Assembly (NCBI GenBank): GCA_047639555.1
Contig: JBLIOE010000020.1
Location: forward strand, 4,100-68,099
DNA from: Candidatus Aldehydirespiratoraceae bacterium
GTDB taxonomy: Bacteria > Actinomycetota > Acidimicrobiia > Acidimicrobiales > Aldehydirespiratoraceae
Direction of reading: 5' to 3'
DNA length: 64,000 bases
Numbering within the stretch: the first letter of the stretch is position 1; the number at the start of each line of letters is the position of its first letter. Both the position numbers and the translations under genes were made by a program. The notes under the pieces are model-generated. The model was not told the DNA's origin, did not search any database, and saw only the letters and a program-made list of their open reading frames with translations. Of this stretch, positions 1 to 64,000 are shown piece by piece.

Positions 1-946
1 GGCCTACGGGTCTGACGCGATGACCCCGCTGGCGTATCTCGCGGCACACACGTCGCGGATCAAGCTGGCCACCGGCGTCGTCCAACTTGCCGCCCGGACG
101 CCGGCCAACACTGCGATGCAGGCGATGACCATCGATGCTCTCGCCGGCGGGAATCGCGTGATCATTGGCCTTGGTGTGTCGGGCCCGCAGATCGTGGAGG
201 GTTGGTACGGCCAACCGTGGGGTTCGCCGGTGAAGCGACTCCGTGACTATGTCGCCATCATGCGCAAGGTCCTCGAGCGCGAGGGGCCGGTGTCTCACGA
301 TGGAGCGGAGATTTCGCTGCCCTACAACGGACCGGGTTCGATTGGTCAGGGCAAAGCGCTGAAGTCGATCCTGCATCCTGTTGGCAAGGTAGAGATTTGG
401 ATCGCCGCCGGAGCGCCAATGAACACCGCACTCGCGGCGGAAGTTTGTGACGGCTGGCTGCCGATGGGTTATGGGTCCGACGGCTGGGAAGTCCACGGGC
501 CGAACCTCGAGAAGGGTTGGGATCGACGCGGTGGTCGGCCCGACGACTTCGACATCATGGGCAACATCACGATCGAGATCACCGACGACGTCCAGGCCGC
601 GATCGACGAGAAGAAGCCGCTCACCGGAATGTATGTCGGTGGCATGGGCAGCGAATCGAAGAACTTCCACAAGGAAGCGATGGCCCGCCGGGGTTTCCCC
701 GAAGCGGCCGAGCGAATCCAGGAACTGTGGCTTGCCGGGCGTAAGGACGAAGCGGTCGCGGCGGTGCCCGACGAGTACATCGACGCCGGTGCCCTCTTCG
801 GCTCCGCCGATCGGATCCGGGAGCGGTGGGACGAAGTGATTCCACCCAAGGTTACTGGTCTGATTGTTCGTACCGAGTCGGACGAAGGGCTGCGCGTCGC
901 CGCCGAGATGACCGGAAGCCAGGACACGATGAAGGAAGACCTGTGA
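1..946 (+). CDS. LLM-class (luciferase-like) flavin/F420-dependent oxidoreductase, 5' end cut by window edge
   Basis: The frame is open from base 2. The product ...LAYLAAHTSRIKLATGVVQLAARTP...IIGLGVSGPQIVEGWYGQPW... looks like luciferase-like monooxygenase fold proteins. The usual N-terminal ~60 aa are absent, so the true start lies upstream of the window. Stop TGA 944-946 overlaps the next ATG. Confidence 0.8.
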   Translation, partial: AYGSDAMTPLAYLAAHTSRIKLATGVVQLAARTPANTAMQAMTIDALAGGNRVIIGLGVSGPQIVEGWYGQPWGSPVKRLRDYVAIMRKVLEREGPVSHDGAEISLPYNGPGSIGQGKALKSILHPVGKVEIWIAAGAPMNTALAAEVCDGWLPMGYGSDGWEVHGPNLEKGWDRRGGRPDDFDIMGNITIEITDDVQAAIDEKKPLTGMYVGGMGSESKNFHKEAMARRGFPEAAERIQELWLAGRKDEAVAAVPDEYIDAGALFGSADRIRERWDEVIPPKVTGLIVRTESDEGLRVAAEMTGSQDTMKEDL

Positions 947-1734
947 TGTCTGACCCGTTGATCACCGTTGAGGAAGCGGCGCCCCACGTGCGTTACGTCA
1001 CGCTCAACCGGCCCGACAAGCGCAACGCAATCTCCACACCGATGCGGGCGCAACTGCTTGACACGTTGCATGCCCATGACAACAACGACGACGTGCGCGT
1101 ATCGATCGTCCGTGGCGCGGGCGTGTGTTTCTCGTCGGGCTACGACTTGAAGAGCCCGCTGATGGACGACACGCCGTACCCGTCGGCTCCGGGTGACGGC
1201 GCTTGGAGCCGCCAGGCCACCGACGGCTGGTTCCAAATCTGGGACCTCGCGAAACCCGTGATTGCCCAGGTGCATGGCTACGCCATGGCCGGAGCGACCG
1301 AACTGGCATCGGCCTGCGACCTTGTCTATGTCGCGGACGATGCGCAGATCTCCTATCCGGTCGTGCGGGTCGCGTCGCCACCCGATTGGCAGTACCACGA
1401 GCCCTTGATGGGACTTCGTCACGCGATGGAGGCGATGCTCACGGGCGACGCAATGGATGGAGTTGAAGCCGCCCGGGTTGGATGGGCCAACCGTTCGTAC
1501 GCAGCCGATTCGCTGGAGGCCGAAGTGCTGGCCGTTGCAACTCGGATCGCGGGCGTGGCCACCGACCTGTCGCAGATCCTCAAACGGATGGTGCACCGCC
1601 AGTTCGATGTGTCGGGAGGCCGAGCTGCGATGCGAGCGGGTCAAGAGTTCCAGGCCCTCGCCGGCCACCAAGCGTCGGTGGAGAGTTTCCGAGCCGATCC
1701 CTTGGCCGCCATGAAGAAGATCGTGTCGGAATGA
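946..1734 (+). CDS. enoyl-CoA hydratase/isomerase (crotonase) family protein
   Basis: Internal ATG at 946 overlaps the upstream stop (TGATG). Motifs: VTLNRPDKRNAIS, RGAGVCFSSGYDL, KPVIAQVHGYAMAGATELASACDL. Confidence 0.85.
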   Translation: MSDPLITVEEAAPHVRYVTLNRPDKRNAISTPMRAQLLDTLHAHDNNDDVRVSIVRGAGVCFSSGYDLKSPLMDDTPYPSAPGDGAWSRQATDGWFQIWDLAKPVIAQVHGYAMAGATELASACDLVYVADDAQISYPVVRVASPPDWQYHEPLMGLRHAMEAMLTGDAMDGVEAARVGWANRSYAADSLEAEVLAVATRIAGVATDLSQILKRMVHRQFDVSGGRAAMRAGQEFQALAGHQASVESFRADPLAAMKKIVSE

Positions 1735-2516
1735 CTCATCCGAAGATTGAGGTGAACATCGACGGCGACGTCGGTTCGATTCTCGTCAACAACCCAACGC
1801 GGCTGAACGCCATGACGGGCGCGATGTTCGATGCGCTTCACGGCGCCGCGATGACGATGCGCGAGGCAAGCCCTCGGGTTGTTGTCTTTCGCGGCGCCGG
1901 CGATCACTTCTGTTCCGGCGCCGACGTCAGTGGCGAAGGTGATGATGGAATCGAGGGCGTCGATCACCCGCTGCAAAACATGCGACGGATCGGCGATGCG
2001 GTCACCGCTCTGGCCGCTCTGCCCATGCCAACCATCGCCGCCGTCGACGGTGTGTGTGTCGGTGCGGGCTTCGGGTTCGCGCTCGCCGCCGACATGATGA
2101 TCTGCACCGATCGGGCTCGCTTCTCGTTGATCTTCGCCCGGCGGGCGCTGTCGCTCGACTTCGGCACGTCGTACCTGCTGCCGCAGCGCGTTGGCCTCCA
2201 TCGCGCCAAAGAGATGGCCTTCACCGCAGGGGAGTACGACGCTGCGGCCGCCGCCGAGATCGGTTTCGTGAACCAGGTGGTGCCGGCTGACGACCTCGAG
2301 TCGGCCACACAGGCACTTGTTGACAAGGTGGTCGCGGGTCCGCCGCTCGCGCTTTCGATGTCGAAGCGACTGTTGGAGGCGAGCGCCAATTCAACCCTCG
2401 CTCAGGCCGTCGAACAAGAGGCGCTGGCGCAGAACATCAACTTTCCGACCAACGATGTCCGCGAAGCGGCGGCTGCGTTCATTGAGAAACGGCCGACCCG
2501 CTTCACCGGTTCGTAG
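1731..2516 (+). CDS. enoyl-CoA hydratase/isomerase (crotonase) family protein
   Basis: ATG at 1731 overlaps the upstream stop (ATGA). Motifs: LVNNPTRLNAMT, FRGAGDHFCSGADV, PTIAAVDGVCVGAGFGFALAADM. Confidence 0.85.
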   Translation: MTHPKIEVNIDGDVGSILVNNPTRLNAMTGAMFDALHGAAMTMREASPRVVVFRGAGDHFCSGADVSGEGDDGIEGVDHPLQNMRRIGDAVTALAALPMPTIAAVDGVCVGAGFGFALAADMMICTDRARFSLIFARRALSLDFGTSYLLPQRVGLHRAKEMAFTAGEYDAAAAAEIGFVNQVVPADDLESATQALVDKVVAGPPLALSMSKRLLEASANSTLAQAVEQEALAQNINFPTNDVREAAAAFIEKRPTRFTGS

Positions 2517-2601
2517 AGCCGCTCGGGCCCAGGAAGGGCTCTTAGTGGTAGCGGTAGTAACGGAGCAGAAACGGCGGTGAGATTTCCTCCGGTGAGCGTG
2601 C

Positions 2602-2907
2602 TCACTTGATCTGGCCCCACTTGGAGCTGTTGTGCTCCTGAGCACAGTGGGGCCAAAACAGGTTGACATTCCCACTCCGGCAGAGACACTCACCCGACCA
2701 GCCGAAACAGGCCAACAGCACACGATGCAACAGGGCCAACGACACCCAGGCTGGGACATCGATCGTCCGCACGATCAGCGGGCTCACCCCACGGACTGCG
2801 ACACGTAAACGGACACCTATCCCAGTCCCGTCAACCTCCCACGGAACGTGACGCTCTCCGATCAGGAATGCTCGGACGATGAGAGTGCTCTGAGCGGGCT
2901 GGCTCAC
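2602..2907 (-). pseudogene. fragment of a pRiA4b ORF-3-like (IS1096 TnpR-like passenger) domain protein
   Basis: LRVAVRGVSPLIVRTIDVPAWVSLALLHRVLLACFGWSGE resembles the N-terminal signature of that domain (L.G..PPIWRR..VP...TL..LH..IQ.AMGW...HLH.F). The ORF stops ~30 aa later, so it looks truncated. Confidence 0.4.
2612..2655 (+). terminator. candidate stem-loop downstream of the crotonase pair
   Basis: 10-bp perfect inverted repeat TGGCCCCACT ... AGTGGGGCCA with an internal 7-bp sub-hairpin TGTGCTC/GAGCACA. It lies ~95 nt after the stop at 2516. No T-tract. Confidence 0.3.
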
Positions 2908-2954
2908 TGACCCAGCGAACGAGCTGGCGCCACGACGGGTTGGATATGCCCCTC

Positions 2955-3465
2955 TTACGGGTCTGGAGTGGCGAGAACAGCTTTGGTGACGAAGTCAGCG
3001 ATGCGTTCGGCGCTCCATCCGCGTCGTTGGAGGTCCGGCACTTCGCGTGGGTCGCTGGTGAGATTCCACATGAACAGCATCATCGTGGTGTTACCACCGA
3101 GTCGGACGAGCAACGGTTCGATCGGGGAGCATCCGAACGTGATCGCGGGTTCGCCCTCGTCGCGCCGCCGAAGGAATCCTTCTGACGACCGCAGGTTTAC
3201 GGCGAGTTCGCCGTGCTCGGCGCACGCTCGCACCCACGCCAGGTTCCAGCGCCCGAACGCCTTGATCGGGTCGCCGGCGGCACCGCCCGACGATGCAAAG
3301 AGTTCGACTGCGCGGATCGGCAGCTGCAGCACGATCGCCTGGATTGCATCGCTCACGGAGGCGAAGTGTCGGTACGCCGTCGCCGTCGACACTCCGGCGA
3401 GCTGTCCTCATCGGCTGGCACGACACGCTGGCTAACCTCTCATCGACATAAGACTGCATTCTCAT
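2955..3465 (-). pseudogene. TetR/AcrR-family regulator, apparently frameshifted inside the HTH
   Basis: ORF 2955..3392 begins at GTG inside the recognition helix (..AGVSTATAYRHF). In that frame a TGA lies 5 codons upstream. The preceding helix (MRMQSYVDERLASVS...) is readable only in the frame of ORF 3091..3465, so a frame change near 3395-3410 is implied. Confidence 0.5.
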
Positions 3466-3490
3466 CTACGGCCGCTCCGGCCGTAGCGTC

Positions 3491-4708
3491 TTGGCCGAAC
3501 GGAAGATCCGCATGATCGAAGCCCAACCGCACTCGTCGCCCACACCACGCGTGGCCGCTTTTGACCAATGGATCCGAGGTCGCTTCGTCGACCTCAACAC
3601 CGCGCTCGAAGATCTCTACGCCACGCAAGAGAACCGCTCCCAGGTGGCGGGGGTCGGCGACAGACTAAAGTCGCAGTTGCTCGGCGAGGGTCGGGATCTG
3701 ATCGTCCCGCTTGTCGAGGAGGGAAACACCGACGAGGGCTTCGACCGGGCGTTCGAGCTGCTCGGCAACGTCGGCTACTACATGGCTGCATGTCGACGCC
3801 ACGAGATCACTGAGCCCTCGCGCGAGCGGACATCACCGCTCGTGGAGGCGTCGACGCTCGCGCTCCACCTCGGCGCGTCGCTGGGCACGGTACCGCGCTT
3901 CGTCACCAGCCATATGGAGACGTACAACCGGGCGGTCAATGGCGTGTATCGCACGTTCACTCACGCTCCCGCCGAGAAACTGTTCCTCGATCACAACACT
4001 CGCGGCGCCTTCGCCTATATGCGTGCCGCCGACGCGCTGGGCCGTATCCACCCGATGGGAGTGTCTCACCCGGCCGCGCTCGACCTGCTCACCCATGCCC
4101 GCAACGCGCTAGAAGATGCGTACGAGATGAACGTCGAACTTGGTCGCAAGCTCGACGTCGACGACTTCTTTTTCCGCGTGCGGCCCTACTACAAGCCGCA
4201 CCGTGTCGGCTCGGTGGAGTACCGGGGTGCCAATGCGGGTGACTTCGCGGCGTTCAGCCAAATCGATATGCTCCTCGGATTGTGCAGCCCGACCGACCCG
4301 GCCTATAGCCAGGTTGTACTGGAGAAGTTCCCCTACCTCACCCCCGACGAGCAACGGCGTCTTCACGAATCGTTCCGCCACCCAAACGTGCTCGATGCAC
4401 TCCTCGCGCAGGCCGACCACGCCGCCGAGGCCTGGTTCCGTGAACACTCCGCTGCGTTCCTCGCCGTCTGTCGAGCGCATGGTCGCGCCGCAGCTCAGCA
4501 CCACGACGATCTCGTAATGAGCTTCATCAAGCGACCCGCCGAGCGGATCCCGCCCGAGCATCTCTCTGGTATCACGGCGAGCGGACCACCACTCGACGTG
4601 CTGCTCCGCGCCCTAGAAGGCCTGCGCGATCGGCGTCTCGCCGCGGACCGTGACGACATCCCCACCCGTCACGCGGACCTCGCCGCGCTGCGCGAGCTGA
4701 TCTCGTGA
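3491..4708 (+). CDS. PrnB-like (DUF1864 / IDO-TDO superfamily) putative heme enzyme
   Basis: FFFRVRPYYKPHRVGSVEYRGANAGDFAAFSQIDMLLG resembles, from memory, the PrnB core (ELRPFYEPIRVGG..Y.GPGA....F). A His pair (AAQHHDDL) sits near the C-terminus where PrnB has its proximal His. The longest ORF starts at TTG 3491, but ATG 3512 with GGAAG 6 nt upstream is more likely. Confidence 0.5.
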   Translation: MAERKIRMIEAQPHSSPTPRVAAFDQWIRGRFVDLNTALEDLYATQENRSQVAGVGDRLKSQLLGEGRDLIVPLVEEGNTDEGFDRAFELLGNVGYYMAACRRHEITEPSRERTSPLVEASTLALHLGASLGTVPRFVTSHMETYNRAVNGVYRTFTHAPAEKLFLDHNTRGAFAYMRAADALGRIHPMGVSHPAALDLLTHARNALEDAYEMNVELGRKLDVDDFFFRVRPYYKPHRVGSVEYRGANAGDFAAFSQIDMLLGLCSPTDPAYSQVVLEKFPYLTPDEQRRLHESFRHPNVLDALLAQADHAAEAWFREHSAAFLAVCRAHGRAAAQHHDDLVMSFIKRPAERIPPEHLSGITASGPPLDVLLRALEGLRDRRLAADRDDIPTRHADLAALRELIS

Positions 4709-5793
4709 CCGGCCCCTTCGTCGACCACCGCGGCGCTTACTTTCTTAGCCACTCAATCGGACTCCCCGTGCACGGATCGCGCGATGTCGTCGCCGGGTAC
4801 TTCGACACCTGGGAGAATCACACGGCGGACGCTTGGCCACGTTGGCTCGACGGCATCGAAGGATTCCGTACCGCCCTCGCCGAGCTGTTGTCGACCCGTG
4901 CCGCGTTGATCTGCCCGCAGAGCAACGTGTCGAGCGGGTTGGCGAAACTCCTCGACTCGCTGCATCACGGGTTTGACGCCCCGACGGTGTTGATCAGTGA
5001 CGATGCGTTTCCGTCGCTCGGTTTCGTCTGCACACGGTCGGGTTACGACGTGCGGTTCATCCCGCGTGAAGCCGACGTCTCCGATCCGGCCGTATGGCGC
5101 GAACATCTCGAAGGTGTCGACGTGGCCGTAGTCACCCACGTGCACTCCAACACCGGCATTTGCGTACCCGTCCCCGACATCACCGCGGAGGTTCGCGCCA
5201 GCGGAGCGATCACGGTGGTCGACGTCGCGCAGTCGGCCGGCATCATTCCGATTGACCTCGGCGTGTGGAAGGTCGATGCCGTCGTCGGATCCTGCGTCAA
5301 ATGGTTGAGCGGTGGGCCTGGCGCCGGGTGGTTGTGGGTGGCCGATACCGTGATCGACCGGTGCCGACCGAGTGACGTCGGTTGGTTCTCCCACGAGCAG
5401 CCGTTCGAGTTCGACATCCACGACTACCGCGACGCATCTGACGCGCTCCGATTCTGGGGCGGAAGCCCGACGGTCCTGCCGTTCCTCATCGCAGCGCACT
5501 CAATCAGAGCAATAGACCAACTCGGCCTCCACACGATCCGCGCACACAACCTCGCCCTCACCGACCACCTGATCGACCGGCTCGGCGAACTTGTCTTCAG
5601 CCCGCACGACCGAGATCGACGCAGCGGAACAGCCATCGTGCACGCCGACGAGGGCGTCGTCGAGCGCCTCGCTGAGCAGAACATCGGCGTCGACCATCGC
5701 ATCGGTGGAATCCGCGTCTCGCCACACGTCCACACCACGATGGACGACCTCGATCACCTTGCCCGACTGGTCAGCGACCACCCACGGAGCTGA
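4705..5793 (+). CDS. kynureninase-like PLP-dependent enzyme (aminotransferase class V fold)
   Basis: GSCVKWLSGGPGAGWLWV (PLP-Lys region), DVGWFSHEQPFEFD...ALRFWGGSPTV and GIRVSPHVHTT are collinear with kynureninase motifs (CTYKYLNGGPG..FVWV, SGWFGH..F.M, R...GTP). The GTG start overlaps the upstream stop (GTGA). Confidence 0.7.
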   Translation: MTGPFVDHRGAYFLSHSIGLPVHGSRDVVAGYFDTWENHTADAWPRWLDGIEGFRTALAELLSTRAALICPQSNVSSGLAKLLDSLHHGFDAPTVLISDDAFPSLGFVCTRSGYDVRFIPREADVSDPAVWREHLEGVDVAVVTHVHSNTGICVPVPDITAEVRASGAITVVDVAQSAGIIPIDLGVWKVDAVVGSCVKWLSGGPGAGWLWVADTVIDRCRPSDVGWFSHEQPFEFDIHDYRDASDALRFWGGSPTVLPFLIAAHSIRAIDQLGLHTIRAHNLALTDHLIDRLGELVFSPHDRDRRSGTAIVHADEGVVERLAEQNIGVDHRIGGIRVSPHVHTTMDDLDHLARLVSDHPRS

Positions 5794-5929
5794 GCATCGG
5801 CGCAGGCTCGCCCGCTGAGCTGGATACGCCTCAAGAACATCTCCAAGTCCTACGAACAGGCTGGGGTCTGGTCTCAAATCGACGAAACGTATCGGTCGAG
5901 TTCGACGTTGAGTGGGCGGAGGTTCCCGT

Positions 5930-6064
5930 TACTCCCGCTACCCGCCGTGTGACATTGTACAGTATTTCATGCTTTTTCTTGCTTTTCTGTGCGCTCCGTG
6001 TCAGAGTCAAACAACAGGAAATGCACTCACAAATAGTGGTATGCATTGAACAGAGGAGCACACG
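5930..6064 (+). promoter_or_regulatory. AT-rich upstream region of the WXG100 gene with RBS
   Basis: GC content drops locally (gacattgtacagtatttcatgctttttcttgcttttctg...). Inverted repeat AATGCA-N16-TGCATT lies just upstream of GGAG at 6054-6057, which is 7 nt before ATG 6065. Confidence 0.35.
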
Positions 6065-6340
6065 ATGTCCAACGACATGCTGGTCATGAGCAAGTCTCAG
6101 ATGGAGCAACTGGCCGTCACGTTCGGCACCCAGGCCGAAGCGGTCCAGCAGGTGATCAAGGCGATTCAGGGTGGTCTCGACGGCACGACCTGGCAGGGGA
6201 ACCGCTCGAACCGGTTCCGCGAGGCCTGGGCCTCCGAGTTTCGCCCGAACCTGATGAGCCTCGTCGATGCACTCGGCGAACACTCCGCCTTCATCGGGCG
6301 TGAACTACAGGCCGGCGTTTCGGCTCTCGACACGGTCTGA
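6065..6340 (+). CDS. WXG100-family (ESAT-6-like) type VII secretion substrate
   Basis: 91 aa with a predicted helix-turn-helix layout and a central W-Q-G (..GLDGTTWQGNRSNRF..). It has a good RBS and sits immediately upstream of the FtsK/SpoIIIE ATPase gene. Confidence 0.8.
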   Translation: MSNDMLVMSKSQMEQLAVTFGTQAEAVQQVIKAIQGGLDGTTWQGNRSNRFREAWASEFRPNLMSLVDALGEHSAFIGRELQAGVSALDTV

Positions 6341-6362
6341 CAACGCGAAAGCGGTCGGGGCC

Positions 6363-9300
6363 ATGCGCATCGTCCACCGCAGTGAACGAGGGGAGCGGAT
6401 CGTTGAGATCGATATCGACGATCCAACTCGCCCGATTGCTGCGCTTTGTGCCGCTCTGGGGCTCGCGGCAGAGTCCGGGGAGCGCATTGGTCTGGCGATC
6501 GACGGCCGATCGTTCGACCCCACCACGCCGCTCGCGGCAACGAACGTGTGTGAAGGGTCAGTCGTCGACTCCACTCCCACATCCACCCTCATCACCCCCA
6601 CATCCATCACCATCCAGAACCCGACCCCCTCCGCCCGGGCGCTCGCCATTGTTGGCGGCGTCCGGGCTGGAGGGTCGGTTCCGGTTGAGGGAGGCCTGTG
6701 TGTGGGCCGGTCGGTGGCGACCGACGTGTCACTTGATGATGCCGCCCTCTCGCCGCGACACTTCAGTGTCACGGCGGGCGGCGCATCGCTCATCGATCAC
6801 GGCACGCGCAATGGCACGTCGATCGAAGGGCATCCCGTCGCGGCACCGGCGGCGCTGGCCGCCGATCAAATGATCCGGGCGGGAACCACCCGACTGATGG
6901 TGCGAGATATCGAGGGCGACACTCCAGTGGCGGTGGCATCGGGTCTAGGCGCCCGTGGCGGGTCGATCCCGTTCAACCGCCCGCCCCGCTGCGAACCGCC
7001 AACCGAGATGGCCCCGTTGCGGGCCCCCGGCCTGCGGCCCGAAGCTCCGGTCATAGAGCCGATCTCCGTGGCGGGCATCGTTCTGCCGATTCTTGCCGGT
7101 GGTGTTATGGCGTTGGTCTTCTCGCCGTTCATGGCGATCTTTGCGGCGCTCGGGCCAGTACTCACGATCGGCACATGGCTTGAGCGGCGGCGTCGAGCTC
7201 GCCGAGAGTTCCGAACCGCAGAGCGAGTCTTCCTGGCGGAAATGGATGACCTACGTGACGTACTACCCAGCGCCCGTCGGGCCGAGGTCTGGCGCCGGCG
7301 CACGCTTCATCCCGATCCCGCGGAGGTGGTGCGCCGAGCGGCCGGTCCGTCGGTGCGGGTGTGGGAGCGACGCCCCGGCCACGCCGACAGTTTCTTGGTC
7401 GCGATCGGTGCCGCGGATGAGCCGTTCCGACCTCCGCTTCGCGCCAACCAGTCGGCCGACGTGGCCGTGGAAGTCGGTCGCGTTCTTGCGGGCCTGCCGC
7501 TGCTTCCCGATGTGCCTGTTCCGCTCGATCTTGGGCCCGGCAAGACGGTCGGTCTGGTCGGCGACCGTGGCGCCTGTCTTGCCATCGCTCGTTCGCTTGT
7601 CGTTCAGATGGCCACGCACCACGGTCCGGCCGACCTTGCCGTTGCGGTCGGTGCCGACGAACCTCGCCGGTGGCGTTGGTGTGAGTGGCTCCCTCACGCC
7701 GCCGATCACGCCAGCGGACTTCGCGGTGTCACCGTGGTTACGACCGACGACTCTCGTGCGGCTGAATCGATCCGGGCGATGCAGGGCGAGCGTCTTCTGC
7801 TCGCCGTGCTCGACGGAGACGACCCGTTCCAGGGGCGAACCACCGTCGGGCGGATTCTGGCCGCCGCCGATCGCGTGGCCACGATTGTGTTGGTTGCCGA
7901 CGAGCATCGTCTCCCGGCAACGTGCGACATGGTGGTTCGGGCGGACGAGTTTGGTCGGGTCACTTTGATCGACCCGCGTCAGGCATCACCCGGGCGCTCC
8001 GCGTTGGGGTGGGGTGTCAGCCTGGCCACGGCCCAATACGCGGCCCGTCGGCTGGCCCGCCTCGACGATCCCGAACTGCCGGTGGCCGGTGCTGGTGTGC
8101 CGTCGGCTGCGCCGCTTCTGTCACTGCTCGACATCCAGGGCGATGATGCCGCCGAGGTTGAGGCTCGCTGGCGGGCGACCGACGGCACGGCCGACCTGGC
8201 AAGTCCGATTGGTCTCGACGCCGACGGCGTCGTCTCCCTCGATCTTGTGCGAGAAGGACCCCACGTGCTGGTGGGCGGCACGACCGGATCGGGCAAATCC
8301 GAGCTCCTCCGCTCGCTCGTGGCCGGGCTGGCCGCCAGCGCGGATCCCGATCATGTCGCAATGGTGCTTGTTGACTACAAGGGTGGCGCCGCGTTCGACT
8401 GTTGCGCGGATCTGCCCCACGTCGCTGGTCTCGTAACCGACCTCGACGAGACCCTCGCAGCGCGGGCGCTCCGGTGCCTCGAGGCAGAGCTTCATCACCG
8501 GGAGCTGCGGCTTCGAGAACTTGGGGCCGAGGATCTGCCCGCGTTCCGTCGGTTGGCGGCTGGGCGTGACGACATCGATCCGCTCCCTCGGCTGATCGTT
8601 GTTGTCGACGAGTTCGCGTCGCTGGCCAGCGATCTGCCGGAGTTTCTCAATGCGTTGGTCGGCATTGCGCAGCGAGGCCGAAGTCTCGGTGTCCACATGA
8701 TTCTCGCCACGCAACGTCCCGCCGGTGTCGTGACCGACGACATTCGGGCCAACACGTCGTGCCGCATCGCTCTTCGAGTCACCGATCGGGGCGACTCGTC
8801 CGACGTCATCGATTCACCCGATGCGGCGGCGATCCCGCGTCATCGACCGGGCCGGGCGATCGCCCGCTTCGGACCGGGCGAGCTCGTGCCGTTCCAATCG
8901 GCGCTCGCCACCGGCTGCTCCGATGGCCGCGCTGGCGTGTCTCTTGTATTGCCGAGGGCAACGAAGCCCAACGTCGCACGCGACACCGATCTGCAACGGT
9001 TGGTTCGGTCGATCGGTGACGCCCATCGGGCCCGGGGCGGAGGGCTTCCGCGTTCTCCGTGGCCGCCCGCCCTTCCGACGGTTGCGACGCAAGCTGCTCA
9101 CGATGCTGCAGCCGGCGAGTGGCTCCTCGTGGATGAACCTGATCGGCAACAGCAACGCACCGACGGTTGGCTCCCGGCCGACGGCCATCTTTGTGTTGTT
9201 GGCGGACCGGGAAGTGGCACGACCACCACGCTTGCCACCGCGGCGCTCGCGGCCTCCGCTGTCGATCAGGACCGCCATCTCCATGTGATCGATCTCGACG

Positions 9301-10484
9301 CGGGTGGCCTCGCCCCTCTCGCGAACCTGCCAGCGACCGGCACCTACTGTGGGCCGAGCGATGTGGTGCGTCGTGGTCGACTCTTGCGATGGCTGGATGA
9401 CGAAGTGGGCCGCCGTCGAGTCGACCCCATGGCCGCCGCCCCCGAGATCTTGGTGATCATCGACGACTTCGGGGGGTTGGCGCGAGCCCACGACCCGGTG
9501 AAGGAAGCCGCGGTGCACGAACGCCTCGCGCGGGTCTGGGCCGACGGCCCCGCAGTGGGAATAAAGATGGCGGTATCGCTGCGCCGCTCGGCCGACCTGG
9601 CGCCGGCGCTGGCCGCGACGGTCGGGGAGGTCATCTTGCATCGCACCGCCGACCAGGCCGACGCGCTGCGATTCGGGCTCGTCGGGTCCACCGCCGGGTT
9701 CGTTGCCGGGCGCGTGATACGAAGCAGGGATGGAGCGACCGCTCACGTGCTGCTTCCCGCAGCCGGGGACGACTTTCTCCGGCACATCGTGGCCCGCCGG
9801 TGCGACGCCGACCCCGTGTTCGAGCCGCACCAGGTGGGCGAACTGGCGGCCGAGATCCCGTGGTCGACCGTCAGCGGCACGTTCCGCCTCGGCGCTCACG
9901 ACTGGTCGTTTGCCATCGGCGTTCGCGACCGCGATCTCGAACCAGCGATTGTGCGTCTGCACACAGGCGAACACTTCCTCGCCCTTGGTCCGGCCCGATC
10001 GGGTCGCACCAATACCCTCGCCGCCATTGCTCGGTCGGCCGGTCCTCACGCAATCGTTGTGGGCAACGGGTCACTTGCCCAACGCACCGGAATTGAGCCG
10101 ACGGATGCCGCGGAACTGGCCGCCGTCATCACCGCTCGAGAAGGTGGCGCCATCGTTTTGGTCGATGACTGCCTTGAGGTCGACGATCCCCTCGGGACGC
10201 TGGTCGCATTGGTCGCGGCGCCGCCCGCGGGCGTGCATCTCGTGGTGGCGGCTCGACCAGATCGTTATCGGTCGGCCTACGGCCATTGGGCGAGCGACAT
10301 CAAGTCCTCTCGAGTGGGAATATTGCTTCGCCCCGAGCCGCTCGATGGTGACTTGCTCGGTCAACAACTCCCGGCCCGACTCGGTCTTCCGGCGGTTCCC
10401 GGCCGCGGAATTGTGGTCGCCGACGGCTCGATCGAGATCGTCCAGGTCTTCCAGACCGATGCGTCGAATCGCTGTGACCCATGA
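6363..10484 (+). CDS. eccC: type VII secretion FtsK/SpoIIIE-family ATPase (EssC/EccC-like) with N-terminal FHA domain
   Basis: ATG 6363 (MRIVHRSERG...). FHA-like segment GRSVATDVSLDDAALSPRHFSV...DHGTRNGTSIEG (~6640-6910). Two TM helices (~7060-7190). Three P-loop domains: GGTTGSGKSELL with DEFASL and ILATQRP, GGPGSGTTTTL, and GPARSGRTNTL. Confidence 0.85.
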   Translation: MRIVHRSERGERIVEIDIDDPTRPIAALCAALGLAAESGERIGLAIDGRSFDPTTPLAATNVCEGSVVDSTPTSTLITPTSITIQNPTPSARALAIVGGVRAGGSVPVEGGLCVGRSVATDVSLDDAALSPRHFSVTAGGASLIDHGTRNGTSIEGHPVAAPAALAADQMIRAGTTRLMVRDIEGDTPVAVASGLGARGGSIPFNRPPRCEPPTEMAPLRAPGLRPEAPVIEPISVAGIVLPILAGGVMALVFSPFMAIFAALGPVLTIGTWLERRRRARREFRTAERVFLAEMDDLRDVLPSARRAEVWRRRTLHPDPAEVVRRAAGPSVRVWERRPGHADSFLVAIGAADEPFRPPLRANQSADVAVEVGRVLAGLPLLPDVPVPLDLGPGKTVGLVGDRGACLAIARSLVVQMATHHGPADLAVAVGADEPRRWRWCEWLPHAADHASGLRGVTVVTTDDSRAAESIRAMQGERLLLAVLDGDDPFQGRTTVGRILAAADRVATIVLVADEHRLPATCDMVVRADEFGRVTLIDPRQASPGRSALGWGVSLATAQYAARRLARLDDPELPVAGAGVPSAAPLLSLLDIQGDDAAEVEARWRATDGTADLASPIGLDADGVVSLDLVREGPHVLVGGTTGSGKSELLRSLVAGLAASADPDHVAMVLVDYKGGAAFDCCADLPHVAGLVTDLDETLAARALRCLEAELHHRELRLRELGAEDLPAFRRLAAGRDDIDPLPRLIVVVDEFASLASDLPEFLNALVGIAQRGRSLGVHMILATQRPAGVVTDDIRANTSCRIALRVTDRGDSSDVIDSPDAAAIPRHRPGRAIARFGPGELVPFQSALATGCSDGRAGVSLVLPRATKPNVARDTDLQRLVRSIGDAHRARGGGLPRSPWPPALPTVATQAAHDAAAGEWLLVDEPDRQQQRTDGWLPADGHLCVVGGPGSGTTTTLATAALAASAVDQDRHLHVIDLDAGGLAPLANLPATGTYCGPSDVVRRGRLLRWLDDEVGRRRVDPMAAAPEILVIIDDFGGLARAHDPVKEAAVHERLARVWADGPAVGIKMAVSLRRSADLAPALAATVGEVILHRTADQADALRFGLVGSTAGFVAGRVIRSRDGATAHVLLPAAGDDFLRHIVARRCDADPVFEPHQVGELAAEIPWSTVSGTFRLGAHDWSFAIGVRDRDLEPAIVRLHTGEHFLALGPARSGRTNTLAAIARSAGPHAIVVGNGSLAQRTGIEPTDAAELAAVITAREGGAIVLVDDCLEVDDPLGTLVALVAAPPAGVHLVVAARPDRYRSAYGHWASDIKSSRVGILLRPEPLDGDLLGQQLPARLGLPAVPGRGIVVADGSIEIVQVFQTDASNRCDP

Positions 10485-11271
10485 CCAGAGCGGCGAGGTA
10501 AGGGACTCCCAGAGTTGGGCCGAGACTGGAGACGTGAAGCGGTTCGTCGCCCCCCTGATCAAAAGGATTGGCAACCTCGGCGGGTTGTCGCGTCAGGGCG
10601 TAATTGTCACGTCGCGATGGGTCCGCACCCATCCATTGCCGTCGGGTCCTCGTCAGGTTCTTTGGCTCCTCCCGGCCTCGGTGATGATCGGTGCCGGTGT
10701 CGCCTCCCTGGCCGCCGCTGGCTTTGGGGTGGCGCCCTACGACGTCGGAATCTCGGCGATCGCTCACCATACGCCGCTCTCGTTTGGTCAGTCCTCGTGG
10801 GCCATGTCGGGCACCCTCTTCTTGTTGGCGGCGCTGCTCGGCGTGCGGCCAACCTCGAGAAGTCTTGGTCTGATCTTCCTCAACGGGTTGACCATCGACA
10901 TTGCGCTGCAGATTGTGTCGGAGCCGCAGGGGCTCGGCGCTCGAATCGGGCTTGCGGCGTTCGGTGCCGCGATCCTGGTAGTTGGCGTCGCCACGGTGGT
11001 CTATCAAGCGGCGGCCGGTGGAGCGTTCGAAGCGCTGATGCATGCCGCGGAGAAACACGGCCGTCGCCCGGTTGTGGTTCGCAGTGCGCTCGAAGTTGGG
11101 AGCCTGGTGCTCGGGGCGATTGCGGGGGGCAGCATCGGCGTGATGACGGTGATCATCGCCCTCACGATCGGCCCGGCCATCGGTTTTGGCCTCCAGGCGT
11201 TTGACGATCATCGACTCGGGCGAGAGGTGCGGCTGGCCGCGGTCCAGTCCGAGCGTCAGTCCGTTTCGTAA
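10459..11271 (+). CDS. polytopic membrane protein (YczE/YitT-like, family uncertain)
   Basis: About 6 hydrophobic helices (LLPASVMIGAGVASLAAAGFG.., SWAMSGTLFLLAALLG.., IGLAAFGAAILVVGVATVVY..). The start is uncertain: ATG 10459 overlaps the eccC end, and the alternative is GTG 10534. Confidence 0.45.
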   Translation: MRRIAVTHDQSGEVRDSQSWAETGDVKRFVAPLIKRIGNLGGLSRQGVIVTSRWVRTHPLPSGPRQVLWLLPASVMIGAGVASLAAAGFGVAPYDVGISAIAHHTPLSFGQSSWAMSGTLFLLAALLGVRPTSRSLGLIFLNGLTIDIALQIVSEPQGLGARIGLAAFGAAILVVGVATVVYQAAAGGAFEALMHAAEKHGRRPVVVRSALEVGSLVLGAIAGGSIGVMTVIIALTIGPAIGFGLQAFDDHRLGREVRLAAVQSERQSVS

Positions 11272-12239
11272 CGCACGCCGAGATTGGCTCGAATCTTGTC
11301 GCAACGGGCGATCATGGCCCGACTGGTTGCCCACGGCATCCGGGGGCTTTCGAGCTCACCAGCCCGCAGGCATCGATGCACCTCGACAACCTGATGATGA
11401 AGGCCGGGTGAATCGCCTTCGATTGTTTCAGTTTCGGGGCCGCGGCGAAGGGTGACAGTCGCGCTGGCGTGAGCCGGTAGCGGAAACTCCACGAGTCCTT
11501 TGGTCCCTTCGATGCGGGCCGTCATTGGGCCCGCGAGCCGAAGTGCGGCGGTGAGAAGCGCCGACGCCCCCGACTCCCATTCGCATAACAGGCTGACTTC
11601 ATCGTCGACCCCCGTGGGAGCGATGTGGCCGGTCGACGTGACGGACGCGGGTTCGCCGAGCGCCCACCATGCCATCGAGAGCGGGTAGATCCCGAGGTCA
11701 AGCAATGCGCCGCCGCCCTTGGCTCGGTCATAGAGTCGATGGCCGGCATCGAACGGGAGAGCGAAGGAGAAATCGGCGGTGATTCGACGCACCTCGCCGA
11801 TGTCGCCGTTGTGGATGCGTCGGAAAGCCTCGACGTGGGTCGGGTTGAACCGCATCCACAACGCTTCCATGAGGAAACGATCGTTGGCGCTCGCAGCCGC
11901 GATCATACGATCGACCTCGCCCTGGTTGAGAGCGATGGGCTTTTCGACGAGGACATGTTTGCCCGCGGCGAGGAAGAGTTCGGCCTGCTCGGCGTGCACC
12001 GGGTGAATCCCGGCGATGTACACGATGTCGACATCGGGGTCAGTGGCGAGGTCCGCATACGAGCCATGGGAGCGGTCGATCCCATGTGTTGTGGCGAACG
12101 TATTGGCCGTCTCGGCTGATCGTGAACCGACGGCCACGATCTCGCCATCGTCGAGCTTGGCGAAGTCCGTCACAAAGCTTGCGGCGATACCGCCCGTCCC
12201 CGCAATGCCCCAACGAATTGGTTCGGTATGTGGGTCCAT
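11256..12239 (-). CDS. Gfo/Idh/MocA-family NAD(P)-dependent oxidoreductase
   Basis: Starts at MDPHTEPIRWGIAGTGGIAASF (Rossmann motif), then EKPIALN. The upstream part of the 520-aa ORF is Arg/Ala/Ser-rich and was rejected. Confidence 0.85.
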   Translation of the reverse strand: MDPHTEPIRWGIAGTGGIAASFVTDFAKLDDGEIVAVGSRSAETANTFATTHGIDRSHGSYADLATDPDVDIVYIAGIHPVHAEQAELFLAAGKHVLVEKPIALNQGEVDRMIAAASANDRFLMEALWMRFNPTHVEAFRRIHNGDIGEVRRITADFSFALPFDAGHRLYDRAKGGGALLDLGIYPLSMAWWALGEPASVTSTGHIAPTGVDDEVSLLCEWESGASALLTAALRLAGPMTARIEGTKGLVEFPLPAHASATVTLRRGPETETIEGDSPGLHHQVVEVHRCLRAGELESPRMPWATSRAMIARCDKIRANLGVRYETD

Positions 12240-12270
12240 GCGGGCTCCTGTGGGGTGTTGATCGGGCGAG

Positions 12271-14415
12271 ATGCGCGCAGCTGCTGCAACTAGCGACCAC
12301 CATACGCAGATGCAAGCCACTGGTTCTTTTCCTCGCCGCCAAGCAGCGACGCGTCGGTTCACGCTGGGGGCGCCGCGTGATTTCCGAGTTTCGAGCGCCG
12401 GCGACCGGGTGCTCTTCTTGCGTTCGGGTGGACCCGTCGACCCGGTGAACTCGTTATGGGAGTTCGATCCGGCGACCGCGGCCGAGCGACTCGTGGTAGA
12501 TGCCGCCGCCTTAGGAGTCGACGAAACCGACCTGCCACCGGAGGAACGGGCCCGACGTGAACGGGCTCGAGAGTCTGGCGGGGGCATCGTCGCCTTTGAT
12601 GCCACTGCGGACCTCGCGGCGGCGGTGTTTGCGATCGGCGGGCAGTTGGCCCGGGCTGATGTTGCAACGGGGGTCGTCTCGATGTTGGCGGCCGCAGCCG
12701 GGGTATTCGATCCGCGGCTCTCGCCCGACGGGCAGCACGTGGGGTATGTCACGGGCGATGCTCTCCGCGCGATCGTTGATGGCGAAGACCGACTGATCGC
12801 GCAGGAAGCAGCGAGCACGGTTTCGTGGGGTTCGGCGGAGTTTGTTGCGGGCGAGGAGATGGGCCGTACCCGCGGCTACTGGTGGAGTCCGCAAAGTGAC
12901 GCACTGCTGGTCGAGCGGGTGGACGTGGCTCCGGTCGAGGAGTGGTGGATCTCGGCGCCGGTGTCGCCGGCTGAGGCGCCGACCCCGGTGCGTTATCCCG
13001 CGGCAGGCACCGCGAACGCCCAGGTTTCTCTTGCCATCGTCTCGCTCGACGGCGACACTGCCCCGATCGACTGGCCAGCCGGCGGTTGGGAGTATCTCGC
13101 TTCGGCATCGTGGGACGACGATGGCATCTGGCTCACGATGCAGAGCCGAGATCAGCGCACCTTGGCGGTGTTCCAGGTCGACCCGAGCGATGGGTCGGTC
13201 TCTGAGATGCACCGCATCGAGGACGATCATTGGGTTGAGCTGATTCCTGGCACTCCGGCTCGACAGGGCGGCCGCCTGATCACGGTGGAGGACCGGGGCG
13301 CGGCTCGCCGTCTCTGTGTCGACGGCGAGGCAATCACCGGCGACGGTGTGCAGATCCGCCGGGTGATCTCGGTCTATGCCGACGGCGTGGTTGTCGCCGC
13401 GTCGCGAGAACCGACATCGGTCCACGTCGGTCGCGTTGGCTGGGACGGCACCATCGAGTGGGTGACGGAGGTGGCCGGCGTGCACGGCGCGGTGATCGGT
13501 GGGCCCACTCAGGTGCGGGTGTCGCGGAGCTTGGCGTTCGATGGGTCCCAGGTCTCGGTGGTGCGAGCCGGAGTCTCGATTGGGACGATCAACGATCACT
13601 CCGAACGGCCGGATGTCTCGCTCAATATGAAGATGCTGCGCTTGGGTGATCGCGAGTTGGCGGCGGCATTGCTCTTACCCAACGGCGTGGCCGATGACGC
13701 TCGGCTCCCGGTTCTGCTTGATCCCTATGGTGGCCCACATGCTCAGCGCGTCCAACAATCCCGGTCGCTCTTTCACGCGTCGCAGTGGTTTGCCGATCAA
13801 GGGTTCGCGGTGCTCGTCACTGATGGTCGCGGTACCCCCGGGCGAGGTCCGGCGTTCGAGCGGGCGGTCCGGGGCGACCTCGCGGCTCCGGTGCTGGACG
13901 ACCAGGTTGATGCCCTTCAGGCGGCGGCTGTGCTCGAGCCGCGGCTGGACCTCACTCGTGTTGCAATACGCGGCTGGTCCTTTGGTGGTTATCTCGCGGC
14001 GCTTGCTGTTCTGCGTCGTCCCGACGTGTTCCATGCCGCGGTTGCCGGAGCGCCGGTCACGGATTGGCGGCTTTACGACACGCACTACACCGAGCGCTAC
14101 CTCGGCCATCCAGACACCGAGCCCGAGAACTATGAACGAACCGACCTCACGGTGGAGCCGGTATTGCTCGATCCGGCAATCCCGTTTCCACCACTCCTGT
14201 TGATCCATGGTCTGGCCGACGACAATGTTGTCGCTGCACACACTCTCAAACTGTCGCGGGCCCTGCTTGAAGCCGGCCGAGCACACACGGTCCTTCCGTT
14301 GTCGGGTGTCACCCACATGACGCCGCAAGAAGAGGTGGCAGAGAACCTCCTGTTGGTGCAACTCGTGTTCCTCCGCGAAGCCCTCGCCCAATCAGACGGG
14401 AACAGCGATGAGTGA
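12271..14415 (+). CDS. S9-family serine peptidase (dipeptidyl-peptidase IV / prolyl oligopeptidase type)
   Basis: N-terminal beta-propeller-like region followed by DPYGGPHAQRV, GWSFGGYLA (nucleophile Ser), HGLADDNV and GVTHM. An alternative start is ATG 12310. Confidence 0.85.
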   Translation: MRAAAATSDHHTQMQATGSFPRRQAATRRFTLGAPRDFRVSSAGDRVLFLRSGGPVDPVNSLWEFDPATAAERLVVDAAALGVDETDLPPEERARRERARESGGGIVAFDATADLAAAVFAIGGQLARADVATGVVSMLAAAAGVFDPRLSPDGQHVGYVTGDALRAIVDGEDRLIAQEAASTVSWGSAEFVAGEEMGRTRGYWWSPQSDALLVERVDVAPVEEWWISAPVSPAEAPTPVRYPAAGTANAQVSLAIVSLDGDTAPIDWPAGGWEYLASASWDDDGIWLTMQSRDQRTLAVFQVDPSDGSVSEMHRIEDDHWVELIPGTPARQGGRLITVEDRGAARRLCVDGEAITGDGVQIRRVISVYADGVVVAASREPTSVHVGRVGWDGTIEWVTEVAGVHGAVIGGPTQVRVSRSLAFDGSQVSVVRAGVSIGTINDHSERPDVSLNMKMLRLGDRELAAALLLPNGVADDARLPVLLDPYGGPHAQRVQQSRSLFHASQWFADQGFAVLVTDGRGTPGRGPAFERAVRGDLAAPVLDDQVDALQAAAVLEPRLDLTRVAIRGWSFGGYLAALAVLRRPDVFHAAVAGAPVTDWRLYDTHYTERYLGHPDTEPENYERTDLTVEPVLLDPAIPFPPLLLIHGLADDNVVAAHTLKLSRALLEAGRAHTVLPLSGVTHMTPQEEVAENLLLVQLVFLREALAQSDGNSDE

Positions 14416-15595
14416 GTTAGATGCGGCTCGAGCGGCGCGCCTTCATGACGGCCAAGCCTGGGATGACTTCTGCGACACCTTGAAGGCTGCCGGACACATT
14501 GCGCTCCGCGAAACACCCGACGGCAACGGTCAGGACCGGGTCGAAGGTTTCCGCTACATCATCCGGATGATCCTCATGGCGTCGTTCCGCGGGATCGAGC
14601 GCGTCACGCCCGGCACTGAGCCTTCCCGGGTCGGGATCATTCCTCCGCCGCTGAGTGGAGGCATCGGTGTGCAGTCGCCGAATCAGGATCACATCGTCCA
14701 GCCGGTCGACGCCCAGTATCGCTATCGGATCACCGGCACCGCCGGCGATGTCTATACCCACTTGTCGGCCTGGAGTCCGCCGATCCCCGAGAACGTCGGT
14801 GCGTTCTCGACCGGTGGCGATCCCGAGGGTTACCTCGAGACGTTCAATCCCAACATGGCGCTCACCCCGCACACCTCCGAGCTCGCGGAATTCGTCGCCG
14901 CCGACGGCACCGTTGATTTCATTCTTTCGGTTGAGCCGCCAAAAGACGGCAGTGCATGGATGTCGATGGCGTCCACCACTCGAGAGCTGATGGGTCGGGT
15001 TGTCTACGATGACCGCGCCACGCAGACCAAGCCCCGTCTCAAGATCCAATGCCTCGATGAACACGATCGGCCCCACACGCCCACACCGGAAGATATGTCG
15101 ACGCGGCTCGCCGTGAGCGGGCAGCTCGTTCTCGGGCTGCTCTCCGACTATGCGGGGTGGACACGAGATCTACTCACCCGCGAGAACGAGACCGAATTCA
15201 CCCGTGAGTGGTACGAGCGCATCGGCGGCTCACCCGACGACCGCCATTTCGAGTTCGGCTACTGGCGCGTGCCCGAAGGAATGGCGCTCGTGGTCGACTT
15301 CGAAGAACCCACCACACAGCACTGGAACTTCCAACTCTGTAACCACTGGATGGAGAACCTCGCGAACTATGCGACCGGCGAGGGCTACATCGACAAGGAG
15401 AACGCGGTGCGCGATGGCAGCCGGGTTCGAATCGTCGTCGCCCACGCGGACCCGGGTGTTGCGAACTGGATCGAACCTCGCACCCACGATCACGGCGTGA
15501 TGGGGCTGCGGTTTGTGCGGCCCGGCATCGAGCCCGTCGTGCACACCAAGCTCGTGCCGGTTGCCGAAGTGGCCGGACTCGCTCCGCAAATTTGA
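14408..15595 (+). CDS. conserved hypothetical protein (DUF1214-like), paralogue of 29139..30224
   Basis: Shares WDDFCDTLKAAG, EGFRYIIR, YRYRITG, HWNFQLCNHWMENL, VVAHADPGVANW and HGVMGLRF with the second copy. The family name is from memory only. Confidence 0.5.
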   Translation: MSELDAARAARLHDGQAWDDFCDTLKAAGHIALRETPDGNGQDRVEGFRYIIRMILMASFRGIERVTPGTEPSRVGIIPPPLSGGIGVQSPNQDHIVQPVDAQYRYRITGTAGDVYTHLSAWSPPIPENVGAFSTGGDPEGYLETFNPNMALTPHTSELAEFVAADGTVDFILSVEPPKDGSAWMSMASTTRELMGRVVYDDRATQTKPRLKIQCLDEHDRPHTPTPEDMSTRLAVSGQLVLGLLSDYAGWTRDLLTRENETEFTREWYERIGGSPDDRHFEFGYWRVPEGMALVVDFEEPTTQHWNFQLCNHWMENLANYATGEGYIDKENAVRDGSRVRIVVAHADPGVANWIEPRTHDHGVMGLRFVRPGIEPVVHTKLVPVAEVAGLAPQI

Positions 15596-15598
15596 GAA

Positions 15599-15618
15599 GG
15601 CACCCCGTTGGGGGTGCC
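15599..15618 (+). terminator. GC-rich hairpin 4 nt after the stop codon
   Basis: GGCACCCC-gttg-GGGGTGCC, a perfect 8-bp stem in the convergent gap 15596..15812. No T-tract, which is common in high-GC actinobacteria. Confidence 0.5.
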
Positions 15619-15812
15619 GAAGAACTACCCAGTTGGTCCGGAATGACCCCTTGACCTGGGCCGCGAACTGGCGCAACATGTGGCGTCCGACACACCTCGT
15701 CGTCCGCCGCGGCGGGGTGTGTTTCTCACCGGGACCTTCGGGTGCCCGGGGATTGCGGGGCGGCGGGTGCGCACCCATGGGGGAGGAGGTGCGCTCCGCT
15801 GCCGCCGCTGCT

Positions 15813-16394
15813 TCAGGTGGACCAGCCGGCGATCAAGCCGCCCACAACGGTGTCGAGCAACGGGTCGACGGCGAGGCCGGGGGCCAGAGTGGCGACGGTG
15901 GCGACGCCGTGCACGGAGGCCCAGAGGGCGAGGCCGTACTCAAGTGGATCAGCGGGTCGAAGCTCGCCGGACTCGATGGCGAGCCCCAGGTTGTGGATCA
16001 TTGAATTGAAGACGGTGGTGGCGCCGTCGTGTTCGACATCGGCCTCGACGGCAATCTCGATCGCCTCGGGTCGGAACATGAACATCAGCGAGAAGAGCTC
16101 GGGCTCGTCGAGCGCGAAGTGCACGTAGCTGCGACTCGAGACCCAGATCATTTCGACGGGCGACTCGGGCTTTTCCTTCTGGAATCGTTCGTCGAGCGCG
16201 TCGTAGCCGACCTGCGCGCAGGCCCGCAGGAGTTGGTCGCGGCTCGTGAAGTGGGCATAGAGAGCGGGAGCGGTGACACCCAGCGATGTGGCCAATGCCC
16301 GCATCGAAAGCGCCTCGACTCCGCTTTCGCGAATGAGCGTGATCGAAGCGTCAACGATGCGTTCGGCGGTGAGCGGCGTCCGTATCTTGTTCAT
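15813..16394 (-). CDS. TetR/AcrR-family transcriptional regulator
   Basis: HTH ..ALSMRALATSLGVTAPALYAHFTSRDQLL.. The start overlaps the stop of the upstream permease (ATGA). Confidence 0.9.
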   Translation of the reverse strand: MNKIRTPLTAERIVDASITLIRESGVEALSMRALATSLGVTAPALYAHFTSRDQLLRACAQVGYDALDERFQKEKPESPVEMIWVSSRSYVHFALDEPELFSLMFMFRPEAIEIAVEADVEHDGATTVFNSMIHNLGLAIESGELRPADPLEYGLALWASVHGVATVATLAPGLAVDPLLDTVVGGLIAGWST

Positions 16395-18346
16395 GGTGTC
16401 TTTGCCTTCTGCGCTCGTTTGATCGCCCGGGCGGAAGTTCCGATGCCGCCGGAGGGGAGCTTGATGGCCGCAATGATCAGGAAGAGGCCACTGATCGCGA
16501 ACTGATATTGGGACGCGTCGTCGTTCATCTGGTCCATGCCCACGGTGAGCAAGCCTTCTTCGGTGAGAACGCCGGCGAGGAGCGCGGCGGCGGGCGCGGC
16601 GATGCCCGCGAGGTAGGTCATTGCCACCAGAACCAGCGACTTGATGGCGCCGAACGACGTGGTGGAGACGATGTTGTGTTGATAGGCGGTGAGGGTGCCG
16701 GCGATGCCGGCGAGGAACGCCGCAACGGCGTTGGCCGACAGCTTCACTCGCGGGGCCGAGATGCCGATTGCTTCGGCGGCCCGCTCATTGGCTCGAACGG
16801 CGAGCCATTGACGCCCGGTTGAACTCCGTCGAAGGTTCACCACGACATACATCGCGAACAGCAGGGCGAACAGGCAGAGAATGCCGAACTCCTTGCGGGG
16901 GAAATTCGCCCCACTGGCAGTGATCTGCAGATCGAGGCCGAGGACGGCCGGGGCATCGGGTCGAGAACCTTCGATGCCGCCCGTGAGCCAATCCCACTTG
17001 AACAGCAACTGCTCGACCGCAACTGCGGCAGCGAGCGATGCGATCGCCAGGGTGAGCCCTCGCACCCGGATGGCGGGAAGCCCGGCCAGCGTGCCGACGA
17101 TCACCGCGACCAGAGTGCCAAGAATCGGAGTCCACGGGAAGCCCAGGCCCAGGAGGTCGCCAGCTTTCACCATACTGAAGGCCGCAGTGCCCGCGAGGGC
17201 GAAGGTGGCAAGCGAGATCTGGCCAACGAAGCCCGTCAACGCGATCACCGAGAGGGCCATCACGCCCGAGATCGCCGACAAAATGATGGCCTGGCGCCAT
17301 TCGCTCCCGAGCGTGAACAGGCCGACAACGCCGAGCGCGACGACGATGATCGTGACCCACATTGTTCGGGTGGGATCGGGAGCGCTCGGCAGCCGAGGCA
17401 TCTGGAGATCGCCTCGGCCGACGATCCGATCGCTGCGCAATGTCAGGGCGAGAAGCACGAGTAGGAACGGAAGACCTTCGGCCAGGCCGAGCCCGTTCAG
17501 GCTGTCCCATTCGGATTGGGCCGCCTGAATCTCGGACTGCAACATGCCGATCCCAAGGCCCGCCGCGGCGGCAATGCCGATCGAAGAGAATCGGGCGAGA
17601 AGTGCCGCACCGAGCGCGGGAACAACCAAGAGTGCGGTCGTTGCCGGGTTGAGATTGTTGAGAATCGGTGCGGCCAAGATCATGGCGCCGCCTGCCACCA
17701 GTGTGGCGAGCATCCAGTTCAGAGCGCTGATCTTGTCGGCCGAGATGCCCAAGAGCACCGCGCCGTTCTCGTTCTCCGCATTGGCTCGTGTGGCCAGTCC
17801 GAAGTTTGTGAACTTGCTCAACGCGGCAATAACGGTCGCCGCGATCACGACGATGGCGGCCAGTAGATAACGATCGGCCGGAATAAACGTGCCACCGAAC
17901 TCAACGATCCCGTTGGGGAGTGGACCGTCGATCGTCGGGGCGTCGGCGAAACGGACGTCCATGACACCGATGAGATAAATCATCAAGCCCAGGGAAGCGA
18001 CGATGCGGGCCAGTGGCGGAGCGCTGCGCAGCGGCCGGAAGATCAGCCAATAGGTTGCCAGCCCGACCAGCGCCGAGATCACGAGCGTGACGAGCAGCGC
18101 GCTGATCATGGTCGGCCGGTCGAGCAGGTGGAACCGGGCCGGCACAAACGGCAGCAACAGTGGTTGAACGACGTCGCCGCTCTGACGGAACTCGTAGTAA
18201 AAGAGCGCCAGGTAGGCGCCGAGGGCCGCGTGGGCAAAGTTGATGACGTTGCTGGCGCGATGGGTGACAACAACACCAACGGCGAGCGCGGCGATGACCC
18301 CGCCGACGCCGAGCCCAAGGAGCAGGTTGGAGATGAAAGTTGTCAC
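16391..18346 (-). CDS. branched-chain-amino-acid-type (HAAT) ABC transporter permease, fused LivH-LivM
   Basis: 651 aa and highly hydrophobic. The N-terminus LLLGLGVGGVIAALAVGVVVTHRASNVINFAHAALG is LivH-like, and the second half is LivM-like. Confidence 0.85.
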   Translation of the reverse strand: MTTFISNLLLGLGVGGVIAALAVGVVVTHRASNVINFAHAALGAYLALFYYEFRQSGDVVQPLLLPFVPARFHLLDRPTMISALLVTLVISALVGLATYWLIFRPLRSAPPLARIVASLGLMIYLIGVMDVRFADAPTIDGPLPNGIVEFGGTFIPADRYLLAAIVVIAATVIAALSKFTNFGLATRANAENENGAVLLGISADKISALNWMLATLVAGGAMILAAPILNNLNPATTALLVVPALGAALLARFSSIGIAAAAGLGIGMLQSEIQAAQSEWDSLNGLGLAEGLPFLLVLLALTLRSDRIVGRGDLQMPRLPSAPDPTRTMWVTIIVVALGVVGLFTLGSEWRQAIILSAISGVMALSVIALTGFVGQISLATFALAGTAAFSMVKAGDLLGLGFPWTPILGTLVAVIVGTLAGLPAIRVRGLTLAIASLAAAVAVEQLLFKWDWLTGGIEGSRPDAPAVLGLDLQITASGANFPRKEFGILCLFALLFAMYVVVNLRRSSTGRQWLAVRANERAAEAIGISAPRVKLSANAVAAFLAGIAGTLTAYQHNIVSTTSFGAIKSLVLVAMTYLAGIAAPAAALLAGVLTEEGLLTVGMDQMNDDASQYQFAISGLFLIIAAIKLPSGGIGTSARAIKRAQKAKTP

Positions 18347-18361
18347 AGCGCGAGCGACGAC

Positions 18362-19747
18362 TTACTCGGCGAAGGCAGCTTCGAAGAGGGCAACGGTGTC
18401 GATCCAGTCGGTGATGAACTCGAGATCGTCCTGGGAAGATCCGTTGATCGTCATGAGTGTCTGCTGGGGTGCACACAGCGACGGCAGACCGGGCACCTGG
18501 TTGCCGTCACAGGTGTAGTTGTGGCCCCAGAAGCTCTCGCGATCCACGGAGTTCTGCAACGCATCGACGACGCCCTCGCTCGTAATGTTGTCGGCGCCGA
18601 GTTCGATCAGGATTGCGTAGAGGTTCATCATTCCGCGGAAGGCAACGGTGCCCGCCGCTTGTGCGTTGCCATTGTTGTATTCGTTCGATGCGAAGTCGAA
18701 GATTTGCCCCTCGACATCGTCGGTGTCGGGCGGACCTTCGCTATTGAAGACCACACCGATGTTGGCGCCGTCGGCCTCGGCAATGATTTCTTCGGCCGCA
18801 CACGCCCCGAACATGTAGAGGGTGCCTTCGAAGCCAAGATCGCGGAAGCCTTGCATCACGGGGACGCAGGCGGCATCGGCGGCATTGATGACGACCGCAT
18901 CAGCCCCGAACGACTTTGCGTCGTTCAGCACTCGGGTGTAGTCGGCGCCGAACAATGGGAAGGCGTTGAGTCGCACTTCCATGCCCAGGCTCTCCGCGAC
19001 GCGAGCGCCGTATTCTTCGGCGGCAACCGCAAACGATTCGAAGTCGCCGTAGGCGATGAAGGCCTTCTCGTAACCCTGGTCGGAGGCGTGCTGCATCATG
19101 GCCGCCATGCCGCCGGCGGTTCCGCCGGAGAAGGCGAACGAGGAGGGGCTACGCTGCTCGGCGAGTCCTGCGGGGATGCCGCCGACGATCGGGAGACCGT
19201 TCTGTTCGAGGACGGGAAGGGCGCCGGAGGCGAGAACGTCGAGGCCGCCGACAAGGGCGACTACTTCTTTGAGCACGAGTTCCTGGGCGCAACCCTGGGA
19301 GCTTTCGACGCTGAAGTTCGTTGCGCACGGGAAGAGCTGGATCGGACGACCCTCGACACCGCCGAGTTCGGCGTTGATGAAGTTGACGGCGGCGTCGGCG
19401 GCGAAGCGGAGCTCGGGAAAGGAGCCCGCTGGTGAGTCTTCCTGGTTGATGATGCCGATCTTGATCGGCTCGAGCGTGGCGTCGGCTTCGACCGGGAGAT
19501 CAGGGATCGTGCCGAGGAACCACTCTTCGCCCGCGAGGCGTTCGACGATCGAGGTGCCGTCGCCCTCGGGAACGGACTCGACCGGGTCCGGCGTGTCAGG
19601 CGTCGTGTCGTCGGTCGGCGTCGCCGTGGTGGTTGTGGAGGCGGAGTCGGTGGTTTCGGTTGCCGGTTCGCTGCAGGCGGCCGCGAACAGGGCAAGGATG
19701 CCGAGACTCACCAACAGACGGTTACGTGCAGCTTTGGCCAACGACAT
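18362..19747 (-). CDS. ABC transporter substrate-binding lipoprotein (LivJ/K-like, type I periplasmic binding fold)
   Basis: Lipobox LFAAAC followed by a Thr/Asp-rich linker and a binding-protein-like body. It lies 15 nt upstream of the permease gene. Confidence 0.8.
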   Translation of the reverse strand: MSLAKAARNRLLVSLGILALFAAACSEPATETTDSASTTTTATPTDDTTPDTPDPVESVPEGDGTSIVERLAGEEWFLGTIPDLPVEADATLEPIKIGIINQEDSPAGSFPELRFAADAAVNFINAELGGVEGRPIQLFPCATNFSVESSQGCAQELVLKEVVALVGGLDVLASGALPVLEQNGLPIVGGIPAGLAEQRSPSSFAFSGGTAGGMAAMMQHASDQGYEKAFIAYGDFESFAVAAEEYGARVAESLGMEVRLNAFPLFGADYTRVLNDAKSFGADAVVINAADAACVPVMQGFRDLGFEGTLYMFGACAAEEIIAEADGANIGVVFNSEGPPDTDDVEGQIFDFASNEYNNGNAQAAGTVAFRGMMNLYAILIELGADNITSEGVVDALQNSVDRESFWGHNYTCDGNQVPGLPSLCAPQQTLMTINGSSQDDLEFITDWIDTVALFEAAFAE

Positions 19748-19865
19748 TTGAATTCCCCCACGGTTCAGTCACGGACGATAGTCCGCGTCGACTTAACAGT
19801 GTTAACCCAGTGAGGTATGTTTCGACAAGCGCTTCTTTGCGCCGCACCGAAACCGGGGGACATTT

Positions 19866-21209
19866 ATGACTACGACCGAGGCAAACACCACTGAATCTGG
19901 CACCGAGCTGCCGTGGCACCTGCAGGGCAACTACGGCCCGATCAAGGAGGAGCTGAGCGTCCACGACCTCAAGGTCGAAGGCGAGATCCCCGCCGAGATC
20001 GACGGCGTCTACATGCGCAACGGGTTCAACCCGATCAGCGGATTTAGCGATCACTGGTTCTTCGGTGACGGCATGGTCCACGCGGTCGACATTCGCGACG
20101 GCAAGGCCTCGATCCACAACCGTTACGTGCGCACACCAGCGCTCGAAGGCGGCGCCGACGGCATGTCGATGGACCCGGCGAACTCGCCGGCCAACACCAA
20201 CATCGTGTCGCACGCGGGCCGTCTCTTCGCCGTGAACGAGGGCTTTGCTCCGTATGAGATGGACCATGATCTCAACACCATCGGGATGGAGAACTTCGAT
20301 GGGCAGATCGTTGGACCCTTTACCGCGCACCCCAAGATCTGCCCGGTGACCGGCGAAATGTTGGCCTTTGGTTACAGCGTCGTTGGGCCCGAGTTCCTTC
20401 GCTACTACCGATTTGATGCGGCGGGCACGCTGGTGCAGGCCGAGCCGATCACACTCCCCTCCGGCGTGATGATGCACGACTTCAACATCACGCGAAACCA
20501 TGTCGTCTGGATGGATCTCCCGGTCTGTTTCAGCCTCGACAAGGCCATCGCGGGCGAAGCCCCGTTTGGTTGGAATCCCGACAACGGATCTCGTCTTGGC
20601 GTCATGCCGCGCAACGGCGGCGATGCCGACGTCCGCTGGTTCGACGTTGAGCCGGGCTACGTCCTGCATCCGGTGAACTCCTGGGAAGAGGGCGACAAGA
20701 TCGTGATGGTCGTTTGCCGCCTCGACACGTTCATGGACGGTGGCTTCGACGACATCTCGGGCAAGGCCGAACTCTGGCGCTGGACCATCGACCTCGCGGC
20801 CGGCACCGTCAAGGAAGAACATCTCGACGACCGCAAGTCCGACTTCCCTCGCATCAATGATCGCCTCGTCGGGTTACCGGCTCGCTTCGGCTACACCCAG
20901 CAGCTCGGTCACACCGCCGACAACCCGTCGATGGGCCAGGAGCTCTACAAGTACGACCTTCAGACCGGCATCCCCGAGGTCCACCGGCTCGGCAACGTCA
21001 ACGGCGGCGAGCCGGTCTTCGTGCCTCGTGGCAAAGACGGTGCCGAAGACGACGGCTGGATCGTGCTCTTTGGCCACGATCTCGACACCGACGTCAGCGA
21101 GTTCCGCATCATCGATGCCCAGGACTTCAGTGGTCCACCCGTCGCTCGGGTGTTCTCTCCGCAGCGGGTGCCCTACGGCGCCCACGGCAACTGGATGCCC
21201 CGCGGCTGA
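19866..21209 (+). CDS. carotenoid/stilbene cleavage oxygenase family protein
   Basis: NYGPIKEE...EGEIPAEIDGVYMRNGFNP, HWFFGDGMVHAV, ANTNIVSHAGRLFAVNEG and MMHDFNITRNH (the four-His iron ligand pattern). Confidence 0.85.
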   Translation: MTTTEANTTESGTELPWHLQGNYGPIKEELSVHDLKVEGEIPAEIDGVYMRNGFNPISGFSDHWFFGDGMVHAVDIRDGKASIHNRYVRTPALEGGADGMSMDPANSPANTNIVSHAGRLFAVNEGFAPYEMDHDLNTIGMENFDGQIVGPFTAHPKICPVTGEMLAFGYSVVGPEFLRYYRFDAAGTLVQAEPITLPSGVMMHDFNITRNHVVWMDLPVCFSLDKAIAGEAPFGWNPDNGSRLGVMPRNGGDADVRWFDVEPGYVLHPVNSWEEGDKIVMVVCRLDTFMDGGFDDISGKAELWRWTIDLAAGTVKEEHLDDRKSDFPRINDRLVGLPARFGYTQQLGHTADNPSMGQELYKYDLQTGIPEVHRLGNVNGGEPVFVPRGKDGAEDDGWIVLFGHDLDTDVSEFRIIDAQDFSGPPVARVFSPQRVPYGAHGNWMPRG

Positions 21210-22759
21210 TGGCGATTCTCCTCGACAAACATGTCGCCGAGCACCCGGATCGACCGGCTCTGGTTGACGAATCCGGCTCCACAACCTGGAGTGAGCTGAA
21301 GACCCGGGTCACCCGCCTGTCTCGCGCCTTTGCCGATCGTGGCATCGGCTCGGGCGACACCATTGTGGTGATGATGGGCAACCGTCGCGAGATCTACGAA
21401 GTCCTTCTCGCGGCGGCCCACACGGGATTCACGGTCGTGCCGGTCAACTGGCACTGGGTGGCCGATGAGCTCGCCTATGTGATCGACGACTCCGGCGCCC
21501 GCGCTCTCATTGTCGACGAACGTTTCGTGGAGATTGCCGAAGTGGCCCTCGCCGATGAACGATCGAACACGATTGAGTTCAGTGCGGTTGCCGGACCCGG
21601 TTCCCTTGATGCCTACGAGGACCTCGTGGCATCGGGTTCCGACGAACCCCTCGAAGAGCAGCTTCTCGGTGGTCCGATGTTCTACACATCCGGTACTACT
21701 GGTCGGCCGAAGGGTGTGCGCGGCATGCTCTCCGGGGGCCAGGGGATTCCGTCAGAGATCTTCGCGCTGATCTGTTCGAGCATGGACGCCTACGTTCCCG
21801 CCAGTGGCACAACACTGCTCGCCGGTCCCGCTTACCACTCGGCCCAGTGGGCCTTCAGCTTCATGCCGCTGGTGAACGGTTCGACGGTCGTGATGCGACA
21901 CAAGTACGACGCGGCCGAAACCCTTCGGCTCATCGATGAGTACGAGGTGACCAACGTCCACCTGGTGCCCACCCAGTTCAAACGCATGCTTGATCTCGAC
22001 GAAGCGGTTCGCTCGTCGTTCGACGGATCGTCGCTCACCGCAATGTGGCATGGCGCGGCGCCGTGTCCGGCGCCATGGAAGCGGGCGATGATCGATTGGA
22101 TCGGCCCGGTCGTCCACGAGTACTACGGCTCGACCGAGGGCGCGTTTATCTCCGTGATCCACTCTCCCGACTGGCTCGAAAAGGGCGGCAGCGTCGGGCG
22201 GCCACTTGAGTCGATGGAGGTGTTCGTCGTTGATGACGACGGCAACCATCTCGAAGCCAACAAGACCGGCACGCTCTATTTCAAGAGCGCGATGGGCAGC
22301 GATTTCGAGTACCACAACGACCCGGAGAAGACGGCGGAGGCTCACCTCGAGCCCGGCGTCTTCACCACGGGTGATGTCGGCCACATCGATGACGACGGCT
22401 ACCTCTGGTTGTCTGATCGCAAGATCGACATGATCATCTCCGGCGGCGTCAACATCTACCCGGCTGAGATCGAAGCAGTGTTGGCCGACCACCCCGCCGT
22501 CAGCGATGTTGCCGTCATTGGTGTGCCGAACGAAGAGTTCGGCGAAGAGGTCAAGGCGATCGTCCAGCTCTCCGACGGCGGGTTCGACGCCGACGGAGTC
22601 GCGGCCGCATTGCTGGCCGCGTGCAGCGAGAAGCTCGCCGGTTACAAGCGGCCCCGGTCGGTTGACTTCATCGATGAGATGCCGAGAACGGGCACGGGCA
22701 AGATTCTGAAGCGCGAGCTGCGGGAGCCTTACTGGGCCGATTCCGGGCGAGCGATCTAA
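21209..22759 (+). CDS. AMP-dependent acyl-CoA synthetase/ligase
   Basis: MFYTSGTTGRPKGV, YYGSTEG, TGDVGHIDDDGYLWLSDRKIDMIISGG, GKILKREL. The start overlaps the upstream stop (TGATG). Confidence 0.9.
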   Translation: MAILLDKHVAEHPDRPALVDESGSTTWSELKTRVTRLSRAFADRGIGSGDTIVVMMGNRREIYEVLLAAAHTGFTVVPVNWHWVADELAYVIDDSGARALIVDERFVEIAEVALADERSNTIEFSAVAGPGSLDAYEDLVASGSDEPLEEQLLGGPMFYTSGTTGRPKGVRGMLSGGQGIPSEIFALICSSMDAYVPASGTTLLAGPAYHSAQWAFSFMPLVNGSTVVMRHKYDAAETLRLIDEYEVTNVHLVPTQFKRMLDLDEAVRSSFDGSSLTAMWHGAAPCPAPWKRAMIDWIGPVVHEYYGSTEGAFISVIHSPDWLEKGGSVGRPLESMEVFVVDDDGNHLEANKTGTLYFKSAMGSDFEYHNDPEKTAEAHLEPGVFTTGDVGHIDDDGYLWLSDRKIDMIISGGVNIYPAEIEAVLADHPAVSDVAVIGVPNEEFGEEVKAIVQLSDGGFDADGVAAALLAACSEKLAGYKRPRSVDFIDEMPRTGTGKILKRELREPYWADSGRAI

Positions 22760-22765
22760 ATCCGC

Positions 22766-23185
22766 CTACCCCAGCCAGCCGGTCGGGATCGATCCCGCCT
22801 GTAGGCGCAATACCCAGAGTCCGATCGCCAGGATGGCGTTCGCGACGACAACCGGCAGCAGCAGCTGTCGGAGCCGCTCGCGCCACGCCGGGGCGAACAC
22901 AAGGACCACGCCGACGATGACGCACTGGACGGCGAGCAGCACCACCCACGGGTGGTGCTGCCACGCGCCAACAACGTCGCCTCGGCCCAGGCGGTGGAGA
23001 GCTCGGGTGCCGCCGCAGCCGGGGCAATAGCCGCCCGTGCATCGACGGAACGGGCAGATGGCGAAACCGTCGTCGCCCGACGCGGTGATGATGAGCACGC
23101 CACCGACAACACTCGCGATTGCTACCGGAAAGGCGGCGAATGTTTGATCAGCCGAGATAGCTGGCTTCGATTTGGCTTGGGTCAT
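22766..23185 (-). CDS. DUF2752-type small membrane protein
   Basis: CPFRRCTGGYCPGCGGTRALHRL followed by hydrophobic helices. The start is uncertain (23185 or 23227), and both options overlap the 3' end of livF. Confidence 0.6.
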   Translation of the reverse strand: MTQAKSKPAISADQTFAAFPVAIASVVGGVLIITASGDDGFAICPFRRCTGGYCPGCGGTRALHRLGRGDVVGAWQHHPWVVLLAVQCVIVGVVLVFAPAWRERLRQLLLPVVVANAILAIGLWVLRLQAGSIPTGWLG

Positions 23186-23855
23186 CACGGAACGAGGCGG
23201 CATCGCCGTCGAGCACGACTTCGCCATTGGCGAGAACGACGGCCCGGTCGGCCAGTTCGAGCGCGAGATGGATGTGTTGTTCGACCACGATCACTGCGGC
23301 GTTGAGTTCGTCGGCGACTCGGCGAACCACCGGCAACATCTCCTCAACGATGACGGGCGCGAGGCCCAGGCTCATCTCGTCGACGAGCAGTAACTGGGGG
23401 CCGGTGACAATCGCCCGGGCCACGGCCAGCATTTGTTGCTCGCCACCAGAGAGAAGACCGGCTTGGCGGTTCATGAGGGGACCAAGGGGCGGGAAGACAT
23501 CGACCGCACGGTCGTAGGCCGCGGCGCGGTCTTTGCGTTTGAGACCCGTGGCGAGGCGGAGGTTTTCTCTTACTGAGAGGCCGGGGAACAACGATCGGTC
23601 TTCGGCGACGTGGGCAACGCCGCGTCGCGCCACCGTGAACGGGCGACGGCTGTCGGTGGGTGCGCCGAGGACCGAGACAGATCCGGAGATCGCCGGGAGC
23701 AGCCCGGAGATCGTTCGCAGCGTGGTGGTTTTGCCGGCACCATTCGGACCGAGAAGGGCAACCACTTCGCCAGCATGAACAGTGAGGTTGAGACCGCGAA
23801 CCACGGGAACGCCGTTGTAGCCCGCTTCGAGCTGTTCGATCTTGAGGACGCTCAT
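23148..23855 (-). CDS. livF: HAAT-family ABC transporter ATP-binding protein (LivF-like)
   Basis: MSVLKIEQLEAGYNG..., Walker A GPNGAGKTTT, LSGGEQQML, LLLVDEMSLGLAP. ATG 23855 overlaps the livG stop (ATGA). Confidence 0.85.
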   Translation of the reverse strand: MSVLKIEQLEAGYNGVPVVRGLNLTVHAGEVVALLGPNGAGKTTTLRTISGLLPAISGSVSVLGAPTDSRRPFTVARRGVAHVAEDRSLFPGLSVRENLRLATGLKRKDRAAAYDRAVDVFPPLGPLMNRQAGLLSGGEQQMLAVARAIVTGPQLLLVDEMSLGLAPVIVEEMLPVVRRVADELNAAVIVVEQHIHLALELADRAVVLANGEVVLDGDAASFRDDPSQIEASYLG

Positions 23856-24607
23856 GTCTGCTCCGCGGTTCGACCGAGATAGGCCGCGACCACCGCCGGG
23901 TCGTTTCGAATTTCGTCGGCCGTGCCACTCGCGATGACCTCGCCGAAGTCGAGCACATGAATGTGGTCGCACACTTCGAGCACCAACCCCATGTCGTGAT
24001 CGATCAGGAAAACCGTGATGCCGGTGGCCGCGACGGCCTGGAGCTGGGCGCCAAGCGCTCGGCTTTCGGCGGAGTCGAGGCCGGCGGCCGGCTCGTCGAG
24101 CAGGAGGACTTTGGGTGATGCAGCAACGGCCCGGGCGACACCGACGAGGCGGCGGGTGCCGTGGCTGAGATCGGACGGCATCCGGTGGCGGTCGTCGGTG
24201 AGGCCGAGAAGTTCGAGTGCGGCTTCTACCGCGGGGATGGGCTTTGGGTTCCGGGTTGGTCGGATCGCGTCGACCAGAAACTGCCACCAGGGAGTACGCA
24301 CGGCCGCGGCGGCGAGATTGTCTTCGACCGAGAGGTCCTCGAAGAGTTCCAGGGTTTGGAAGGTGCGGACGAGGCCGCGTTGGGCCCGCTGGCTGGCGGG
24401 AAGACCGGACACCTCTGCGCCGTCGAGTGTGACATGGCCCGAGGACGGCACCATGCCGGTGACGGCGTCGATAAAGGTGGTCTTCCCGGCGCCGTTCGGC
24501 CCGATAAGGCCGGTGATCGCGCCGGGACGAACTTCGACTGACACGCTCGAGAGCGCGTGGATTCCGCCAAAGGAGACGGAGAGTCCGCGGGTGTGGAGAC
24601 TGGACAT
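23852..24607 (-). CDS. livG: HAAT-family ABC transporter ATP-binding protein (LivG-like)
   Basis: GLIGPNGAGKTTF, LSHGTRRLVGVARA, LLLDEPAAGL. The preferred start is ATG 24607 (MSSLHTRGLSV). The longer start at 24661 would overlap the SDR gene. Confidence 0.85.
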   Translation of the reverse strand: MSSLHTRGLSVSFGGIHALSSVSVEVRPGAITGLIGPNGAGKTTFIDAVTGMVPSSGHVTLDGAEVSGLPASQRAQRGLVRTFQTLELFEDLSVEDNLAAAAVRTPWWQFLVDAIRPTRNPKPIPAVEAALELLGLTDDRHRMPSDLSHGTRRLVGVARAVAASPKVLLLDEPAAGLDSAESRALGAQLQAVAATGITVFLIDHDMGLVLEVCDHIHVLDFGEVIASGTADEIRNDPAVVAAYLGRTAEQT

Positions 24608-24629
24608 TGCTTGCACGGTACTGACTGAG

Positions 24630-25403
24630 TCAGACCGCGGTCCACCCGCCGTCGACAGCAATGATGCTTCCGGTCATAAACGAGCTGGCATCACCGGCGA
24701 GAAGGAGGAGGACACCGTCGAGTTCGCCTTCGACTCCGGCCCGGCCCATCGGGGCGCCGTTCTCCATGTAGGCAGTGGAGCTGGTTTCGGCAAACATCTC
24801 TTCGTTCATCTCGGTTTCGAACCACCCGGGGGCGATCGCGTTGACCCGTACGCCCTTGCGGGCCCACTCCGAAGCGAGCTCGCGAGTGAGGTTGTGGATG
24901 CCGCCCTTCGCGGCGGCATAGCCGGGCACACGAAGTTTGCCGCCGCCGACGAATCCGAGCACGCTGCCGATGTTGATGATGCTCAGCGGGTGGCCGGCGG
25001 GAATCGCCCAGGCGGCCGCGGCTCGGGCGACGGCGTAGGGGGCGACGAGGTCGATCTCGATCTCGCGCCGAAACGCGGCGGCATCGAATTGCAACGCCGG
25101 AGTGGCGGTGCTGGTGCCCGCGTTGTTCACCACGATGTCGACGCGGCCGTAGTGCGCCACCGCGGCATCGACGAGTTCGTCGGCCGCCCCATCGGCGGTG
25201 ATATCGAGGGGGACGGGAAGGGCGTCGGGTAGTTCGTCGGCCAGGGCGGCGAGGCGGTCGGCGCGGCGAGCGGTGATCACAACCTTGGCGCCGACGGATG
25301 CGAGAGTTTGGGCGAAGCGAACGCCGAGGCCAGAACTTGCGCCGGTGACAATGGCGACTCGATCATCGAGACGGAAGCGGTCGAGAGGGTTCGTAGGGCT
25401 CAT
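24630..25403 (-). CDS. SDR-family oxidoreductase (FabG-like)
   Basis: VAIVTGASSGLG, NNAG, YAAAKGG. The start overlaps the modC-like stop (ATGA). Confidence 0.85.
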   Translation of the reverse strand: MSPTNPLDRFRLDDRVAIVTGASSGLGVRFAQTLASVGAKVVITARRADRLAALADELPDALPVPLDITADGAADELVDAAVAHYGRVDIVVNNAGTSTATPALQFDAAAFRREIEIDLVAPYAVARAAAAWAIPAGHPLSIINIGSVLGFVGGGKLRVPGYAAAKGGIHNLTRELASEWARKGVRVNAIAPGWFETEMNEEMFAETSSTAYMENGAPMGRAGVEGELDGVLLLLAGDASSFMTGSIIAVDGGWTAV

Positions 25404-26047
25404 CGCTTCCGATTCTGCTCCACGCGGCCCTCGTCCACTGCGATCCGGCGATCGCCGCGGTCGGCGTCATCGGGATCGTGGGTCACCCAGAGAACCATCG
25501 AGTGTGGTGCGGTGATGATGAGTTCGCGGAGTGTGCCCCGCGACTCCTCATCGGTCGCGGCGAGCGGCTCATCGAGCAGAAGGATGTCGGCCGGCGTGGC
25601 GAGTGCTCGCGCCAGGGCCACCCGTTGTTGCTGGCCGACGCTGAGTTGTGTCGGGCGACTGGATGCCTGCTCGTACAAGCCGACGGTGGCCAGTTGAGTC
25701 TGCGCCTGAGTTGAGGCTGCGGCCCTTTTGATGCCGCGACGACGGAGGGGAAATGCGACGTTGTCGCGAGCGCTCAGGTGGGGGAACAACCGATGGTCTT
25801 GGAACACGTAGGCGATGGAGCGTTGATGAGGCGGGACGAAGGTGCCGGCCGCATCGTCCATCGTGTGTCCATCAATGGTGAGCTGGCCCGCGTCAAGCCG
25901 TTCGAGGCCGGCGATGAGTCGCAAGAGGCTGGTCTTCCCGGCACCATTCGCGCCGGTGATCATGGTGAGGCCTGCTTCGAGCGAGAGATCGAGCTGCAGT
26001 GAGAGGTCGCCCCGTTGCATCTGGCCGGAGACCTTGATGGAGCTCAT
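25400..26047 (-). CDS. modC: molybdate-type ABC transporter ATP-binding protein, short form without C-terminal TOBE domain
   Basis: GANGAGKTSLLRLIAGL, LSVGQQQRVALARA, LLLDEPLAA. ATG 26047 overlaps the modB stop. Confidence 0.75.
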   Translation of the reverse strand: MSSIKVSGQMQRGDLSLQLDLSLEAGLTMITGANGAGKTSLLRLIAGLERLDAGQLTIDGHTMDDAAGTFVPPHQRSIAYVFQDHRLFPHLSARDNVAFPLRRRGIKRAAASTQAQTQLATVGLYEQASSRPTQLSVGQQQRVALARALATPADILLLDEPLAATDEESRGTLRELIITAPHSMVLWVTHDPDDADRGDRRIAVDEGRVEQNRKR

Positions 26048-26832
26048 CGGGCGAACCACTTCCCGCGCAGTGCAATCAAGACGGTAAGACTGACGGCGAG
26101 GAGAAGAACGCTGATCGCCACCGCCGATTCGGGATCGCTCTCAAGAGCAAGAAATGTCTCGAGTGGAAGGGTGCGAGTGCGCCCGCCGAGACTTCCGGCG
26201 AAAGTGATCGTTGCACCGAACTCGCCCAATGCCCGGGCCCACGACAGGGCGAGGCCCGCCGCGATCGCACCCCGCTGCGTCGGCAGCGTGACGTGCATGA
26301 AGGTCGCCCAGGGTGACGCACCAACGGTGGCGGCCGCCTCGTCCAGGTTGGTGCCTTGTTCGCGAAGCGAGGATTCGAGTGTCGTGATGAAGAAGGGAAG
26401 CGCCACGAACGTCGCAGCGACGATGGCACCGGCCGTTGTGAAGGGCAGGGTGATCCCGAGGCCGCGGTCGAGCCATTCGCCGAAGAAGCCGCGGCGGCCG
26501 AGTGCGAAGAGCAATGCGGTGCCGCCAACGACGGGCGGCAACACCATCGGCAAGAGCACGAAGGCCCGGAGTACGCCGATGCCTCGTCGCTCGCTGTGAG
26601 CCAGGACCCACGCAAGGGGAAGCCCGAGGATGAGGCACAAGGCCGCGGCAGATGCACTGACCACGAGCGAGACGCGCATGGCGTCGAGAACCGCATCGCT
26701 GGTGAGGCGCTCGATCAGGCTCGACCATGGGGCTTCCAGGAGAAGCCCGACGACCGGGAGCACGAGCAGCGCAACCGCGAGGACGGCGGGAACAATGAGT
26801 GGTCGCGGAATCGTTCGACGTGGGGTGGTCAT
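26044..26832 (-). CDS. modB: molybdate ABC transporter permease
   Basis: CysTW/ModB-like: LPMVLPPVVGGTALLFALGRRGFFG and EAAATVGASPWATFMHVTLP (EAA loop). Confidence 0.8.
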   Translation of the reverse strand: MTTPRRTIPRPLIVPAVLAVALLVLPVVGLLLEAPWSSLIERLTSDAVLDAMRVSLVVSASAAALCLILGLPLAWVLAHSERRGIGVLRAFVLLPMVLPPVVGGTALLFALGRRGFFGEWLDRGLGITLPFTTAGAIVAATFVALPFFITTLESSLREQGTNLDEAAATVGASPWATFMHVTLPTQRGAIAAGLALSWARALGEFGATITFAGSLGGRTRTLPLETFLALESDPESAVAISVLLLAVSLTVLIALRGKWFAR

Positions 26833-27536
26833 GGCCGTTCGAACCCGTGGCCGGTGAGCGCGGCTTGGCCGGCAGGGGAGTGGAGATAGTCGACAATGCC
26901 GACATCGCCATCGCCCACGCGGGCGGCCGGGTACTCCGTGGTGAAGTCGGCGAGCGTGTCGTCGTCGACCGTCTCGAGATCGAAGGCGAGTGCATCGGTG
27001 GCGTAGATCAGTCCGCCGTGGAGTTCGCCGGTGTCGATTTTGACCGTCAACGAACGAACGTTGGCCTCTTCGGTGTCGGCGAGAATCGTGATGCCGAGCG
27101 TCTCGGTGGCCTCTCGGGCCAAACGGCCGCAGGGCACCTCCGGCGCGCAGACTCCGAGCAGTAGTGACCCGTTGTCGAGATCGTCGACCGAAGCAATCTC
27201 TCCGGGGTTCCCGGGAGCAACCGCCAGCACGAGGCGGTTGCGCGCAACGATCCCCAGGTCTTCCACGACGAGACCATGGTCGCGAGCGCGCTGCATCGTC
27301 TCTTCATCGGCGGTCACGAGAACGGCGGCGTCGGCGCCGTCTTCGAGTTGCGCGACCAAACGGGCGCTGCCCGCGAAGACGAACTCGGGAGCGTCGAGGC
27401 CCTCGGCTTCCTCGGCCACTTCGCTGACGAAACTCATCGACGAGGGGAAGAACGCGAGCGACGCGTCACCGGAACCGCTCGCCCCGCATCCGCTAAGGGT
27501 CAGCGCGGCCATCGCCGCGAGCACTCCACGGTTCAT
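26829..27536 (-). CDS. modA: molybdate ABC transporter substrate-binding lipoprotein
   Basis: Signal/lipobox LTLSGC. The size and its position ahead of modB/modC fit ModA. Confidence 0.7.
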   Translation of the reverse strand: MNRGVLAAMAALTLSGCGASGSGDASLAFFPSSMSFVSEVAEEAEGLDAPEFVFAGSARLVAQLEDGADAAVLVTADEETMQRARDHGLVVEDLGIVARNRLVLAVAPGNPGEIASVDDLDNGSLLLGVCAPEVPCGRLAREATETLGITILADTEEANVRSLTVKIDTGELHGGLIYATDALAFDLETVDDDTLADFTTEYPAARVGDGDVGIVDYLHSPAGQAALTGHGFERP

Positions 27537-27922
27537 GGTCTTTCGACAATGACGTTGGTCGACTTGATCGACGCGACCGCGGGTGCACCCGGTTCGAGCC
27601 CGAGTGCATCAACGGCTTCCGCAGAGATGAGCGACACGATTCGGTGCGGTCCCGCCTGGATTTCGACCTGTGCCATCACGGTGTCGCGGACGACACGAGT
27701 GACCAGTCCGGGGAAGCGATTTCGAGCGGACACGGTGGCGGCTTCGTTGGCGGGGGCGTCGCCGAGTTCGAGAGCCAGCCGCGCCAGTTCGGTGCCTTCA
27801 ACTTCGCGATGGCCACCCGCGGTGCGCGTGGTCGCGAGTCGTCCTTGGTCGGCCCAGCGGCGGACGGTGTCGGGGCTCACGCCGAGCAAACGCGCGGCGT
27901 CGCCCATTCGAAACTGATGCAT
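27533..27922 (-). CDS. MerR/excisionase-type HTH fused to a TOBE (Mop, molybdate-binding) domain; putative molybdate-responsive regulator
   Basis: N-terminus MGDAARLLGVSPDTVRRWADQGRL. C-terminus SARNRFPGLVTRVVRDTVMAQVEIQAGPHRIVSLIS (TOBE-like). It is the first gene of the mod cluster. Confidence 0.7.
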   Translation of the reverse strand: MHQFRMGDAARLLGVSPDTVRRWADQGRLATTRTAGGHREVEGTELARLALELGDAPANEAATVSARNRFPGLVTRVVRDTVMAQVEIQAGPHRIVSLISAEAVDALGLEPGAPAVASIKSTNVIVERP

Positions 27923-27930
27923 GCGAGATA

Positions 27931-27936
27931 ATTATA
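27931..27936 (-). promoter_or_regulatory. candidate -10 hexamer TATAAT giving a leaderless or near-leaderless mod transcript
   Basis: The minus strand reads ...ctctc TATAAT tatctcgc ATG. The hexamer ends 8 nt before the ATG at 27922, no SD is visible, and it lies in an AT-rich palindrome ATAATTAT. Confidence 0.35.
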
Positions 27937-28008
27937 GAGAAAGTCGGGCATCTGCGGGAAATTGGTCTGATCCACCGTCTCTTGACGGCCTCGTCCTAGC
28001 GTTCGCCT

Positions 28009-29103
28009 ATGCCTGTCGACGTCGTCCTCCATCCCGCACAAGACGCGGAGGGGCTCGCCGACGCCTGCGGCGTATCCGGCGTCTCGTATGTCTGCGAACA
28101 AGTCTTCGAATGGACGGACAGCAGATTCTTCGCGACCGCCGCTGAGTGGATGCTCGATCGGCCGATTCGGATCATGCTCATTCTGCTGGTGGCGTGGATC
28201 CTTTCGAAGGTGCTCCAGCGAGTGGTTGGTCGCTTTGTTGCGCAGGTGGCGTCGCCGGCCGATGACCGCTTCCAGGCGCTACGGGAGCGGGGCCCGGGTC
28301 GACTGTTCATTGAGGAGACCGAAAAAAAACGAGCATCGGCCCGGGCCGAAACGATCGGGCTCGTCCTTCGAAGCATCGTCGTCTCGGCGGTGTGGATTGT
28401 CGCCACCATGCTGGTGCTCGGCCAACTCCAGATCGATCTTGCTCCCCTTATCGCCGGCGCCGGCATCGGCGGTATTGCGTTGGGCTTTGGTGCGCAGTCG
28501 ATCGTGAAGGACTTCCTCTCCGGCCTGTTCATGCTCATTGAGGACCAGTACGGCGTGGGCGACATCATCGATGTTGGTGATGCCACCGGCACGGTCGAGA
28601 AGGTGTCGCTGCGGTCTACCGCGATCCGTGATGTGTATGGAACGGTCTGGCATGTCCCGAACGGCGAGATCCAGCGGGTCGGTAACTTCAGCCAGCTGTG
28701 GTCGCGGGCATTGATCGATGTTGAGGTCTCGTACGACACCGACCTCACGCTTGCTCAAGGCGTGATTCAGCGGGTCGCCGACGAGCTCTGGGAGGACCCC
28801 GAGTGGGGCGGCGATGAAGTGATGGAACGTCCAGAGGTGTGGGGCGTGCAAAGTCTCGGCGCCTCTTCGGTCGCTCTTCGCCTTGTCGTGAAGACCGAAC
28901 CGTCACAGCAGTGGGCGGTCGAGCGCGAGCTGCGTCTGCGCCTGAAGACGGCACTCGACCAAGCGGGTATCGAGATTCCATTCCCGCAGCAGACGGTGTG
29001 GTTCCGTCACCAAGGTGATCACCCGATGTCACCGGCACCGGACCCGGCAACGATCGTCACCCACACCCTCGCCGATGCCCACGACGACGAGGCATCGATC
29101 TAA
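28009..29103 (+). CDS. mechanosensitive ion channel (MscS) family protein
   Basis: TM helices followed by ...SGLFMLIEDQYGVGDIIDVGDATGTVEKVSLRSTAIRDVYGTVWHVPNGEI... Confidence 0.85.
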   Translation: MPVDVVLHPAQDAEGLADACGVSGVSYVCEQVFEWTDSRFFATAAEWMLDRPIRIMLILLVAWILSKVLQRVVGRFVAQVASPADDRFQALRERGPGRLFIEETEKKRASARAETIGLVLRSIVVSAVWIVATMLVLGQLQIDLAPLIAGAGIGGIALGFGAQSIVKDFLSGLFMLIEDQYGVGDIIDVGDATGTVEKVSLRSTAIRDVYGTVWHVPNGEIQRVGNFSQLWSRALIDVEVSYDTDLTLAQGVIQRVADELWEDPEWGGDEVMERPEVWGVQSLGASSVALRLVVKTEPSQQWAVERELRLRLKTALDQAGIEIPFPQQTVWFRHQGDHPMSPAPDPATIVTHTLADAHDDEASI

Positions 29104-29138
29104 CGGACGAACGGCCTCCTGCTCTAGCGTCGGCACCT

Positions 29139-30224
29139 ATGAACGACGACGAGAAGGTTCTGTCCGGGGAAGCGTGGGCGGAGTTCTGTGATCAGCTGAA
29201 GGCCGCGGGCGAGTTGGTGCAGACGCGCTCCGAAGACGACCTCGACAAGGCGGAGGGGTATCGCTACCTCACTCGCCTTCTTCGCGGCGGGCTGAGCAGC
29301 TATTTCGAGACGGGCGACTCGAAATTTCCCGTCATTCGACCAATGCCGTACCAGCTGAAGATCGGGTCAGATAACCCCGACTCGAACTACATGACTACTC
29401 CGATTGATGGTCGGCTGAACTATCGCATCACCGGCCATCGCGGCACTGTTCACTATCTGTCCATCAGCGCGTTCGCCGGCAACTATGGGGCGGGTCAGGA
29501 TCGACTGGGTTTGATGGGGTTCATCGACGGTAACGATCTGTTGGTCGACGACGATGGCCAGGTCGAGATCTTTGTTGGTCCTACTCCACACGATCACAAC
29601 TGGGTGTCGACAAGACCCGAACCGGGCAGTCTTGGTATCCGCCAGTTCTTCCTCGACCGCACCACGGAGACCGAGGCCGACCTCCACATCGAGTGCCTCG
29701 ACCATGACGAGTCACCGAAAAATCTCACCCCCGAAGGGCTGGGGAAGCAGCTGGCCGGTGCGTCAATGTTTGTGGCCGGCTGTTCGGAAATTTTCACGGG
29801 ATGGGTCGACGACCTCATGGAGGAGAGCTGCAACGCGTTCACCACGAAGGCGGCGCCAATGGGCGGCGCGTGGGGCGACCCAAATCAGATCTTCCGGCAT
29901 GGTGGGTTTCGGCTCGCAGAAGGCGAGGCGCTGATCATCGAGTTCACTCCGCCCGAGTGCTTCTACTGGAACTTCCAGGTGAACAATCGGTGGATGGAGA
30001 GCCTCGACTATCGCTGGCTTCCGGTCACCATCAACAAGCACACCGTTCGCCTCGAAGACGATGGATCAGTGCAGTTGGTGCTCGCCCATCGCGATCCCGG
30101 CTTCGGCACCTGGATGACTACGCACGGGCATACACACGGCACGATCGGGCTTCGGTGGAATCAGGCCGAGGAAGACGTGGAGCCCACGATTCGGTTGGTC
30201 AACCTCGACGACGCACCATCGTGA
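29139..30224 (+). CDS. conserved hypothetical protein (DUF1214-like), paralogue of 14408..15595
   Basis: WAEFCDQLKAAG, EGYRYLTR, YRITG, YWNFQVNNRWMESL, LVLAHRDPGFGTW, HGTIGLRW. Confidence 0.5.
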   Translation: MNDDEKVLSGEAWAEFCDQLKAAGELVQTRSEDDLDKAEGYRYLTRLLRGGLSSYFETGDSKFPVIRPMPYQLKIGSDNPDSNYMTTPIDGRLNYRITGHRGTVHYLSISAFAGNYGAGQDRLGLMGFIDGNDLLVDDDGQVEIFVGPTPHDHNWVSTRPEPGSLGIRQFFLDRTTETEADLHIECLDHDESPKNLTPEGLGKQLAGASMFVAGCSEIFTGWVDDLMEESCNAFTTKAAPMGGAWGDPNQIFRHGGFRLAEGEALIIEFTPPECFYWNFQVNNRWMESLDYRWLPVTINKHTVRLEDDGSVQLVLAHRDPGFGTWMTTHGHTHGTIGLRWNQAEEDVEPTIRLVNLDDAPS

Positions 30225-30861
30225 TGCCGTCGCCCACGGTGAGCTGGACCACTTCGACGCGCTCATCGGCGGCGATGAAGTCATTGAGCTTCCGTAGCGC
30301 GATCGTGTCGTCGTCTTCGGCGCCGGAGTCGGGCAACACCGCGCCGCTCCACAGCGTGTTGTCGATCAGAATCACGCCCCGGGGTGAGAGCCGAGCGAGG
30401 ATCTCCTCGTAGTAGCCCTGGTAGCCGCCCTTGTCCGCGTCGATGAAGGCAAAGTCGATCGTGGGTTCGGCCGGGAGGGCCTGCAGCGTTTCGAGCGCAG
30501 GCGCCAGCTGCAGGTCGATCTGGTCGGCAACGCCGGCTGCCTCCCAATGGGGGCGGCCGATCGAGGTCCACTCGTCGCTGATGTCGCAACAGAGCAATCG
30601 CCCACCGGGGGCAAGGCCGCGCGCAATACACAAGGCCGAGTAGCCGGTGAACGTGCCGACCTCGACGGCGAACTTCGGCTGCATCGTGGCGGCCAAGATC
30701 GACATGAAGGCGCCCTGGTCCTGGCCGATCTGCATGATTGACATCACGCCGACCTTCTCGCTGGTGTCTTCAATCAGAGCTCGCTGGATGGCATCGGGAC
30801 GGGTGCTGTGGGCGACGACATAGTCGGCGACCTCGGGCGTGGCGATGGAAACGCGGCTCAT
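30199..30861 (-). CDS. class I SAM-dependent O-methyltransferase (caffeoyl-CoA OMT-like, family 3)
   Basis: VEVGTFTGYSALCIARGL, FAFIDADKGGY, LIDNTLWSG. Confidence 0.85.
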   Translation of the reverse strand: MSRVSIATPEVADYVVAHSTRPDAIQRALIEDTSEKVGVMSIMQIGQDQGAFMSILAATMQPKFAVEVGTFTGYSALCIARGLAPGGRLLCCDISDEWTSIGRPHWEAAGVADQIDLQLAPALETLQALPAEPTIDFAFIDADKGGYQGYYEEILARLSPRGVILIDNTLWSGAVLPDSGAEDDDTIALRKLNDFIAADERVEVVQLTVGDGITMVRRRG

Positions 30862-31559
30862 GATGCTCGTGGAGTAGGGACAGGCGGATCGGGATAGTTC
30901 ATCGAGGCGGCGACATCGTCATCAGACATCGCCGCCAGGATCGCGAGTACCTCTTCGGGATACCCCATCGCGGGCTTGGTGGTGTCGAGCGGGGGCTGGG
31001 CCATCGATCCCGGTTCGCCATTCGGATCGGCGGGTGGATTGCGATACGCGGCGAGCTCAGCGGTGCTGATCCCGGCCAGCGCGACGACCTCCGGGTCGAT
31101 CCAATTGTCGGCCGGAATGGCGGTGGCCGATGTCGCGACCTCAAGGGTCAATCCTTCCGGGCCGCCGAAGTAGATCGAGTGGCACATGCCGTGATCGACC
31201 GGACCGAGCACGGTGACCCCATGGTCGCGAATGCGGTCACGCAATCGGAGCAGTTGGTCGAGATCGTCGGCGTTGAACGCGACGTGTTGCATTGTGCCCG
31301 GAGCCGAGGGGTCGGCCGGTGTGCCGGAGTGGGTGACACCTGGGATCGCCTCGATCTCGCCATTGGCGGCCATCTCCACGAACGCGACCGAACACGACGG
31401 GTTGAGTTCGACGAACGCATGCCAGGCCTCGACGCCATGCATCCAATACAACGCGACCAGCTTTGCGCCAAGTACCTGGGTGAAGAACTCGATCTGGGTC
31501 TTCACACTGGCGGTGGAGATGGCGAGGTGGTGAACGCCGGTGGGTTGCGTGACGGTCAT
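30858..31559 (-). CDS. VOC (glyoxalase/bleomycin-resistance/dioxygenase) family protein
   Basis: GVHHLAISTASVKTQIEFFTQVLG...HVAFNADD...HGMCHSIYFGGPEGLTLEV. The start is ATG 31559 (the longest ORF reaches 31583). Confidence 0.75.
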   Translation of the reverse strand: MTVTQPTGVHHLAISTASVKTQIEFFTQVLGAKLVALYWMHGVEAWHAFVELNPSCSVAFVEMAANGEIEAIPGVTHSGTPADPSAPGTMQHVAFNADDLDQLLRLRDRIRDHGVTVLGPVDHGMCHSIYFGGPEGLTLEVATSATAIPADNWIDPEVVALAGISTAELAAYRNPPADPNGEPGSMAQPPLDTTKPAMGYPEEVLAILAAMSDDDVAASMNYPDPPVPTPRAS

Positions 31560-31560
31560 G

Positions 31561-32403
31561 TCAGTTGGCTTTCTGGTTGGCAAGCTCGACGAGTTGGCGA
31601 CGGCACCACTCGGCGACGATGGGGGAGTACTCCCGCGTGTGAAACATCATCAGCTGATGCACTCCTCCCGGATGTTCGTACACCTCCACCGGCCCGCCAA
31701 CAAGTGCCGCGACGGCACGCACAATGGCCGGTGCAGCAATTGGGTCGTTCTCGCCGACGGTGAAGAGAATCGGGCTCGTGTTGTCGGCGGGAGCCACGAC
31801 CGGGTCGTAGGTGTAAAGCGTGGCGTACGAGGCGAGGTCGAAGTACCAACTATTGAGCGGGTCGGTTTCCTTCTGCTCGAGTGCTCCCTTGTAGCCGTAG
31901 TCCTCGTCGAGATCGAGGAAACGACGGATGTCGAAGCGGGCGGTCTCGCCGACTTCGGCCAGGATCCGCTGGCCATCGGGGGTGCGCCACGGCGACTGCA
32001 GGGCCGCATCGGTGCCGGGGACGGCGTAACCCATCAGGATCGCGCCGGCGACGTGCTCCGACGTTCCCACGAGGCCATACGCCGGCATCACGCCCAGACT
32101 GGATCCCTTGGCAAACACCGGGAGACCGGTGAGGTCGTGGATATGGGCGGCCACTTTCGCGCCGGCCTCGACCCATTCATCGACGGTCCATTTGCCTTGA
32201 CGGGTGGCCATGGCCGATCGTCCGTGACCGGGCAGATCGACGGACCACACATCAACGCCGCGGGCGGCGTGATGCCCGCAGAACTCGTCGTAGATACCGC
32301 CGTGTCCACCCATGCCGTGAATGACAAGCAACGCGTGATCGGGGTTGGGGCCTTCGAATCGGTAGGTAAACGTGCCCTCGATAATGTGTTCGGTTCTTTG
32401 CAC
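31561..32403 (-). CDS. alpha/beta hydrolase (lysophospholipase/monoacylglycerol-lipase-like)
   Basis: LLVIHGMGGHGG, nucleophile elbow G-S-S-L-G, C-terminal GGVHQL. Confidence 0.75.
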   Translation of the reverse strand: MQRTEHIIEGTFTYRFEGPNPDHALLVIHGMGGHGGIYDEFCGHHAARGVDVWSVDLPGHGRSAMATRQGKWTVDEWVEAGAKVAAHIHDLTGLPVFAKGSSLGVMPAYGLVGTSEHVAGAILMGYAVPGTDAALQSPWRTPDGQRILAEVGETARFDIRRFLDLDEDYGYKGALEQKETDPLNSWYFDLASYATLYTYDPVVAPADNTSPILFTVGENDPIAAPAIVRAVAALVGGPVEVYEHPGGVHQLMMFHTREYSPIVAEWCRRQLVELANQKAN

Positions 32404-32471
32404 GGAGACCTCTCGTGGCTGGCTGTCCCCACCGTAGGGGCAGCCAGCCAGAGAGAGGAATACGTTGTTCG

Positions 32472-34094
32472 CTAGATGTTGGCGATGAAGGTGGCCAACG
32501 CCTCATCGGCCGCTTCGAGGTCGCGCTGCTGTGGCGCCTGCACCTCGACTCGCACGAGATAGCCGGCATTCAGCGGAGCTGCAGCAAGGATGATGTAGTA
32601 CGTGTCGGTGCCACCGCAGTTGCCGTAGATCTGCAGTGTTCCCGCATACAGCGGGTCTTCGTAGGGCTCGGAGCCGAGGTCGTCACAAACCCCCGAGAAG
32701 TCCCGCTCAAGCAGGAGCGCACCGATATCCGCCGCAGTCCGACCTGGGGCTGATTCAACGATGATGCCGGGTACCGACCAGCTGTCTTGCCAACCCGCGA
32801 TGTCAGGTGAGGCCCAGATGCTTGGTCCGAAGTTTGGGTTCGGTGTGCCGTCTACTTCGGTCCAGGCTGTCGGGATCGAGACCGAGATCAGGCCCTGGTC
32901 GTCGGTGACTTCGGTATAGGAATACGGCGCACCGACGGGAGCGCTGGTGCCGGAGTCGGCGGGTCCATCAGTGTCGCCGCCCAACACGGTGGCCGCGATG
33001 AGCGGCAGTTCGATCGGATCACCGTTGATCTGGCCGCTCAGCACGAGGTCGAGCGACGGACGGTAAATCTCGACGTCCATGGTCGAGTCGTCACCCTGGG
33101 TGCGGAGCACGTCGCAATAGTCCGACATGGTGCCGTCGGTCGCGACGACGAGGTTCTCCAGAGAGATCAACACGTCGCCAGGCTCGATGCCCGCGCTGTC
33201 GGCCGGTGAGCCGCTTTCCACGCTGGAAATGAAGATGCCCGAGAGGCCGCTGTCGAACTGTTGTGCTTCGCCGTTGATGCCGATGGAGTCAACGTTGTTG
33301 CCAGCCATGAGTTGCTCGATGACCGGCCGAGCGTCCTGCGCACCAATCGCGTAGTTGGTGTTGAAATCGTCGCTACCGGCGTAGTTGATGCCGATGACTT
33401 CGCCGTTCTCGTCGACGAGCGGTCCGCCCGAGTTTCCGCCGAGAATCTGCGCGTCGTGTTGGAGCACGCCGTCAACGCTGGCCCAGCTCGATTCGCCGCC
33501 GGCATTGGTGGAGCCGACGATGCCGCTCGTGAGGGTGAAGTCGAGGTTGTCGAAGTCGATCTCGTCGGCCGCGGGGAAGCCGGCGGAGAACACATCGAGC
33601 CCGACCGTGATTGGGTCCTTTCGGAAGGACAGTGGCGTGTAGCCGTCGCCTTCGAGGTCGACGATCGCGAGATCGCTGCACTCGCTGACCGCCACGATGC
33701 GGGCGTTGAGTGACTCGCCATCGGAGAAGCTCACGTCGAGGGTGGCCGCGCCTTGCACCACGTGGTTGTTCGTGACCGCGAGGCCGTCTTCGGAGATCAC
33801 GAATCCGGTGCCGGTGAAGCCCGCGTTGTATGCGGCGGCACCGCCTGAGTCAATGAACGTTCCCTGGCCTTGGATCTGCACTACCGATTGTTCCACCTGC
33901 GAGATGTTGAATACCGCAGGTGCCTCGGTCGCGGTTGTGGTGGTCGTTTCTTCGGTGGTTCCTGCTGCGGTCGTGGTCGGGGCGGTTTCTCCGCCTGGCT
34001 CGCCACCGCCGCTGCATGCGGCACTGAAAATTGCCAGCGCGAGGAACATGATCGATATACGTCGCATGAATAGCTCCCTTTTTGTTTCGGCCAT
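32472..34094 (-). CDS. secreted trypsin-like serine protease with PDZ domain (HtrA/S1C-like) lipoprotein and extra C-terminal domain
   Basis: Lipobox FSAAC, Thr-rich linker, VTNNHVV (His), GNSGGPLVD (Ser), PDZ-like GSPADSAGIEPGDVLISL, and ~170 additional C-terminal residues. An alternative start is 34067. Confidence 0.8.
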   Translation of the reverse strand: MAETKRELFMRRISIMFLALAIFSAACSGGGEPGGETAPTTTAAGTTEETTTTTATEAPAVFNISQVEQSVVQIQGQGTFIDSGGAAAYNAGFTGTGFVISEDGLAVTNNHVVQGAATLDVSFSDGESLNARIVAVSECSDLAIVDLEGDGYTPLSFRKDPITVGLDVFSAGFPAADEIDFDNLDFTLTSGIVGSTNAGGESSWASVDGVLQHDAQILGGNSGGPLVDENGEVIGINYAGSDDFNTNYAIGAQDARPVIEQLMAGNNVDSIGINGEAQQFDSGLSGIFISSVESGSPADSAGIEPGDVLISLENLVVATDGTMSDYCDVLRTQGDDSTMDVEIYRPSLDLVLSGQINGDPIELPLIAATVLGGDTDGPADSGTSAPVGAPYSYTEVTDDQGLISVSIPTAWTEVDGTPNPNFGPSIWASPDIAGWQDSWSVPGIIVESAPGRTAADIGALLLERDFSGVCDDLGSEPYEDPLYAGTLQIYGNCGGTDTYYIILAAAPLNAGYLVRVEVQAPQQRDLEAADEALATFIANI

Positions 34095-34123
34095 ACATAC
34101 ATGACGAAACGAGTTGGAGAGTG

Positions 34124-35371
34124 TTACACCCCCGAAAGAAGTTCTCTGTTGAGACTCTCCGTGGTCGCCTCACCACACAACGCCATCGTTCGACGCATTC
34201 CGGACCACAAGAAGTCCAAGAGCCAGTCGACGCCCGGTTCGCCGGCCGCGCCGAGGGCGTAGAGATACGGTCGGCCGAGCATCACCGCGTCGGCGCCAAG
34301 GGCGACGGCTTTCACGATGTCGCTGCCACGACGAACGCCGCCGTCCGCGATGATCTCGATGTCATCGCCGACCGCATCGCGGCAGGGGGCGACGAGATCG
34401 ATCGGCGCAGGCGAGTCGTCGAGTTGACGCCCACCATGATTCGAAAGACAGGCGGCATCGACGCCATGATCGCGGGCGAGTTCGGTGTCGGCGACGGACT
34501 GGATGCCCTTCAGCACAATCTTCCCGTCCCAGATCGACCGGAGCCATTCGATTTCCTTCCAGGACAGAGAGGGGTCGAATTGAGAGTTCATATGGGCGGC
34601 AAGATCTACGGCACTCGATCCGTCAGGGATCGCGCTGGCTGCGGTGCTGGTGGCCACGTTCGCGAAGACGATCGGTTCGTTGCGAAGGAAGTTCCATGTC
34701 CAGCTTGGACGGCGAGCACCATCAACGAGCGTGCCTACGCCGAGCTTGGGTGGAAGCTCCATGCCGCGACGAACGTCGCGTTCTCGGCGCCCGAGGTTCG
34801 CAGTATCGACCGTGAGAAGTAGAGCCTCGTAGTTCGCGGCGGCCGCCCGTTCGATCATGTCGCGCACCAAACCTCGGTCGCGCCACACGTAGACCTGGAA
34901 CCAGAGGCGACGGTTGCCCTCGCCGCCCCACGGGACTTCGTCGCTTGCTGCCGCCATCTCCTCTATAGAGCGGGTGCCCATTGTCGAAAGGGCGTAGGGG
35001 ATCCCGGCTCGCGCGCAAGCGCGGGCGACGGCCAACTCACCCTGTGGGTGGGCGATTCGGGTAAATCCCGTCGGGGCCAGGACGGCCGGGAACGGGGTGG
35101 ATCGGCCGAGGAGTCGACCGGAGGTGTCGATATCGCTGACATCACGAAGGACACGCGGGATCATGCCGAGCCGGGCGTAGCCGTCGACGTTGTTGGCCAG
35201 CGCTCGTTCGTCTTCTGCGCCTCCATCGATGTAGTCGAAGACGCCGGCCGGAAGCCGACGCTTCGCGTGCCGGCGAAGATCGTCGACGTTGGCAGTAGTC
35301 AGTAGCCGGCGCCTGTTGCCGTTGGGTTCGAAGCGCCGGAATTGGAGGACCGAACGCAGCGACTCCAACAT
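34124..35371 (-). CDS. FMN-dependent alpha-hydroxy-acid oxidase/dehydrogenase (LldD/glycolate-oxidase family)
   Basis: FDYIDGGAEDE, WFQVYVWRDR, LLLTVDT, SNHGGRQLD, DGGVRRGSDIVKAVALGA. The start overlaps the stop of the upstream ABC gene (ATGA). Confidence 0.85.
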   Translation of the reverse strand: MLESLRSVLQFRRFEPNGNRRRLLTTANVDDLRRHAKRRLPAGVFDYIDGGAEDERALANNVDGYARLGMIPRVLRDVSDIDTSGRLLGRSTPFPAVLAPTGFTRIAHPQGELAVARACARAGIPYALSTMGTRSIEEMAAASDEVPWGGEGNRRLWFQVYVWRDRGLVRDMIERAAAANYEALLLTVDTANLGRRERDVRRGMELPPKLGVGTLVDGARRPSWTWNFLRNEPIVFANVATSTAASAIPDGSSAVDLAAHMNSQFDPSLSWKEIEWLRSIWDGKIVLKGIQSVADTELARDHGVDAACLSNHGGRQLDDSPAPIDLVAPCRDAVGDDIEIIADGGVRRGSDIVKAVALGADAVMLGRPYLYALGAAGEPGVDWLLDFLWSGMRRTMALCGEATTESLNRELLSGV

Positions 35372-38300
35372 CAGCTGTCGCTGCGGTCGATCGCCCGTTC
35401 GTCGGTGCCGAGGTAGGAGGCGATCACGGCGGGGTCGCTGCGGACAGCCTCTGGATCGCCTTCGGCGATCACGGTTCCCGCCTCGAGACAGTAGACCCGG
35501 TCGCTGATGCTCATGATGAGCGGCATGTCGTGTTCGATGATGAGCATCGACGCACCGATCTCGCGGCGAATCTCCATGATGAGTGGACCGAACGCTTCGG
35601 CCTCGCGCTGGGCGACACCGGCCGTGGGCTCATCAAGGCACAGCACGTCGGCGTCAACGGCGAGAAGGCCGCTGAGTTCAACGATGCGACGGGTGCCGGT
35701 GGAGAGATCGGAGACAAACGAATCGGCATAGCGGCCAAGGCCGAGGAAGTCGATGAGTTCGTCGGCCTCGCTGCGCATCCGACGCTCCGACGCCATGTCG
35801 AGGAACAACGCACTCTTCGCGAACGAGGAGGGGTGGCGGGCTTCAAGTGCCACCTGGACACACTCACGAACGGTCAGCTCGGGGAACAGCGTGGCGGCCT
35901 GGAAGGTACGGCCGAGGCCGAGTGATGCTCGCTTCGGCGAGCTCAGTCCTTCCACATTCTTGCCCAGGAGCACGACCTTGCCGACGGAAGGCACGTAGCC
36001 GCCGATGGCATTCATGATGGTGGACTTGCCTGCGCCGTTGGTGCCGATCAGGCCGACGATCTCGTCCTTGCCGATTTCGATACTGACATCGTTGACCGCG
36101 ACGTTGCCGCCGAATCGGACGGTGATGTTGCGGGTCGACAATGCGACCTCGCGGCCCGAGTCGGAGACCGGGAGTGTGGGGTACACCTTGGGTGGACGGG
36201 GCGCCGCGGCGATCATGTCTCGCTGGAACCAGCGACCGACCATCAGCGGCCAGACGAAGGGCACAACCGGCTCGACGAGGAGGTACAGCGAGTATCCGAC
36301 CTTGGTGCCGGGCGCACCGATATGGGCCGCCGACTTCTGCGAAATCTTCACCAGTAAGGCCAGCGAGACCAGGCCCGAGATGAATGACGCCACCATGTAG
36401 AGGCCGAACCAACCGTTGTCGCCGTTGCCGGCGAGATGGTCGACTGCGGCGAGGGCAATAGTGGCCAGGCTGGCCACCTTCAGAACCAACACGATGCCGC
36501 TCAGTGCGGACTCCCACATCGGCGGAGTCTCCGAGGCGGTCTTGGTCGTTCCGTCGTCTCGTTTCAGAGCCTGCGGAGTTGCGGTGGTGCTCGTTGTCTC
36601 CACGAGGCCGTAGCGCCGCTCGGCTCGTACCACCGCCGCGTCGCGGACCTTGTAGGCGATCTGGACGAAGCCGCCGGGGAAGTACATCAACATCACGAGG
36701 AAACCCACGCTCGAGGTGACGAGGCTGATGAGGGCGTTGTCGGGGAAGAAGGTGGGAAGACCGCGCACCCAGAAGGCACCCAAGACCGGACCGATCACGG
36801 AGCCGAGGCCACCGATCACGACCATGTTGACGACCTGGAGTGAATCGCCGATTTGGAAGTGCGCTTCGGTGAAACGAATGTTGCGGGCGGCGTTGGCAAA
36901 CACCGCGCCGCCCAGGCCCGCGATGCCGCCGGCGACCGCAAACGCCGTGAGCTTCATGCGTACGGGCGAGACGGTGTACGCCGACGCAGTGTCGGTGTTG
37001 TCTCGCACTGCGATGATCGATCGACCAATGCCGGACCGTCGAAGGCGTCCGATCACGAGGATGCAAAGAATCAGGCAACCAAGGGCGAAGTAGAAGTACG
37101 TCCGTTGGTCCTTGAGATCCCAGGTGTAGAACCAGCCACGTTCGAACTTGACTGAACTGTCGCCGTTGCTGAAGAACGGTCGGTGGTAGATGTATTTCTC
37201 TGCCGCGATCGCGAACGCAAACGTGGAGATCGCGAGCAAGATTCCTCGCACACGGAGCGCGCCGATACCCGTGATGGCGGCGATGCCAGCGGTGGTGAAC
37301 ACCGCGATCACCATTGAGGGCACCGCGGGGATGCCGCTCCACTGCACATCGATAAGTCGAGTCTCGGCATAGCCGATGTCGAACTCGACGCCTCGGTTGA
37401 GCGCGGCGGCGGTGAGCGCGCCAATGCCGGCGTAGGACATCTGGGCAAGCGACACCTGGCCGGACCAGCCGGTGATGACGGTGAGCGAAGCGGTGACCAT
37501 CGCGAACGCGGCGATCGTGCTGTAGAGGAAGAACTTCGAGGGCACGATTCTCGTGGGTACCTCGTTCCAGAACCAGATGTATTGGTCAGCGAAGCTGAAG
37601 AGGCTCTCGTGATGCCATGAGATCATCACGATGACAAACAACAGCGTGCCGATCGCCAGGCGAGGCATGTGGCGGATCCACCAGATCTGACGGACGTGGG
37701 CCGGAAGGGGCTTCACCTTCGGCGCAAAGTTCAGTGGCCCTTCGTCGTTGTTGTTCCGGCTCTGCCAGTACATCGCGATGATGACGGCGATGAAGACGAG
37801 CAGGGTTGACAAGCCGGGGTCACGGTTGAAGTTGAAGGTGAAGAGGTTGTCGGCGAGCGCAATAACAACGCCGCCCAGCATCGCCCTCGGGAATGAGCGC
37901 ATTCCCGCGATGACTGCGGCGGCGAGGGCATTGGTCAGCGTGAACGGGCCGAGGTTGTCGATGCCCGACGGGCTGTTGCCACTGCTTAACAGGATCATCG
38001 AGAGCGTGGCGAGGAAGCCGGCGATTGTCCAGACGACCGACGAAACAACGTGGGGATTGATGCCGGAGAGTCGGCTGAGCTGGGGGTTGTCGGCCGACGC
38101 GGTAATCGACTTGCCGAACGTGGTGCGGCTCATCAGGAGGCCGAGAAGAACGGCCAGGATCGGAACGAGAATCAGCTTCTGGATCTCGGGTCCCTTGATG
38201 AGGATGCCCTCATCGGCGCCGATACCAATGGAAGGGAAGCCCTCGAACACGCCGCCCACGCCTTCCCAACTTCGACCAATCGCGGCCGGATACTTCACCT

Positions 38301-38685
38301 GCGAGCCCTCGACGTCGGGGAAGGTGAGGAGCACGATCGCTCGCCAGAAGTCGGCGATGGCCACTGTGGCGATCAACAAAACAATGCGCGGTCTATGGAA
38401 GAGCCGTTTGACCACGATCACTTCGGTGACGAGGCCCAAAAGGGCGCCAACCAGCAGCGAGATCACGAGCGCAAGCCAGAACGGGAAGTTCCAGTTCAGG
38501 ACTAAGAGTGCGAAGAGCGCAGCACCGGGCAAGCCCATGTTGCCGGCGCCGAAGTTGATCACTCGCGTACTGCGGTAGATCAGCACGATGCCCATGGCCA
38601 GAAGGCCGAAGACCAAGCCTTGGACGAGTGTGAGGAAGAGCAGGCGACGGGTGATCCACGTGGCCAGTAGGAAAGTGCTCTCCAT
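35371..38685 (-). CDS. triple-fused HAAT ABC transporter protein: LivH-like permease + LivM-like permease + extra TM insert + LivG-like ATPase
   Basis: 1104 aa. The N-terminus GLLAMGIVLIYRSTRVINFGAGNMG is LivH-like (~37720-38685). A LivM-like block follows (~36650-37720), then an extra ~3-helix insert (~36140-36650). The ATPase has GLIGTNGAGKSTIM, LSTGTRRIVEL and LCLDEPTAGV (35371-~36140). Confidence 0.8.
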   Translation of the reverse strand: MESTFLLATWITRRLLFLTLVQGLVFGLLAMGIVLIYRSTRVINFGAGNMGLPGAALFALLVLNWNFPFWLALVISLLVGALLGLVTEVIVVKRLFHRPRIVLLIATVAIADFWRAIVLLTFPDVEGSQVKYPAAIGRSWEGVGGVFEGFPSIGIGADEGILIKGPEIQKLILVPILAVLLGLLMSRTTFGKSITASADNPQLSRLSGINPHVVSSVVWTIAGFLATLSMILLSSGNSPSGIDNLGPFTLTNALAAAVIAGMRSFPRAMLGGVVIALADNLFTFNFNRDPGLSTLLVFIAVIIAMYWQSRNNNDEGPLNFAPKVKPLPAHVRQIWWIRHMPRLAIGTLLFVIVMISWHHESLFSFADQYIWFWNEVPTRIVPSKFFLYSTIAAFAMVTASLTVITGWSGQVSLAQMSYAGIGALTAAALNRGVEFDIGYAETRLIDVQWSGIPAVPSMVIAVFTTAGIAAITGIGALRVRGILLAISTFAFAIAAEKYIYHRPFFSNGDSSVKFERGWFYTWDLKDQRTYFYFALGCLILCILVIGRLRRSGIGRSIIAVRDNTDTASAYTVSPVRMKLTAFAVAGGIAGLGGAVFANAARNIRFTEAHFQIGDSLQVVNMVVIGGLGSVIGPVLGAFWVRGLPTFFPDNALISLVTSSVGFLVMLMYFPGGFVQIAYKVRDAAVVRAERRYGLVETTSTTATPQALKRDDGTTKTASETPPMWESALSGIVLVLKVASLATIALAAVDHLAGNGDNGWFGLYMVASFISGLVSLALLVKISQKSAAHIGAPGTKVGYSLYLLVEPVVPFVWPLMVGRWFQRDMIAAAPRPPKVYPTLPVSDSGREVALSTRNITVRFGGNVAVNDVSIEIGKDEIVGLIGTNGAGKSTIMNAIGGYVPSVGKVVLLGKNVEGLSSPKRASLGLGRTFQAATLFPELTVRECVQVALEARHPSSFAKSALFLDMASERRMRSEADELIDFLGLGRYADSFVSDLSTGTRRIVELSGLLAVDADVLCLDEPTAGVAQREAEAFGPLIMEIRREIGASMLIIEHDMPLIMSISDRVYCLEAGTVIAEGDPEAVRSDPAVIASYLGTDERAIDRSDS

Positions 38686-40910
38686 CAGCCGCCTTCCTTT
38701 CCGAGGAACACAGCCCGAGCGAGGTCGTCACGTTCGGCGAGCTCTTGGGCTGATCCTTCGAAACGCACGGCACCCTTTTCGAGGAAGATCGCACGGTCGG
38801 ATACCGCCAGCGCGACATTGAGGCTCTGCTCGACGATGATCATCGTCTGGCCGGCTTCGCGGAGCCGGTCGATATGGGTGAGAAGGTCTTGCACAACGGT
38901 TGGGGCGAGACCGAGGCTGAGCTCATCGATGATGAGAATGTCGGGTTCGTGGAGCATCACTCGGGCGAGCGCCAGCATCTGCTGCTGGCCACCGGAGAGG
39001 TCGCCGGCTCGTTCTTCAAGACGGTCGCTGAGTACGGGGAAGAGCTCGAGTACGTGGGCGATGCGGCGATCGCGGTCGTCGGTGTCTTTGCGGTACTGGT
39101 AGGCGCCGACCTGAAGATTGTCGCCAATCGTGAGGTTGGGCCACACGCCCTTACCGCCCGGCAACATCTGGATGCCGAGCTTGGCCCGCATCTCCGGGCT
39201 CGCAAATGTGGCGGTGCGGCCGTGGTAACGAACCACTCCACGCTCGGGGGTCTCGAGTCCGGCGATGACCTTGAGGATTGTGGACTTGCCCGCACCGTTG
39301 GTGCCCAGCAACGCGAGGGTCTCGCCCTGTGCCACGTCGAAGGACACATCGAACAGCACCTGTACCTGGCCGTAGCTGAAGTCGATGTGGTTGACCTGCA
39401 TCACGGGAATGTCGTCGCCGGCCGCGACGATGTCGAAGTACGCCTGCTCTTCCAAGAGCTCTTCCACGACAAGGGAGAGATCACGGCGGATGGCTTTACT
39501 GCCCTTGATGATGTTGTACCCACCGAGCGGCATGAAGATCAGCGTGAGGCTGGTAATTGTGAAGCGCTCGCCCCACTCGTTCTGCATGAAGCCGCTGAGC
39601 AGCCCACCGCCAATGCCGCCGATCGCAAACATGAAGAAGGTGATGATCGCCGTACCCATGCCGCGCAATCGGTAGGGGACCACGCCCTGAATCGACGGCT
39701 GGATCATCGAGAATGCGGCGCCGAGGAAGCTGCCGGTTGCCGTAGCGAAGATGACGAAGAGCCACACGTTGGGCATCGCGAATTGAATCGGAACGAGGAA
39801 GCCGACCGGGATGAGGAGGGCACCCACGATTCGTAGCGCCTTGTCGGGCGACTTTCGGAAGGTCTGGTCGAATTTCTTGCCGATGAACGGCAGCAGGAGA
39901 ACAATCACGACGCCGGTCGGCGCCACCGCAAAGCCGCGCTCGAGGGCGTTGAGCCCGAACTCCTCTTCCAGGTAGAAGCTGGTGATCGAGCCGGCTGGGA
40001 AGAGGGCGAAACCGATCGCGGCGAGGCCGATCGTCATCGAGCGGACGGTGTCGATTCGCCAGATGCGGTTGAAGGCCGCGCCGATGGAGATCGGGATCTC
40101 TTCGCCGTCGGAGCCGAAGCTGTGGCCGAGGACGTCCTTCTTTTCCCACTGCCCTCGTTCGGGCTCGGGGATGGCGAACGCCAGGACCGCGAGAACGAGG
40201 ACCGGGAGGCTTAGTGCGAGGTAGGCCCACCGCCAACCCTCGGTGCCGCCCACGGCGACGGCAATACCGCCGACGAGAATTGGGCTGGCGGCGTTGAACA
40301 CGCGCCCGACGGCGGCGTTGAGCGCGTACATGCGGCCGCGGATCGGAATGGGATATGTATCGGCCAACAGCGTTGAGTGGACCGTGATGGTGTTGGCCTT
40401 CGAGATGCCCGTGAAGAACCGAGTCCAGAAGAACATGAAGGCGTTGACGGCGAGGCCGCTCATGAAGGCGAAGACGGCGAACGCCATGCTCGCGATGGCA
40501 ACGATCGGGCCGCGGCGAACTCGGTCGGCGAGGTAACCCATCGGGCCGGCGCCGAGCACGAAGAAGGCGACGGAGGCTACGGAGATGAAGGTGATGAGGC
40601 CATCGGAGACACCGAAGGTTTCTCCGATGTCGGGGCCAAGGATGTTGACGGCCGCGCCCTCGAGCTCGTCCATTGAGTTGAGCGCCAGGAGAACAACGAA
40701 GGTGTACGGCCCGCCCTTGGCGAAACCTTCGCGGAGCGTCATTTCTTCCGAACCGACGCCGGGGAGGAGGTCATCGGCGAAGAGCACTCCCTTCGACCTC
40801 TGCGCCTGGGCGTCTTGCCGGGCTGCTTCCTCGTCAAGAACTGCCGCAGTAAGCGATGCCGCCGACCGCGGCTCCTTCTCTGACTCGCTCACCAGAATCC
40901 CCCAAGTCAT
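38685..40910 (-). CDS. MFS-type 12-TM domain fused to a LivF-like ABC ATPase
   Basis: 741 aa. MFS signatures are GYLADRVRRGPI (motif A-like), PIPIRGRMYAL and GWRWAYL, with 10-12 helices (~39480-40750). The C-terminus has MQVNHIDFSYGQ..., LLGTNGAGKSTIL, LSGGQQQMLALARV and LIIDELSLGLAP (38685-39400). The stop overlaps the next start (ATGA). Confidence 0.8.
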   Translation of the reverse strand: MTWGILVSESEKEPRSAASLTAAVLDEEAARQDAQAQRSKGVLFADDLLPGVGSEEMTLREGFAKGGPYTFVVLLALNSMDELEGAAVNILGPDIGETFGVSDGLITFISVASVAFFVLGAGPMGYLADRVRRGPIVAIASMAFAVFAFMSGLAVNAFMFFWTRFFTGISKANTITVHSTLLADTYPIPIRGRMYALNAAVGRVFNAASPILVGGIAVAVGGTEGWRWAYLALSLPVLVLAVLAFAIPEPERGQWEKKDVLGHSFGSDGEEIPISIGAAFNRIWRIDTVRSMTIGLAAIGFALFPAGSITSFYLEEEFGLNALERGFAVAPTGVVIVLLLPFIGKKFDQTFRKSPDKALRIVGALLIPVGFLVPIQFAMPNVWLFVIFATATGSFLGAAFSMIQPSIQGVVPYRLRGMGTAIITFFMFAIGGIGGGLLSGFMQNEWGERFTITSLTLIFMPLGGYNIIKGSKAIRRDLSLVVEELLEEQAYFDIVAAGDDIPVMQVNHIDFSYGQVQVLFDVSFDVAQGETLALLGTNGAGKSTILKVIAGLETPERGVVRYHGRTATFASPEMRAKLGIQMLPGGKGVWPNLTIGDNLQVGAYQYRKDTDDRDRRIAHVLELFPVLSDRLEERAGDLSGGQQQMLALARVMLHEPDILIIDELSLGLAPTVVQDLLTHIDRLREAGQTMIIVEQSLNVALAVSDRAIFLEKGAVRFEGSAQELAERDDLARAVFLGKEGG

Positions 40911-40916
40911 CCGGAT

Positions 40917-40966
40917 ATTGTGCCTGAACTACCAGCACAATGTCTCACTACTGCTGTGACAGTAGT
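40917..40966 (-). promoter_or_regulatory. two adjacent inverted repeats in the leader/promoter of the fused ABC operon
   Basis: ATTGTGC-N11-GCACAAT (40917..40941, ending 7 nt from the ATG at 40910) and ACTACTG-N6-CAGTAGT (40947..40966). No obvious SD lies between them and the start. Confidence 0.35.
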
Positions 40967-41060
40967 CGCAGCCCCACTCTTCGGGCTAGCCGTGAGCTTT
41001 CACCCCCAGGCTGAGCCGTGGCAGGCTTTCACTGATCCACCCCAAGCTCAAGAGGCAGTT

Positions 41061-41993
41061 ATGGCATTTGAAACGACCACCGCGGAAGTCATCGCCGGAA
41101 TCGACCTGACCGGCACCATCGCTGTCGTTACCGGCGCGACCACCGGCCTGGGTCGTGAAACCGCACGCACACTCGCCGGAGCGGGAGCCCACGTAGTTGT
41201 GTGCGGTCGCTCAGCGGAGAAGTGTGAAGAGTCCGTCGCCGCGATCCGCGAATCCGTTCCCGCGGCATCGCTCGAGATCGAGCCGTTCGACCTCGCCGAT
41301 CTCGGCACGGTGCGGGCGGGTGCGGCCGCCATTCTCGAACGCCACGACGCGATCAACATTCTCGTCAATAACGCGGGCGTGATGTTCACCCCGGAAGGCC
41401 GCACCGCCGATGGCTTCGAAACTCAGTTCGGCACGAATCATGTCGGCCACTTCCTCCTCACCAATCTTTTGATGCCCTCGCTACTTGCGGGGTCACCAGC
41501 GCGAGTGGTGAACCTGTCAAGCGCCGGGCACGGTTTCGGCGATGTCCGATGGGACGATCCAAACTTCGACGACGCGCCGTACGACAAGTTCGAGGCCTAC
41601 GGACAGTCGAAGACCGCCAACATCTTGTTTGCGCTCGAACTCGACCGTCGCCATGCCGAGGCCGGCCTTCGTTCGAACGCGGTCCACCCCGGGATGATCA
41701 TGACGGACCTGGCCCGGCACATGGGTGGAGACGACATGGAAGAACTCGGGCGGCGAGCCGCGGCACAAGCGAAAGCGGGTACCGGCGGAGGGCTCCCCGA
41801 GTTCAAGACGATCGAACAGGGTGCGGCAACGTCGATCTATTGCGCGGTCTCGACCGACATGGAAGGTGTCGGCGGTCGATATCTCGACAACGTCGAGTTC
41901 GCCGAACCGGCGCCCTACGCCACCGACCTCAAGGCTGCGGCGCGGCTGTGGGCGATGTCGGAAACACTTGTCGGCGAGTCCTTCAGCTCTTAG
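41061..41993 (+). CDS. SDR-family oxidoreductase (retinol-dehydrogenase/WWOX-like)
   Basis: ATG 41061 with AGAGG upstream. VAVVTGATTGLG, NNAG, YGQSKTAN. Confidence 0.85.
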   Translation: MAFETTTAEVIAGIDLTGTIAVVTGATTGLGRETARTLAGAGAHVVVCGRSAEKCEESVAAIRESVPAASLEIEPFDLADLGTVRAGAAAILERHDAINILVNNAGVMFTPEGRTADGFETQFGTNHVGHFLLTNLLMPSLLAGSPARVVNLSSAGHGFGDVRWDDPNFDDAPYDKFEAYGQSKTANILFALELDRRHAEAGLRSNAVHPGMIMTDLARHMGGDDMEELGRRAAAQAKAGTGGGLPEFKTIEQGAATSIYCAVSTDMEGVGGRYLDNVEFAEPAPYATDLKAAARLWAMSETLVGESFSS

Positions 41994-42729
41994 TCGCCGG
42001 TGGTCCCGCGCTCGTGTGGCGAGTGCCAGGCGGATCGACCGCCCATAGAGCCTGGTCGCCCCACTTGCCGTCGTAGACAAAAGAAGAGAGTGGGACCCGG
42101 CGCACGGGGCCGTGGTTTCCTTCGGGGCGGCCGAGAGTAATTGTGGCGCTGATCGTCGCCTCGTCAGGAATCTCGAGGAGAGCACGGAGCTCCTCTTCGA
42201 CGTATGCATGCCAGATCGTGATGACACCTCCGTAGCCGAGTGCACGCGCCGCAAGAAGAAGGTTCTGGCACGCCGGATAGACCGAGGCGCCCTCCGTTGG
42301 AGAGGGTGCTCGGTGCCGGACAAAGCACGGCAGGACCAGAGCCGGAACCGTCTCCATCTGGTCGACATAACGTTCCATCGAGCGCGCCATCCGCGCCTTC
42401 GGCGAGTTGGGATCGTTACCCGACCCCTTGTCGTAACCCTCGTTGGCGCGCTTGGCCGCCCACACCGCCCGTGCGCCCCGGCCGACAATGGCCTTTGCCT
42501 CTCGGGCAATCTCGCCGTTCGTGAGCACGATGAACCGAAACGGCTGACGATTCGATCCGCTCGGCGCTCGTGAAGCAGCGAACAGGATGTCGCGCAGGTC
42601 CTTCTGAGGAATGGGTTCGTCGGTGTAACGACGAATCGACCGGGTGGTTGTGAGTCCTTCCAGAAGGCCAATGGTGTCGGCAGCGAGTGCTTGTTCTGAC
42701 AGTGGCTGGTCGGCGAGTTCGTTCGTCAT
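41983..42729 (-). CDS. nitroreductase family protein
   Basis: TRSIRRYTDEPIPQKDLRDILFAASRAPSGSNRQPFRFIVL. Confidence 0.85.
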   Translation of the reverse strand: MTNELADQPLSEQALAADTIGLLEGLTTTRSIRRYTDEPIPQKDLRDILFAASRAPSGSNRQPFRFIVLTNGEIAREAKAIVGRGARAVWAAKRANEGYDKGSGNDPNSPKARMARSMERYVDQMETVPALVLPCFVRHRAPSPTEGASVYPACQNLLLAARALGYGGVITIWHAYVEEELRALLEIPDEATISATITLGRPEGNHGPVRRVPLSSFVYDGKWGDQALWAVDPPGTRHTSAGPPATKS

Positions 42730-43715
42730 GTTTGGGCCTCGAGCGTGGGAAGGGGTGTTCCTTCGAAGTAACGACGCGGATTGTGATGGGTCAGTCGATC
42801 GATCGCCGCATCAGCCATTCCGAGGTCCTGGAGCTTAGGGATGATCTCCTCGTCGAATCGTGTGGGCACAAACTGATCGGCGATGCGGGCGCGGAGACCG
42901 GGAGGCCACGGGTTGCCCTTCCAACACCACACGGAATCATGCGACACGACGATCCGGTCGCCGGCGCCATGATCGACAAGTCGGCTCAGGGCGGCGGCCC
43001 GGTCGTCGTCGCTCACGGTCGGAATGCCGAAACGGTCGAAGCCGAGATAGCTGCCGCCTCGCGCGATGCGCAGGTGGTAATCGGTGTCGGTCGAACCACA
43101 CGAATGGCCGATGATCACCCGCTCGGGTGCGACGCCCGCGGCCGTCAACACCGCTTGCTGTCGATCGCCGAGGGTGCCGTCTTCCGTGTGGGTGGTGATC
43201 GGTGCGCCTGTCTGGGCGGCGGCCCTTGCCGCGGCGGCAAACACGGCGGCTTCATGTTCCGTCAGATCGCCGAGGCCGGTGCCCACCTTGATCAGGCCTG
43301 CTCGAACACCGCTCGACCCGATGCCATTGGTCAGTTCGCCAATGAACAACTCAGCCATGACCTCGCTGATGTCTTCATAACGAGCCCGAAACTTCCAGTG
43401 GGCGTGTCCGCCCTCATGTTCTTTGTAGAGGCCAGTCGCACAGATGATCTGGAAACCAGTCGCCTCGGCGACGGCCACCATGAGTTCGAGGTCGCGGCCG
43501 AGATCGTTTGGACACGGGTCGATCATCGACTGATACCCAAGTGCCTGCATCGACTCGACTCGCTCGATACAGAACCGTGTGGCGGCGGCCCGGTCGAACG
43601 GTTCGTTCGTGGCGGACTCCCAACCCGGATAACCCACCGTCAGGTGCTCGTGCATCAGGGTGCGGCCCAGTTGACTGCTGTTGATGGGTCCGGTCACCGT
43701 CTGGATCGTGGTCAT
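42726..43715 (-). CDS. phosphotriesterase-related (PTE/Php family) metal-dependent hydrolase
   Basis: LGRTLMHEHL at the N-terminus and later ITTHTEDG, GHS and VSHD, typical of the PTE amidohydrolase family. Confidence 0.8.
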   Translation of the reverse strand: MTTIQTVTGPINSSQLGRTLMHEHLTVGYPGWESATNEPFDRAAATRFCIERVESMQALGYQSMIDPCPNDLGRDLELMVAVAEATGFQIICATGLYKEHEGGHAHWKFRARYEDISEVMAELFIGELTNGIGSSGVRAGLIKVGTGLGDLTEHEAAVFAAAARAAAQTGAPITTHTEDGTLGDRQQAVLTAAGVAPERVIIGHSCGSTDTDYHLRIARGGSYLGFDRFGIPTVSDDDRAAALSRLVDHGAGDRIVVSHDSVWCWKGNPWPPGLRARIADQFVPTRFDEEIIPKLQDLGMADAAIDRLTHHNPRRYFEGTPLPTLEAQT

Positions 43716-43784
43716 TTCGGGAGCGTAGGGGATTGAGACACGTGCCTCCGGTCCGAGCGAGGTCGCGAGCTACTGTTCGACCCC

Positions 43785-44954
43785 GTGTCGTCCTTCATTC
43801 CCGCCTCCCCAGCCGAACTCACACCTGAATGGGTGACCACCACGATGCGCGATGCGGGTGTGCTTCCGAACGGCCGCGTCCGATCGGTCACGGTCCGTCC
43901 GCTGAACGGTGGCGGCACCGGCTTTACCGGCGAAACCGTGAGGGTCGAGCTTGAATACGAAGACGCTCCCGACGCTCCGCCGAGCGTGATCGCGAAGTTC
44001 CCCACGGCTGATCGGCTGACGCGCGGAATGCTCGAAGCGTTTGACGCCTATGCCCGCGAGATTCGTTTCTACCAAAAGTACGCCCACCGTTTGCCGTGTC
44101 CGACGCCTGCTTATCTCGGCGCTGACTACGACACAAAGGGTGCGAAACACACGGGCCCGCGAATGTCGCGTCTGATCGATGCGCTGCCCGATCGCGTGCA
44201 ACTGATGGTCACGGCCGATGTCACCAAGTTCATGCGAGCGTCGAAGCGTCGTTACGCCCTCCTCATCGAGGATCTCGGCGGCGACACCACTGTCTACGAC
44301 CTGACGTCGCCACCCGATAACGCTCAGCTCGCGGCCGCGCTTGAAGAGTTGGCTGCGCTCCACGCCGCCTTCTGGCACGACGGCGGCCTGCACGGTGACG
44401 ATGTCTTCCGTGCGGTGCTCACCACCACGCCGGGTCTGTACCAAACCGTGGGCCGCAAGCGTTGTCTCGCTCTAGCTCAGGAGCTCTGGGCGGATTGGCT
44501 CACCGTCGCCGATGTTGCCGCGCTTCGTGAGGCGCTCGACCGATTCCCTGAAGATGTCGCTCGGGTCAATCAGAAGATCACGATGATCCACGGCGACCCG
44601 CGATCCGACAACATTCTCTACGGCGCCGACGGCAAGGTCGTCTTGCTCGATTGGTCGCTCGCCGGCCACGCCCACCCGGGCTACGACGTCGCCTATTTAC
44701 TCAGCAGCTGTCTCGGCACCGACCGCATCGGTGCCCGCCATGAGCTGCTCGAACGCTACGAGGGTGCTCTGGCCCGCAATGGTGTCGAGATCGACGGCGC
44801 CGATCTCCGAGCGACGGTTGCCGCCGCCTATCGCGGGCTGGCCGTCCAACAGCTGATGAGCATCGTCGTGTTGAACAACGAGAGTTATGGCGACGATTCG
44901 ATGTACGACTTGTGGATGCCGCGCATCCTGGTGGGCATCGCCGCCGAGTGGTGA
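43785..44954 (+). CDS. phosphotransferase (APH/choline-kinase-like) family protein
   Basis: HGDPRSDNILY (catalytic loop) and LLDWSLAG. GTG start. Confidence 0.75.
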   Translation: MSSFIPASPAELTPEWVTTTMRDAGVLPNGRVRSVTVRPLNGGGTGFTGETVRVELEYEDAPDAPPSVIAKFPTADRLTRGMLEAFDAYAREIRFYQKYAHRLPCPTPAYLGADYDTKGAKHTGPRMSRLIDALPDRVQLMVTADVTKFMRASKRRYALLIEDLGGDTTVYDLTSPPDNAQLAAALEELAALHAAFWHDGGLHGDDVFRAVLTTTPGLYQTVGRKRCLALAQELWADWLTVADVAALREALDRFPEDVARVNQKITMIHGDPRSDNILYGADGKVVLLDWSLAGHAHPGYDVAYLLSSCLGTDRIGARHELLERYEGALARNGVEIDGADLRATVAAAYRGLAVQQLMSIVVLNNESYGDDSMYDLWMPRILVGIAAEW

Positions 44955-44957
44955 CCC

Positions 44958-45479
44958 TCAGCTGACGCCGTTGCCGCCCTGGCGGATATCGGCGAGGTCA
45001 AGCGTCGGCACATCGAAAACCACGAGGTCGGTGGCGACATCGGCGGGATTGGTGCGCGCGTAGGACTGGTAGAAGCGCCGGGCAAACCACCAGCGACCGT
45101 CGTCGTCTCGTTCGAATCGGTCGTGATAGACGCCGAACGTGTCCGAGCGGCGGCCCTCGTCGGTTGTTTGGCGGGCCTCTTGCATATACATCCGGGCCGC
45201 GGCCACGCCGGCTTGTGCGTCGATGTCCATCACCGTGTTGAGGATGACGAACTCGAAGAAGTCGAACTGCTCGAGTTGGCCTGCAATGAAGTCGCCGATG
45301 GCCTGCGGGCCGTTGAAGTCGATGGCCCTGTCGACCAGGTTGACCGTGATCACACAATCCGGCCGCATGAGATCGTGGAGTTCAGGCCACGCCCGTCGCG
45401 TCACGACATCGGCATAGGCAGCCTGCAACCGCCCCACCTGCGTAAACGCCACCACCTCGTCCACTACCGACTCGTCCAT
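44958..45479 (-). CDS. NTF2-like/SnoaL-like fold protein
   Basis: About 170 aa with LQAAYADVVTRRAWPELHDLMRPDCVI..., typical of the SnoaL_4-type. ATG 45479 has GGGGA 7 nt upstream. Confidence 0.6.
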   Translation of the reverse strand: MDESVVDEVVAFTQVGRLQAAYADVVTRRAWPELHDLMRPDCVITVNLVDRAIDFNGPQAIGDFIAGQLEQFDFFEFVILNTVMDIDAQAGVAAARMYMQEARQTTDEGRRSDTFGVYHDRFERDDDGRWWFARRFYQSYARTNPADVATDLVVFDVPTLDLADIRQGGNGVS

Positions 45480-45494
45480 CACACAGTCCCCATG

Positions 45495-45541
45495 TTCTGT
45501 GAACGGAAACCGGCGCAGGGCGCCGGTTTCCGTTCACAGAA
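45495..45541 (-). terminator. 22-bp perfect hairpin immediately after the SDR stop codon
   Basis: TTCTGTGAACGGAAACCGGCGC-agg-GCGCCGGTTTCCGTTCACAGAA. It lies 2 nt after stop 45544-45546 and 15 nt before the next start. Confidence 0.6.
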
Positions 45542-45543
45542 GA

Positions 45544-46473
45544 TCAGATGGGCATGCCGTGGTGGGGGGGGACGTTGAGATCGCCGATGGCGTCGGCGCG
45601 GCGGTGAAGGAGTTGGACGGTGTCGCCGAGGCTCATTGTGATGATGTAGCGGCGAGCGGCGGTTTCGCTGACGACGAAGTCGCCTTGGGCGTCGAGGTCG
45701 GCCTCGACCACGACGCGGCCGGCCTTTTCGAGCATCGTCTTCATCTCGTCGAAGGTCATGCTCTTGCGGCCCGTGCCTTCGCCGACTCGCTGGAGCTCGT
45801 CGGGACGGTTGCGGCTCGCGGTGAACAAGCCGGTGCGCTGTAGGCCGCCGGCCGGGTAGAAGACCGAGGCGCGGAGCTGCGTGTCTTCCATGATCAGATT
45901 GTGGTGGAGCGCTTCGGTGAAGCAGCTGACGGCTGCCTTCGACGCGGCGTAGACCGACGCCGTCGGCACCGGAGCAAAGCCGCCGTCGCCCGACGATGTG
46001 TTGATGATCTGACCGGGCTCGCCGCCTTCGAGCATTCGCGGCACGAACTCGGACACACAAATTGCGGTGCCGAACACGTTGACGCCGAAGCACCAGCGCC
46101 AATCGTTGGGCTCCTGCTGCCAGGGCTTGCCGCCGCCGCCAGAGGTAACGCCAGCGTTGTTGTAGAGCAGGTTGACCTTGCCGTGGGCCGCGTAGACCTG
46201 ATCGGCGAGCGCCTTGACCGATGCCTCGTCGGTGATGTCGGTCTGTACTCCCGAGACGTTCCCTAGGGACGAGAACTCCTCGACGGTCGCAGCGATCGTT
46301 TCAGCTTCGATGTCGGCAATCACGACGGTGGCACCGGCGCGTAGCAGCGCGCCGACGATGCCTTTGCCAATGCCACCGGCCCCGCCGGTGACAACGGCGA
46401 CGGTGCCGTCGACTTCGAGGGGACCGATATTGTCGAGAGAAGTACCGTCGAGAGAAGTGCCGTCGTCGCTCAT
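45544..46473 (-). CDS. SDR-family oxidoreductase
   Basis: VAVVTGGAGGIGKG, NNAG, YAASKAAV. The start overlaps the upstream stop. Confidence 0.85.
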   Translation of the reverse strand: MSDDGTSLDGTSLDNIGPLEVDGTVAVVTGGAGGIGKGIVGALLRAGATVVIADIEAETIAATVEEFSSLGNVSGVQTDITDEASVKALADQVYAAHGKVNLLYNNAGVTSGGGGKPWQQEPNDWRWCFGVNVFGTAICVSEFVPRMLEGGEPGQIINTSSGDGGFAPVPTASVYAASKAAVSCFTEALHHNLIMEDTQLRASVFYPAGGLQRTGLFTASRNRPDELQRVGEGTGRKSMTFDEMKTMLEKAGRVVVEADLDAQGDFVVSETAARRYIITMSLGDTVQLLHRRADAIGDLNVPPHHGMPI

Positions 46474-47780
46474 GATGCGACCTCCTGGACTTGGTTGAGG
46501 GGGTTCATTCCCGGGCAGCCTTTGGCGCGCTCGGGGATTTCGGCATAGTCGATTGGTGTCTCGACGAATTCCTTCGTCGGGCAGAACTGCTCGGCGATGG
46601 GGAGTAGTGCATCGAGATCGAAGTTGTAGATCTTTGCCGCGTTGTCGGTGAGCATCATCGTGGTCTCGGCGCGGGTCATCTGAGCGAAGGTCAGCCGAAG
46701 GTGCTCATGGGTGTGGGGGTACGAGCCCTCGATGTGGGGATAGTCAGAGCCCCACATCACGCGATCGATACCGACGCCGCGAGCGATCTCGGCCTCGGCC
46801 GGGCGAAGGAACGAGGCGCCGATGTAACACTGACGGTTGAAATATTCCGTGGGGGTGAGCGACATCTGGGCGACCGCTTGGCCGCCGAAGATCGACTCGG
46901 ATCCGTACTTCGAGAACTTCATCCGGTGATGGAAGCTGTCGAGCTTGGCCAGTGTGTCGGGCACCCACGACGTGCCGGTCTCGGTGATGACATAGGGGAG
47001 CTCGGGATAACGCTCGAACACGCCGGAGAACATGAGGTGCCACAGTGCTCGCTGAGTCCACCACTGGACCTCGAGCATGAACATCGCCAGTGAGGCTGGG
47101 AAGTGGTTGCCGAAGTTCGGTGTGGCGCCGCCGGCGTGATGGTTGAGCGGCATGTTGTGCGCCGCGGCGGCCGCCCAGATTGGTTCATACTCGGCGGAGT
47201 AGAGCGGCTCAAACGGTGAGTCCGGTGGAGCGCCCGGTACGAGAATGCCGCCGCGTAAGCCCTGCTCGGCCGCCCACTCGATCTCCTTAACCGAACCTTC
47301 TACATCGCCGAGGAAGATTTGGATGATGCCGGCGCGGCGCTCGGGAGCTTGGCTCACGAAGTCGGCGAGCCAACGGTTGTGAGCCTTCAGCCCGGCCCAG
47401 CGGTTCTCGAAGTTGTCGGAGTAGGGCGGAGCCTCGAATGAGGTGGATGCGGGCGGAGAGAAGGGCGGCTGGGTGTTGGGGAACAGCACCGCCGCGATGA
47501 CCCCGTCGGCCTCTTGTTCACGGAGGCGCTTCTCGGAAGAAAAGTTGCGGTAGCCGAACTCGTCGGGGTCGCCGTCGACGCCAACTTCCATCGGCGACCG
47601 TTCCATGTCTATATACGCAGCCTTGCGGCGCTGGTGGTCGTCCGCCATGAATGCGGCCCATTGGTCGAATTCAGCGTGGTACTTCTCCTCCAGATACGGG
47701 CGGTATCCGAGAAGGTCAGCGCCGCAGTGGGTGTCGGCCGAGATGACAATGTGGTGAGCGGAGTCGGGTCGTGAACTCAT
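46470..47780 (-). CDS. amidohydrolase-2 family protein (ACMSD-like metal-dependent hydrolase/decarboxylase)
   Basis: Start MSSRPDSAHHIVISADTHCG (metal-binding D.H), C-terminal WGSDYPHIEG. Confidence 0.75.
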   Translation of the reverse strand: MSSRPDSAHHIVISADTHCGADLLGYRPYLEEKYHAEFDQWAAFMADDHQRRKAAYIDMERSPMEVGVDGDPDEFGYRNFSSEKRLREQEADGVIAAVLFPNTQPPFSPPASTSFEAPPYSDNFENRWAGLKAHNRWLADFVSQAPERRAGIIQIFLGDVEGSVKEIEWAAEQGLRGGILVPGAPPDSPFEPLYSAEYEPIWAAAAAHNMPLNHHAGGATPNFGNHFPASLAMFMLEVQWWTQRALWHLMFSGVFERYPELPYVITETGTSWVPDTLAKLDSFHHRMKFSKYGSESIFGGQAVAQMSLTPTEYFNRQCYIGASFLRPAEAEIARGVGIDRVMWGSDYPHIEGSYPHTHEHLRLTFAQMTRAETTMMLTDNAAKIYNFDLDALLPIAEQFCPTKEFVETPIDYAEIPERAKGCPGMNPLNQVQEVAS

Positions 47781-47954
47781 ATTTGCAGTCTGGCCTCTAC
47801 ACCTGGGAAGGGCGAAACTGCGAAGCTGAAAATTTCCTATTGAGCAACCGGCTAACTCCGCGCTACGATACCCGATAACATTCATCGGGATTCAGATCAC
47901 GCAGATCTGCACCCCATCGGGACTCGCCCACCGAGCGAAATGCGGAGCAGGCAC

Positions 47955-49034
47955 ATGACAACGACGAGGTCGATCGACTTCCTTCAGGCACCACCGGAAC
48001 TTGATCGTCGTCTCGACGACATCATTGTTCCCCAATGGTGGAACGGCACACCGGCCATTCCGGCCGATCGTTATGAGATCGACGCCGGTGGCGCGGCGAA
48101 CCTTGAGACCAACTGTCTGTTGGCTCGAGAGATGCGGCGTGTTTATGACGAGGTCGGACTTGTGCACGTGCGCAACACTGGCCTCACCGAACTCTCCGAC
48201 ATGCGAACGCTGGCGATGCATTGCCTACCGGGTGAGATGGTGTACGAGGGCGGAAGTAATCCGCGCGAGTCGCTCGAGAAGAACGTGTTCGAAGTGGGCG
48301 CACCTCTCTCGGCCCATCTTCACTACCACCACGAGATGGCCTACGTCGCCAAGAGCACGCGGGCGCTCGCGTTCTTGTGCAAGGAAGCGCTGCCCGATCG
48401 CGGCGCCACGTATTTCTCCGACGGACTCGCCAGCACCGACTTCATGCTCTCGACCGAACTTGGTCAGAAGCTGAAGGAACTCGGCGTTTGTTACCACCGC
48501 AATCTCACCGACCGCGAAGCGTTCGCCGACAAGCTCGAGATTGGCGTCTACAACCATTGGCAACTGTCGATGTTCACCGACGACCCGGCCGAGGCCGAGG
48601 CCTATGCGGCTGAGCGCGGCCTGCTCACCGAGTGGGGCCCGAATCGCCTGCTGAAGACGAAGTACTACTGCGATGCGTTTGAGTACGACCCGATCACCGA
48701 CCGCAATCTGTTCTACTGCTCGATCGCCGATCACGGGATGTGGTTCGACGGCTGGCCGATGGTCATGCATCTTCCGCACAACGAACGTCCGCTCCACATG
48801 ACCTTCGGCGATGACTCAGAGTTCAGTCGCGACGAGTTGCAGCAAATGGTCTCGCAGTACGACAACTTCGGCATCAAAGTCGATTGGCGTCAGGGCGAGG
48901 TCGCCGTGTTCGACAACTTCCGCTTTGCGCATGGTCGCCCCGGCATCGAACTCGAAGCGGGCGAAGCTCGTCAGCTCGGCGTGATGCTCGGCCCGAAGTA
49001 CGACCGAGTGGGATCTGACACCACCAAGTGGTGA
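47955..49034 (+). CDS. TauD/TfdA-like Fe(II)/2-oxoglutarate-dependent dioxygenase
   Basis: HLHYHHEMAY (H-x-E facial triad region) and VFDNFRFAHGR. ATG 47955 has GGAG 8 nt upstream (the longest ORF starts at 47940). Confidence 0.65.
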   Translation: MTTTRSIDFLQAPPELDRRLDDIIVPQWWNGTPAIPADRYEIDAGGAANLETNCLLAREMRRVYDEVGLVHVRNTGLTELSDMRTLAMHCLPGEMVYEGGSNPRESLEKNVFEVGAPLSAHLHYHHEMAYVAKSTRALAFLCKEALPDRGATYFSDGLASTDFMLSTELGQKLKELGVCYHRNLTDREAFADKLEIGVYNHWQLSMFTDDPAEAEAYAAERGLLTEWGPNRLLKTKYYCDAFEYDPITDRNLFYCSIADHGMWFDGWPMVMHLPHNERPLHMTFGDDSEFSRDELQQMVSQYDNFGIKVDWRQGEVAVFDNFRFAHGRPGIELEAGEARQLGVMLGPKYDRVGSDTTKW

Positions 49035-49043
49035 CGGAGGCGG

Positions 49044-49298
49044 TTATGCCGCGCCGTCGACAACCTGAAGTGTTGCCTTCTTCTTGAGGCCGTCGCGGTC
49101 GTGGCGCTCGAGGCAGCAATTCAGCGCGCGGATCTTGTCGCTCGCGGTGGTCTTGTGGAAGTTCGGCATGATGGCGTGGACGAATGCCGCAGCGGCCGCG
49201 CCGGCAAGTTGACGGCTCACGCCCATGGCTACACCGAAGTGTTCGCCGAAGGTTTCGCCCGCGTCGTGGGGGTGCTGGGTGAAGGGGTTCGCAGCCAT
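49044..49298 (-). CDS. small conserved hypothetical protein (DUF6356-like)
   Basis: 84 aa. FTQHPHDAGETFGEHFGVAMGVS...FVHAIMPNFHKTTASDKIRAL resembles that family as I recall it. Confidence 0.4.
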   Translation of the reverse strand: MAANPFTQHPHDAGETFGEHFGVAMGVSRQLAGAAAAAFVHAIMPNFHKTTASDKIRALNCCLERHDRDGLKKKATLQVVDGAA

Positions 49299-49411
49299 AG
49301 GTTCAGAGTAGAGATATTTCCAAGAAAGAACTGTGCGTTGTTTGCGGCAGTTCGCGCAGATGTAGTGATTCTGTTTCGCAAAATGATGAAATGGTGCAAT
49401 AGTCTTCGATT

Positions 49412-49870
49412 GTGGATGAAGTTGATCGGGAAATACTCCAATTGCTCCAAGAACGCGGCGACCTCACGGCCCGCGAGCTCGCCGAGCACGTTGGTCTCAC
49501 GGCAACGCCGTGCTGGCGGCGGGTGCAGAACCTTGAGAAGGCCGGGGTGATCAAGGGTCGAGTGGCGTTGCTTGACCCAGCCAAGCTCAACCTCGATGTC
49601 ACTGCACTCGTGCACATCCGCACCAACGACCACAGTGCCGCGTGGACCGACACGTTCTGTGTCGGGATCTCCAACCTCCCTGAAATCGTCGAGGCGTATC
49701 GCACTAGCGGCGAGATCGACTACACGCTCAAAGTTGTCGTGCCCTCGATTGAGGCTTACGACGACTTCTACAAGCGCCTCATTGCCCGCGTCGACCTCTA
49801 CGACGTCCGCACCGTCTTCGTGATGGAGCAAATGAAACAAACCACGGCGTTGCCGCTCGACTATCTCTAA
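49412..49870 (+). CDS. Lrp/AsnC-family transcriptional regulator
   Basis: VDREILQLLQERGDLTARELAEHVGLTATPCWRRVQNLEKAGVI. GTG start, with an AT-rich upstream region. Confidence 0.9.
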   Translation: MDEVDREILQLLQERGDLTARELAEHVGLTATPCWRRVQNLEKAGVIKGRVALLDPAKLNLDVTALVHIRTNDHSAAWTDTFCVGISNLPEIVEAYRTSGEIDYTLKVVVPSIEAYDDFYKRLIARVDLYDVRTVFVMEQMKQTTALPLDYL

Positions 49871-49929
49871 TTCTGGGTGGGCCGGTCGCTGCGTCTACCT
49901 TGGCGCGCACCCGTCTTAAGGAGACAGCA

Positions 49930-50796
49930 ATGTCGGCGACCGTCGGATACATCGGATTAGGCGCCATGGGTGGCGCAATGGCTGGCCGTTTGGCCGAGAA
50001 CGGGTTTGACCTTCAGGTCTTCGATCTCAACCCCGACGCCATTGCCGCCGCAGTCGCGAAAGGCGCAACCGCCGCCACGTCCGGTGCGGAACTTGCCGCG
50101 GCCTGCGAGCACATCAGCATCTGCGTGCCCGACGACGCGGCGGTAATGGAAGTCGTCTCGGGAGAGAACGGCATCCTCGACTCGTGTGCGGCAGGTACAA
50201 CGATCGCCGTCCACTCGACGGTCCACCCCGACACCGTCCGCGACCTCGCCGCCCTGGCGGACGAAAAGGACGTTGCCCTGTTCGATGCCGGTGTTGCTGG
50301 CGGAGCAGCGGCCGCTGAAGTCGGCGACCTCTCCATCATGGCGGGTATTCCCGAGGGCGGGCTCACTGAAACGGCTCGGTCCGTTCTGGACTGTTGCGGC
50401 GGTGCCGTCTTCGAAGCGGGGCCCGTGGGCACCGGCATGGCGATGAAGGTCGCGTTCAACGTGATGACCTACTTCCAGCAAGCCGCGCTGAGCGCAGCGA
50501 ACCAGATCGTGGTCGGCGAGGGCAGCGACCCCGAACAACTGCTCGCCGCGTGGCGTCACGTCGGCCAGCTCGGTGCGCTGACCGAACGCTTCTATCCGCT
50601 GGTCACTATGGCTCCAGAGACGAAGGTCGGTGACCTCGGCGAATTCCTCGCTGGGAACATCTATCTCGCCGAGAAGGATCTTGATCTTGCCGCAAGCCTC
50701 GGCCGCGAGACCGGTCGACCAATGCCGGTCGTTGAGACCGTTCGCGATGCGATGAATCTCATCTACGGCATGCCCACCAGCGAAGGGGAGAACTGA
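49930..50796 (+). CDS. NAD(P)-binding 3-hydroxyisobutyrate/6-phosphogluconate dehydrogenase-like oxidoreductase
   Basis: VGYIGLGAMGGAMAGRL, with AAGGAG upstream of ATG 49930. Confidence 0.8.
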   Translation: MSATVGYIGLGAMGGAMAGRLAENGFDLQVFDLNPDAIAAAVAKGATAATSGAELAAACEHISICVPDDAAVMEVVSGENGILDSCAAGTTIAVHSTVHPDTVRDLAALADEKDVALFDAGVAGGAAAAEVGDLSIMAGIPEGGLTETARSVLDCCGGAVFEAGPVGTGMAMKVAFNVMTYFQQAALSAANQIVVGEGSDPEQLLAAWRHVGQLGALTERFYPLVTMAPETKVGDLGEFLAGNIYLAEKDLDLAASLGRETGRPMPVVETVRDAMNLIYGMPTSEGEN

Positions 50797-51200
50797 TGAC
50801 TCACGAAGTCGACCAACAGAAGTGGGAGCGCGGCGCCGCCAAGCTCGAAGACGTTTATCAGGGTGTCGTCCCCGTCGTCCCCCAAGGGTTCATGGACTTT
50901 GCCGACATCATGACCGAGGACCTCTTCGGTGCGGTCTGGACTCGTGATGCGCTTGACGTGCGGGATCGACGTCTGATCATCATGGGCGTGATCGCCGCGA
51001 TCGGGGGCACCTCCACTTGGAAGATTCAGTGTCTGGCTGGTCTCAAGCGGGGCGACTTCGACGAAGAGCAGGTCCGCGAAGTGTTGATCCAGGCGACGCC
51101 GTACGTGGGATACCCGCGGGCGGCGGAGATGGTCGGGGTCACCGAGGAAGCCATCAACGAATACAAGAAATCGCTGAAGGAAGAGGAAGCCCCCGAGTGA
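50796..51200 (+). CDS. carboxymuconolactone decarboxylase (CMD/AhpD-like) family protein
   Basis: FGAVWTRDALDVRDRRLIIMGVIAAIG...QATPYVGYPR. ATGA overlap with the upstream gene. Confidence 0.8.
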   Translation: MTHEVDQQKWERGAAKLEDVYQGVVPVVPQGFMDFADIMTEDLFGAVWTRDALDVRDRRLIIMGVIAAIGGTSTWKIQCLAGLKRGDFDEEQVREVLIQATPYVGYPRAAEMVGVTEEAINEYKKSLKEEEAPE

Positions 51201-52144
51201 GCGCAATCAACACCGCCGACGGATGGTCGTACGGCATCCAACTTCCGATCCAGACCCTCACCCGGACGCTGGTCGACCCGTGGGAAGACGCGGCGACGGT
51301 CGACGATCTCGTCGCCATCGCGAAGCGTTGCGACGACCAGGGCTACGACTTCGTTGGTGTCTGTGATCACATCGCGATTCCCGACAACGAGTACTGCGCT
51401 CGGATGACGACCACCTGGTACGACACCATCGCGACGCTCGGCTTTCTCGCCGCCCACACCACCCGCACTCGTTTGCTCTCCGTCGTGTGGATCGCGGCCT
51501 ATCGCCATCCGCTTCAGACTGCGAAGGCTTTCGGCACACTCGACCACCTGTCGGGTGGACGCGTGATCTTGGGTGCGGGCGCCGGCCATGTTGAAGCCGA
51601 GTTCGACGCGCTCGGTGTCGACTTCAAAACCCGCGGCAAACGTCTCGACGAGACACTGGCTGCCGTTCGGGGCGCGTTCACCGACACCTATGTCTCGCAT
51701 GAAGGTGACTTTTACAACTACGCCGAAGTCGGAATCGCACCGCAGCCGGCAAACGATCTACCGATCTGGATCGGTGGTAGCGGTAAGGCCGCCTGGCGCC
51801 GCACTGGACGAGTTGGCGATGGCTACATCCCGATGGGCAACGGCAAGGAGCAATACCCCGAGATTGTCGACACCATCGGCGCTGCGGCCGAAGCAGCGGG
51901 TCGGGGTGGCGCGCCGATGGACATTGGCTATATGCCGCCGTGGACCTACCTCCTCGGTGATGTCCCGGACGGTGTTATGGCGCTGGCCGGTGGCGTCGAG
52001 CCGATGGTCGAAGACCTGCGGGCGGCGCGAGAATCAGGAGCGAACACGTTCCACCTGAAGTTTCGTGCTCGCGACCTACCGGAGTACCTGGACCAGGTCG
52101 ACGCGTTCGCCGAACAGGTTGTCCCGCTGGTCAATGAAGGCTGA
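51197..52144 (+). CDS. LLM-class F420-dependent oxidoreductase
   Basis: GTG 51197 overlaps the CMD stop (GTGA). LGFLAAHTTRTRLLS...LDHLSGGRVILGAGAGH, IWIGGSG. Confidence 0.75.
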   Translation: MSAINTADGWSYGIQLPIQTLTRTLVDPWEDAATVDDLVAIAKRCDDQGYDFVGVCDHIAIPDNEYCARMTTTWYDTIATLGFLAAHTTRTRLLSVVWIAAYRHPLQTAKAFGTLDHLSGGRVILGAGAGHVEAEFDALGVDFKTRGKRLDETLAAVRGAFTDTYVSHEGDFYNYAEVGIAPQPANDLPIWIGGSGKAAWRRTGRVGDGYIPMGNGKEQYPEIVDTIGAAAEAAGRGGAPMDIGYMPPWTYLLGDVPDGVMALAGGVEPMVEDLRAARESGANTFHLKFRARDLPEYLDQVDAFAEQVVPLVNEG

Positions 52145-52162
52145 ATCGGTCACACTCCGCAC

Positions 52163-52999
52163 ATGGTTCAAGTGAACAGCATCGAATTGACACAGCGCTT
52201 CGAGGTCGAGGGCTTCTCTCTCGCCTGGGACGAATGGGGGAGCGCCGATGGTCCGCCGCTTGTGCTGATCCACGGCTTCTCTGGTTCCGCTCACGACTTC
52301 GCGCTCCACATCCCCGCGCTCGCCGCGGATCGCCGCGTGCTTGCCATCGATCACCGCGGTCACGGTCGCTCGTCGAACTCCGGCGATGAGGCCACGTACA
52401 CGGTTGATCACATTGTCGACGACGTCATCGCATGGCTCTCGGCCACGGTCGACGGACCAATCGATCTGCTGGGCCACTCGATGGGCGGTCGGGTCGCGTT
52501 GCGCCTCGCACTGGCCCGCCGTGACCTTCTCCGATCGATTGTCCTGATGGACACGACGGCGTGGGCCTTTGGGATCGACGACCCAGAGATGGCGGCCATG
52601 GTGAAGGGGTTCTTCGAATCGATAACCGCCGACACACCCATGACTTTCCCCGCCGGTCCGGAGACGGCGCTGATTGAGGCGGCCACCCCGGCGGATTGGC
52701 AGGCCATCAAAGACGAGTTAAGCGCGGCGTTTGACCCGATGGCGGCCCGAGCGCTTGGCCTCGCGCTGTTCGGCAACAAGCTCGAGCAGGTCGACCACCG
52801 TCTCGGTGATATCGACGCTCCCGTGACTGTGATCGCCGGTGAACACGACCATCCCTATGTCGACCACGCTCAGGCCCTGGCCGACAATGTCGTCAACGGT
52901 CAACACGTGATCATCGCGGGCGCCTACCACTCGCCCCAGCTGACCCACCAAGCCGAGTGGCTCGCCGCCGTCCAGTTCCACCTCGCCCGCGTTTCGTAA
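52163..52999 (+). CDS. alpha/beta hydrolase
   Basis: LVLIHGFSGSAHDF, GHSMGG (nucleophile elbow), GAYHSPQL. Confidence 0.85.
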   Translation: MVQVNSIELTQRFEVEGFSLAWDEWGSADGPPLVLIHGFSGSAHDFALHIPALAADRRVLAIDHRGHGRSSNSGDEATYTVDHIVDDVIAWLSATVDGPIDLLGHSMGGRVALRLALARRDLLRSIVLMDTTAWAFGIDDPEMAAMVKGFFESITADTPMTFPAGPETALIEAATPADWQAIKDELSAAFDPMAARALGLALFGNKLEQVDHRLGDIDAPVTVIAGEHDHPYVDHAQALADNVVNGQHVIIAGAYHSPQLTHQAEWLAAVQFHLARVS

Positions 53000-53009
53000 C
53001 CGGGTAGTG

Positions 53010-53870
53010 ATGGGCCGCGTGCAGGGCATCTCGGCGATCGACACCATGATCGGGTTTCGGGCGACCGCGAATGTTGACCGCAACCCGACGAACGTTCGTG
53101 AATCGCAAAAGGGTCAACTCCACCCGGCCGACTACATGTATCGCGACATTCCGGAAACGGCCAGGCCGGAAGACGGCATCGCTGAGGCGATCGCTGACAC
53201 GCTCGCGGCCATGGACAACAACGGTGTCGGTGTTGGCCTGATCGCCCTTGGGCACCCGGCGTCGATCGCGGCGGCCGAGACGTTTCCTGACCGATTCGCA
53301 CTCTCCACGCTCGTTGATGGCAACGATGTGATGGGCGCGGTTCGTCAGATCCAAACCGACCACTCAATCCATGGCGTCCGAGCCGTTGGAGCGTTCCCCG
53401 CGGGCACCTCGCCGACGATCCGGATCGACGATGCGCACTGGTATCCCGTCTACGCGACGTGTGTCGAACTCGGGCTGCCAATCTTCGTGAACGCCGGCGT
53501 GCCTGGCCCGAGGGTGCCAATGGACAGCCAACACGTCGAAGCGATTGACCGGGTGATGTACGACTTTCCCGAGTTGGTCATGGTGCTCCGTCACGGCGCC
53601 GAGCCGTGGGAAACGCTCGCGGTGAAGCTGATGATCAAGTGGCCGGGACTGCACTACTCCACATCGGCCTTCGCCCCGAAGCACTACCCGCAGGCGATCA
53701 TCAACTACGCGAACACTCGCGGCGCCGAGAAGATCATCTACGGGGGCTACCACCCGTATGCGCTTGAACTCGACCGCATCTTCGCCGAACTCGACGATGT
53801 GCCGTTCCGAGACCATGTTTGGGAACCGTTCCTGCGCGGCAACGCCGCGAGGATTCTCGGCCTCGCCTAA
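53010..53870 (+). CDS. amidohydrolase-2 family protein
   Basis: The size and motifs (LPIFVNAG.., VLRHGAEPW, GGYHPY) fit TIM-barrel metal hydrolases of this family. Confidence 0.65.
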   Translation: MGRVQGISAIDTMIGFRATANVDRNPTNVRESQKGQLHPADYMYRDIPETARPEDGIAEAIADTLAAMDNNGVGVGLIALGHPASIAAAETFPDRFALSTLVDGNDVMGAVRQIQTDHSIHGVRAVGAFPAGTSPTIRIDDAHWYPVYATCVELGLPIFVNAGVPGPRVPMDSQHVEAIDRVMYDFPELVMVLRHGAEPWETLAVKLMIKWPGLHYSTSAFAPKHYPQAIINYANTRGAEKIIYGGYHPYALELDRIFAELDDVPFRDHVWEPFLRGNAARILGLA

Positions 53871-55093
53871 GTCACCGCGCCCTTCACCTTGAGGTCGATG
53901 ACCTCGTCCATGTCCATGCCGAGGTCGCCGGTGAGGATCTCGTCGCCGTGTTCGTTGAATCCGGGCGCTCGACCGACTGGGCTCGGGGCGCCGTTGAACT
54001 GCACGGGTGTGGTCACGAGCTTGAACGGCACGCCGGCCTCGTTCTCCAGGTCTTGCACGTAGTCGTTGGCGATCGATTGCGGGTCGTCGATGATCTCGAG
54101 CGAGTCGAGCACCGGTGTCCACTGGCCGTTGAAGTTGGCGAGGAGTTCGACGACTTCGGCGAGTGAGCGCGAGCCGATCACTTCGTCGACAACCGCCTTC
54201 GCCTCACCCGCGTTCGCGGTCAGTGTCTCGTGGTCGACAAACCGAGGGTCTTTGATGAGCTCGGGGCGACCGATCACTCCACAGAACTCCTGCCAGTATT
54301 TCAACGGTTGGAGGCAGGTGATATTGACCACCCGGCCGTCGTTGGTCGGGAAGGTGCCGAGCAGCGGGTTGAAGACCGTCTTGCCGAGGTCAAACGGGCG
54401 CCAGGCGGTGCCGTTCACATGGCTCATCGCAATTCCGGACGCCATCGCCCACATGCCGGTGGCCAGGAGTGACACCTCAAGCGACTGTGGTTCTCCCGTG
54501 CGTTCGCGCTTCAGGAGGGCGGCACTGATGCCACCAGCAATTGTCATCGCCCCCATCGAGTCGCCGAACGCCGGGCCGGGCTGGCTTGGCATCCGCTCGT
54601 CGTCGACGTACCACGCACCCATCGCTGCGCCGGAACGGCACCAGAACGAAGTCATGTCGTAGCCGCCACGATTTCCTTCGGGCCCCTTCGGCCCCCAGGC
54701 CGTGCCCGCCGCGTAGACGATGTCCGGGTTGTGGGCTCGGACCTCCGTCTCGGTGATCTTCAGCCTCTCGCGCACGATTGGCGGCTTGTTGACGAGGAAG
54801 ACATCGCTGATCGCGATGAGCCGATGGAGGACGGCGAGGCCCTCCTCGGTCTTCAGGTCGAGGCCGAGGCTGCGCTTGCCGCGATTGGCGTGTTCCATGA
54901 TCGCGTGGACGTTGCCGCTGAGGTCGACCGACCCACTTTGCGCGAGCCCGCGCGCGGCATCGCCGCGAACGGCGTGCTCGATCTTGATGACGTCGGCGCC
55001 CCAATCGGCGAGGATCGCTGACGCTGCGGGGACGAACGTGTGGTCCGCCACTTCGAGAATTCGAATTCCATCCATAACTCCACTCATGCCCAT
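53867..55093 (-). CDS. CaiB/BaiF family III CoA-transferase
   Basis: GIRILEVADHTFVPAASAILADWGADVIKIE, GRP..I.DPRF region. Confidence 0.85.
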   Translation of the reverse strand: MGMSGVMDGIRILEVADHTFVPAASAILADWGADVIKIEHAVRGDAARGLAQSGSVDLSGNVHAIMEHANRGKRSLGLDLKTEEGLAVLHRLIAISDVFLVNKPPIVRERLKITETEVRAHNPDIVYAAGTAWGPKGPEGNRGGYDMTSFWCRSGAAMGAWYVDDERMPSQPGPAFGDSMGAMTIAGGISAALLKRERTGEPQSLEVSLLATGMWAMASGIAMSHVNGTAWRPFDLGKTVFNPLLGTFPTNDGRVVNITCLQPLKYWQEFCGVIGRPELIKDPRFVDHETLTANAGEAKAVVDEVIGSRSLAEVVELLANFNGQWTPVLDSLEIIDDPQSIANDYVQDLENEAGVPFKLVTTPVQFNGAPSPVGRAPGFNEHGDEILTGDLGMDMDEVIDLKVKGAVT

Positions 55094-55130
55094 GTCCTAT
55101 CACGGACCCATTTGCGATAAGGGTGTGCCC

Positions 55131-55646
55131 ATGAACGCCGAAGACTTCACACCGAGCGCCGACGAGCTGATCGCGAACAACGCCATCTATGCCGGGTCCT
55201 TCGACCCTCGAGGCAAGAAGGTCAGGCCGGTTCGCCAGCTGGCGATCGTCGCGTGCATGGATTCGCGGATGCCGATCTTCCCCATCCTGGGGCTCGATAG
55301 AGGCGACGCCCATGTGATCCGTAATGCCGGCGGAGTGGTGACGGACGACGTGATTCGTTCGCTGTGCCTCTCGCAACGCTCGATGGGCACCCGGGAGATT
55401 GTGCTTCTGCATCACACCGATTGCGGCCTCCAACACGTGACCGAGGACGGGTTCAACGCTGAGATCGAAGCCGAGATCGGGATGAAGCCCACGTGGGCGC
55501 TCGAGTCATTCGACGACCCGTACGCCGATATTCGGCAATCGATGCAACGGCTGAAGCTCTCGCCGTTCCTTCTCCACAAAGACCACATACGAGGCTTTGT
55601 CTACGACGTGGCCGACGGCCGGCTCAACGAGGTTGCGGACGGCTGA
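55131..55646 (+). CDS. beta-class carbonic anhydrase
   Basis: Zinc ligands C-M-D-S-R (VACMDSRMP) and HHTDCG. Confidence 0.8.
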   Translation: MNAEDFTPSADELIANNAIYAGSFDPRGKKVRPVRQLAIVACMDSRMPIFPILGLDRGDAHVIRNAGGVVTDDVIRSLCLSQRSMGTREIVLLHHTDCGLQHVTEDGFNAEIEAEIGMKPTWALESFDDPYADIRQSMQRLKLSPFLLHKDHIRGFVYDVADGRLNEVADG

Positions 55647-55655
55647 AGCTGTCGT

Positions 55656-56732
55656 TCAGAGGGCGGGACGGATGCCGTAGGTGTCGCCGCCACCATTGGC
55701 GATGACATCGTCGAGCCAGGTGGTGCCGTAGCTGTCGGACACTTCTTGCGCCATGTCGCTCGCTTCGCCGGGCGGGGTGGACTCAAGGGTCCAGGCTTGG
55801 CGCTTGTAGGTCCAGTTGCTCGGATCGGCGGCGTGCGCCTGCTTCCAAAACGGAACCGCGGCGTCCTTCCCGACAGTGTCGTGAAGGTGGCACCCGAGCT
55901 CGAAGAGCGCGGCGGCGCGGCTGTGATCGATCGGACGAGGCAGCGAGGCCTCGATCACTTCGTGCGGGGCCATGGCGAAGCGGCTCTCGGCGCCGTTCTC
56001 GACCCAGTCGACGATCGCGGCCCGATAGTCCTCGCCTTGGTCGGGGAACTTCTTGATCTCGGTGAACAGCATCTTCATACGCTCGGGGAGGTCGTCGGTG
56101 ATTTCCACCGCCCGCATTGGCGAAGCTTCGAGTGATGCCGACTCGGGTGGCCGAACCAGCGTTCCAGTTTCGTCGATCCACACGGCCATCGGCACGTTGT
56201 TGATGCCGAGGTGTTGGTCGACCAGGTGATAGGGATCGAGCAGCGATGGATGAGTCGGCGACGCCGCCGCGATCCACTCGGTGGTCTTCGAAGGATCGAG
56301 ATCGAGGGCGACCGTGACAACGGTGAGTCCCTGGGATTCGAGTTCAGCGTGAAGTGCCTGCCACCCGGGCAGGCTGTGGCGACAACCTCACCACGAGGCC
56401 CAGGCGACAAGGAGTACCTTGCGGCCATGGAGCGAAGTGAGCGAGAAAGGGTTGCCGTCGGCGTCAGTGAATGGCAGGTCGGGGACGACCGCTGTTGTGA
56501 GTGCGCGACCGCCACTTTCTGGGCCGAGGGCGACGAGGCCATGGTCGGGATCTTCAACGATCGCCATGCCGAGTTTGTTGGCTACGACGGAGACATCAAG
56601 CTGTCCGTCCGCCATCACGGCTTCAGGAGCAGGGACACATTGCTCGCCCTTACAGAGCCCCTCGGGCTTCGATTGCCAACCCGTCGCCGCGGCGAACGAG
56701 TCGGTATCGACGGTCAGTGAGTCGAGGATCAT
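55656..56732 (-). CDS. TlpA/ResA-like thioredoxin-fold protein with in-frame TGA (56388..56390) at the catalytic position; candidate selenoprotein (alternatively a pseudogene)
   Basis: ORFs 56388..56732 and 55656..56195 share one frame (359 codons in total) interrupted only by this TGA. Read-through gives LLVAWASW-U-GCRHSLPGW...VTVALDLD...VPMAVWIDETGTLV. Confidence 0.55.
56356..56374 (-). other. SECIS-like hairpin 13 nt downstream of the in-frame TGA
   Basis: The minus strand reads GCCUGCC-CGGGU-GGCAGGC, a perfect 7-bp stem with a G-rich pentaloop. Confidence 0.4.
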
Positions 56733-56960
56733 GGGCGCACCCTAGGAGATTCGGCCGCCCCCAGCGAGATCACGCCCGCCGCGTCGCGAAGCGGGCGACC
56801 CGGCGGTGTCACAGGGTGTCAGTAGCTTCACTCTCACTTCCCCTCGTTGATCAATCTCTGAGGAGAAGGCTGATGCCATCCGACCACGATTTCTGACTGC
56901 AATCCCGTGAGTGGCTGATCCGATATCGCCCGAAAGAGCGACCTGGATGCCCGCTTCGAC

Positions 56961-57182
56961 GTGGTCGATGGTCACCTCCACAAGATGGGTGACCGGATGG
57001 ATCAGTCCGACTCGCGGCTCGGACGAATCGAGACCGATGTCCATGAAGTGAAGACAGAGATGAGGGAATTCCGAATGGAGTTCCACTCGATGAGTCGAGC
57101 GATCGTGCTGTCCGTCATGGCGATGGCTGTCATGCTGGCTGTTCTCGTGCTCACGATCGGCATCGCCGCCCTCGCGGCATAA
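56961..57182 (+). CDS. small C-terminally membrane-anchored protein with predicted helical N-terminus (hypothetical)
   Basis: 73 aa. Charged repeat-like helix (DRMDQSDSRLGRIETDVHEVKTEMREFRMEF) followed by one TM (AIVLSVMAMAVMLAVLVLTIGIAALAA). GTG 56961 or ATG 56985. Confidence 0.35.
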   Translation: MVDGHLHKMGDRMDQSDSRLGRIETDVHEVKTEMREFRMEFHSMSRAIVLSVMAMAVMLAVLVLTIGIAALAA

Positions 57183-57190
57183 CGCTTGCG

Positions 57191-58639
57191 TTAGCCCCTA
57201 TCGGCGAGGTCGTACTCGGCCATGAAGTAGGGGTGGTCGGGGTCGAAGTCGGTGAGAGTGGCGGGGTTGTCGACTTTGCCCATCGGCCGTGAGCCGGTGC
57301 CGACTACGCCGGCGGGCTCATTGCCGAGGTCGAGGCGGACTTCGTCGATCAGGGCACGAAGCCGCTCCACGATCTCGGTCTCAGTCTCGGCGACGTTGGT
57401 GGTCTCCGCGATGTCGTCGACCAGGTTGAAGAGCTGATCCTCTTGCTCGCCCTGCTTCAGTACATGGAGCTTCCACGGTCCGACGCGGACAGCTTCGATG
57501 TTTGGCCCGACTTGGTAGAAGAACGATCGTTCACCGTCGAGCGTGCGACCATCGAGGCCAAGCACTCCGGCAAGGTCGTGGCCGTCGATCGTGCGGTCGG
57601 TCGGAACGTCGGCACCACAGATGGCGGCCAGTGTGGGGTAGAGGTCGATCTGGGCACCGACGGCAGCGGACGTCCCCGTAGAGACATGTCCGGGCCAGCG
57701 CACGATGCACGGCACTCGTTGTCCGCCTTCCCATGTCTGCCCCTTCGATCCACGCAGGGGTGCGTTCGAGCCAGCTCCGCCCGACTCATGGGCCAGTGAA
57801 CCGTTGTCGCTGGTGAAGATCACGATCGTGTCGTCGTCAAGTCCGAGCTCGGCGAGTTCGGCGAGGATCACTCCCGTGACCCAGTCGACACACTCCACTG
57901 CGGCGCCATAGTCGCCGTTCTGCGAGGCCTTCTTGAATCGTTCCTGCACATAGATCGGCAGGTGCACATACATGTGGGCGAGGTACAGGAAGAACGGCTG
58001 GTCCTTGTTCGTGCGAATGAACCGCACGGCCTGTTCGAGATAGCGGTTGGTAAGTGAGGCCTGATCGGGCTGGGCTTCGAGCACGGCCTTGTCTTCGAGG
58101 AGGGGGAGCGGTGGTCGCACCCACGGCTCGGTAAGCCCCATCTTGCGAAGCATCTCTTCGATCTCGTCGGGCGTGAGCCCGTGGACCTTGTCGCCCGCGA
58201 TCTGCCGACCCATGTCGTTGCTATACGGAATGCCGTAGTACTCGTCGAAGCCATGAGAGGTAGGCAGGAACTCGGGTTGATCACCCAGGTGCCATTTGCC
58301 GACGAGTTTTGTCGCGTAGCCCTGCTCACTGAGGAGGCGAGCGATTGTTACCTCGGCCGGATTGAGACCGACCGACCAGCCGGGGAACAACACGCCGCCG
58401 AGGCCACCCGATGCGGCACCGCCGAAGCCCACCCGGAGCGGATAACACCCGGTCATCAGCGCGGCCCGCGACGGCGAGCAGACCGGTGACGTCGCATAGA
58501 AGTCGGTGAAGCGGGTGCCTTCCGCCGCCATCTTGTCGAGATGGGGTGTGCGGTTCAGTTCCGACCCATAACAACCGAGGTCGCCGTAGCCCAGGTCATC
58601 GCAGTTGATGAGAATGACGTTGGGAGCGCGTTCGGTCAT
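57191..58639 (-). CDS. arylsulfatase (formylglycine-dependent sulfatase family)
   Basis: NVILINCDDLGYGDLGCYG and the C-S-P-S-R formylglycine motif (SPVCSPSRAALMTG). Confidence 0.9.
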   Translation of the reverse strand: MTERAPNVILINCDDLGYGDLGCYGSELNRTPHLDKMAAEGTRFTDFYATSPVCSPSRAALMTGCYPLRVGFGGAASGGLGGVLFPGWSVGLNPAEVTIARLLSEQGYATKLVGKWHLGDQPEFLPTSHGFDEYYGIPYSNDMGRQIAGDKVHGLTPDEIEEMLRKMGLTEPWVRPPLPLLEDKAVLEAQPDQASLTNRYLEQAVRFIRTNKDQPFFLYLAHMYVHLPIYVQERFKKASQNGDYGAAVECVDWVTGVILAELAELGLDDDTIVIFTSDNGSLAHESGGAGSNAPLRGSKGQTWEGGQRVPCIVRWPGHVSTGTSAAVGAQIDLYPTLAAICGADVPTDRTIDGHDLAGVLGLDGRTLDGERSFFYQVGPNIEAVRVGPWKLHVLKQGEQEDQLFNLVDDIAETTNVAETETEIVERLRALIDEVRLDLGNEPAGVVGTGSRPMGKVDNPATLTDFDPDHPYFMAEYDLADRG

Positions 58640-59376
58640 GGCAGCATCATGCCGTCCGGTGAGCCTCCGCGAAAGATGGCGATGTCGCCCAGTGGTTTGC
58701 GAGCGAGATCGGGCACGACCACGCCGGGAAGCGGATGGCCAACCGGGAACATCGCGAACGGCCGTTCGGTGTCAGGTCGATCGAGGACCTTTCGGAGGAA
58801 GGCCATCGGGCTTGGGGTGTGGGGGAGGGTGATGAGGCCCGCCTGGTGGACCGCGGTGACGAACATGCCGGCTGCGATGCCGACGCTTTCCTTGACGTAG
58901 TAGTGCGTCTTCTTCGAGCCGTCGTGGTGGGTGCCGAAGCGCTGCTCGAAGAGCACCACGAGCCAGGGCGCGATCTCGAGGAACTCCTTGTGATGATCGG
59001 TACCGAGCGGTGCGAGCGCCGCCTGCCACTCCTCGTTCATCCGGTTCTCGAGATAGTTGGTGTGTTCCTCTTCCTCGGCGGCCGTTCGGATCTGGCGTTT
59101 GAGATCGGGATCGCTGATCGCAACGAACGTCCAGGGCTGCATGTGGGCGCCCGAGGGAGCCGTCGCCGCCGCTCTGATCAGGTTCTCGATCACCGACCGC
59201 GGCACTGGACGATCGTCGAACATGCGCACGCTGCGGCGCCGATCCATCTCGGCAAGAAACCGCTCTGATCGCTCGCCCAGCTCGCTATCGCTGACGGCCG
59301 GGTGATCGTGGGCGACGAACGGATGCGCCGCCGCAAGTGCGGAATCCGGATAGGGATGTTTGTAGTCCGTCATCAC
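58636..59376 (-). CDS. nitroreductase-superfamily flavoprotein, iodotyrosine-dehalogenase (IYD)-like subgroup
   Basis: RRSVRMFDDRPVPRSVIENLIRAAATAPSGAHMQPWTFV, and the EEEEHTNYLENRMNEEW insert typical of IYD-like proteins (from memory). The stop overlaps the sulfatase start (ATGA). Confidence 0.6.
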   Translation of the reverse strand: MMTDYKHPYPDSALAAAHPFVAHDHPAVSDSELGERSERFLAEMDRRRSVRMFDDRPVPRSVIENLIRAAATAPSGAHMQPWTFVAISDPDLKRQIRTAAEEEEHTNYLENRMNEEWQAALAPLGTDHHKEFLEIAPWLVVLFEQRFGTHHDGSKKTHYYVKESVGIAAGMFVTAVHQAGLITLPHTPSPMAFLRKVLDRPDTERPFAMFPVGHPLPGVVVPDLARKPLGDIAIFRGGSPDGMMLP

Positions 59377-59418
59377 TCGACGGTAGCCGCCGGCTCGCCA
59401 CCGGGTCGGGGCCGATTC

Positions 59419-61404
59419 TCAACTGATCGTGAGCTCGCTCGGGTAACTGGCGTTGGCGAACGCGTACCAAAGGTGGTCGCCGGAATCGTCGGGCGAGACC
59501 TTCAACATCAGCCCGCGATTTGTGTCGATCGAAGCGTTGATCAGGCCGAGGGTGATCGTTACTTTGCCGAAGTCGTTGCCGAAGGCCGCTTGGTTGAACG
59601 TGCCGGTTCCGCTGGCGAGTGCGACGCAGCCCGTCTTGTTCGCCGCGCAGTCGTAGAGGCCGACCGCCACGCGTCCATGCCTGTTGTTGTCGAAGTCCTT
59701 CGTCGCGAGCCAGATGTCGAGTCTCGGAGTTCCTACGAGAGAGAGGCCGCTGCCTGCGTTCACAAACCACTGCTGCATCTTGTCGTAGTTGGTTTCGGAC
59801 AGGCCTGCGCCTTTCTGCACAAGAAGCCCCGGCTCGTCGTCGTTGTCGGTGTCATAGTTCGCGAGCGGGCCAGCTGCGAGCGGTCCATCCAGCGGCAGGA
59901 ATGATTTGGACATCGCCCCCGCGGAACCGACGAACCACGACAGATCCGTCATCGACGGTGCGGTGGTCGTCGTGCTGCTTGTTGTTGCGGGTGACCCTGT
60001 CGTTGTGGTCGGGGCCGCCGAAGTTGTCGGATTGGCGAGCGGAGCGCCCGACGTCGTGCTCGACGGTGCCGCCGCGGCTTCGCCAGAAATGAGGGTGAGG
60101 TTTGGAGCGGCGATTGGATCCTCGAGGGAATCGGCGGTCACGGCTTCGGTCGGCGAGTCTTCCTCCTCGCGACCGGGCTCACCGGCGACAGCAGGCCCCT
60201 CAAGTGTGTTCGGCTCTTCCTCATCGGCCAAGAGACGTTCCGCACTTGGCGCCGGGGCGGCGGTTTCGTCCGGAGTGTATGGAGCGACAACGCCGATCGC
60301 CGATGCAACGACGACGGTCGCGATCGTTGCCACGGTCGCGCCCGTCGAGCCTGCGGCGTTCAACGGGACACGAACAAGATCGGGAAAGTGGGCAAGCCAT
60401 CCGGCCGGGCCTACAAGCCAACGCATCCGTCCCAACGAGATGCTCAGAAACGCTCGGACCAGAGTTGGGTCGAATTGTGTTCCCGCGTTCCGGAGGAGTT
60501 CGGCTCGCGCTTGTTCCGGCGGCAGCGGTTTCTTGTACGAGCGCGCCGCAGTCATCACGTCGAATGCGTCGGCGATGGCGACAATACGTCCAGCGAGAGA
60601 AATGTCCCGCCCCTGCAATCCGAGCGGGTACCCACCGCCGTCGTAGCGCTCGTGGTGTTGCAGTGCGGCGTCGGTCCAATCGCCGAGCCACGGGCGCAAG
60701 GGTTCGATATATCCCGCCGACGCGCCAGGGTGAGTTCTCAGCTCTTCCCATTCGGATTCCGTGGGGCGTCCGACCTTGTTGAGAATCGATTCGTCGACGC
60801 GCAGCTTGCCGATGTCATGGATCAGGGCTGCCCAGTTCAGCTTGGTCAGCTCAGCCTTACTGAGGCCAATCTCCTCGCCCAACATGATGGAATATGCACG
60901 AACTCGCTCGGAGTGTCCGCGGGTCTGGCGATCATGTCGGCCCAGTTCAGCCAGGAGCATCACGAGCCGTTCGGCCGCTACTTGTTGAGCGCTTGGTGCA
61001 GCGTCAGATCGAGCGACCGAGCGGGCCAGGGATCGGCCCGAGTTTTTGCGCATGGCGACGCGAAAACGGGACGGGGCTTCGTCGGGAAAGGCAAGGGACA
61101 GCTTGAAGAGCGCGGCGAGCGGGGCCAGGCGGCGAGTGAGCCGCTGCGCCGTCATCGCGGCGATGGTGGAGAGCACAATCAGTGCAGCCGCCCACACGAC
61201 AAACTGGATGACTCCGCTCGGTCGCCCGAGAAGCGGGAGAGTAAGACGAACCGCCACCATCCCGGCTAGGACCGGGACTGCAAACATGGCGAGGCGGATA
61301 ACCGCAGCCACGCCGCGGTGTGGCTGCCAGCTGCTCGCGTCGAGTCCCTCTGCCTGCGAAGACGCGGAACCGCCAGTTGCAGAAGTAGGAGTAGAGGTGT
61401 CCAC
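59419..61404 (-). CDS. membrane-bound HD-GYP domain protein (putative c-di-GMP phosphodiesterase) with extracytoplasmic C-terminal domain
   Basis: Two N-terminal TM helices. HD-GYP core HSERV...ALIHDIGK...HHERYDGGGYP. A third TM (ATVATIATVVVASAIGVVA), a Ser/Thr/Ala-rich linker and a ~200-aa C-terminal domain with two Cys follow. GTG start. Confidence 0.8.
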   Translation of the reverse strand: MDTSTPTSATGGSASSQAEGLDASSWQPHRGVAAVIRLAMFAVPVLAGMVAVRLTLPLLGRPSGVIQFVVWAAALIVLSTIAAMTAQRLTRRLAPLAALFKLSLAFPDEAPSRFRVAMRKNSGRSLARSVARSDAAPSAQQVAAERLVMLLAELGRHDRQTRGHSERVRAYSIMLGEEIGLSKAELTKLNWAALIHDIGKLRVDESILNKVGRPTESEWEELRTHPGASAGYIEPLRPWLGDWTDAALQHHERYDGGGYPLGLQGRDISLAGRIVAIADAFDVMTAARSYKKPLPPEQARAELLRNAGTQFDPTLVRAFLSISLGRMRWLVGPAGWLAHFPDLVRVPLNAAGSTGATVATIATVVVASAIGVVAPYTPDETAAPAPSAERLLADEEEPNTLEGPAVAGEPGREEEDSPTEAVTADSLEDPIAAPNLTLISGEAAAAPSSTTSGAPLANPTTSAAPTTTTGSPATTSSTTTTAPSMTDLSWFVGSAGAMSKSFLPLDGPLAAGPLANYDTDNDDEPGLLVQKGAGLSETNYDKMQQWFVNAGSGLSLVGTPRLDIWLATKDFDNNRHGRVAVGLYDCAANKTGCVALASGTGTFNQAAFGNDFGKVTITLGLINASIDTNRGLMLKVSPDDSGDHLWYAFANASYPSELTIS

Positions 61405-61491
61405 AACTTCCTATCGGAAGTTGTCGTGCGCCGACAAACGGGTCCAACGGCCCATAAAGACGCTTGAGCAACGTTCGATTTGGTGAGAGGT

Positions 61492-63072
61492 CTAATTGAA
61501 CGTTGTTACGGCGCGGTCGCGAAGTTCGTACTTCAGGACCTTGCCGCTCGCGTTGAGCGGAAGCTCGTCGACAAACTCGACGTAGCGGGGGCACTTGTAG
61601 TTGGCCATCTCGGCGCGGCACCACGTGATCATCGCGGCGGGGTCTTGGTCGGCGCCGGGAGCAGGCACGATGAAGGCGTAGCCGACTTCGCCCAGGCGAT
61701 CATCGGGCACACCAACCACGGCAACCTGGCCGATGCCGGGGTGATGCATCATCAGGTTCTCGATCTCGGCCGGGTAGGCGTTGAAGCCGCCATTGATGAA
61801 CATGTCCTTCACGCGGTCGGTGATATCGATATTGCCCCCGGTGTCCATCACCCCGATGTCACCCGTGTGGAGCCACCCGCTGGTATCGATTGTCTCGGCG
61901 GTCTTCTCCGGGTCGTTCAAGTATCCCTGCATGACGTTGTAGCCGCGGACGACGATCTCGCCGGGCTCGCCGCGAGGAACTTCGTTGCCCTCGGGGTCGT
62001 GGATCTCAACCTCAACATCGTCGACGGCCCGGCCGCTCGTCTTCGCGATGATTTCGGGGTCGTCGTCGTGGCGACACATCGTGGCTATGCCCGAGGATTC
62101 GGTGAGTCCGTAACCGGTAACGACCTTCTCGAAGCCGAGACGCTCCCGCATCTGCACGATCATCTCAACAGGGATCGCCGCCGCGCCGGTGACGGCCAGC
62201 CGTAGCGACGACATGTCCCACTGATCAAGATTCTCGGTATTGAGGATCGTCTGGTAAATCGCGGGCGGTCCGGGGAGCATCGAGACGCGTTCTTCGGGAA
62301 TTCGATTCATCACCGAGGGAACGTCGAATACCGCGTGGGGGATGATCGTTGAACCGGTCATGAGGCAGGCGAGGATGCCAGCATTGAGCCCGAACGAATG
62401 GAAGAACGGGTTGATGATCAGGTAGCGGTCCTGATCCATGCCGATCACGTTGGCCCACGACAAGTACGCCCGGCACACGGCCGAGTGGCCGAGCATGGCG
62501 CCCTTCGGGTCGCCGGTCGTGCCGGATGTGAACATGATGTGGCACAGGTCGTCGCCGCCAACGGTGGCCGTGCGAGCAGCCCGTTCGTCTTCGGTGACCT
62601 GATCGGCCCGAGCGAGATAGTCGGCGAATGAGGTGGCGCCTTCGGGTACGGCGCCCCGCAGAACAACGATCTCCTGGACCGAGTCGGGGACGCCGGCCTT
62701 GCGCAAGGAAGCGACATAGTCGCTGTCGAGAAAGTCGGTGACGGTGAACAACATCTTGGCGCTGCTGTTCCCGAGCGCGAAGGCCGCCTCGCGGCCTTTC
62801 CACCGAGTGTTCACCGGCACGACAACGCCGCCAGCGACATGCACGCCGAGTGCGGCAACGGCCCACTCCCAGATATTCGGAGCCCACACGGCAACCGTGT
62901 CACCCTTTTCGATACCACTCGCCATAAGGGCACGAGCGCTGGTATGGATCTGATCGCGGAACTCCACGAAGTTCCAGCGGACGTCACCGTCGACCATTGC
63001 TTCGGTGTCGGGAAAGCGCTCGGCGGCATCGGCGATCAGTGCGGGAATTGTTGCCCAGGGTGCGGTGGCCAT
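61492..63072 (-). CDS. AMP-dependent acyl-CoA synthetase (FadD-like)
   Basis: MFTSGTTGDPKGAM, GYGLTESSG, TGDIGVMDTGGNIDITDRVKDMFINGG, GKVLKYELR. Confidence 0.9.
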   Translation of the reverse strand: MATAPWATIPALIADAAERFPDTEAMVDGDVRWNFVEFRDQIHTSARALMASGIEKGDTVAVWAPNIWEWAVAALGVHVAGGVVVPVNTRWKGREAAFALGNSSAKMLFTVTDFLDSDYVASLRKAGVPDSVQEIVVLRGAVPEGATSFADYLARADQVTEDERAARTATVGGDDLCHIMFTSGTTGDPKGAMLGHSAVCRAYLSWANVIGMDQDRYLIINPFFHSFGLNAGILACLMTGSTIIPHAVFDVPSVMNRIPEERVSMLPGPPAIYQTILNTENLDQWDMSSLRLAVTGAAAIPVEMIVQMRERLGFEKVVTGYGLTESSGIATMCRHDDDPEIIAKTSGRAVDDVEVEIHDPEGNEVPRGEPGEIVVRGYNVMQGYLNDPEKTAETIDTSGWLHTGDIGVMDTGGNIDITDRVKDMFINGGFNAYPAEIENLMMHHPGIGQVAVVGVPDDRLGEVGYAFIVPAPGADQDPAAMITWCRAEMANYKCPRYVEFVDELPLNASGKVLKYELRDRAVTTFN

Positions 63073-63141
63073 GGCGCCTGACCCTAGTTTCCGGCTGGGT
63101 TTCGTGCCCCACTCGCAGAACGTGTGTGGGACAATTCGGCC

Positions 63142-63996
63142 ATGTCGAATCGGGGTCCCCGCGAGCTCGTCACGGACGCATTGATCGAGGAATATTCGCG
63201 AGATGGGGTGGTCTATCTGCGTGGTGTGGTGGACGCTGAGTGGATCGCCGAGCTGCGCGCCGGCGTCGACCGAAACATCGTCGACCCCGGCGAACGTGGC
63301 CGCGTGTGGAGCAAGGACGACTCCGGCGGTGTGATGACGTACGACTCGCAGTCGTGGCAGCGGGTCCCCGAATACCGACGGTTCATCGAGGAGTCGCCGA
63401 TGGCCGAGATTGCGGGTCGGGTTATGGGGTCAACCTCGGCCACGTTCTTCTTCGACGCAGTCTTCTTTCGTACCTTCGGCAATCAATTCCGGACGCCGTT
63501 CCATCAGGACGAGCCGTACTGGTCAGTCGACGGCTTCGACACAGTGTCGGCGTGGATGCCGCTCGTTCCCGTCGCCAAGGACAGCGCGCTGGAATGTGTT
63601 GCTGGCTCTCATCGCTGGAATGAGAAGTACCTACAGACCAACTTCGGCGAACTCACCGGCGACGACCGTGACCACGTGGTGTATACCGACGCGGCCGAAC
63701 GGGTGCCGTTCCCGAACATTGAAGACGAGCGCGATCGATATGACGTGCGGAGCTGGGACATGGAGCCCGGCGACATGGTCCTCTTCAACGGGCGGACCAT
63801 CCACGGCGGTTCCGGAAACCTCGCCGAAGGAAACGAACTCAAGGTCTTCAACACGAAGTGGTTGGGCGACGATGCCCGGGTGATCTTTCGGCCTGAAGGA
63901 ATGGACCCGGACCACTCCGCGGTGATGATTGGGGCTGGTCTCGCGCCGGGCGATCGCCCCGGCGGCTCCATGTACCCGACTCTCTGGTCGAGTTGA
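63142..63996 (+). CDS. phytanoyl-CoA dioxygenase (PhyH) family Fe(II)/2OG oxygenase
   Basis: PFHQDEPYW (H-x-D) and RTIHGGSGN. ATG 63142 (the longest ORF starts at GTG 63124). Confidence 0.8.
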   Translation: MSNRGPRELVTDALIEEYSRDGVVYLRGVVDAEWIAELRAGVDRNIVDPGERGRVWSKDDSGGVMTYDSQSWQRVPEYRRFIEESPMAEIAGRVMGSTSATFFFDAVFFRTFGNQFRTPFHQDEPYWSVDGFDTVSAWMPLVPVAKDSALECVAGSHRWNEKYLQTNFGELTGDDRDHVVYTDAAERVPFPNIEDERDRYDVRSWDMEPGDMVLFNGRTIHGGSGNLAEGNELKVFNTKWLGDDARVIFRPEGMDPDHSAVMIGAGLAPGDRPGGSMYPTLWSS

Positions 63997-64000
63997 GCGG

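Follow-up and report, generated by a model that had tools for sequence, protein, structure and literature searches.

A conserved gene pair of the type VII secretion kind, WXG100 gene and FHA-bearing ATPase gene, in an Acidimicrobiia bacterium

The window analysed here, 64 kb of DNA from an Acidimicrobiia bacterium, contains a conserved pair composed of a WXG100 gene and a gene for a large membrane ATPase of the type VII secretion (T7SS) kind (Table 1). The protein encoded by the first gene matches the Pfam WXG100 family PF06013 with 32.0 bits (cut-off 27.3) and stays below the cut-off of the narrower NCBIfam model TIGR03930 (30.6 vs. 44.85 bits). Its W-x-G motif is retained across 19 orthologues in the family alignment, and its C-terminal tail, ELQAGVSALDTV, is conserved, too. 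The stop codon of the WXG100 gene and the start codon of the ATPase gene (ATG 6363) are separated by 22 nt. This is the only WXG100 gene in the 64 kb. In the absence of a second Esx gene, its product is probably a homodimer; it is presumed to be a secreted substrate or a co-factor.

Table 1. Features of the WXG100-ATPase locus and its 3' neighbour (positions refer to the window).
Feature	Position	Strand	Evidence or remark
AT-rich 5' region of the WXG100-ATPase operon	5945..6064	+	low GC; aligns with orthologous loci
Putative -35 box TTGCTT	5979-5984	+	hexamer read by eye
Putative -10 box CAGAGT	6002-6007	+	hexamer read by eye; 17-nt spacer after -35
Small palindrome TCAC-N5-GTGG	6027-6039	+	
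Ribosome-binding site AGAGGAG	6052-6058	+	
WXG100-family protein, 91 aa	6065..6340	+	Pfam PF06013 match; W43-Q44-G45 near the middle
EssC/EccC-like membrane ATPase, 1373 aa	6363..10484	+	Pfam and NCBIfam matches
Predicted ubiquitin-like (beta-grasp) domain, residues 1-72	6363..6578	+	AlphaFold2 and Foldseek
FHA domain, residues ~91-185	6633..6917	+	Pfam FHA match; predicted structure
Juxtamembrane motif F-N-R-P-P-R, residues 204-209	6972..6989	+	invariant in 32 diverse family members
Two transmembrane helices, residues ~233-273, then Arg-rich stop-transfer segment	7059..7181	+	Kyte-Doolittle
D1	8190..8912	+	motif scan: canonical Walker A GTTGSGKS (residue 639), Walker B LIVVVDE (residue 744)
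D2 and D3	9120..10481	+	motif scan: degenerate Walker A without lysine, D2 GGPGSGTT (residue 947), D3 GPARSGRT
YczE/DUF6198-like polytopic membrane protein	10534..11271	+	neighbour only, not counted in the system

The first-pass annotation had let the locus begin at 5930, where only AT-rich intergenic sequence is found; the AT-rich upstream region that it described is real. The 120 nt 5' of the WXG100 start have a GC content of 0.44 compared to 0.637 for the window and belong to the lowest 0.1% of 120-nt windows. This region can be aligned nearly base for base with those of two close relatives, L086 and L087 (ATPase identity 89-92%), and in large part also with that of L001 (59%). A scan of the 5' region for consensus promoters found nothing, a search of Rfam yielded no match, and structure prediction returned a single 4-bp hairpin without covariation.

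The ATPase displays the order Ubl-FHA-2TM-DUF-D1-D2-D3. With two transmembrane (TM) helices, a DUF domain and three FtsK/SpoIIIE-type P-loop domains on one polypeptide, it fits the broad definition of T7SS ATPases (EssC/EccC/TsxC). The first-pass annotation had read the locus as a WXG100 gene next to a gene for an EssC/EccC-like ATPase that combines three P-loops with an FHA domain near the N-terminus. This reading was confirmed: the Pfam thresholds, including that for FHA, were passed, and all three P-loops it quoted are present. The protein scores 136.6 bits with Pfam FtsK_SpoIIIE. With the family models it remains below the cut-offs: 409.4 bits for EssC (TIGR03928, cut-off 778.4), 357.9 bits for EccCa (509.15) and 223.3 bits for EccCb (346.55), the two EccC models being TIGR03924 and TIGR03925 with equivalog-domain cut-offs. 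The closest solved relatives are T. curvata EccC, EccC5 and YukB. For the whole protein T. curvata EccC is the best solved match (269 bits), and three stretches align to its D1-D3. In phmmer comparisons D1 scored 146.5 bits with D1 of YukB, 133 bits with that of T. curvata EccC and 99.5 bits with that of EccC5.

In the Kyte-Doolittle analysis (19-residue windows), values exceed 1.6 only in windows that begin at residues 227-255 and in one short C-terminal patch. The juxtamembrane F-N-R-P-P-R motif corresponds in position to the Y/F-x-R-S-P-R motif in EssC-type ATPases (published alignment, PMC11217815 Fig. S2). In the motif scan, D1 is the sole ATPase domain with both a canonical Walker A and a canonical Walker B motif. 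D2 and D3 carry DD instead of DE in Walker B, and their substitutions are equally conserved in the family alignment. Judged by these motifs, D1 is catalytically competent, and D2 and D3 are degenerate; the latter two are probably used for regulation or substrate docking.

The first-pass annotation had asked if the first ~70 aa are ubiquitin-like, and structure prediction answers this in the affirmative: the first 72 residues of the ATPase, at its cytoplasmic N-terminus, are predicted with high confidence to adopt a ubiquitin fold (Ubl). AlphaFold2 modelled the segment with a pLDDT of ~95 within 214 aa and a mean of 90.8 within 74 aa, with the strand/helix order b-b-a-b-b-b. Ubiquitin, NEDD8 and SUMO were the top Foldseek matches in the PDB (TM 0.65-0.70); the 50 best structural matches did not include YukD. 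The Ubl of the window ATPase itself gave no hit in Pfam; among those of 30 family members, weak matches were obtained to SAMP2 (three members, best 1.3e-7), to ubiquitin and to YukD (PF08817; one member, E = 0.018). When the family profile was compared with PDB sequences, EccD3 appeared only at E ~9. The domain is akin to ubiquitin in general; a specific tie to YukD is only weakly indicated.

The FHA domain matches Pfam PF00498 with 28.6 bits (cut-off 20.7) over residues 114-173. Its phosphothreonine-binding motifs G115-R116, S130-x-x-H133 and N150-G151 are intact; within the family, these residues either do not vary at all or reach a conservation of at least 90%. The FHA model superimposes on GarA/OdhI-type FHA structures with E ~1e-8 and a TM (target) of ~0.86. 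In the ATPases of the window's clade, the FHA domain is preceded by a stretch rich in Thr/Ser that contains the motif V-[VL]-[DE]-T-[TA]. An N-terminal FHA domain had been regarded as a firmicute trait in the first-pass annotation. It is not confined to firmicutes: ATPases with the Ubl-FHA N-terminal layout are encoded in dozens of Actinomycetota genomes, and the actinobacterial T7SSd has an FHA domain as well (PMC11217815).

Further T7SS parts were found in the 64 kb neither by tblastn and HMM searches with the neighbour families of related loci nor by Pfam analysis of flanking and unannotated genes. Within the window, the earlier statement that no other T7SS component is linked is thus upheld. 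The Pfam annotation of the flanks and the rest of the window lacks essA, essB, esaA and esaB, and eccB, eccD, eccE, mycP, an EsxA/EsxB pair and PE/PPE genes were not found in the 64 kb either. The same holds for a Ser/Thr kinase, a large secreted protein, other cargo and an additional membrane component, and no tsdD, tsdH or tsdI gene is linked to the pair in the window. As kinase, cargo and further membrane component are missing from the 64 kb, the pathway is incomplete on present evidence. Judged from 64 kb, the locus may or may not be the stripped-down module with an unknown channel that was proposed earlier; accessory genes adjoin the ATPase gene in relatives and may be unlinked here.

The pair is not accidental, as the two-gene arrangement is conserved in related loci. 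In at least 15 of them, the WXG100 gene lies immediately 5' of the ATPase gene. The pair occupies the same site among metabolic genes in Acidimicrobiia relatives with ATPase identities as low as 59%. In L001, L086, L087 and L007-L011, the pair is flanked by two enoyl-CoA hydratase genes and by genes for a GFO/IDH/MocA oxidoreductase and an S9 peptidase. The arrangement without linked accessory gene is stable over a clade with 47-92% ATPase identity, and a second WXG-like gene was not found in the loci of this clade. The WXG100 protein is 99% identical to its L086 and L087 orthologues at a dS of 0.33-0.46 (dN/dS 0.010-0.015); for the ATPase gene dN/dS amounts to 0.11-0.14. Both genes are subject to strong purifying selection and have stayed side by side at one position.

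The ATPase family is widespread in Actinomycetota and barely described. In a neighbour-joining tree without bootstrap, built from D1 only and with reference sequences transcribed from a PDF, the window sequence falls into a separate actinobacterial clade, apart from the published T7SSa-j reference ATPases. Ser/Thr kinase genes adjoin ATPases of the same family at 18 loci. Often, additional WXG100-like genes, LysM membrane proteins or an alpha/beta-hydrolase with an N-terminal helical region, a candidate effector, also lie beside the ATPase gene in relatives. Currently, such Acidimicrobiia proteins are annotated just as 'FtsK/SpoIIIE' or 'FHA domain-containing'.

The locus most likely represents a working type VII-type protein export module, reduced here to two linked genes. 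In favour of this speak the identity of both proteins, the Ubl and FHA folds, the conservation of the pair and the neighbours of the ATPase gene in relatives; the scores below the EssC, EccCa and EccCb cut-offs, the lack of further parts in the 64 kb, the missing Walker A lysine of D2 and D3 and the weak tie of the Ubl to YukD count against it. The two genes may be sufficient or may have partners elsewhere in the genome. As in the solved T7SSa and T7SSb, the ATPase would hexamerize, and its TM and stalk helices would line a membrane conduit. The WXG100 homodimer might dock via its conserved tail onto the C-terminal ATPase-like domains and be exported, license the export of unlinked cargo, or both. 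The cis-fused Ubl could replace the free YukD/EsaB of T7SSb or the EccD Ubl domain of T7SSa and clamp the FHA domain against the DUF domain. The FHA domain, in turn, may respond to phosphothreonine set by a Ser/Thr kinase; the kinase gene would be unlinked in the lineage of the window and is adjacent in several relatives. Other accessory parts and cargo, if any, would be encoded elsewhere in the genome.

Alternatively, the pair might be a self-sufficient two-protein system without any other component in the genome. The ATPase hexamer would be motor, scaffold (with its own Ubl and FHA domains) and channel at the same time, and the WXG100 protein the sole substrate. The stability of the pair across 47-92% ATPase identity and the single WXG-like gene in the loci of the clade agree with this proposal. 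In addition, the Ubl is fused in cis, so that one separate component is no longer needed. Acidimicrobiia are monoderm, and hence, only one membrane has to be crossed. However, the FHA domain has kept its phosphothreonine-binding residues, a feature that implies one partner at least, a kinase. Furthermore, sister lineages have an adjacent kinase, a second WXG-like protein, LysM membrane proteins or hydrolase effectors, our view of the genome comprises 64 kb only, and all characterized T7SSs need further membrane proteins (PMC11217815). We consider a self-sufficient pair rather unlikely.

The YczE/DUF6198-like protein is very unlikely to act as the ATPase's missing channel or membrane partner. 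Its gene is located on the same strand directly 3' of the ATPase gene in the window as well as in L086 and L087, and it is under purifying selection (dN/dS ~0.15). However, it is missing from the syntenic L001 (Pfam-annotated gene list), and from the gene calls for L007-L011 and for all of the other ~80 related loci, which speaks against a partnership. The overlap with the ATPase stop codon considered in the first-pass annotation probably does not exist, because the most likely start codon, GTG 10534, 50 nt past this stop, has its own ribosome-binding site (GGAG), and the orthologues, 245 aa in length, show equal spacing. With the NCBIfam YczE model NF052291 the protein reaches 75 bits (cut-off 205), i.e. 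it is related to YczE and not an equivalog; precomputed Pfam data assign it to DUF6198. A survey found no significant excess of co-occurrence between DUF6198 genes and the ATPase family, and the YczE family has no known link to secretion. The gene is a recent neighbour and not a conserved partner.

The probability is lower still that the ATPase translocates DNA in conjugation or chromosome segregation, similar to FtsK/TraB, instead of exporting proteins; DNA translocation, an option in the first-pass annotation, found no support. The Pfam FtsK_SpoIIIE domain and weak matches to TraB (30 bits), TrwB and FtsK (66.5 bits) would be in line with it. Yet three tandem P-loop domains and a DUF are present as in EssC/EccC, and the EssC/EccC models score far higher (409, 358 and 223 bits), whereas the 66.5 bits for FtsK (NF007615) compare with a cut-off of 1566. 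FtsK/SpoIIIE DNA translocases have a single motor domain and a C-terminal gamma domain for DNA recognition. Pfam does not report an Ftsk_gamma domain for the window ATPase, the gene is tightly paired with a WXG100 gene, and mobile-element genes were not detected near the pair by Pfam on flanking and unannotated genes. Least probable of all and largely refuted by the selection analysis (dN/dS 0.01-0.14) is an inactive remnant of a formerly larger T7SS cluster, which the smaller size of the locus compared to relatives and the degenerate Walker A motifs of D2 and D3 could suggest: neither reading frame is disrupted, conservation extends to the promoter region, and the degeneracy is a family trait and not decay, because it is conserved across the whole family.

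The export module favoured here has wider implications. T7SS-type export would extend to Acidimicrobiia, which are common environmental bacteria. Fusion to the ATPase would be a third route of Ubl supply, besides the stand-alone protein of T7SSb and most variants and the EccD fusion of T7SSa; we found no description of the arrangement in the searchable literature. The naturally pared-down locus could show if an ATPase forms the translocation channel by itself and in which way secretion is gated by phosphothreonine signals. A bolder proposal is that an undescribed T7SS subtype, with its essential Ubl, followed by a phosphothreonine-reading FHA, built into the ATPase, is widespread in Actinomycetota and has been reduced to two self-sufficient genes in one Acidimicrobiia lineage. 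We consider this rather unlikely as a whole; if true, it would be the smallest T7SS known, in which the ATPase hexamer alone provides scaffold, motor and channel.

To our knowledge, every T7SS contains an ATPase and a WXG100 protein, and almost every one also has a ubiquitin-like module. With T7SSa/ESX of Mycobacteriales and other Actinomycetota, the window system shares the phylum and a Ubl in the machine, which resides on EccD there. In contrast to the window ATPase, EccC has neither FHA nor Ubl. D1 of the window is 28% identical to that of EccC5, and EccB, EccD, EccE, mycosin, EsxB partner and PE/PPE genes were not found in the window. In an Actinomycetaceae Esx system, EsxA/B and effectors are secreted in an eccC-dependent manner (PMC13622651). 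T7SSb of Bacillota is similar in the FHA-TM-DUF-D1-D2-D3 layout of EssC/YukB, the juxtamembrane x-R-x-P-R motif, the single WXG100 gene, presumably for a homodimer, and a Ubl within the core. Its D1 is 45% identical and yielded the best single-domain score (YukB). The YukB hexamer was modelled as central channel, and YukD, which is required for assembly, is located between the YukB FHA domains and the DUF domain (PMC12637312). However, YukD/EsaB is a separate protein and not a part of the ATPase like the Ubl of the window. EssC has two FHA domains without the phosphothreonine residues (PMC11217815 Table S1) instead of Ubl and one intact FHA, and it binds the pseudokinase EssB, while EssA, EssB and EsaA are missing from the window.

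The best structural matches for the FHA domain are the GarA/OdhI regulators of Actinomycetota. Unlike the window FHA, which is a domain of a secretion ATPase, these are small soluble metabolic regulators. Their phosphorylated N-terminal ETTS motif reportedly binds the own FHA domain intramolecularly. The V-[VL]-[DE]-T-[TA] segment preceding the FHA domain of the ATPase resembles this motif, and a comparable auto-inhibition is a speculative analogy.

The actinobacterial T7SSd with its FHA-bearing ATPase TsdC was published in 2024 (PMC11217815). Similar to the window, it has a single WXG100 gene and an ATPase with two TM helices and an N-terminal FHA domain with conserved GR, SxxH and NG motifs. 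A separate YukD-like gene is absent, and an adjacent Ser/Thr kinase gene is also found in many relatives of the window ATPase. In contrast, the membrane Ser/Thr kinase TsdD, TsdH and the large Ig-like TsdI are encoded adjacently there and not in the window. D1 of the window is only 43% identical to that of O. uli TsdC, which groups with the T7SSb-j references, while the window sequence belongs to another clade (D1 only, no bootstrap). O. uli TsdC begins with an FHA1-like segment followed by FHA, whereas the window ATPase begins with the predicted ubiquitin fold. The missing Ubl was reported as a puzzle for T7SSd; in the family of the window, it would be fused to the ATPase.

The locus has been read correctly as a T7SS-type pair, and the finding is real. 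Judged from its sequence, the larger protein belongs to an unannotated actinobacterial ATPase family that combines a cis-fused ubiquitin-like domain (Ubl) with a predicted phosphothreonine-competent FHA domain and is encoded here in a conserved two-gene locus. The window has a G+C content of 63.7% and looks actinobacterial. ORF calls bear out what the first-pass annotation had stated on the WXG100 gene, the short gap behind it and the length of the ATPase (see table). The small protein exceeds the Pfam WXG100 threshold (32.0 vs. 27.3 bits), in agreement with its earlier assignment, and is under the cut-off of the narrower NCBIfam TIGR03930. Its C-terminal tail ELQAGVSALDTV is conserved. In the ATPase, Pfam FtsK_SpoIIIE matches two stretches (136.6 bits), and the N-terminal FHA domain proposed previously is recovered at residues 114-173 (28.6 bits, cut-off 20.7). 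Two TM helices and three P-loop domains, also proposed, were found by hydropathy (a single hairpin, residues 233-273) and a motif scan of the tandem ATPase-type domains D1 to D3. In D1, both the Walker A (GTTGSGKS) and the Walker B motif (LIVVVDE) are canonical; D2 (GGPGSGTT, IIDD) and D3 (GPARSGRT, LVDD) have neither the Walker A lysine nor the catalytic glutamate. Conservation of these substitutions across the ATPase family marks them as characteristic of the family rather than as decay. The reading of the ATPase as a DNA translocase was rejected on Pfam and NCBIfam profile matches.

Features of the window and of related loci (L-numbers; coordinates within each locus)
Feature	Position	Strand	Remarks
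Insertion of three genes between second enoyl-CoA hydratase and WXG100 gene	2955-5793		compared with L086, L087 and L001
Inserted 145-aa ORF	within 2955-5793	minus	TetR-like by eye; no Pfam or NCBIfam match
Inserted PrnB-like enzyme	within 2955-5793		Pfam PrnB, 525 bits
Inserted class-V aminotransferase	within 2955-5793		
AT-rich noncoding leader of WXG100 gene	5945-6064		120-nt GC 0.44, lowest 0.1% of such windows in 64 kb
WXG100 gene	6065-6340	+	91 aa, W-Q-G at residues 43-45
ATPase gene	ATG 6363, end 10484	+	1373 aa; 22 nt after WXG100 gene
Ubl-FHA linker, ATPase residues 73-90	6579-6632	+	TPTSTLITPTSITIQNPTPS; 43% T+S
Candidate lipase-/esterase-type T7SS effectors after ATPase	L020 13630-15144; L034 13612-15063; L002 14303-17760		

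The N-terminal part of the ATPase was modelled with AlphaFold2 on an alignment of 32 diverse homologues (mean pLDDT 85.6). In this model, residues 1-72 form a β-β-α-β-β-β unit (pLDDT ~95), residues 73-90 a disordered linker and residues 91-185 an FHA sandwich. When residues 1-74 were modelled separately (pLDDT 90.8), ubiquitin, NEDD8 and SUMO were the top structural matches (TM 0.65-0.70). The prediction agrees with the earlier suspicion that the ~70 N-terminal aa are ubiquitin-like, and a ubiquitin fold of residues 1-72 is well supported by the models. At sequence level, no Pfam family matches the window's own Ubl segment; the segments of other family members match SAMP2 (best E = 1.3e-7) and ubiquitin, and a single one matches YukD (E = 0.018). 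By these matches, the Ubl seems to resemble ubiquitin generally, and the single YukD match does not establish a specific YukD ancestry.

The modelled FHA domain resembles GarA/OdhI and other phosphothreonine-binding FHA structures (E ~1e-8, TM (target) ~0.86). All phosphothreonine-contact motifs, G115-R116, S130-x-x-H133 and N150-G151, are present and invariant or at least 90% conserved across the ATPase family. The same motif pattern has been reported for TsdC, TseC and TsjC, but not for EssC (Table S1, PMC11217815). Before the TM hairpin, an F-N-R-P-P-R motif, invariant in the alignment of the 32 homologues, takes the position of Y/F-x-R-S-P-R in EssC-type ATPases. Thr and Ser make up 30-43% of the linker in most of the window's clade (15-43% across the clade) vs. 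8-19% of the rest of the segment. Here, the linker starts with V-[VL]-[DE]-T-[TA]; the linkers of more distant family members are Pro/Ala-rich instead. This start resembles the ETTS motif of GarA/OdhI, which upon phosphorylation binds their FHA domain. Speculatively, the Thr/Ser-rich linker of the window's clade fits a GarA/OdhI-like switch.

The closest proteins, all with the same architecture and with generic names only, come from Acidimicrobiales/Acidimicrobiia metagenome-assembled genomes; identity is 89-92% for two of them and 55-60% for dozens. A scan with a full-length ATPase alignment, covering one genome per species, yielded 80 related loci. Their genes were called with a GC3-based caller that trimmed starts and went through the sequence again for small ORFs; the low-GC loci L006, L018, L038 and L039 were treated by hand. 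Beyond Acidimicrobiia, a Ubl-like start, an FHA or FHA-like segment, an x-N-R-P-P-R motif and a TM hairpin recur in Streptomyces, Actinoplanes, Actinocrinis, Arthrobacter, Rothia, Winkia, Alloscardovia (Bifidobacteriaceae), Solirubrobacterales and others. An N-terminal profile search against 1.84 billion representatives returned 2231 matches at 1e-30, a number that is dominated by multi-FHA proteins and, therefore, does not reflect family size; many proteins on the list have one full N-terminal match. In a Streptomyces-type branch (L057, L060, L066 and L070-L072 from Streptomyces, Kineosporia and Promicromonospora), the Ubl-like start is retained along with a D-Y-N-R-P-P-R motif, and the FHA-like segment has, by eye, apparently lost GR/SxxH/NG. 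The ATPases of this branch are found together with LysM membrane proteins, WXG100 proteins of 116-126 aa and proteins of ~390-560 aa that are helical in their N-terminal region and have TM segments at the C-terminus. L031, from a record titled uncultured Gammaproteobacteria MAG, has the make-up typical of Acidimicrobiia-type loci, with a LysM protein, WXG100 and a Ubl-FHA ATPase. Trees place it among Acidimicrobiaceae loci; the taxonomic label of the bin is probably wrong for this contig.

The window and the loci of two close relatives, L086 (on a 231-kb contig) and L087, share one gene order: a luciferase-like oxidoreductase, two enoyl-CoA hydratases, WXG100, ATPase, DUF6198 (the YczE-like polytopic membrane protein), a GFO/IDH/MocA oxidoreductase, an S9 peptidase, a TetR regulator and an ABC transporter. 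L001 (4.48-Mb contig, GCA_033344915.1), whose ATPase and WXG100 protein are 59% and 80% identical to those of the window, contains the pair between these flanks but lacks the DUF6198 gene, and L007-L011 are similar. Therefore, the WXG100-ATPase pair is an old, stable two-gene unit among metabolic genes, next to which the YczE-like gene has come to lie recently. The first-pass annotation had proposed to check the co-occurrence of this gene with such pairs; it is absent from L001 and not among the genes called in L007-L011, and as a channel partner, the YczE-like protein was rejected for lack of co-occurrence with the ATPase among the related loci. A start at ATG 10459, overlapping the ATPase stop, is less likely: GTG 10534, preceded by a GGAG RBS and located 50 nt past this stop, yields 245 aa like the orthologues and is most probably used. 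This possible overlap is the one factual point of the first-pass annotation that does not hold. Compared with L086/L087, dN/dS amounts to 0.010-0.015 for the WXG100 gene (at dS 0.33-0.46) and 0.11-0.14 for the ATPase gene; flanking housekeeping genes range from 0.02 to 0.18. On these values, a pseudogene reading of the pair was rejected. The three genes inserted ahead of the leader in the window resemble a small cassette for tryptophan or indole modification that was acquired as such. Two paralogous proteins of ~360-395 aa with similar N-termini are encoded at 14408-15595 and 29139-30224. The first is without a Pfam match and is kept beside the S9 peptidase in close relatives, the second has a weak DUF1214 match.

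The AT-rich region noticed previously before the WXG100 gene is among the most AT-rich of the window (see table). In the relatives, the ~125 nt that precede the WXG100 gene are conserved at almost every base, and in L001 for the most part. Within the leader, there are a TCAC-N5-GTGA palindrome and, as a putative promoter, TTGCTT (-35) and CAGAGT (-10) spaced by 17 nt, with hexamers taken from the conserved alignment; a consensus sigma-70 promoter scan of the leader gave no match. Conservation, palindrome and putative promoter suggest a regulator site. A known RNA element was rejected, as Rfam had no match and no covarying structure was found. The lowest-GC stretch of the window (49290-49410, 0.417 over 120 nt) is intergenic between an 84-aa ORF (minus) and a 152-aa ORF (plus, by eye an Lrp/AsnC-type regulator) and is probably a divergent promoter region.

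Neighbour genes were surveyed by ORF clustering, six-frame HMM searches and Pfam searches on representatives. A membrane Ser/Thr kinase adjoins the ATPase in 18 loci, among them L013, L025, L029 and L055 of Acidimicrobiales. Two more WXG100-like families (94 aa and ~119 aa) occur among the neighbours, and in L020, L034 and L035 a second WXG-like protein of ~120 aa is encoded between WXG100 and ATPase. LysM-domain membrane proteins are recurrent neighbours of the family ATPases, as is a ~500-aa candidate effector in which an Abhydrolase_8 domain is combined with a helical N-terminal region. In Acidimicrobiia, the effector candidates of L020, L034 and L002 comprise ~480-510 aa with a helical N-terminal region and Abhydrolase_8/DUF900. 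In Micrococcales, Actinomycetales and Bifidobacteriales loci, proteins of ~950 aa and ~440 aa are encoded upstream of the ATPase, and the kinase is encoded downstream. None of the recurrent neighbour families was detected within the 64-kb window by tblastn and HMM searches, and Pfam assigned only metabolic, transport and housekeeping functions to the remaining window genes. The first-pass annotation had seen no other linked T7SS components, and window-wide HMM and Pfam searches detected none either. The window's clade has one WXG100 gene directly upstream of the ATPase and no other recurrent neighbour. This bare pair looks derived because the nearest outgroups in a neighbour-joining tree, L012, L014 and L029, keep a second WXG-like gene, and L029 the kinase as well. 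It is unlikely that the pair constitutes a complete minimal secretion system, since only 64 kb are visible and sister lineages keep accessory genes beside the ATPase.

While domain content, gene linkage and selection are shown by the analysis, the working of the pair is inferred from solved machines. In the B. subtilis core structure, YukB was modelled as the central channel, and YukD, which is required for assembly, is held between the FHA domains and the DUF domain (PMC12637312). By analogy, the ATPase might form a hexamer with a pore lined by its TM and stalk helices. Because the cis Ubl is part of the same polypeptide and located directly before the FHA domain, it could fill the YukD position without a gene of its own. 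A WXG100 dimer would dock via the conserved tail on the degenerate C-terminal domains before being exported, and the WXG100 protein might also serve unlinked cargo as a co-factor. Through the FHA domain, activity or assembly may be linked to a Ser/Thr kinase. For an Esx system of Actinomycetaceae, eccC-dependent export of EsxA/B and effectors and control by threonine phosphorylation were reported (PMC13622651).

The first-pass annotation had called the ATPase EssC/EccC-like. Profile matches sustain this, but the scores are under the curated cut-offs (EssC 409 vs. 778, EccCa 358 vs. 509, EccCb 223 vs. 347 bits), and D1 falls into a separate clade. Among solved proteins, T. curvata EccC (269 bits), EccC5 (182 bits) and YukB (173 bits) match over the whole length; with D1 only, YukB (146.5 bits) precedes T. 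curvata EccC (133 bits) and EccC5 (99.5 bits). The types T7SSa-j were defined by Garrett, Higginson and Palmer (2024) (PMC11217815). Their ten reference ATPases (Fig. S2, PMC11217815) were compared in D1 with that of the window and with 59 locus ATPases that have a recognizable D1 Walker A motif. Identity with the D1 of the window amounts to 42-47% for the T7SSb-j references (43% for O. uli TsdC of T7SSd), to 28% for EccC5 and to 53-83% for members of its own family. In a neighbour-joining tree, which is confined to D1 and built without bootstrap, from reference text machine-read from a PDF and with EccC5 as a divergent T7SSa representative, all Ubl-FHA ATPases form one clade apart from that with the T7SSb-j references. 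By the membership features tested, the window's family does not qualify as T7SSa, T7SSb or T7SSd.

T7SSd is actinobacterial, comprises an FHA-bearing TsdC and a kinase and was reported as the sole type without a Ubl protein (PMC11217815). The idea that the family is T7SSd with the fused domain as its missing Ubl was rejected: The N-terminus of O. uli TsdC is an FHA1-like segment, unlike the Ubl of the window's family, and its D1 groups elsewhere. In L039 (Alloscardovia venturai, 2051-12252), a Ser/Thr kinase comes immediately after the Ubl-FHA ATPase, and proteins of 891 aa, 151 aa and 259 aa are encoded before it. Bifidobacteriaceae systems may belong to the window's ATPase family. If the Bifidobacterium 'T7SSd' is of the L039 type, the Ubl reported to be missing may be the ATPase N-terminus. 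According to Iyer et al. (2006), the YukD domain in actinobacteria is always fused to a 12-TM protein; in the literature outside subscription journals, we found no description of a Ubl-ATPase fusion or of T7SS genes in Acidimicrobiia. Among the known systems, the window's family is closest in its logic to T7SSd, and its members would work like a T7SS ATPase.

Follow-up and report, generated by a model that had tools for sequence, protein, structure and literature searches.

The operon described here belongs, with a probability of about 0.6 in our estimation, to a family of binding-protein-dependent Liv-type importers with a tethered, active MFS permease, and the binding-protein gene would be gone from the locus in the lineage under study. 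The operon lies in the window, that is, the whole 64-kb stretch of DNA that was analysed, which derives from an uncultured member of the Acidimicrobiales, 87% identical to MAG DHS20C19. Judging from the sequence, genes 1 and 2 of the operon between them encode a single, complete ABC transporter of the HAAT (Liv/Urt) type, with an MFS fold in addition. LivH, LivM and LivG are on one chain and LivF on the other, with the Walker A, Walker B and signature motifs intact in both ATPases, and the LivF chain carries a full 12-helix MFS permease at its N-terminus, joined by one long conserved helix. The MFS::LivF/LivHMG combination is an uncharacterised importer design common to hundreds of Acidimicrobiia species.

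Organization of the operon and its fused proteins

Three co-directional genes form the operon on the minus strand (Table 1). Their coordinates match exactly those given in a preliminary description of this DNA, every peptide motif quoted there is found in the translations, and the neighbours are also as described, i.e., a divergent SDR gene and an HtrA-like protease, which carries Trypsin_2 and PDZ domains. The gene junctions were however misread as ATGA overlaps: both (38685 and 35371) read TGATG, in which stop and start have one base in common. The Pfam SDR domain begins only at residue 67 of the long SDR ORF. The divergent intergenic region upstream of gene 1 presumably acts as promoter; promoter-like sites in it were not above chance, and no Rfam elements were found. 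The window also contains another Liv-type set, missed previously, which is conventional and has a binding protein of its own.

Table 1. Features of the operon and its surroundings, with positions in the window and residues (aa) of the encoded proteins.
Feature	Position	Strand	Description and evidence
SDR gene, divergent	40920-41993	+	Long ORF; probable true start ATG 41058
Divergent intergenic region, gene 1/SDR	40911..41057	.	Presumed promoter region
Gene 1	38685..40910	-	MFS::LivF fusion, 741 aa; ORF, Pfam, NCBIfam, AF2
N-terminal cytoplasmic region, aa 1-60	40731..40910	-	Amphipathic helix and LLPGVG directly before TM1
MFS permease module, aa ~61-472	39495..40730	-	12 TM helices; Pfam, AF2, invariant residues
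Linker helix, aa 473-503	39402..39494	-	TM12 to NBD; AF2, invariant residues
LivF-type nucleotide-binding domain (NBD), aa 504-741	38688..39401	-	NCBIfam, motifs, Foldseek
Gene 2	35371..38685	-	LivH::LivM::insert::LivG fusion, 1104 aa; ORF, Pfam, NCBIfam, AF2
LivH-like membrane domain, aa 1-305	37771..38685	-	First BPD_transp_2 stretch, aa 17-304; TM helices
Inter-domain linker, LivH to LivM	37546-37770	-	75 aa; precedes LivM-like domain
LivM-like membrane domain, aa ~381-691	36613..37545	-	Second BPD_transp_2 stretch; AF2
Clade-specific insert, aa 692-845	36151..36612	-	Segment lengths, AF2, hydropathy
LivG-type NBD, aa 846-1104	35374..36150	-	NCBIfam, BCA_ABC_TP_C, motifs, Foldseek
Gene 3	34124..35371	-	FMN-dependent alpha-hydroxy-acid dehydrogenase/oxidase, 415 aa; ORF, Pfam FMN_dh
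Protease gene, Trypsin_2+PDZ	32472-34094	-	Pfam; neighbour of gene 3

The HMM check of the gene 1 protein confirmed the proposed N-terminal MFS part and complete C-terminal LivF-type ATPase, as well as their borders, with MFS_1 at aa 87-435 (E 1.8e-34, 119.7 bits against a Pfam cutoff of 33.4) and ABC_tran at aa 520-663. Its top NCBIfam matches, at aa 504-737, are of the UrtE/LivF type (UrtE 196 bits, LivF 168 bits, both below the equivalog cutoffs). The NBD contains Walker A GTNGAGKS, signature LSGGQQQ, Walker B ILIIDE and VEQS at the H-loop position, and its top Foldseek match is 1ji0 (TM-score 0.89 on target). In the AF2 model (pLDDT 79.3, pTM 0.72), the linker helix (474-497) continues directly from TM12; D477, L478, E487 and E488 of the linker are invariant in an alignment of 61 sequences. 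The N-terminal region is modelled with a helix at 16-40, at low pLDDT. In the LLPGVG motif, L49, P50, G51, V52 and G53 are invariant among the 61 sequences, a conservation that sufficed for using the motif as a genome search pattern. Within the MFS module, motif A (GYLADRVRRGPI) is retained in both halves, together with the Arg-Gly of TM4 and a GP-containing motif in TM5; the C-domain repeats motifs such as motif A, and TM1 has a conserved, membrane-embedded acidic cluster, D81-E82-L83-E84.

Domain searches of the gene 2 protein agree with the proposed succession of LivH, LivM, insert and LivG-type ATPase on a single chain: BPD_transp_2 in two stretches (E 5e-54), ABC_tran at aa 864-1022 and BCA_ABC_TP_C at aa 1072-1096 (Pfam), with top NCBIfam matches of LivG/UrtD type (LivG 198 bits, UrtD 183 bits, both below the cutoffs). 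Its NBD shows Walker A GTNGAGKS, Walker B VLCLDE and H-loop IIEH, and is matched by LptB and MJ1267 in Foldseek. In databases, its homologues carry the name 'branched-chain amino acid ABC transporter permease/ATP-binding protein'. Segment lengths around the LivM-like domain are conserved in 76 homologues, and the segment between LivM and LivG measures 148 aa in the window and in loci L004-L013, L018 and L044, 154 aa in L073 and about 21 aa elsewhere; the 128-aa TM insert is confined to the window's clade and L073. Instead of the approximately three helices described before, the AF2 model (pLDDT 77.7, pTM 0.76) gives a disordered linker, a TM hairpin of two long helices (723-752 and 758-782) and two short helices (792-804 and 811-827), with loops of about 5 residues and no extracytoplasmic domain. 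The insert is under relaxed constraint, with dN/dS of 0.37-0.49 in the TM part and about 1 in the linker, although all dN/dS values given here are only approximate because dS is near saturation. The window clade has thus acquired a two-helix membrane insert under weak constraint.

Recurrence of the fusions and role of the MFS module

Single proteins of about 735 aa that combine PF07690 and PF00005 form more than 120 independent clusters at 90% identity, and those of 930-1120 aa with PF02653, PF00005 and PF12399 more than 100. The fused proteins also occur in closed long-read chromosomes. The pairing of both fusions, reported previously for this locus, occurs in no fewer than 437 species-representative genomes, Acidimicrobiia with few exceptions, and in every locus with enough sequence; paralogous copies of the module are often several per genome. 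The possibility that the fusions come from assembly errors, frameshifts or mis-called ORFs, which had been raised from the beginning, is effectively refuted by their recurrence in identical form in hundreds of independent assemblies, closed chromosomes included, by purifying selection at the codon level across the junctions (approximate linker dN/dS of 0.06-0.22) and by AF2 models that are confident over the junctions.

When the MFS part was used as the only query against 1.84 billion representatives, 168 clusters matched at E<=1e-30. The full-length matches, down to 26% identity, are nearly all 700-750 aa long, and even at this distance the module is almost always fused to an ABC ATPase. Other permutations of the parts are LivHM with MFS::LivF::LivG, LivHM with LivG and MFS::LivF, and MFS alone as a called protein. 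Between paralogues, identity is 27-29% for the binding protein, 48-65% for MFS and 53-57% for the LivH/LivM membrane domains; the divergence of MFS follows that of LivH/LivM, and the binding protein diverges fast. This pattern is consistent with a binding-protein-dependent importer whose specificity would be set by the binding protein, and in which MFS would be a conserved component of the transport core, its third membrane module.

We think that MFS most likely works as a proton-coupled, conformationally active permease rather than as an inert anchor, because motif A, the TM4 arginine, the TM1 acidic cluster and the C-domain repeats are kept, with an approximate dN/dS of about 0.1 that equals that of the ATPases. 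A non-transporting domain that tethers LivF near LivHMG or recruits partners, like TMD0 of ABCC, would agree with the tendency of both ATPases to be membrane-tethered in this family (LivG via LivM and LivF via MFS), with the full set of membrane domains already present in the ABC part, which makes MFS supernumerary, and with the lack of a match to any named MFS subfamily (best NCBIfam score 48 bits against a cutoff of 418). However, such an anchor is unlikely: the canonical transport motifs persist across the family down to 26% identity, the dN/dS of the module (roughly 0.10-0.15) is as low as that of the ATPases and lower than that of LivH/LivM, and 12 helices with conserved intramembrane polar residues are not needed for anchoring.

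Another proposal is a true primary/secondary hybrid, in which LivF (with LivG) energises or gates MFS as an ATP-driven pump, in the way that ArsA acts on ArsB. The covalent connection via a long, conserved and probably rigid helix is kept in every permutation, and the whole-chain pTM of gene 1 may indicate a defined relative placement of the domains. Nevertheless, we consider it very improbable, since ABC NBDs engage coupling helices of ABC membrane domains, of which LivH and LivM are both available, whereas we know of no coupling helix for the NBD groove in MFS folds. Moreover, MFS-only called proteins exist, and Foldseek searches of the PDB revealed no solved structure with an NBD docked to an MFS. 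Returning to the active, tethered permease, MFS might be kept next to the ABC translocator to coordinate its own activity with the ATPase cycle, as the covalent linkage and the conservation suggest. It could carry the same solute, providing an additional route of low affinity, or else a counter-solute or product linked to it, although the equal conservation of MFS and the ABC membrane domains does not reveal which.

Binding protein and substrate of the window system

It was described correctly that no binding-protein gene adjoins the window operon, but its extension to this kind of system in general does not hold. In 48 of 83 loci, a family-specific, very divergent Peripla_BP_6 protein is encoded immediately next to the MFS::LivF/LivHMG pair. 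This lipoprotein accompanies the pair in most family members, the most divergent ones (26-32% identity) included, and is also present beside the MFS::LivF::LivG permutation (in L087 the order is LivHM, MFS::LivF::LivG, Peripla_BP_6), whereas head-to-head duplicated systems have a separate binding protein each. In the distant members L088 and L089, adjacent 'no-Pfam' proteins match the family binding-protein profile (E 2e-36 and 1e-47). No PDB relative of the family binding proteins was found. The database protein P0188 resembles a frameshifted read-through from a binding-protein gene into an MFS gene. As most family members, the most distant included, have both components, the suggestion that MFS replaces the binding protein fails at the family level.

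Of 84 loci, 36, the window among them, lack a family binding protein within 10 kb. The loci devoid of it form one syntenic lineage (66-87% identity), and L019, with the same synteny, still has the gene. No family binding protein was found in the 64-kb window or in L084/L085, the sole Peripla_BP_6 gene of the window being at 18362-19747, 15.6 kb from the operon, and a word-based search with the L019-type protein gave no match on the contigs of window-clade genomes. These data point to departure of the gene from the locus in the window's syntenic lineage, the binding protein being either encoded elsewhere or dispensable. In the second case, MFS and/or the new TM hairpin would take over substrate capture or gating in this lineage only. 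The stability of the state over 66-87% identity, the strong purifying selection on the transporter and the occurrence of the insert in this very clade speak for such independence. Still, we regard it as quite unlikely. MFS is much older than the loss, is found together with the binding protein in most family members and did not arise to substitute for it; the insert is weakly constrained and has no extracytoplasmic domain, L073 combines insert and binding protein, and Microthrix-like loci that lack the binding protein also lack the insert. Besides, orphan ABC operons served by binding proteins encoded elsewhere are common.

Gene 3, whose start overlaps the gene 2 stop by one base, encodes a protein with Pfam FMN_dh (E 5e-129, 430.7 bits) and the active-site segment SNHGGRQLD, which aligns end-to-end in a single stretch with the membrane-associated (S)-mandelate dehydrogenase 6bfg. 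It reaches none of the equivalog or subfamily cutoffs of NCBIfam (LldD 293 against 550, PRK11197 331 against 376, MftD 263 against 471, and also LOX). Of its earlier assignment as alpha-hydroxy-acid oxidase, the family stands, while oxidase versus dehydrogenase is not settled by sequence. An FMN_dh gene is at the same position in L004-L007, L009, L010, L013, L019, L084 and L085. Such a gene comes after the pair in no loci other than the window, roughly two-thirds of the window's closest relatives, and L019; 5 of the 13 loci of the insert clade and the remainder of the family lack it. The whole region around the loci that bear it is syntenic, so the adjacency may partly reflect inheritance and not function. 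The putative membrane-type dehydrogenase gene is translationally coupled downstream in the window and in those of its nearest relatives that have it, and this coupling suggests a 2-hydroxy acid as the import substrate of the window orthologue, perhaps an aromatic acid because amidohydrolase_2, O-methyltransferase and SDR genes surround the operon. The hydroxy-acid substrate put forward in the preliminary description has this local coupling in its favour, but the pairing is absent from the rest of the family and the suggestion is a weak one, local to the window's relatives.

Comparison with known systems

The closest known systems are LivHMGF/LivJK (E. coli LIV-I) and UrtABCDE (HAAT, TC 3.A.1.4), which likewise have a pair of membrane domains of the BPD_transp_2 type, one ATPase of the LivG/UrtD type with BCA_ABC_TP_C as its tail, another of the LivF/UrtE type in which Gln replaces the H-loop His and, as in most MFS::LivF family members, a Peripla_BP_6-type binding protein. 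In contrast, here the parts are fused into two chains and LivF bears a 12-TM MFS domain. The family binding proteins are very divergent, several of them under the Pfam cutoff, and the window operon has no binding-protein gene, has a TM hairpin between LivM and LivG, and its ATPases miss all NCBIfam equivalog cutoffs. The HAAT systems of Rhodopseudomonas palustris have Peripla_BP_6 proteins for aromatic acids or dicarboxylates/fatty acids, and their gene neighbours are CoA ligases and catabolic enzymes rather than amino-acid genes. The MFS::LivF family resembles them in its catabolic neighbours (AMP-binding ligases in 27 of 80 loci; Amidohydro_2, CoA-transferase and sulfatase in about 20 of 80 each), but we know of no MFS domain in the R. 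palustris systems. Gene 3 shares the FMN_dh domain and SNHGGRQLD with LldD, (S)-mandelate dehydrogenase MdlB, glycolate oxidase and 4-hydroxymandelate oxidase, differing from these families in its scores.

With the MFS superfamily, the module has in common an MFS_1 match above cutoff, 12 helices in two bundles, motif A, the TM4 Arg and the TM5 GP motif. Spinster/SPNS and EmrB are the closest solved permeases by sequence and aromatic-acid:H+ symporters the closest in NCBIfam, all of them weak matches. Unlike other MFS, it belongs to no named subfamily, nearly always has an ABC ATPase attached and has a conserved cytoplasmic N-terminal extension with LLPGVG. As had been stated, there seems to be no characterised example: none of an MFS plus ABC ATPase importer of such design was found in full-text literature searches, in an MFS review, in the PDB by sequence and fold, or in NCBIfam. 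Accessory domains of ABC proteins, such as TMD0 of ABCC and the C-terminal regulatory domains of MalK, MetN and ModC, are thought to regulate or scaffold, and are also additions to a core subunit beyond two TMDs and two NBDs. In MFS::LivF, however, the addition is an entire secondary-transporter fold, N-terminal on an importer NBD, for which PDB fold searches gave nothing comparable. The ArsA ATPase turns the ArsB carrier into a primary pump. In LplT-acyltransferase fusions, a secondary-carrier fold is joined to an enzyme (PMC8154325). Both resemble the MFS::LivF chain in the physical coupling of a secondary-transporter fold to a cytoplasmic catalytic module, but ArsA is not an ABC ATPase, ArsB is not accompanied by ABC membrane domains, and LplT is fused to an enzyme instead of a transport ATPase.

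Gene order and spread of the fusions

Translation of the open reading frames placed the three minus-strand genes of the operon exactly where the preliminary description had put them (see the table), and a Pfam search for the domain borders found MFS_1 and ABC_tran in the first product, two BPD_transp_2 stretches with ABC_tran and BCA_ABC_TP_C in the second, and FMN_dh in the third. The junctions, which had been read as ATGA stop-start overlaps, are both TGATG, with one base common to stop and start, a geometry of translational coupling. The flanking genes are those that had been named, a divergent SDR and a lipoprotein protease in which Pfam recognizes Trypsin_2 and PDZ. Base composition is even throughout the operon region, Rfam searches of the 64-kb window found neither a riboswitch nor any other RNA, and promoter and terminator scans gave nothing above chance.

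Coordinates of the features discussed. Positions are those of the window unless a related locus of another genome (L number, own coordinates), a database protein (P number) or residues (aa) are given.
Feature	Position	Strand	Remarks
MFS::LivF gene, 741 aa	38685-40910	-	ORF translation
LivHMG gene (LivH::LivM::insert::LivG), 1104 aa	35371-38685	-	ORF translation
FMN enzyme gene, 415 aa	34124-35371	-	ORF translation
N-terminal helix of MFS::LivF	aa 16-40		AlphaFold2; poorly ordered
LLPGVG motif of MFS::LivF	40752-40769; aa 48-53		cytoplasmic N-terminal extension, just before TM1
TM helices 1-6 of MFS::LivF	aa 68-99, 103-130, 133-152, 157-185, 188-220, 226-244		AlphaFold2
TM helices 7-12 of MFS::LivF	aa 287-318, 322-353, 355-377, 382-410, 413-446, 448-471		AlphaFold2
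Long linker helix of MFS::LivF	aa 474-497		AlphaFold2; runs on from TM12, then canonical NBD
Insert of LivHMG	aa 692-722; 723-752 and 758-782		AlphaFold2; disordered linker; two long helices, besides two short helices
Three genes between FMN enzyme and Methyltransf_3 gene	30858-34094	-	
HtrA-like lipoprotein protease	32472-34094	-	
280-aa ORF	31561-32403	-	
241-aa ORF	30858-31583	-	
Methyltransf_3 gene	30199-30861		
Second, conventional Liv-type set	16391-19747 and 23148-24661	-	separate from the fusion operon
Its Peripla_BP_6 protein	18362-19747	-	
Its LivH::LivM two-domain permease	16391-18346	-	
Its LivG-type ATPase	23852-24661	-	
Its LivF-type ATPase	~23148-23855	-	
RPE65-family carotenoid oxygenase	19866-21209	+	
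AMP-binding ligase	21209-22759	+	
SBP_bac_11/BPD_transp_1/ABC_tran set	25400-27536	-	also L084:18645-21161 and L085:19890-22208
PrnB-family gene and following class-V aminotransferase gene	3491-5793	+	
1405-aa protein	6267-10484	+	
Duplicated systems	L031, L034, L036, L038, L041, L046, L060: about 1-15200		
Duplicated systems	L066, L069, L072, L075: about 9900-21400		
Permuted system	L087:882-7757		LivHM (692 aa), then MFS::LivF::LivG (1020 aa), then Peripla_BP_6
Permuted system	L089:6327-13521		binding protein, MFS::LivF, LivHM (770 aa) and separate LivG
MFS-only proteins	P0215, P0219, P0247 (L086)		~460 aa, ending just past the start of the linker helix
Transposase genes	L085:6058-8444		IS110 and ISL3 families

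That the fusions might be artefacts of assembly or frameshift had been a declared concern, and it is dispelled by many independent clusters, by closed chromosomes and by selection that runs through the junctions. PF07690 and PF00005 stand together in one protein of ~735 aa in more than 120 clusters (90% identity), 61-97% identical to that of the window, and PF02653, PF00005 and PF12399 in one protein of 930-1120 aa in more than 100 such clusters. At least 437 relatives were confirmed with one genome per GTDB species and an MFS-only alignment; the best 80 of these are almost all Acidimicrobiia (Acidimicrobiales, Microthrix, Ilumatobacteraceae, Ca. Poriferisocius, Aldehydirespiratoraceae). Many of these come from closed chromosomes, and two copies occur in several genomes. 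The patterns for this species-genome scan were taken from a six-sequence MFS alignment; the 18 divergent MFS parts (A1) are too diverse for patterns. A search of 1.84 billion representatives with aa 1-500, the MFS part by itself, gave 168 clusters at E<=1e-30, and the full-length matches, down to 26-30% identity, are nearly all 700-750 aa; therefore, the MFS is fused to the nucleotide-binding domain (NBD) even in distant members. Moreover, purifying selection at the codon level spans the fusion junctions.

In the fused chains the MFS always sits at the N-terminal side of LivF, apart from rare cases in which an MFS-only protein is called, and the order of the other parts can be permuted. Head-to-head or tail-to-tail duplications of the whole system, with an own binding protein for each copy, are found in sponge-associated and other Acidimicrobiia, and several genomes, such as OZ246892.1 and NZ_OZ241965.1, hold at least two dispersed paralogous copies. 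The database protein P0188 (856 aa) begins like Peripla_BP_6 and continues with a low-complexity Arg/Ala-rich stretch and an MFS; rather than a genuine triple fusion, this is probably the product of a frameshift through which a binding-protein gene reads into the adjacent MFS::LivF gene. The transposase genes of L085 are inserted in the syntenic block upstream of MFS::LivF.

Architecture of the two fused proteins

The N-terminal domain of MFS::LivF does score as an MFS, as the preliminary description had staked its reading on: MFS_1 (PF07690) matches aa 87-435 with 119.7 bits, well above the cutoff of 33.4, and ABC_tran covers aa 520-663. The AlphaFold2 model (pLDDT 79.3, pTM 0.72), which we regard as confident, has 12 TM helices, arranged as two bundles of six with both termini in the cytoplasm, the topology that defines an MFS and into which a C-terminal cytoplasmic NBD fits. 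MFS motif A (G-x-L-A-D-R-x-G-R-K/R, TM2-TM3 loop) is present in the translation as GYLADRVRRGPI. Its residues D129, R130 and R133 are invariant among 61 homologues, together with D81-E82-L83-E84 in TM1, G168 in TM4, D184/Y186/P187/R191/R193, G225-W226-R227-W228, D348, R416 and, in the linker, D477/L478/E487/E488, while R164 of TM4 is kept in at least 90% of them. Six residues (R133, D184, R227, R325, R416, D477) are invariant in 18 divergent sequences as well, with identity down to 26%. The LLPGVG motif is also invariant among the 61 homologues and mostly retained in the most divergent ones; to our knowledge, no role has been described for a motif of this kind in an MFS protein. None of the named MFS subfamilies fits, the best NCBIfam model being the aromatic-acid:H+ symporter family with 48 bits against a cutoff of 418, and the best PDB sequence matches, Spinster and EmrB, are weak (E about 1e-7; 1.6e-7 for Spinster 1). 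Judged from its sequence, this part is a genuine MFS that falls outside the named subfamilies.

In the second protein, BPD_transp_2 (PF02653, E 5.1e-54) matches two stretches of LivH and LivM type, and the segment structure of these membrane domains is conserved across 76 homologues; ABC_tran (PF00005) lies at aa 864-1022 and BCA_ABC_TP_C (PF12399) at aa 1072-1096 (E 2e-10). Its AlphaFold2 model is likewise confident (pLDDT 77.7, pTM 0.76), and a PDB sequence search with this protein returned NBD matches only. Walker A, the signature and Walker B-Glu are intact in both NBDs, and the LivF NBD has the family-typical VEQS, with Gln, at the H-loop position where other NBDs have His. The top NCBIfam models are UrtE (196 bits) and LivF (168 bits) for the C-terminus of MFS::LivF, and LivG (198 bits) and UrtD (183 bits) for that of LivHMG, all of them under their equivalog cutoffs. 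By Foldseek, the LivF NBD is closest to the LivF-type 1ji0 (TM-score 0.89), and for the LivG NBD the best match is LptB (TM-score 0.92).

An extra segment of about three helices had been described between LivM and LivG; the segment exists, but it is modelled as two long helices, forming a TM hairpin, and two short ones. The LivM-LivG segment measures 148 aa in the window, L004-L013, L018 and L044, 154 aa in L073, and ~21 aa in all remaining loci. The insert evolves fast, with dN/dS of 0.37-0.49 in its TM part and ~1 in its linker, values that are rough with dS near saturation. As a built-in binding domain it was ruled out, for the modelled hairpin has very short loops and no extracytoplasmic domain. 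Nor does the insert go along with loss of the binding protein (SBP), since L073 combines the insert with a binding protein encoded 2.5 kb downstream, and those Microthrix-like loci that are SBP-less have neither.

Binding protein and role of the MFS module

The pair of MFS::LivF and LivHMG genes is present wherever the contig allows (83 related loci). In 48 of these, a protein related to that at L003:6752-8281, whose precomputed annotation is Peripla_BP_6, lies at most 10 kb from the pair and mostly adjoins it directly, either divergent immediately upstream of the pair or directly downstream of LivHMG. These binding proteins are very divergent, with 23-43 bits against the Peripla_BP_6 cutoff of 31.7 and no PDB relative by sequence. 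As they stay under the Pfam gathering cutoff, their label is often 'hypothetical', so that routine annotation would wrongly call these ABC systems binding-protein-less. Several of those beside the pair in L003, L019, L043, L066, L073, L088 and L089 have 23-29 bits or no precomputed Pfam hit, and the adjoining 'no-Pfam' proteins of L088 and L089, whose MFS parts have 26% and 32% identity, match the family profile with E 2e-36 and 1e-47. Since the binding protein is present even in the most divergent members, we take the ancestral parts list to be binding protein, LivH, LivM, LivG, LivF and MFS, in variable fusion; an MFS that belongs to the same ancestral set as the binding protein cannot have evolved as its replacement. 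The proposal that the MFS module replaces the binding protein thus fails at the family level, given the loci just counted together with L087, L088 and L089, and the reported lack of a binding protein holds only for loci such as that of the window.

In the window, a profile search found no family-type binding protein in the operon or in the whole 64 kb, and 36 loci including the window have none within 10 kb of the pair. Most of these SBP-less loci share one synteny (c324, Amidohydro_2, SDR, (APH), MFS::LivF, LivHMG, (FMN_dh), Methyltransf_3, (DUF1214), MscS), and the syntenic ones are orthologues with 66-87% identity to the window. In L019, with flanks as in this lineage, a binding protein and then a nitroreductase are encoded upstream of the pair, and FMN_dh downstream. 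As L019 keeps the gene amid the common flanks, the simplest reading is that the other members of the lineage have lost it at this locus or moved it elsewhere. A shared-word search of contigs for L019-type binding proteins gave 45 relatives, none of them on the contigs of window-clade genomes. The Peripla_BP_6 protein of the conventional Liv set was ruled out as a relocated partner: it scores 33 bits with a family profile from which it was left out, where true members reach 115-725 bits, and its own LivHM permease lies alongside. The HtrA-like protease matches this profile weakly (20 bits), most likely due to a low-complexity Thr/Ala-rich lipoprotein linker; its last ~190 aa carry no Pfam domain.

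The degree of conservation differs between the parts. Between divergent systems, identity is 27-29% for the binding proteins, 48-65% for the MFS, 53-57% for LivH/LivM and 67-75% for the NBDs, the binding protein behaving like the part that sets specificity and the MFS like a component of the conserved core. In comparisons with five close relatives, the MFS has a dN/dS of 0.10-0.15, which equals that of the NBDs (0.07-0.14) and is below that of LivH/LivM (0.14-0.22), all rough values because dS is near saturation. The MFS could be a passive, TMD0-like anchor, but because transport motifs and membrane-embedded acidic residues are kept, and in view of these identity and dN/dS patterns, we favour an active, proton-coupled permease held beside the ABC translocator and coordinated with it; its solute would be that of the translocator or a linked one. 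Another alternative is that the fused ATPase drives the MFS, by analogy with ArsAB, and for the window's lineage alone one can conceive of a binding-protein-independent importer, with the MFS possibly standing in for the missing binding protein. The strongest version would make MFS and ABC parts one mechanically coupled hybrid, the MFS being gated or driven by ATP binding and hydrolysis at LivF, or vice versa, and this hybrid would work as a binding-protein-independent Liv-type importer in the lineage whose locus has shed the SBP gene; we think this unlikely, at roughly one chance in seven. In any case, whether a binding protein is dispensable for a Liv-type importer is a question for which the SBP-less lineage provides a natural comparison.

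Genomic context and known transporters

The third gene product matches the TIM-barrel domain FMN_dh (PF01070) with 430.7 bits and has the catalytic His/Arg segment SNHGGRQLD in its translation, while it stays under every curated NCBIfam cutoff, those of LldD, MftD and lactate oxidase included. It aligns in a single stretch with the membrane-associated (S)-mandelate dehydrogenase 6bfg, whereas the alignment with glycolate oxidase is split around aa 212-257, a difference that points tentatively to a dehydrogenase with a membrane-binding segment. The FMN_dh gene comes immediately after LivHMG in the window, L004-L007, L009, L010, L013, L084, L085 and L019, and does not in L008, L011, L012, L018, L044 or any other clade. 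The gene association from which a hydroxy-acid substrate had been proposed exists in the window and these relatives but is no family trait, and a 2-hydroxy acid is a reasonable, local and unproven guess. Recurrent neighbours elsewhere in the family are CoA ligases (27 loci), sulfatases (20), Amidohydro_2 (19) and CoA-transferases (19), a context that points to organic-acid catabolism and not to amino-acid metabolism.

Several observations concern the rest of the window. In L084 and L085 the methyltransferase gene comes directly after FMN_dh; thus, the three-gene block between them in the window looks like a local insertion. The carotenoid oxygenase and ligase genes split the conventional Liv set, whose LivG end is syntenic in L084. 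The SBP_bac_11/BPD_transp_1/ABC_tran set, molybdate- or tungstate-like, belongs to the conserved synteny downstream of the operon and is preceded in relatives by a MerR+TOBE regulator. A full-length match to the PrnB family (monodechloroaminopyrrolnitrin synthase, E 9e-158), unexpected in an Acidimicrobiales genome, is immediately followed by a class-V aminotransferase. The 1405-aa protein combines FHA (Yop-YscD-like) and FtsK/SpoIIIE ATPase domains, and may be a relative of type VII secretion (EccC-like) or DNA-translocase proteins.

The mechanisms of primary (ABC) and secondary (MFS) transport are regarded as two worlds apart. A stable covalent union of a complete MFS fold with an ABC ATPase, present in hundreds of species and constrained like the ATPase itself, would in our opinion be a natural test case for cross-talk between both mechanisms. 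The architecture is genuine, widespread and under strong selection. It is visible in databases but uncurated, with JGI concatenating two COG names and NCBI using 'MFS transporter', 'ATP-binding protein' or 'branched-chain amino acid ABC transporter permease/ATP-binding protein'; fusions named only by one of the first two, beside binding proteins often called 'hypothetical', make an annotation blind spot. Since multi-copy systems occur in abundant marine, sponge-associated and wastewater Acidimicrobiia (Poriferisocius, Microthrix and relatives), these systems may be a major unrecognised route of organic-carbon uptake there.

Like the preliminary description, we came upon no characterised example: no MFS-ABC-NBD fusion is described in the full-text literature that was searched or in a comprehensive MFS review, which is no proof of absence; LplT-enzyme fusions are covered in that review (PMC8154325). 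In Foldseek searches of the PDB only the NBDs superpose, and no solved chain joins an MFS fold to an NBD. Apparent full-length matches to ABC exporters are NBD-dominated and, with rmsd of 19-31 Å, meaningless for the membrane part. By domain criteria, the ABC part belongs to the HAAT (Liv/Urt) family, having two BPD_transp_2 domains and ATPases of LivG/UrtD and LivF/UrtE type; the co-encoded Peripla_BP_6 binding protein, missing at the window's locus, is found in the family. The system is thus a Liv-type importer with a conserved third membrane module, the MFS.

Follow-up and report, generated by a model that had tools for sequence, protein, structure and literature searches.

A minus-strand gene in the 64-kb stretch of DNA analyzed here (the window) has a TGA codon inside its reading frame, and we put at about 93% the probability that the whole span is one gene of an uncultured Acidimicrobiales bacterium, encoding a 358-residue cytoplasmic selenoprotein of the NCBIfam family NF041054. 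Comparison with orthologous sequences strongly supports reading the in-frame TGA as a selenocysteine (Sec) codon. This selenoprotein family has already been curated, under the name "ResA-like WAxxUGC motif-containing protein," and for this reason the TGA call is correct and the gene is not a discovery.

Reverse-complement translation of the coding sequence gives 359 codons with a single internal stop, the TGA at codon 115, which lies in the context VAWASW-TGA-GCRHSLPGWQ. The terminator is another TGA (55658..55656), and the computed product is ~38.5 kDa with a pI of 4.5. Two open reading frames listed for this region, 56388..56732 (114 aa) and 55656..56195 (179 aa), are both in the frame of the coding sequence. 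An earlier, sequence-only reading had described one frame over 55656..56732 broken by a single TGA at 56388..56390, and retranslation agrees. The same reading described an intact downstream frame of 244 codons; the frame is intact, but it has 243 sense codons before the stop. The expectation that gene callers would split the gene is borne out in three metagenome assemblies, where it appears as fragments of 114 aa and 177 aa. The source pipeline likewise annotates it as two hypothetical fragments, and this copy comes from an unbinned metagenome contig. The features of the gene are collected in the table.

Table. Features of the proposed selenoprotein gene, in window coordinates
Feature	Coordinates	Strand	Evidence
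Complete selenoprotein coding sequence	55656..56732	-	Translation; NF041054 match; orthologs aligning over residues 1-358
Probable Sec-UGA codon, residue 115, at the N-terminal nucleophilic Cys position	56388..56390	-	TGA in orthologs; Cys column in homologs
Cys117 codon (TGT), probable resolving partner in U-G-C	56382..56384	-	G116, C117, and R118 invariant; 3kcm profile alignment
Probable bacterial SECIS core hairpin, encoding S120-L-P-G-W-Q-A126	56356..56374	-	Conservation; covariation; bSECIS criteria
ResA/TlpA-like thioredoxin-fold (Redoxin) domain, residues 83-192, with UGC center	56157..56486	-	Pfam; PDB profiles; Foldseek
N-terminal domain, ~80 residues, with invariant Cys pair	56493..56732	-	Invariant columns; predicted fold
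C-terminal helical domain, roughly residues 215-358	55659..56090	-	TPR-like matches; model helices; invariant columns

The TGA is a fixed feature of the gene. An alignment of orthologs, a check that the sequence-only reading had recommended, has TGA at the codon-115 column in each of 80 orthologs, all of them from different GTDB species and 55-89% identical to this protein, and in 83 of 83 orthologous loci with two further metagenome copies included. Three of three independent JGI metagenome assemblies carry the same TGA. Four homologs are Cys forms with true TGT or TGC codons at this column (WASWCGC), and in 34 full-length Cys homologs the column never varies from Cys. In the WASWCGC homologs the TGA is thus matched by the first redox Cys, which places it at the N-terminal redox Cys position that had been proposed for it. 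Within the 34 Cys homologs W111, A112, S113, C115, G116, and C117 are invariant, as is R118, and this gene has W111-A112-S113-W114-[TGA]115-G116-C117, a WAxxUGC motif. The idea that UGC arose from a CxxC motif when 3 nt were recently deleted was rejected because C-G-C is invariant across these 34 diverse homologs.

The frame on the far side of the TGA is maintained as well as the frame before it. At least 233 open codons follow the TGA in 81 of 83 loci, the other two running off contig ends. Values of dN/dS are 0.06-0.18 upstream of the TGA and 0.05-0.28 downstream, indicating purifying selection on both halves, and median ortholog identity is 61% on either side. TGA also serves as the terminator of this gene, of 11 of 17 long open reading frames in the window, and of 59 of 79 orthologs. 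Since it terminates this very gene, the codon has not been reassigned.

A hairpin follows the TGA, with a 7-bp stem that starts 13 nt after the TGA and a loop 20 nt after it. It consists of a 5' arm GCCUGCC (56374..56368), the loop CGGGU (56367..56363), and a 3' arm GGCAGGC (56362..56356), reproducing the element reported in the sequence-only reading. Folded alone, it has a minimum free energy (MFE) of -12.7 kcal/mol. Published limits for bacterial SECIS (bSECIS) elements are a loop of 3-9 nt, a stem of 4-16 bp, a UGA-to-loop distance of 16-37 nt, and an MFE of -7.5 kcal/mol or lower (PMC13188914). The hairpin lies within all of them, with a 5-nt loop that has G at position 2 followed by G, and its geometry and energy are consistent with the earlier remark that it is placed like a bacterial SECIS. 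All 72 distinct orthologous sequences retain the six inner pairs, and one pair covaries, with compensatory replacement of C-G by U-A (CG in 63, UG in 6, and UA in 3). This covariation is thin, comprising one pair in three sequences, and support for the hairpin comes mostly from conservation. Synonymous variation, measured as codon entropy, is suppressed at hairpin codons 120-125 (Mann-Whitney p = 0.002), and the hairpin is degraded in three of the four Cys forms. The element leaves a peptide footprint, (S/D)-L-P-(G/V)-W-Q-A, in Sec forms; one Cys form retains this footprint as a relic.

The arrangement of TGA and hairpin exceeds chance. A composite pattern was defined as a TGA in frame, flanked on each side by 60 or more open codons, a 6-7 bp stem 9-21 nt downstream, and an N-G-[G/U]-G-U loop. 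Across the window and related DNA (~0.55 Mb, both strands), it matched only this gene and 74 of the 80 orthologs. Folding thermodynamics alone was set aside as evidence either way: the z-score of local 54-nt RNA folding against shuffles is -0.83, which is not significant and is unremarkable because the sequence is rich in G+C (64%). Rfam gave no match over the whole window at gathering thresholds, and a permissive search of 56250..56480 gave chance-level matches only (Xoo2, E 0.37) and no SECIS family. A missing SECIS match is expected because Rfam covers bacterial SECIS elements poorly, a point also made elsewhere (bioRxiv 10.64898/2026.04.03.716425). The hairpin shares with the E. coli fdhF-type SECIS and the bSECISearch consensus a stem-loop in the coding sequence directly 3' of the UGA. 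It also shares with them a small apical loop with G and then G/U, and its spacing, stem length, and energy are within the consensus ranges. However, it is unrelated in sequence to the E. coli elements and, unlike the fdhF type, has no conserved lower stem reaching the UGA; binding by SelB would be by analogy with those elements.

Family membership is clear from the NF041054 (WAxxUGC_long) equivalog profile, which the protein matches with 478.7 bits against a cutoff of 300 (E 1.2e-143) when U in the query is replaced by C; residues 1-353 align to profile positions 1-349 of 354. The W-A-x-x-U-G-C pattern picked out in the sequence-only reading is the name of this curated family. The "long" architecture is present, with C27, C32, and an NWTYKRQAW motif conserved and orthologs aligning over residues 1-358. 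The protein has the same motif and the same three-part architecture as NF041054, with no difference of kind, and it is 49-50% identical to members such as those from Frankia sp. QA3 and Acidimicrobiia MAGs. A group of UGC-containing Prx/TlpA-like selenoproteins has been known since the 2008 GOS survey and is listed in two publications (PMC2398784, PMC13188914). It is described there as having a thioredoxin fold (pfam00578 / cd02966) and many Cys homologs and as commoner in nonmarine samples. The protein resembles this group (example MDE0950781.1) in motif and fold, but the group may be a shorter UGC redoxin and not the "long" subfamily. Neither publication gives a domain architecture, SECIS description, or function for the UGC group. 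The string "WAxxUGC" was found in no papers in the literature searched, the BSepDB and deep-Sep main texts mention neither the family nor the lineage, and the searched literature holds no experimental evidence on selenium incorporation or catalytic activity of the NF041054 family.

The protein is cytoplasmic and consists of an N-terminal CxxxxC domain, a ResA-like U-G-C core, and a C-terminal TPR-like helical domain. Pfam Redoxin (E 4e-14) and AhpC-TSA matches cover residues 83-192, so the Redoxin domain crosses the TGA. PDB profiles match the core domain to 3kcm and to ResA, TlpA, and DsbE structures. For a model of a 58%-identical Cys homolog, the best Foldseek match is ResA 2f9s (target TM-score 0.76, rmsd 1.8 Å), in keeping with the TlpA/ResA-like redoxin proposed from the sequence. 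In the profile alignment to 3kcm, UGC is one residue shorter than WCPPC. The N-terminal domain has no Pfam assignment; it is modeled as an α/β fold with the Cys pair on a predicted β-hairpin, and C27 (56654..56652) and C32 (56639..56637) are invariant within the motif G-x-C-[KR]-G-x-x-C-V-P. TPR_2 (PF07719) is annotated on the C-terminal domain of several homologs, and consensus TPR proteins are matched by one TPR-like stretch, at profile positions 276-309. In the Cys-homolog model helices are predicted from 217 to 318, and the NWTYKRQAW motif of this domain is invariant. No signal peptide or membrane anchor was found in a simple hydropathy test (maximum Kyte-Doolittle 19-residue window 0.88).

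The protein shares with Bacillus subtilis ResA and Bradyrhizobium TlpA a thioredoxin-fold subtype, the W-x-x-W-C context, and the cis-Pro region (VP). While those proteins use a CxxC motif, the motif here is U-G-C (C-G-C in Cys forms) with a one-residue spacer. Hydropathy also sets the protein apart from the extracytoplasmic thiol-disulfide oxidoreductases, ResA and TlpA of cytochrome maturation and DsbE, as it has neither anchor nor signal peptide, and the N-terminal CxxxxC and C-terminal TPR-like domains are additional to the ResA/TlpA layout. Scores fall far below the curated cutoffs for TlpA (NF047696, 54.4 vs 230), ResA (NF002854, 39 vs 170), and DsbE (26.9 vs 359).

Several other explanations of an internal TGA have to be weighed. 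A nonsense pseudogene, in which a TGC or TGT Cys codon mutated to TGA in a decaying gene, would account for a single internal stop that divides the frame and for the two fragments reported by gene callers. The conservation data effectively refute this reading, and its probability is negligible: the same TGA and intact frames persist in 80 species, dN/dS is well below 1 on either side with no more frame damage, and the TGA is followed by a conserved hairpin in which synonymous change is suppressed. The orthologs are not assembly copies of one sequence either, as their proteins differ by 11-45%. The conserved TGA, the purifying selection, and the retained hairpin bear out the original preference for Sec recoding over gene decay. 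It is just as improbable that a sequencing or assembly error has turned an ordinary Cys redoxin into this gene, even though the source is a metagenome contig and TGA is one base from TGC and TGT. An error would have to recur identically in three independent JGI samples and in 80 MAGs, drawn from many studies and assembled independently, and it would not explain a SECIS-type hairpin that goes with the TGA and has decayed in the majority of true Cys forms. Automated pipeline annotation suits a third possibility, two genes, with a 114-residue protein ending at the TGA and a C-terminal protein that initiates independently. We give this hardly any credence. The Redoxin domain straddles the TGA, and neither fragment would therefore hold a complete fold. 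No restart codon is conserved, the first start-like codon in frame lying anywhere from 4 to 67 codons downstream among orthologs, and database calls begin at differing residues, whereas the Cys forms are single proteins of 350-365 residues.

A different kind of alternative accepts one gene and has the UGA decoded by near-cognate Trp or Cys read-through, or has the Sec machinery lost, leaving a mostly truncated product. The surroundings of the gene and the searched literature, which holds no selenium-labelling data for the family, leave some room for it. Neither the window nor the ±3 kb flanks of the scanned orthologs yielded selA, selB, selD, or tRNA-Sec. The one tRNA that ARAGORN detected in 50 ortholog loci was a tRNA-Thr, and in the window it detected none. 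Regex motifs for SelA, SelD, and SelB had no match in six-frame translations of the window and ortholog DNA, and an NCBIfam scan of the ten window open reading frames of SelA/SelB/SelD size found no sel genes (the ten are transporters and dioxygenase, phosphotriesterase-like, and lactate-dehydrogenase-like proteins). Even so, decoding as something other than Sec is very unlikely. The conserved hairpin agrees with all bSECIS criteria and has no role in simple read-through, and a UGA at a catalytic Cys position is a classic Sec/Cys pair. General read-through would be costly because TGA is the organism's main terminator. NCBI curates the family as U-containing, and other members of the class Acidimicrobiia have documented Sec machinery, which is reported as universal in the order Actinomarinales (bioRxiv 10.64898/2026.04.03.716425).

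The rest of the window adds little about function. A search for further selenoprotein genes with a GC3 filter and a codon-usage model recovered only the NF041054 gene, the other candidates being ordinary gene ends or antisense artifacts. Neighboring β-carbonic anhydrase, CoA-transferase, and sulfatase genes are common only to the three closest relatives, and among distant orthologs a downstream PAC2-family gene (~30 loci) and a NUDIX gene (~18 loci) recur; neither of the two recurring neighbors suggests a redox partner.

On the pattern of Sec recoding established in bacteria, UGA codon 115 would be decoded as selenocysteine, with the hairpin acting as a SECIS that may bring SelB·GTP·Sec-tRNA(Sec) to a ribosome with the UGA in its A site. 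Thioredoxin-fold chemistry would place Sec115 at the N terminus of helix α1, where the attacking Cys of CxxC sits, and there it would most likely attack a disulfide, another oxidized sulfur, or a peroxide substrate. Cys117 may then resolve the intermediate through a selenenylsulfide that bridges the one-residue spacer of U-G-C. More speculatively, the C27/C32 pair could serve as a further redox relay, and the TPR-like helical domain could bind a partner or substrate. Taken together, these features allow a tentative proposal, possible rather than probable, that the "long" WAxxUGC proteins form a distinct cytoplasmic redox enzyme and are not ResA/TlpA disulfide reductases, one that would combine a strained selenenylsulfide, a C27/C32 relay, and a substrate-selecting TPR-like domain.

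No new biological principle is involved: the family is already documented, as are its Sec/Cys pair and the SECIS within the frame. Most metagenome gene callers split the gene, and public databases contain hundreds of Acidimicrobiales proteins with this kind of truncation. Once joined, the fragments yield the full-length selenoprotein and identify the lineage as a user of Sec.

Read on the minus strand, window 55656..56732 forms one 359-codon frame, uninterrupted save for a single internal stop. The two open reading frames named in the sequence-only reading make up the halves of that frame, and the coordinates and sequence statements given there for this stretch all proved correct on re-checking. 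Residues 83-192 match Pfam Redoxin (E 4e-14) and AhpC-TSA, which puts the TGA inside the domain. When U is written as C, the translated product scores 478.7 bits over residues 1-353 against the NCBIfam equivalog NF041054 ('WAxxUGC_long', ResA-like WAxxUGC motif-containing protein; cutoff 300); scores with the TlpA, ResA and DsbE models are far under their cutoffs. The locus is also found in two further metagenome samples, and gene callers do split the gene as anticipated, giving fragments of 114 aa and 177 aa in 3/3 samples. The G+C content of the window is 63.7 %.

A scan using one genome per GTDB species recovered 80 orthologous loci (55-89 % identity, all aligned over residues 1-358), with uncultured Acidimicrobiales and Ilumatobacteraceae MAGs as the closest genomes. 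TGA occupies the motif column in 80/80 of these loci and in 3/3 metagenome copies, while four Cys-form homologs carry TGT or TGC there as real codons. Orthologs that end or degrade after this position would speak for a decayed gene, but at least 233 codons stay open beyond the TGA in 81/83 loci and the other two reach contig ends. On either side of the TGA, the orthologs share a median 61 % identity with the window protein; pairwise dN/dS ranges over 0.06-0.18 before the TGA and 0.05-0.28 after it. TGA is also an ordinary terminator, ending the selenoprotein gene itself, 11/17 long window ORFs and 59/79 orthologs; it is not reassigned in this organism. No conserved restart codon follows the internal TGA in the orthologs compared. 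Together, the conserved TGA, intact frames, dN/dS values, TGA terminators and missing restart rule out a pseudogene, a miscalled base, a split gene and a variant genetic code. The selenocysteine (Sec) interpretation was right and was soundly argued from the raw sequence.

The proposed SECIS-like hairpin belongs to the minimum-free-energy fold and alone folds at -12.7 kcal/mol. The bacterial SECIS consensus calls for a loop of 3-9 nt with G within the first two positions, usually then G or U, a stem of 4-16 bp, a UGA-to-loop distance of 16-37 nt and an MFE of at most -7.5 kcal/mol (PMC13188914, Fig. 2 legend). The window hairpin, whose 5-nt loop has a G at position 2, whose stem is 7 bp long and whose loop lies 20 nt from the UGA, falls within every one of these published limits. 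Among 72 distinct sequences aligned over the TGA plus 45 nt, the inner six base pairs are standard in 72/72 and the outer pair in 51/72; the loop is C-G-[G/U]-G-U, with a rarer variant A-GGU-U that has an extra closing pair. Covariation is thin, with a single covarying pair (C-G 63, U-G 6, U-A 3) whose U-A cases arise from synonymous CUG→UUG and CAG→CAA changes. The synonymous-site analysis is clear. Codon choice is nearly frozen at codons 120-125 (Ser AGC 56/56, Pro CCC 75/80, Gly GGG 52/58 where GGC predominates elsewhere, Gln CAG 77/81), and mean codon entropy is 0.91 bits at hairpin codons vs 1.42 in the rest of the gene (Mann-Whitney p = 0.002). As a control, the same positions in the four Cys forms keep only 3/7, 3/7, 5/7 and 6/7 pairs. 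A composite search for an open-frame TGA with this hairpin type, covering the window and ~0.5 Mb of related DNA, matched solely the window gene and 74/80 orthologs. No Rfam family matches the hairpin region and its local folding z-score is not significant; neither counts against a SECIS element.

The Cys form that keeps 6/7 pairs, L085, reads CGCUCCC-CGGGU-GGCAGCG at the SECIS position; this looks to be the remnant of a SECIS that outlasted a recent Sec→Cys conversion, a situation described previously (PMC1794560). The hairpin also leaves a footprint in the peptide at codons 120-126 (window 56353..56375): after U-G-C-R-x, nearly all Sec forms read (S/D)-L-P-(G/V)-W-Q-A, and these columns are variable in Cys forms (e.g. 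DHLAAWQ, EDLRLWS, TDLYLWQ). This footprint could help to spot truncated Sec forms in protein databases. In one homolog, P0036 (328 aa, ENA), Ser takes the place of Sec (WASYSGC), SLPGWQA is kept and the C terminus is apparently frameshifted (…GGRAVVAPRPRARPRELDLQ…); decay of this copy, a TGA→TCA change and misassembly are the possible explanations.

Across 34 aligned full-length Cys homologs, C27, C32, W111-A112-S113, C115-G116-C117-R118, the cis-Pro region and an NWTYKRQAW motif near the C terminus are invariant. In a PDB profile search, residues 81-212 align with the thioredoxin-family protein 3kcm, ResA and TlpA. The family motif is one residue short of W-C-P-P-C in this search, and one TPR-like repeat appears at profile positions 276-309. 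AlphaFold2 modelled a 58 %-identical Cys homolog with high confidence (pLDDT 90.4, pTM 0.89). The closest known structure to this model is that of ResA in oxidised form (2f9s; target TM-score 0.76, rmsd 1.8 Å), and the structural search returned no solved structure covering the N- or C-terminal domain. While ResA and TlpA are membrane-anchored, the window protein (about 38.5 kDa, acidic, pI 4.5) has no hydrophobic segment (Kyte-Doolittle 19-residue maximum 0.88), and a cytoplasmic location is therefore most likely.

The gene neighborhood gives no clue to mechanism. Synteny with the window reaches the three closest relatives only, and more distant orthologs have PAC2-family and NUDIX neighbors alone in common: a PAC2-family (PF09754) gene comes next on the same strand in ~30 orthologous loci, and a NUDIX-like gene lies downstream on the opposite strand in ~18. 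P0027, a 526-aa homolog, seems to join the redoxin to its PAC2 neighbor, through either fusion or an erroneous gene call. In the window, the stop codons of the selenoprotein gene and a β-carbonic anhydrase gene are ~9 nt apart. In two distant Cys-form loci, L086 and L087 (Frankia sp. QA3 and one other genome), a small LEH/SnoaL_2-like gene overlaps the WAxxCGC gene start by 4 nt and may be its operon partner in this branch; the window lacks such a gene. The window's general context is aerobic-heterotroph metabolism.

Positions of features in the window and in homologous loci
Feature	Position	Strand	Remark
Internal TGA	56390..56388	-	codon 115; …GRKVLLVAWASW-TGA-GCRHSLPGWQALHAEL…
Hairpin GCCUGCC-CGGGU-GGCAGGC	56374..56356	-	begins 13 nt after TGA
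Selenoprotein gene	55656..56732	-	
β-Carbonic anhydrase (Pro_CA)	55092..55646	+	convergent with selenoprotein gene
Very long ORF	6267..10484	+	1405 aa
Fused LivH/LivM-type ABC permease	16391..18346	-	under equivalog cutoff
Carotenoid/lignostilbene-cleavage dioxygenase-like	19866..21209	+	under equivalog cutoff
FMN-dependent L-lactate dehydrogenase/MftD-like	34124..35371	-	under equivalog cutoff
Very long ORF	35371..38685	-	1104 aa
Phosphotriesterase-related	42726..43715	-	under equivalog cutoff
Cys-form homolog P0011	L085:1501-2547		GCA_050743285.1, Acidimicrobiia MAG; TGC; L-P-G-W-Q still encoded
Ortholog downstream flank (example)	L048:4752-6009		from the PAC2/NUDIX neighbor comparison
LEH/SnoaL_2-like gene	L086:1061-1504; L087:1064-1504		

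The observations comprise a UGA, a conserved SECIS-type hairpin, selection on the full-length product and, where a ResA-like fold has its nucleophile, a Sec/Cys pair. By analogy with the established bacterial system, SelB·GTP·Sec-tRNA(Sec) would bind the hairpin loop and bring Sec to the UGA. Thioredoxin-fold chemistry would then have Sec115 attack the oxidised substrate and Cys117 resolve the intermediate through a selenenylsulfide. More speculatively, C27/C32 might provide a further redox relay, with the TPR-like domain serving to bind partners. Neither sel genes nor tRNA-Sec occur within the window or the ortholog flanks searched. Sec machinery is supported indirectly by the UGA/SECIS arrangement over 80 species, by NCBI's curation of NF041054 as U-containing and by the reported presence of selA, selB, selC and selD throughout Actinomarinales, another Acidimicrobiia order (bioRxiv 10.64898/2026.04.03.716425).

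Relatives in the protein search fell into two classes. One consists of full-length proteins (about 350-365 aa) that carry WASWCGC, and includes entries to which the name 'ResA-like WAxxUGC motif-containing protein' has already been given (e.g. in Frankia sp. QA3). The other, more numerous, consists of 220-245-aa 'hypothetical' proteins with variable starts just past the motif, which are Sec forms shortened by gene callers. The Global Ocean Sampling (GOS) selenoproteome lists a 'Prx-like (UGC-containing)' family (pfam00578, motif UGC) with 46 Sec sequences, 855 Cys homologs and an enrichment in samples of non-marine origin (PMC2398784). From motif, fold and NCBIfam name there is little doubt that this is the same 'long' subfamily. 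Given this listing and the NCBIfam equivalog model, the window gene is not new: it adds one more member to a selenoprotein family that has already been curated. The practical value lies in correcting a split annotation and in marking the lineage as one that probably uses Sec.
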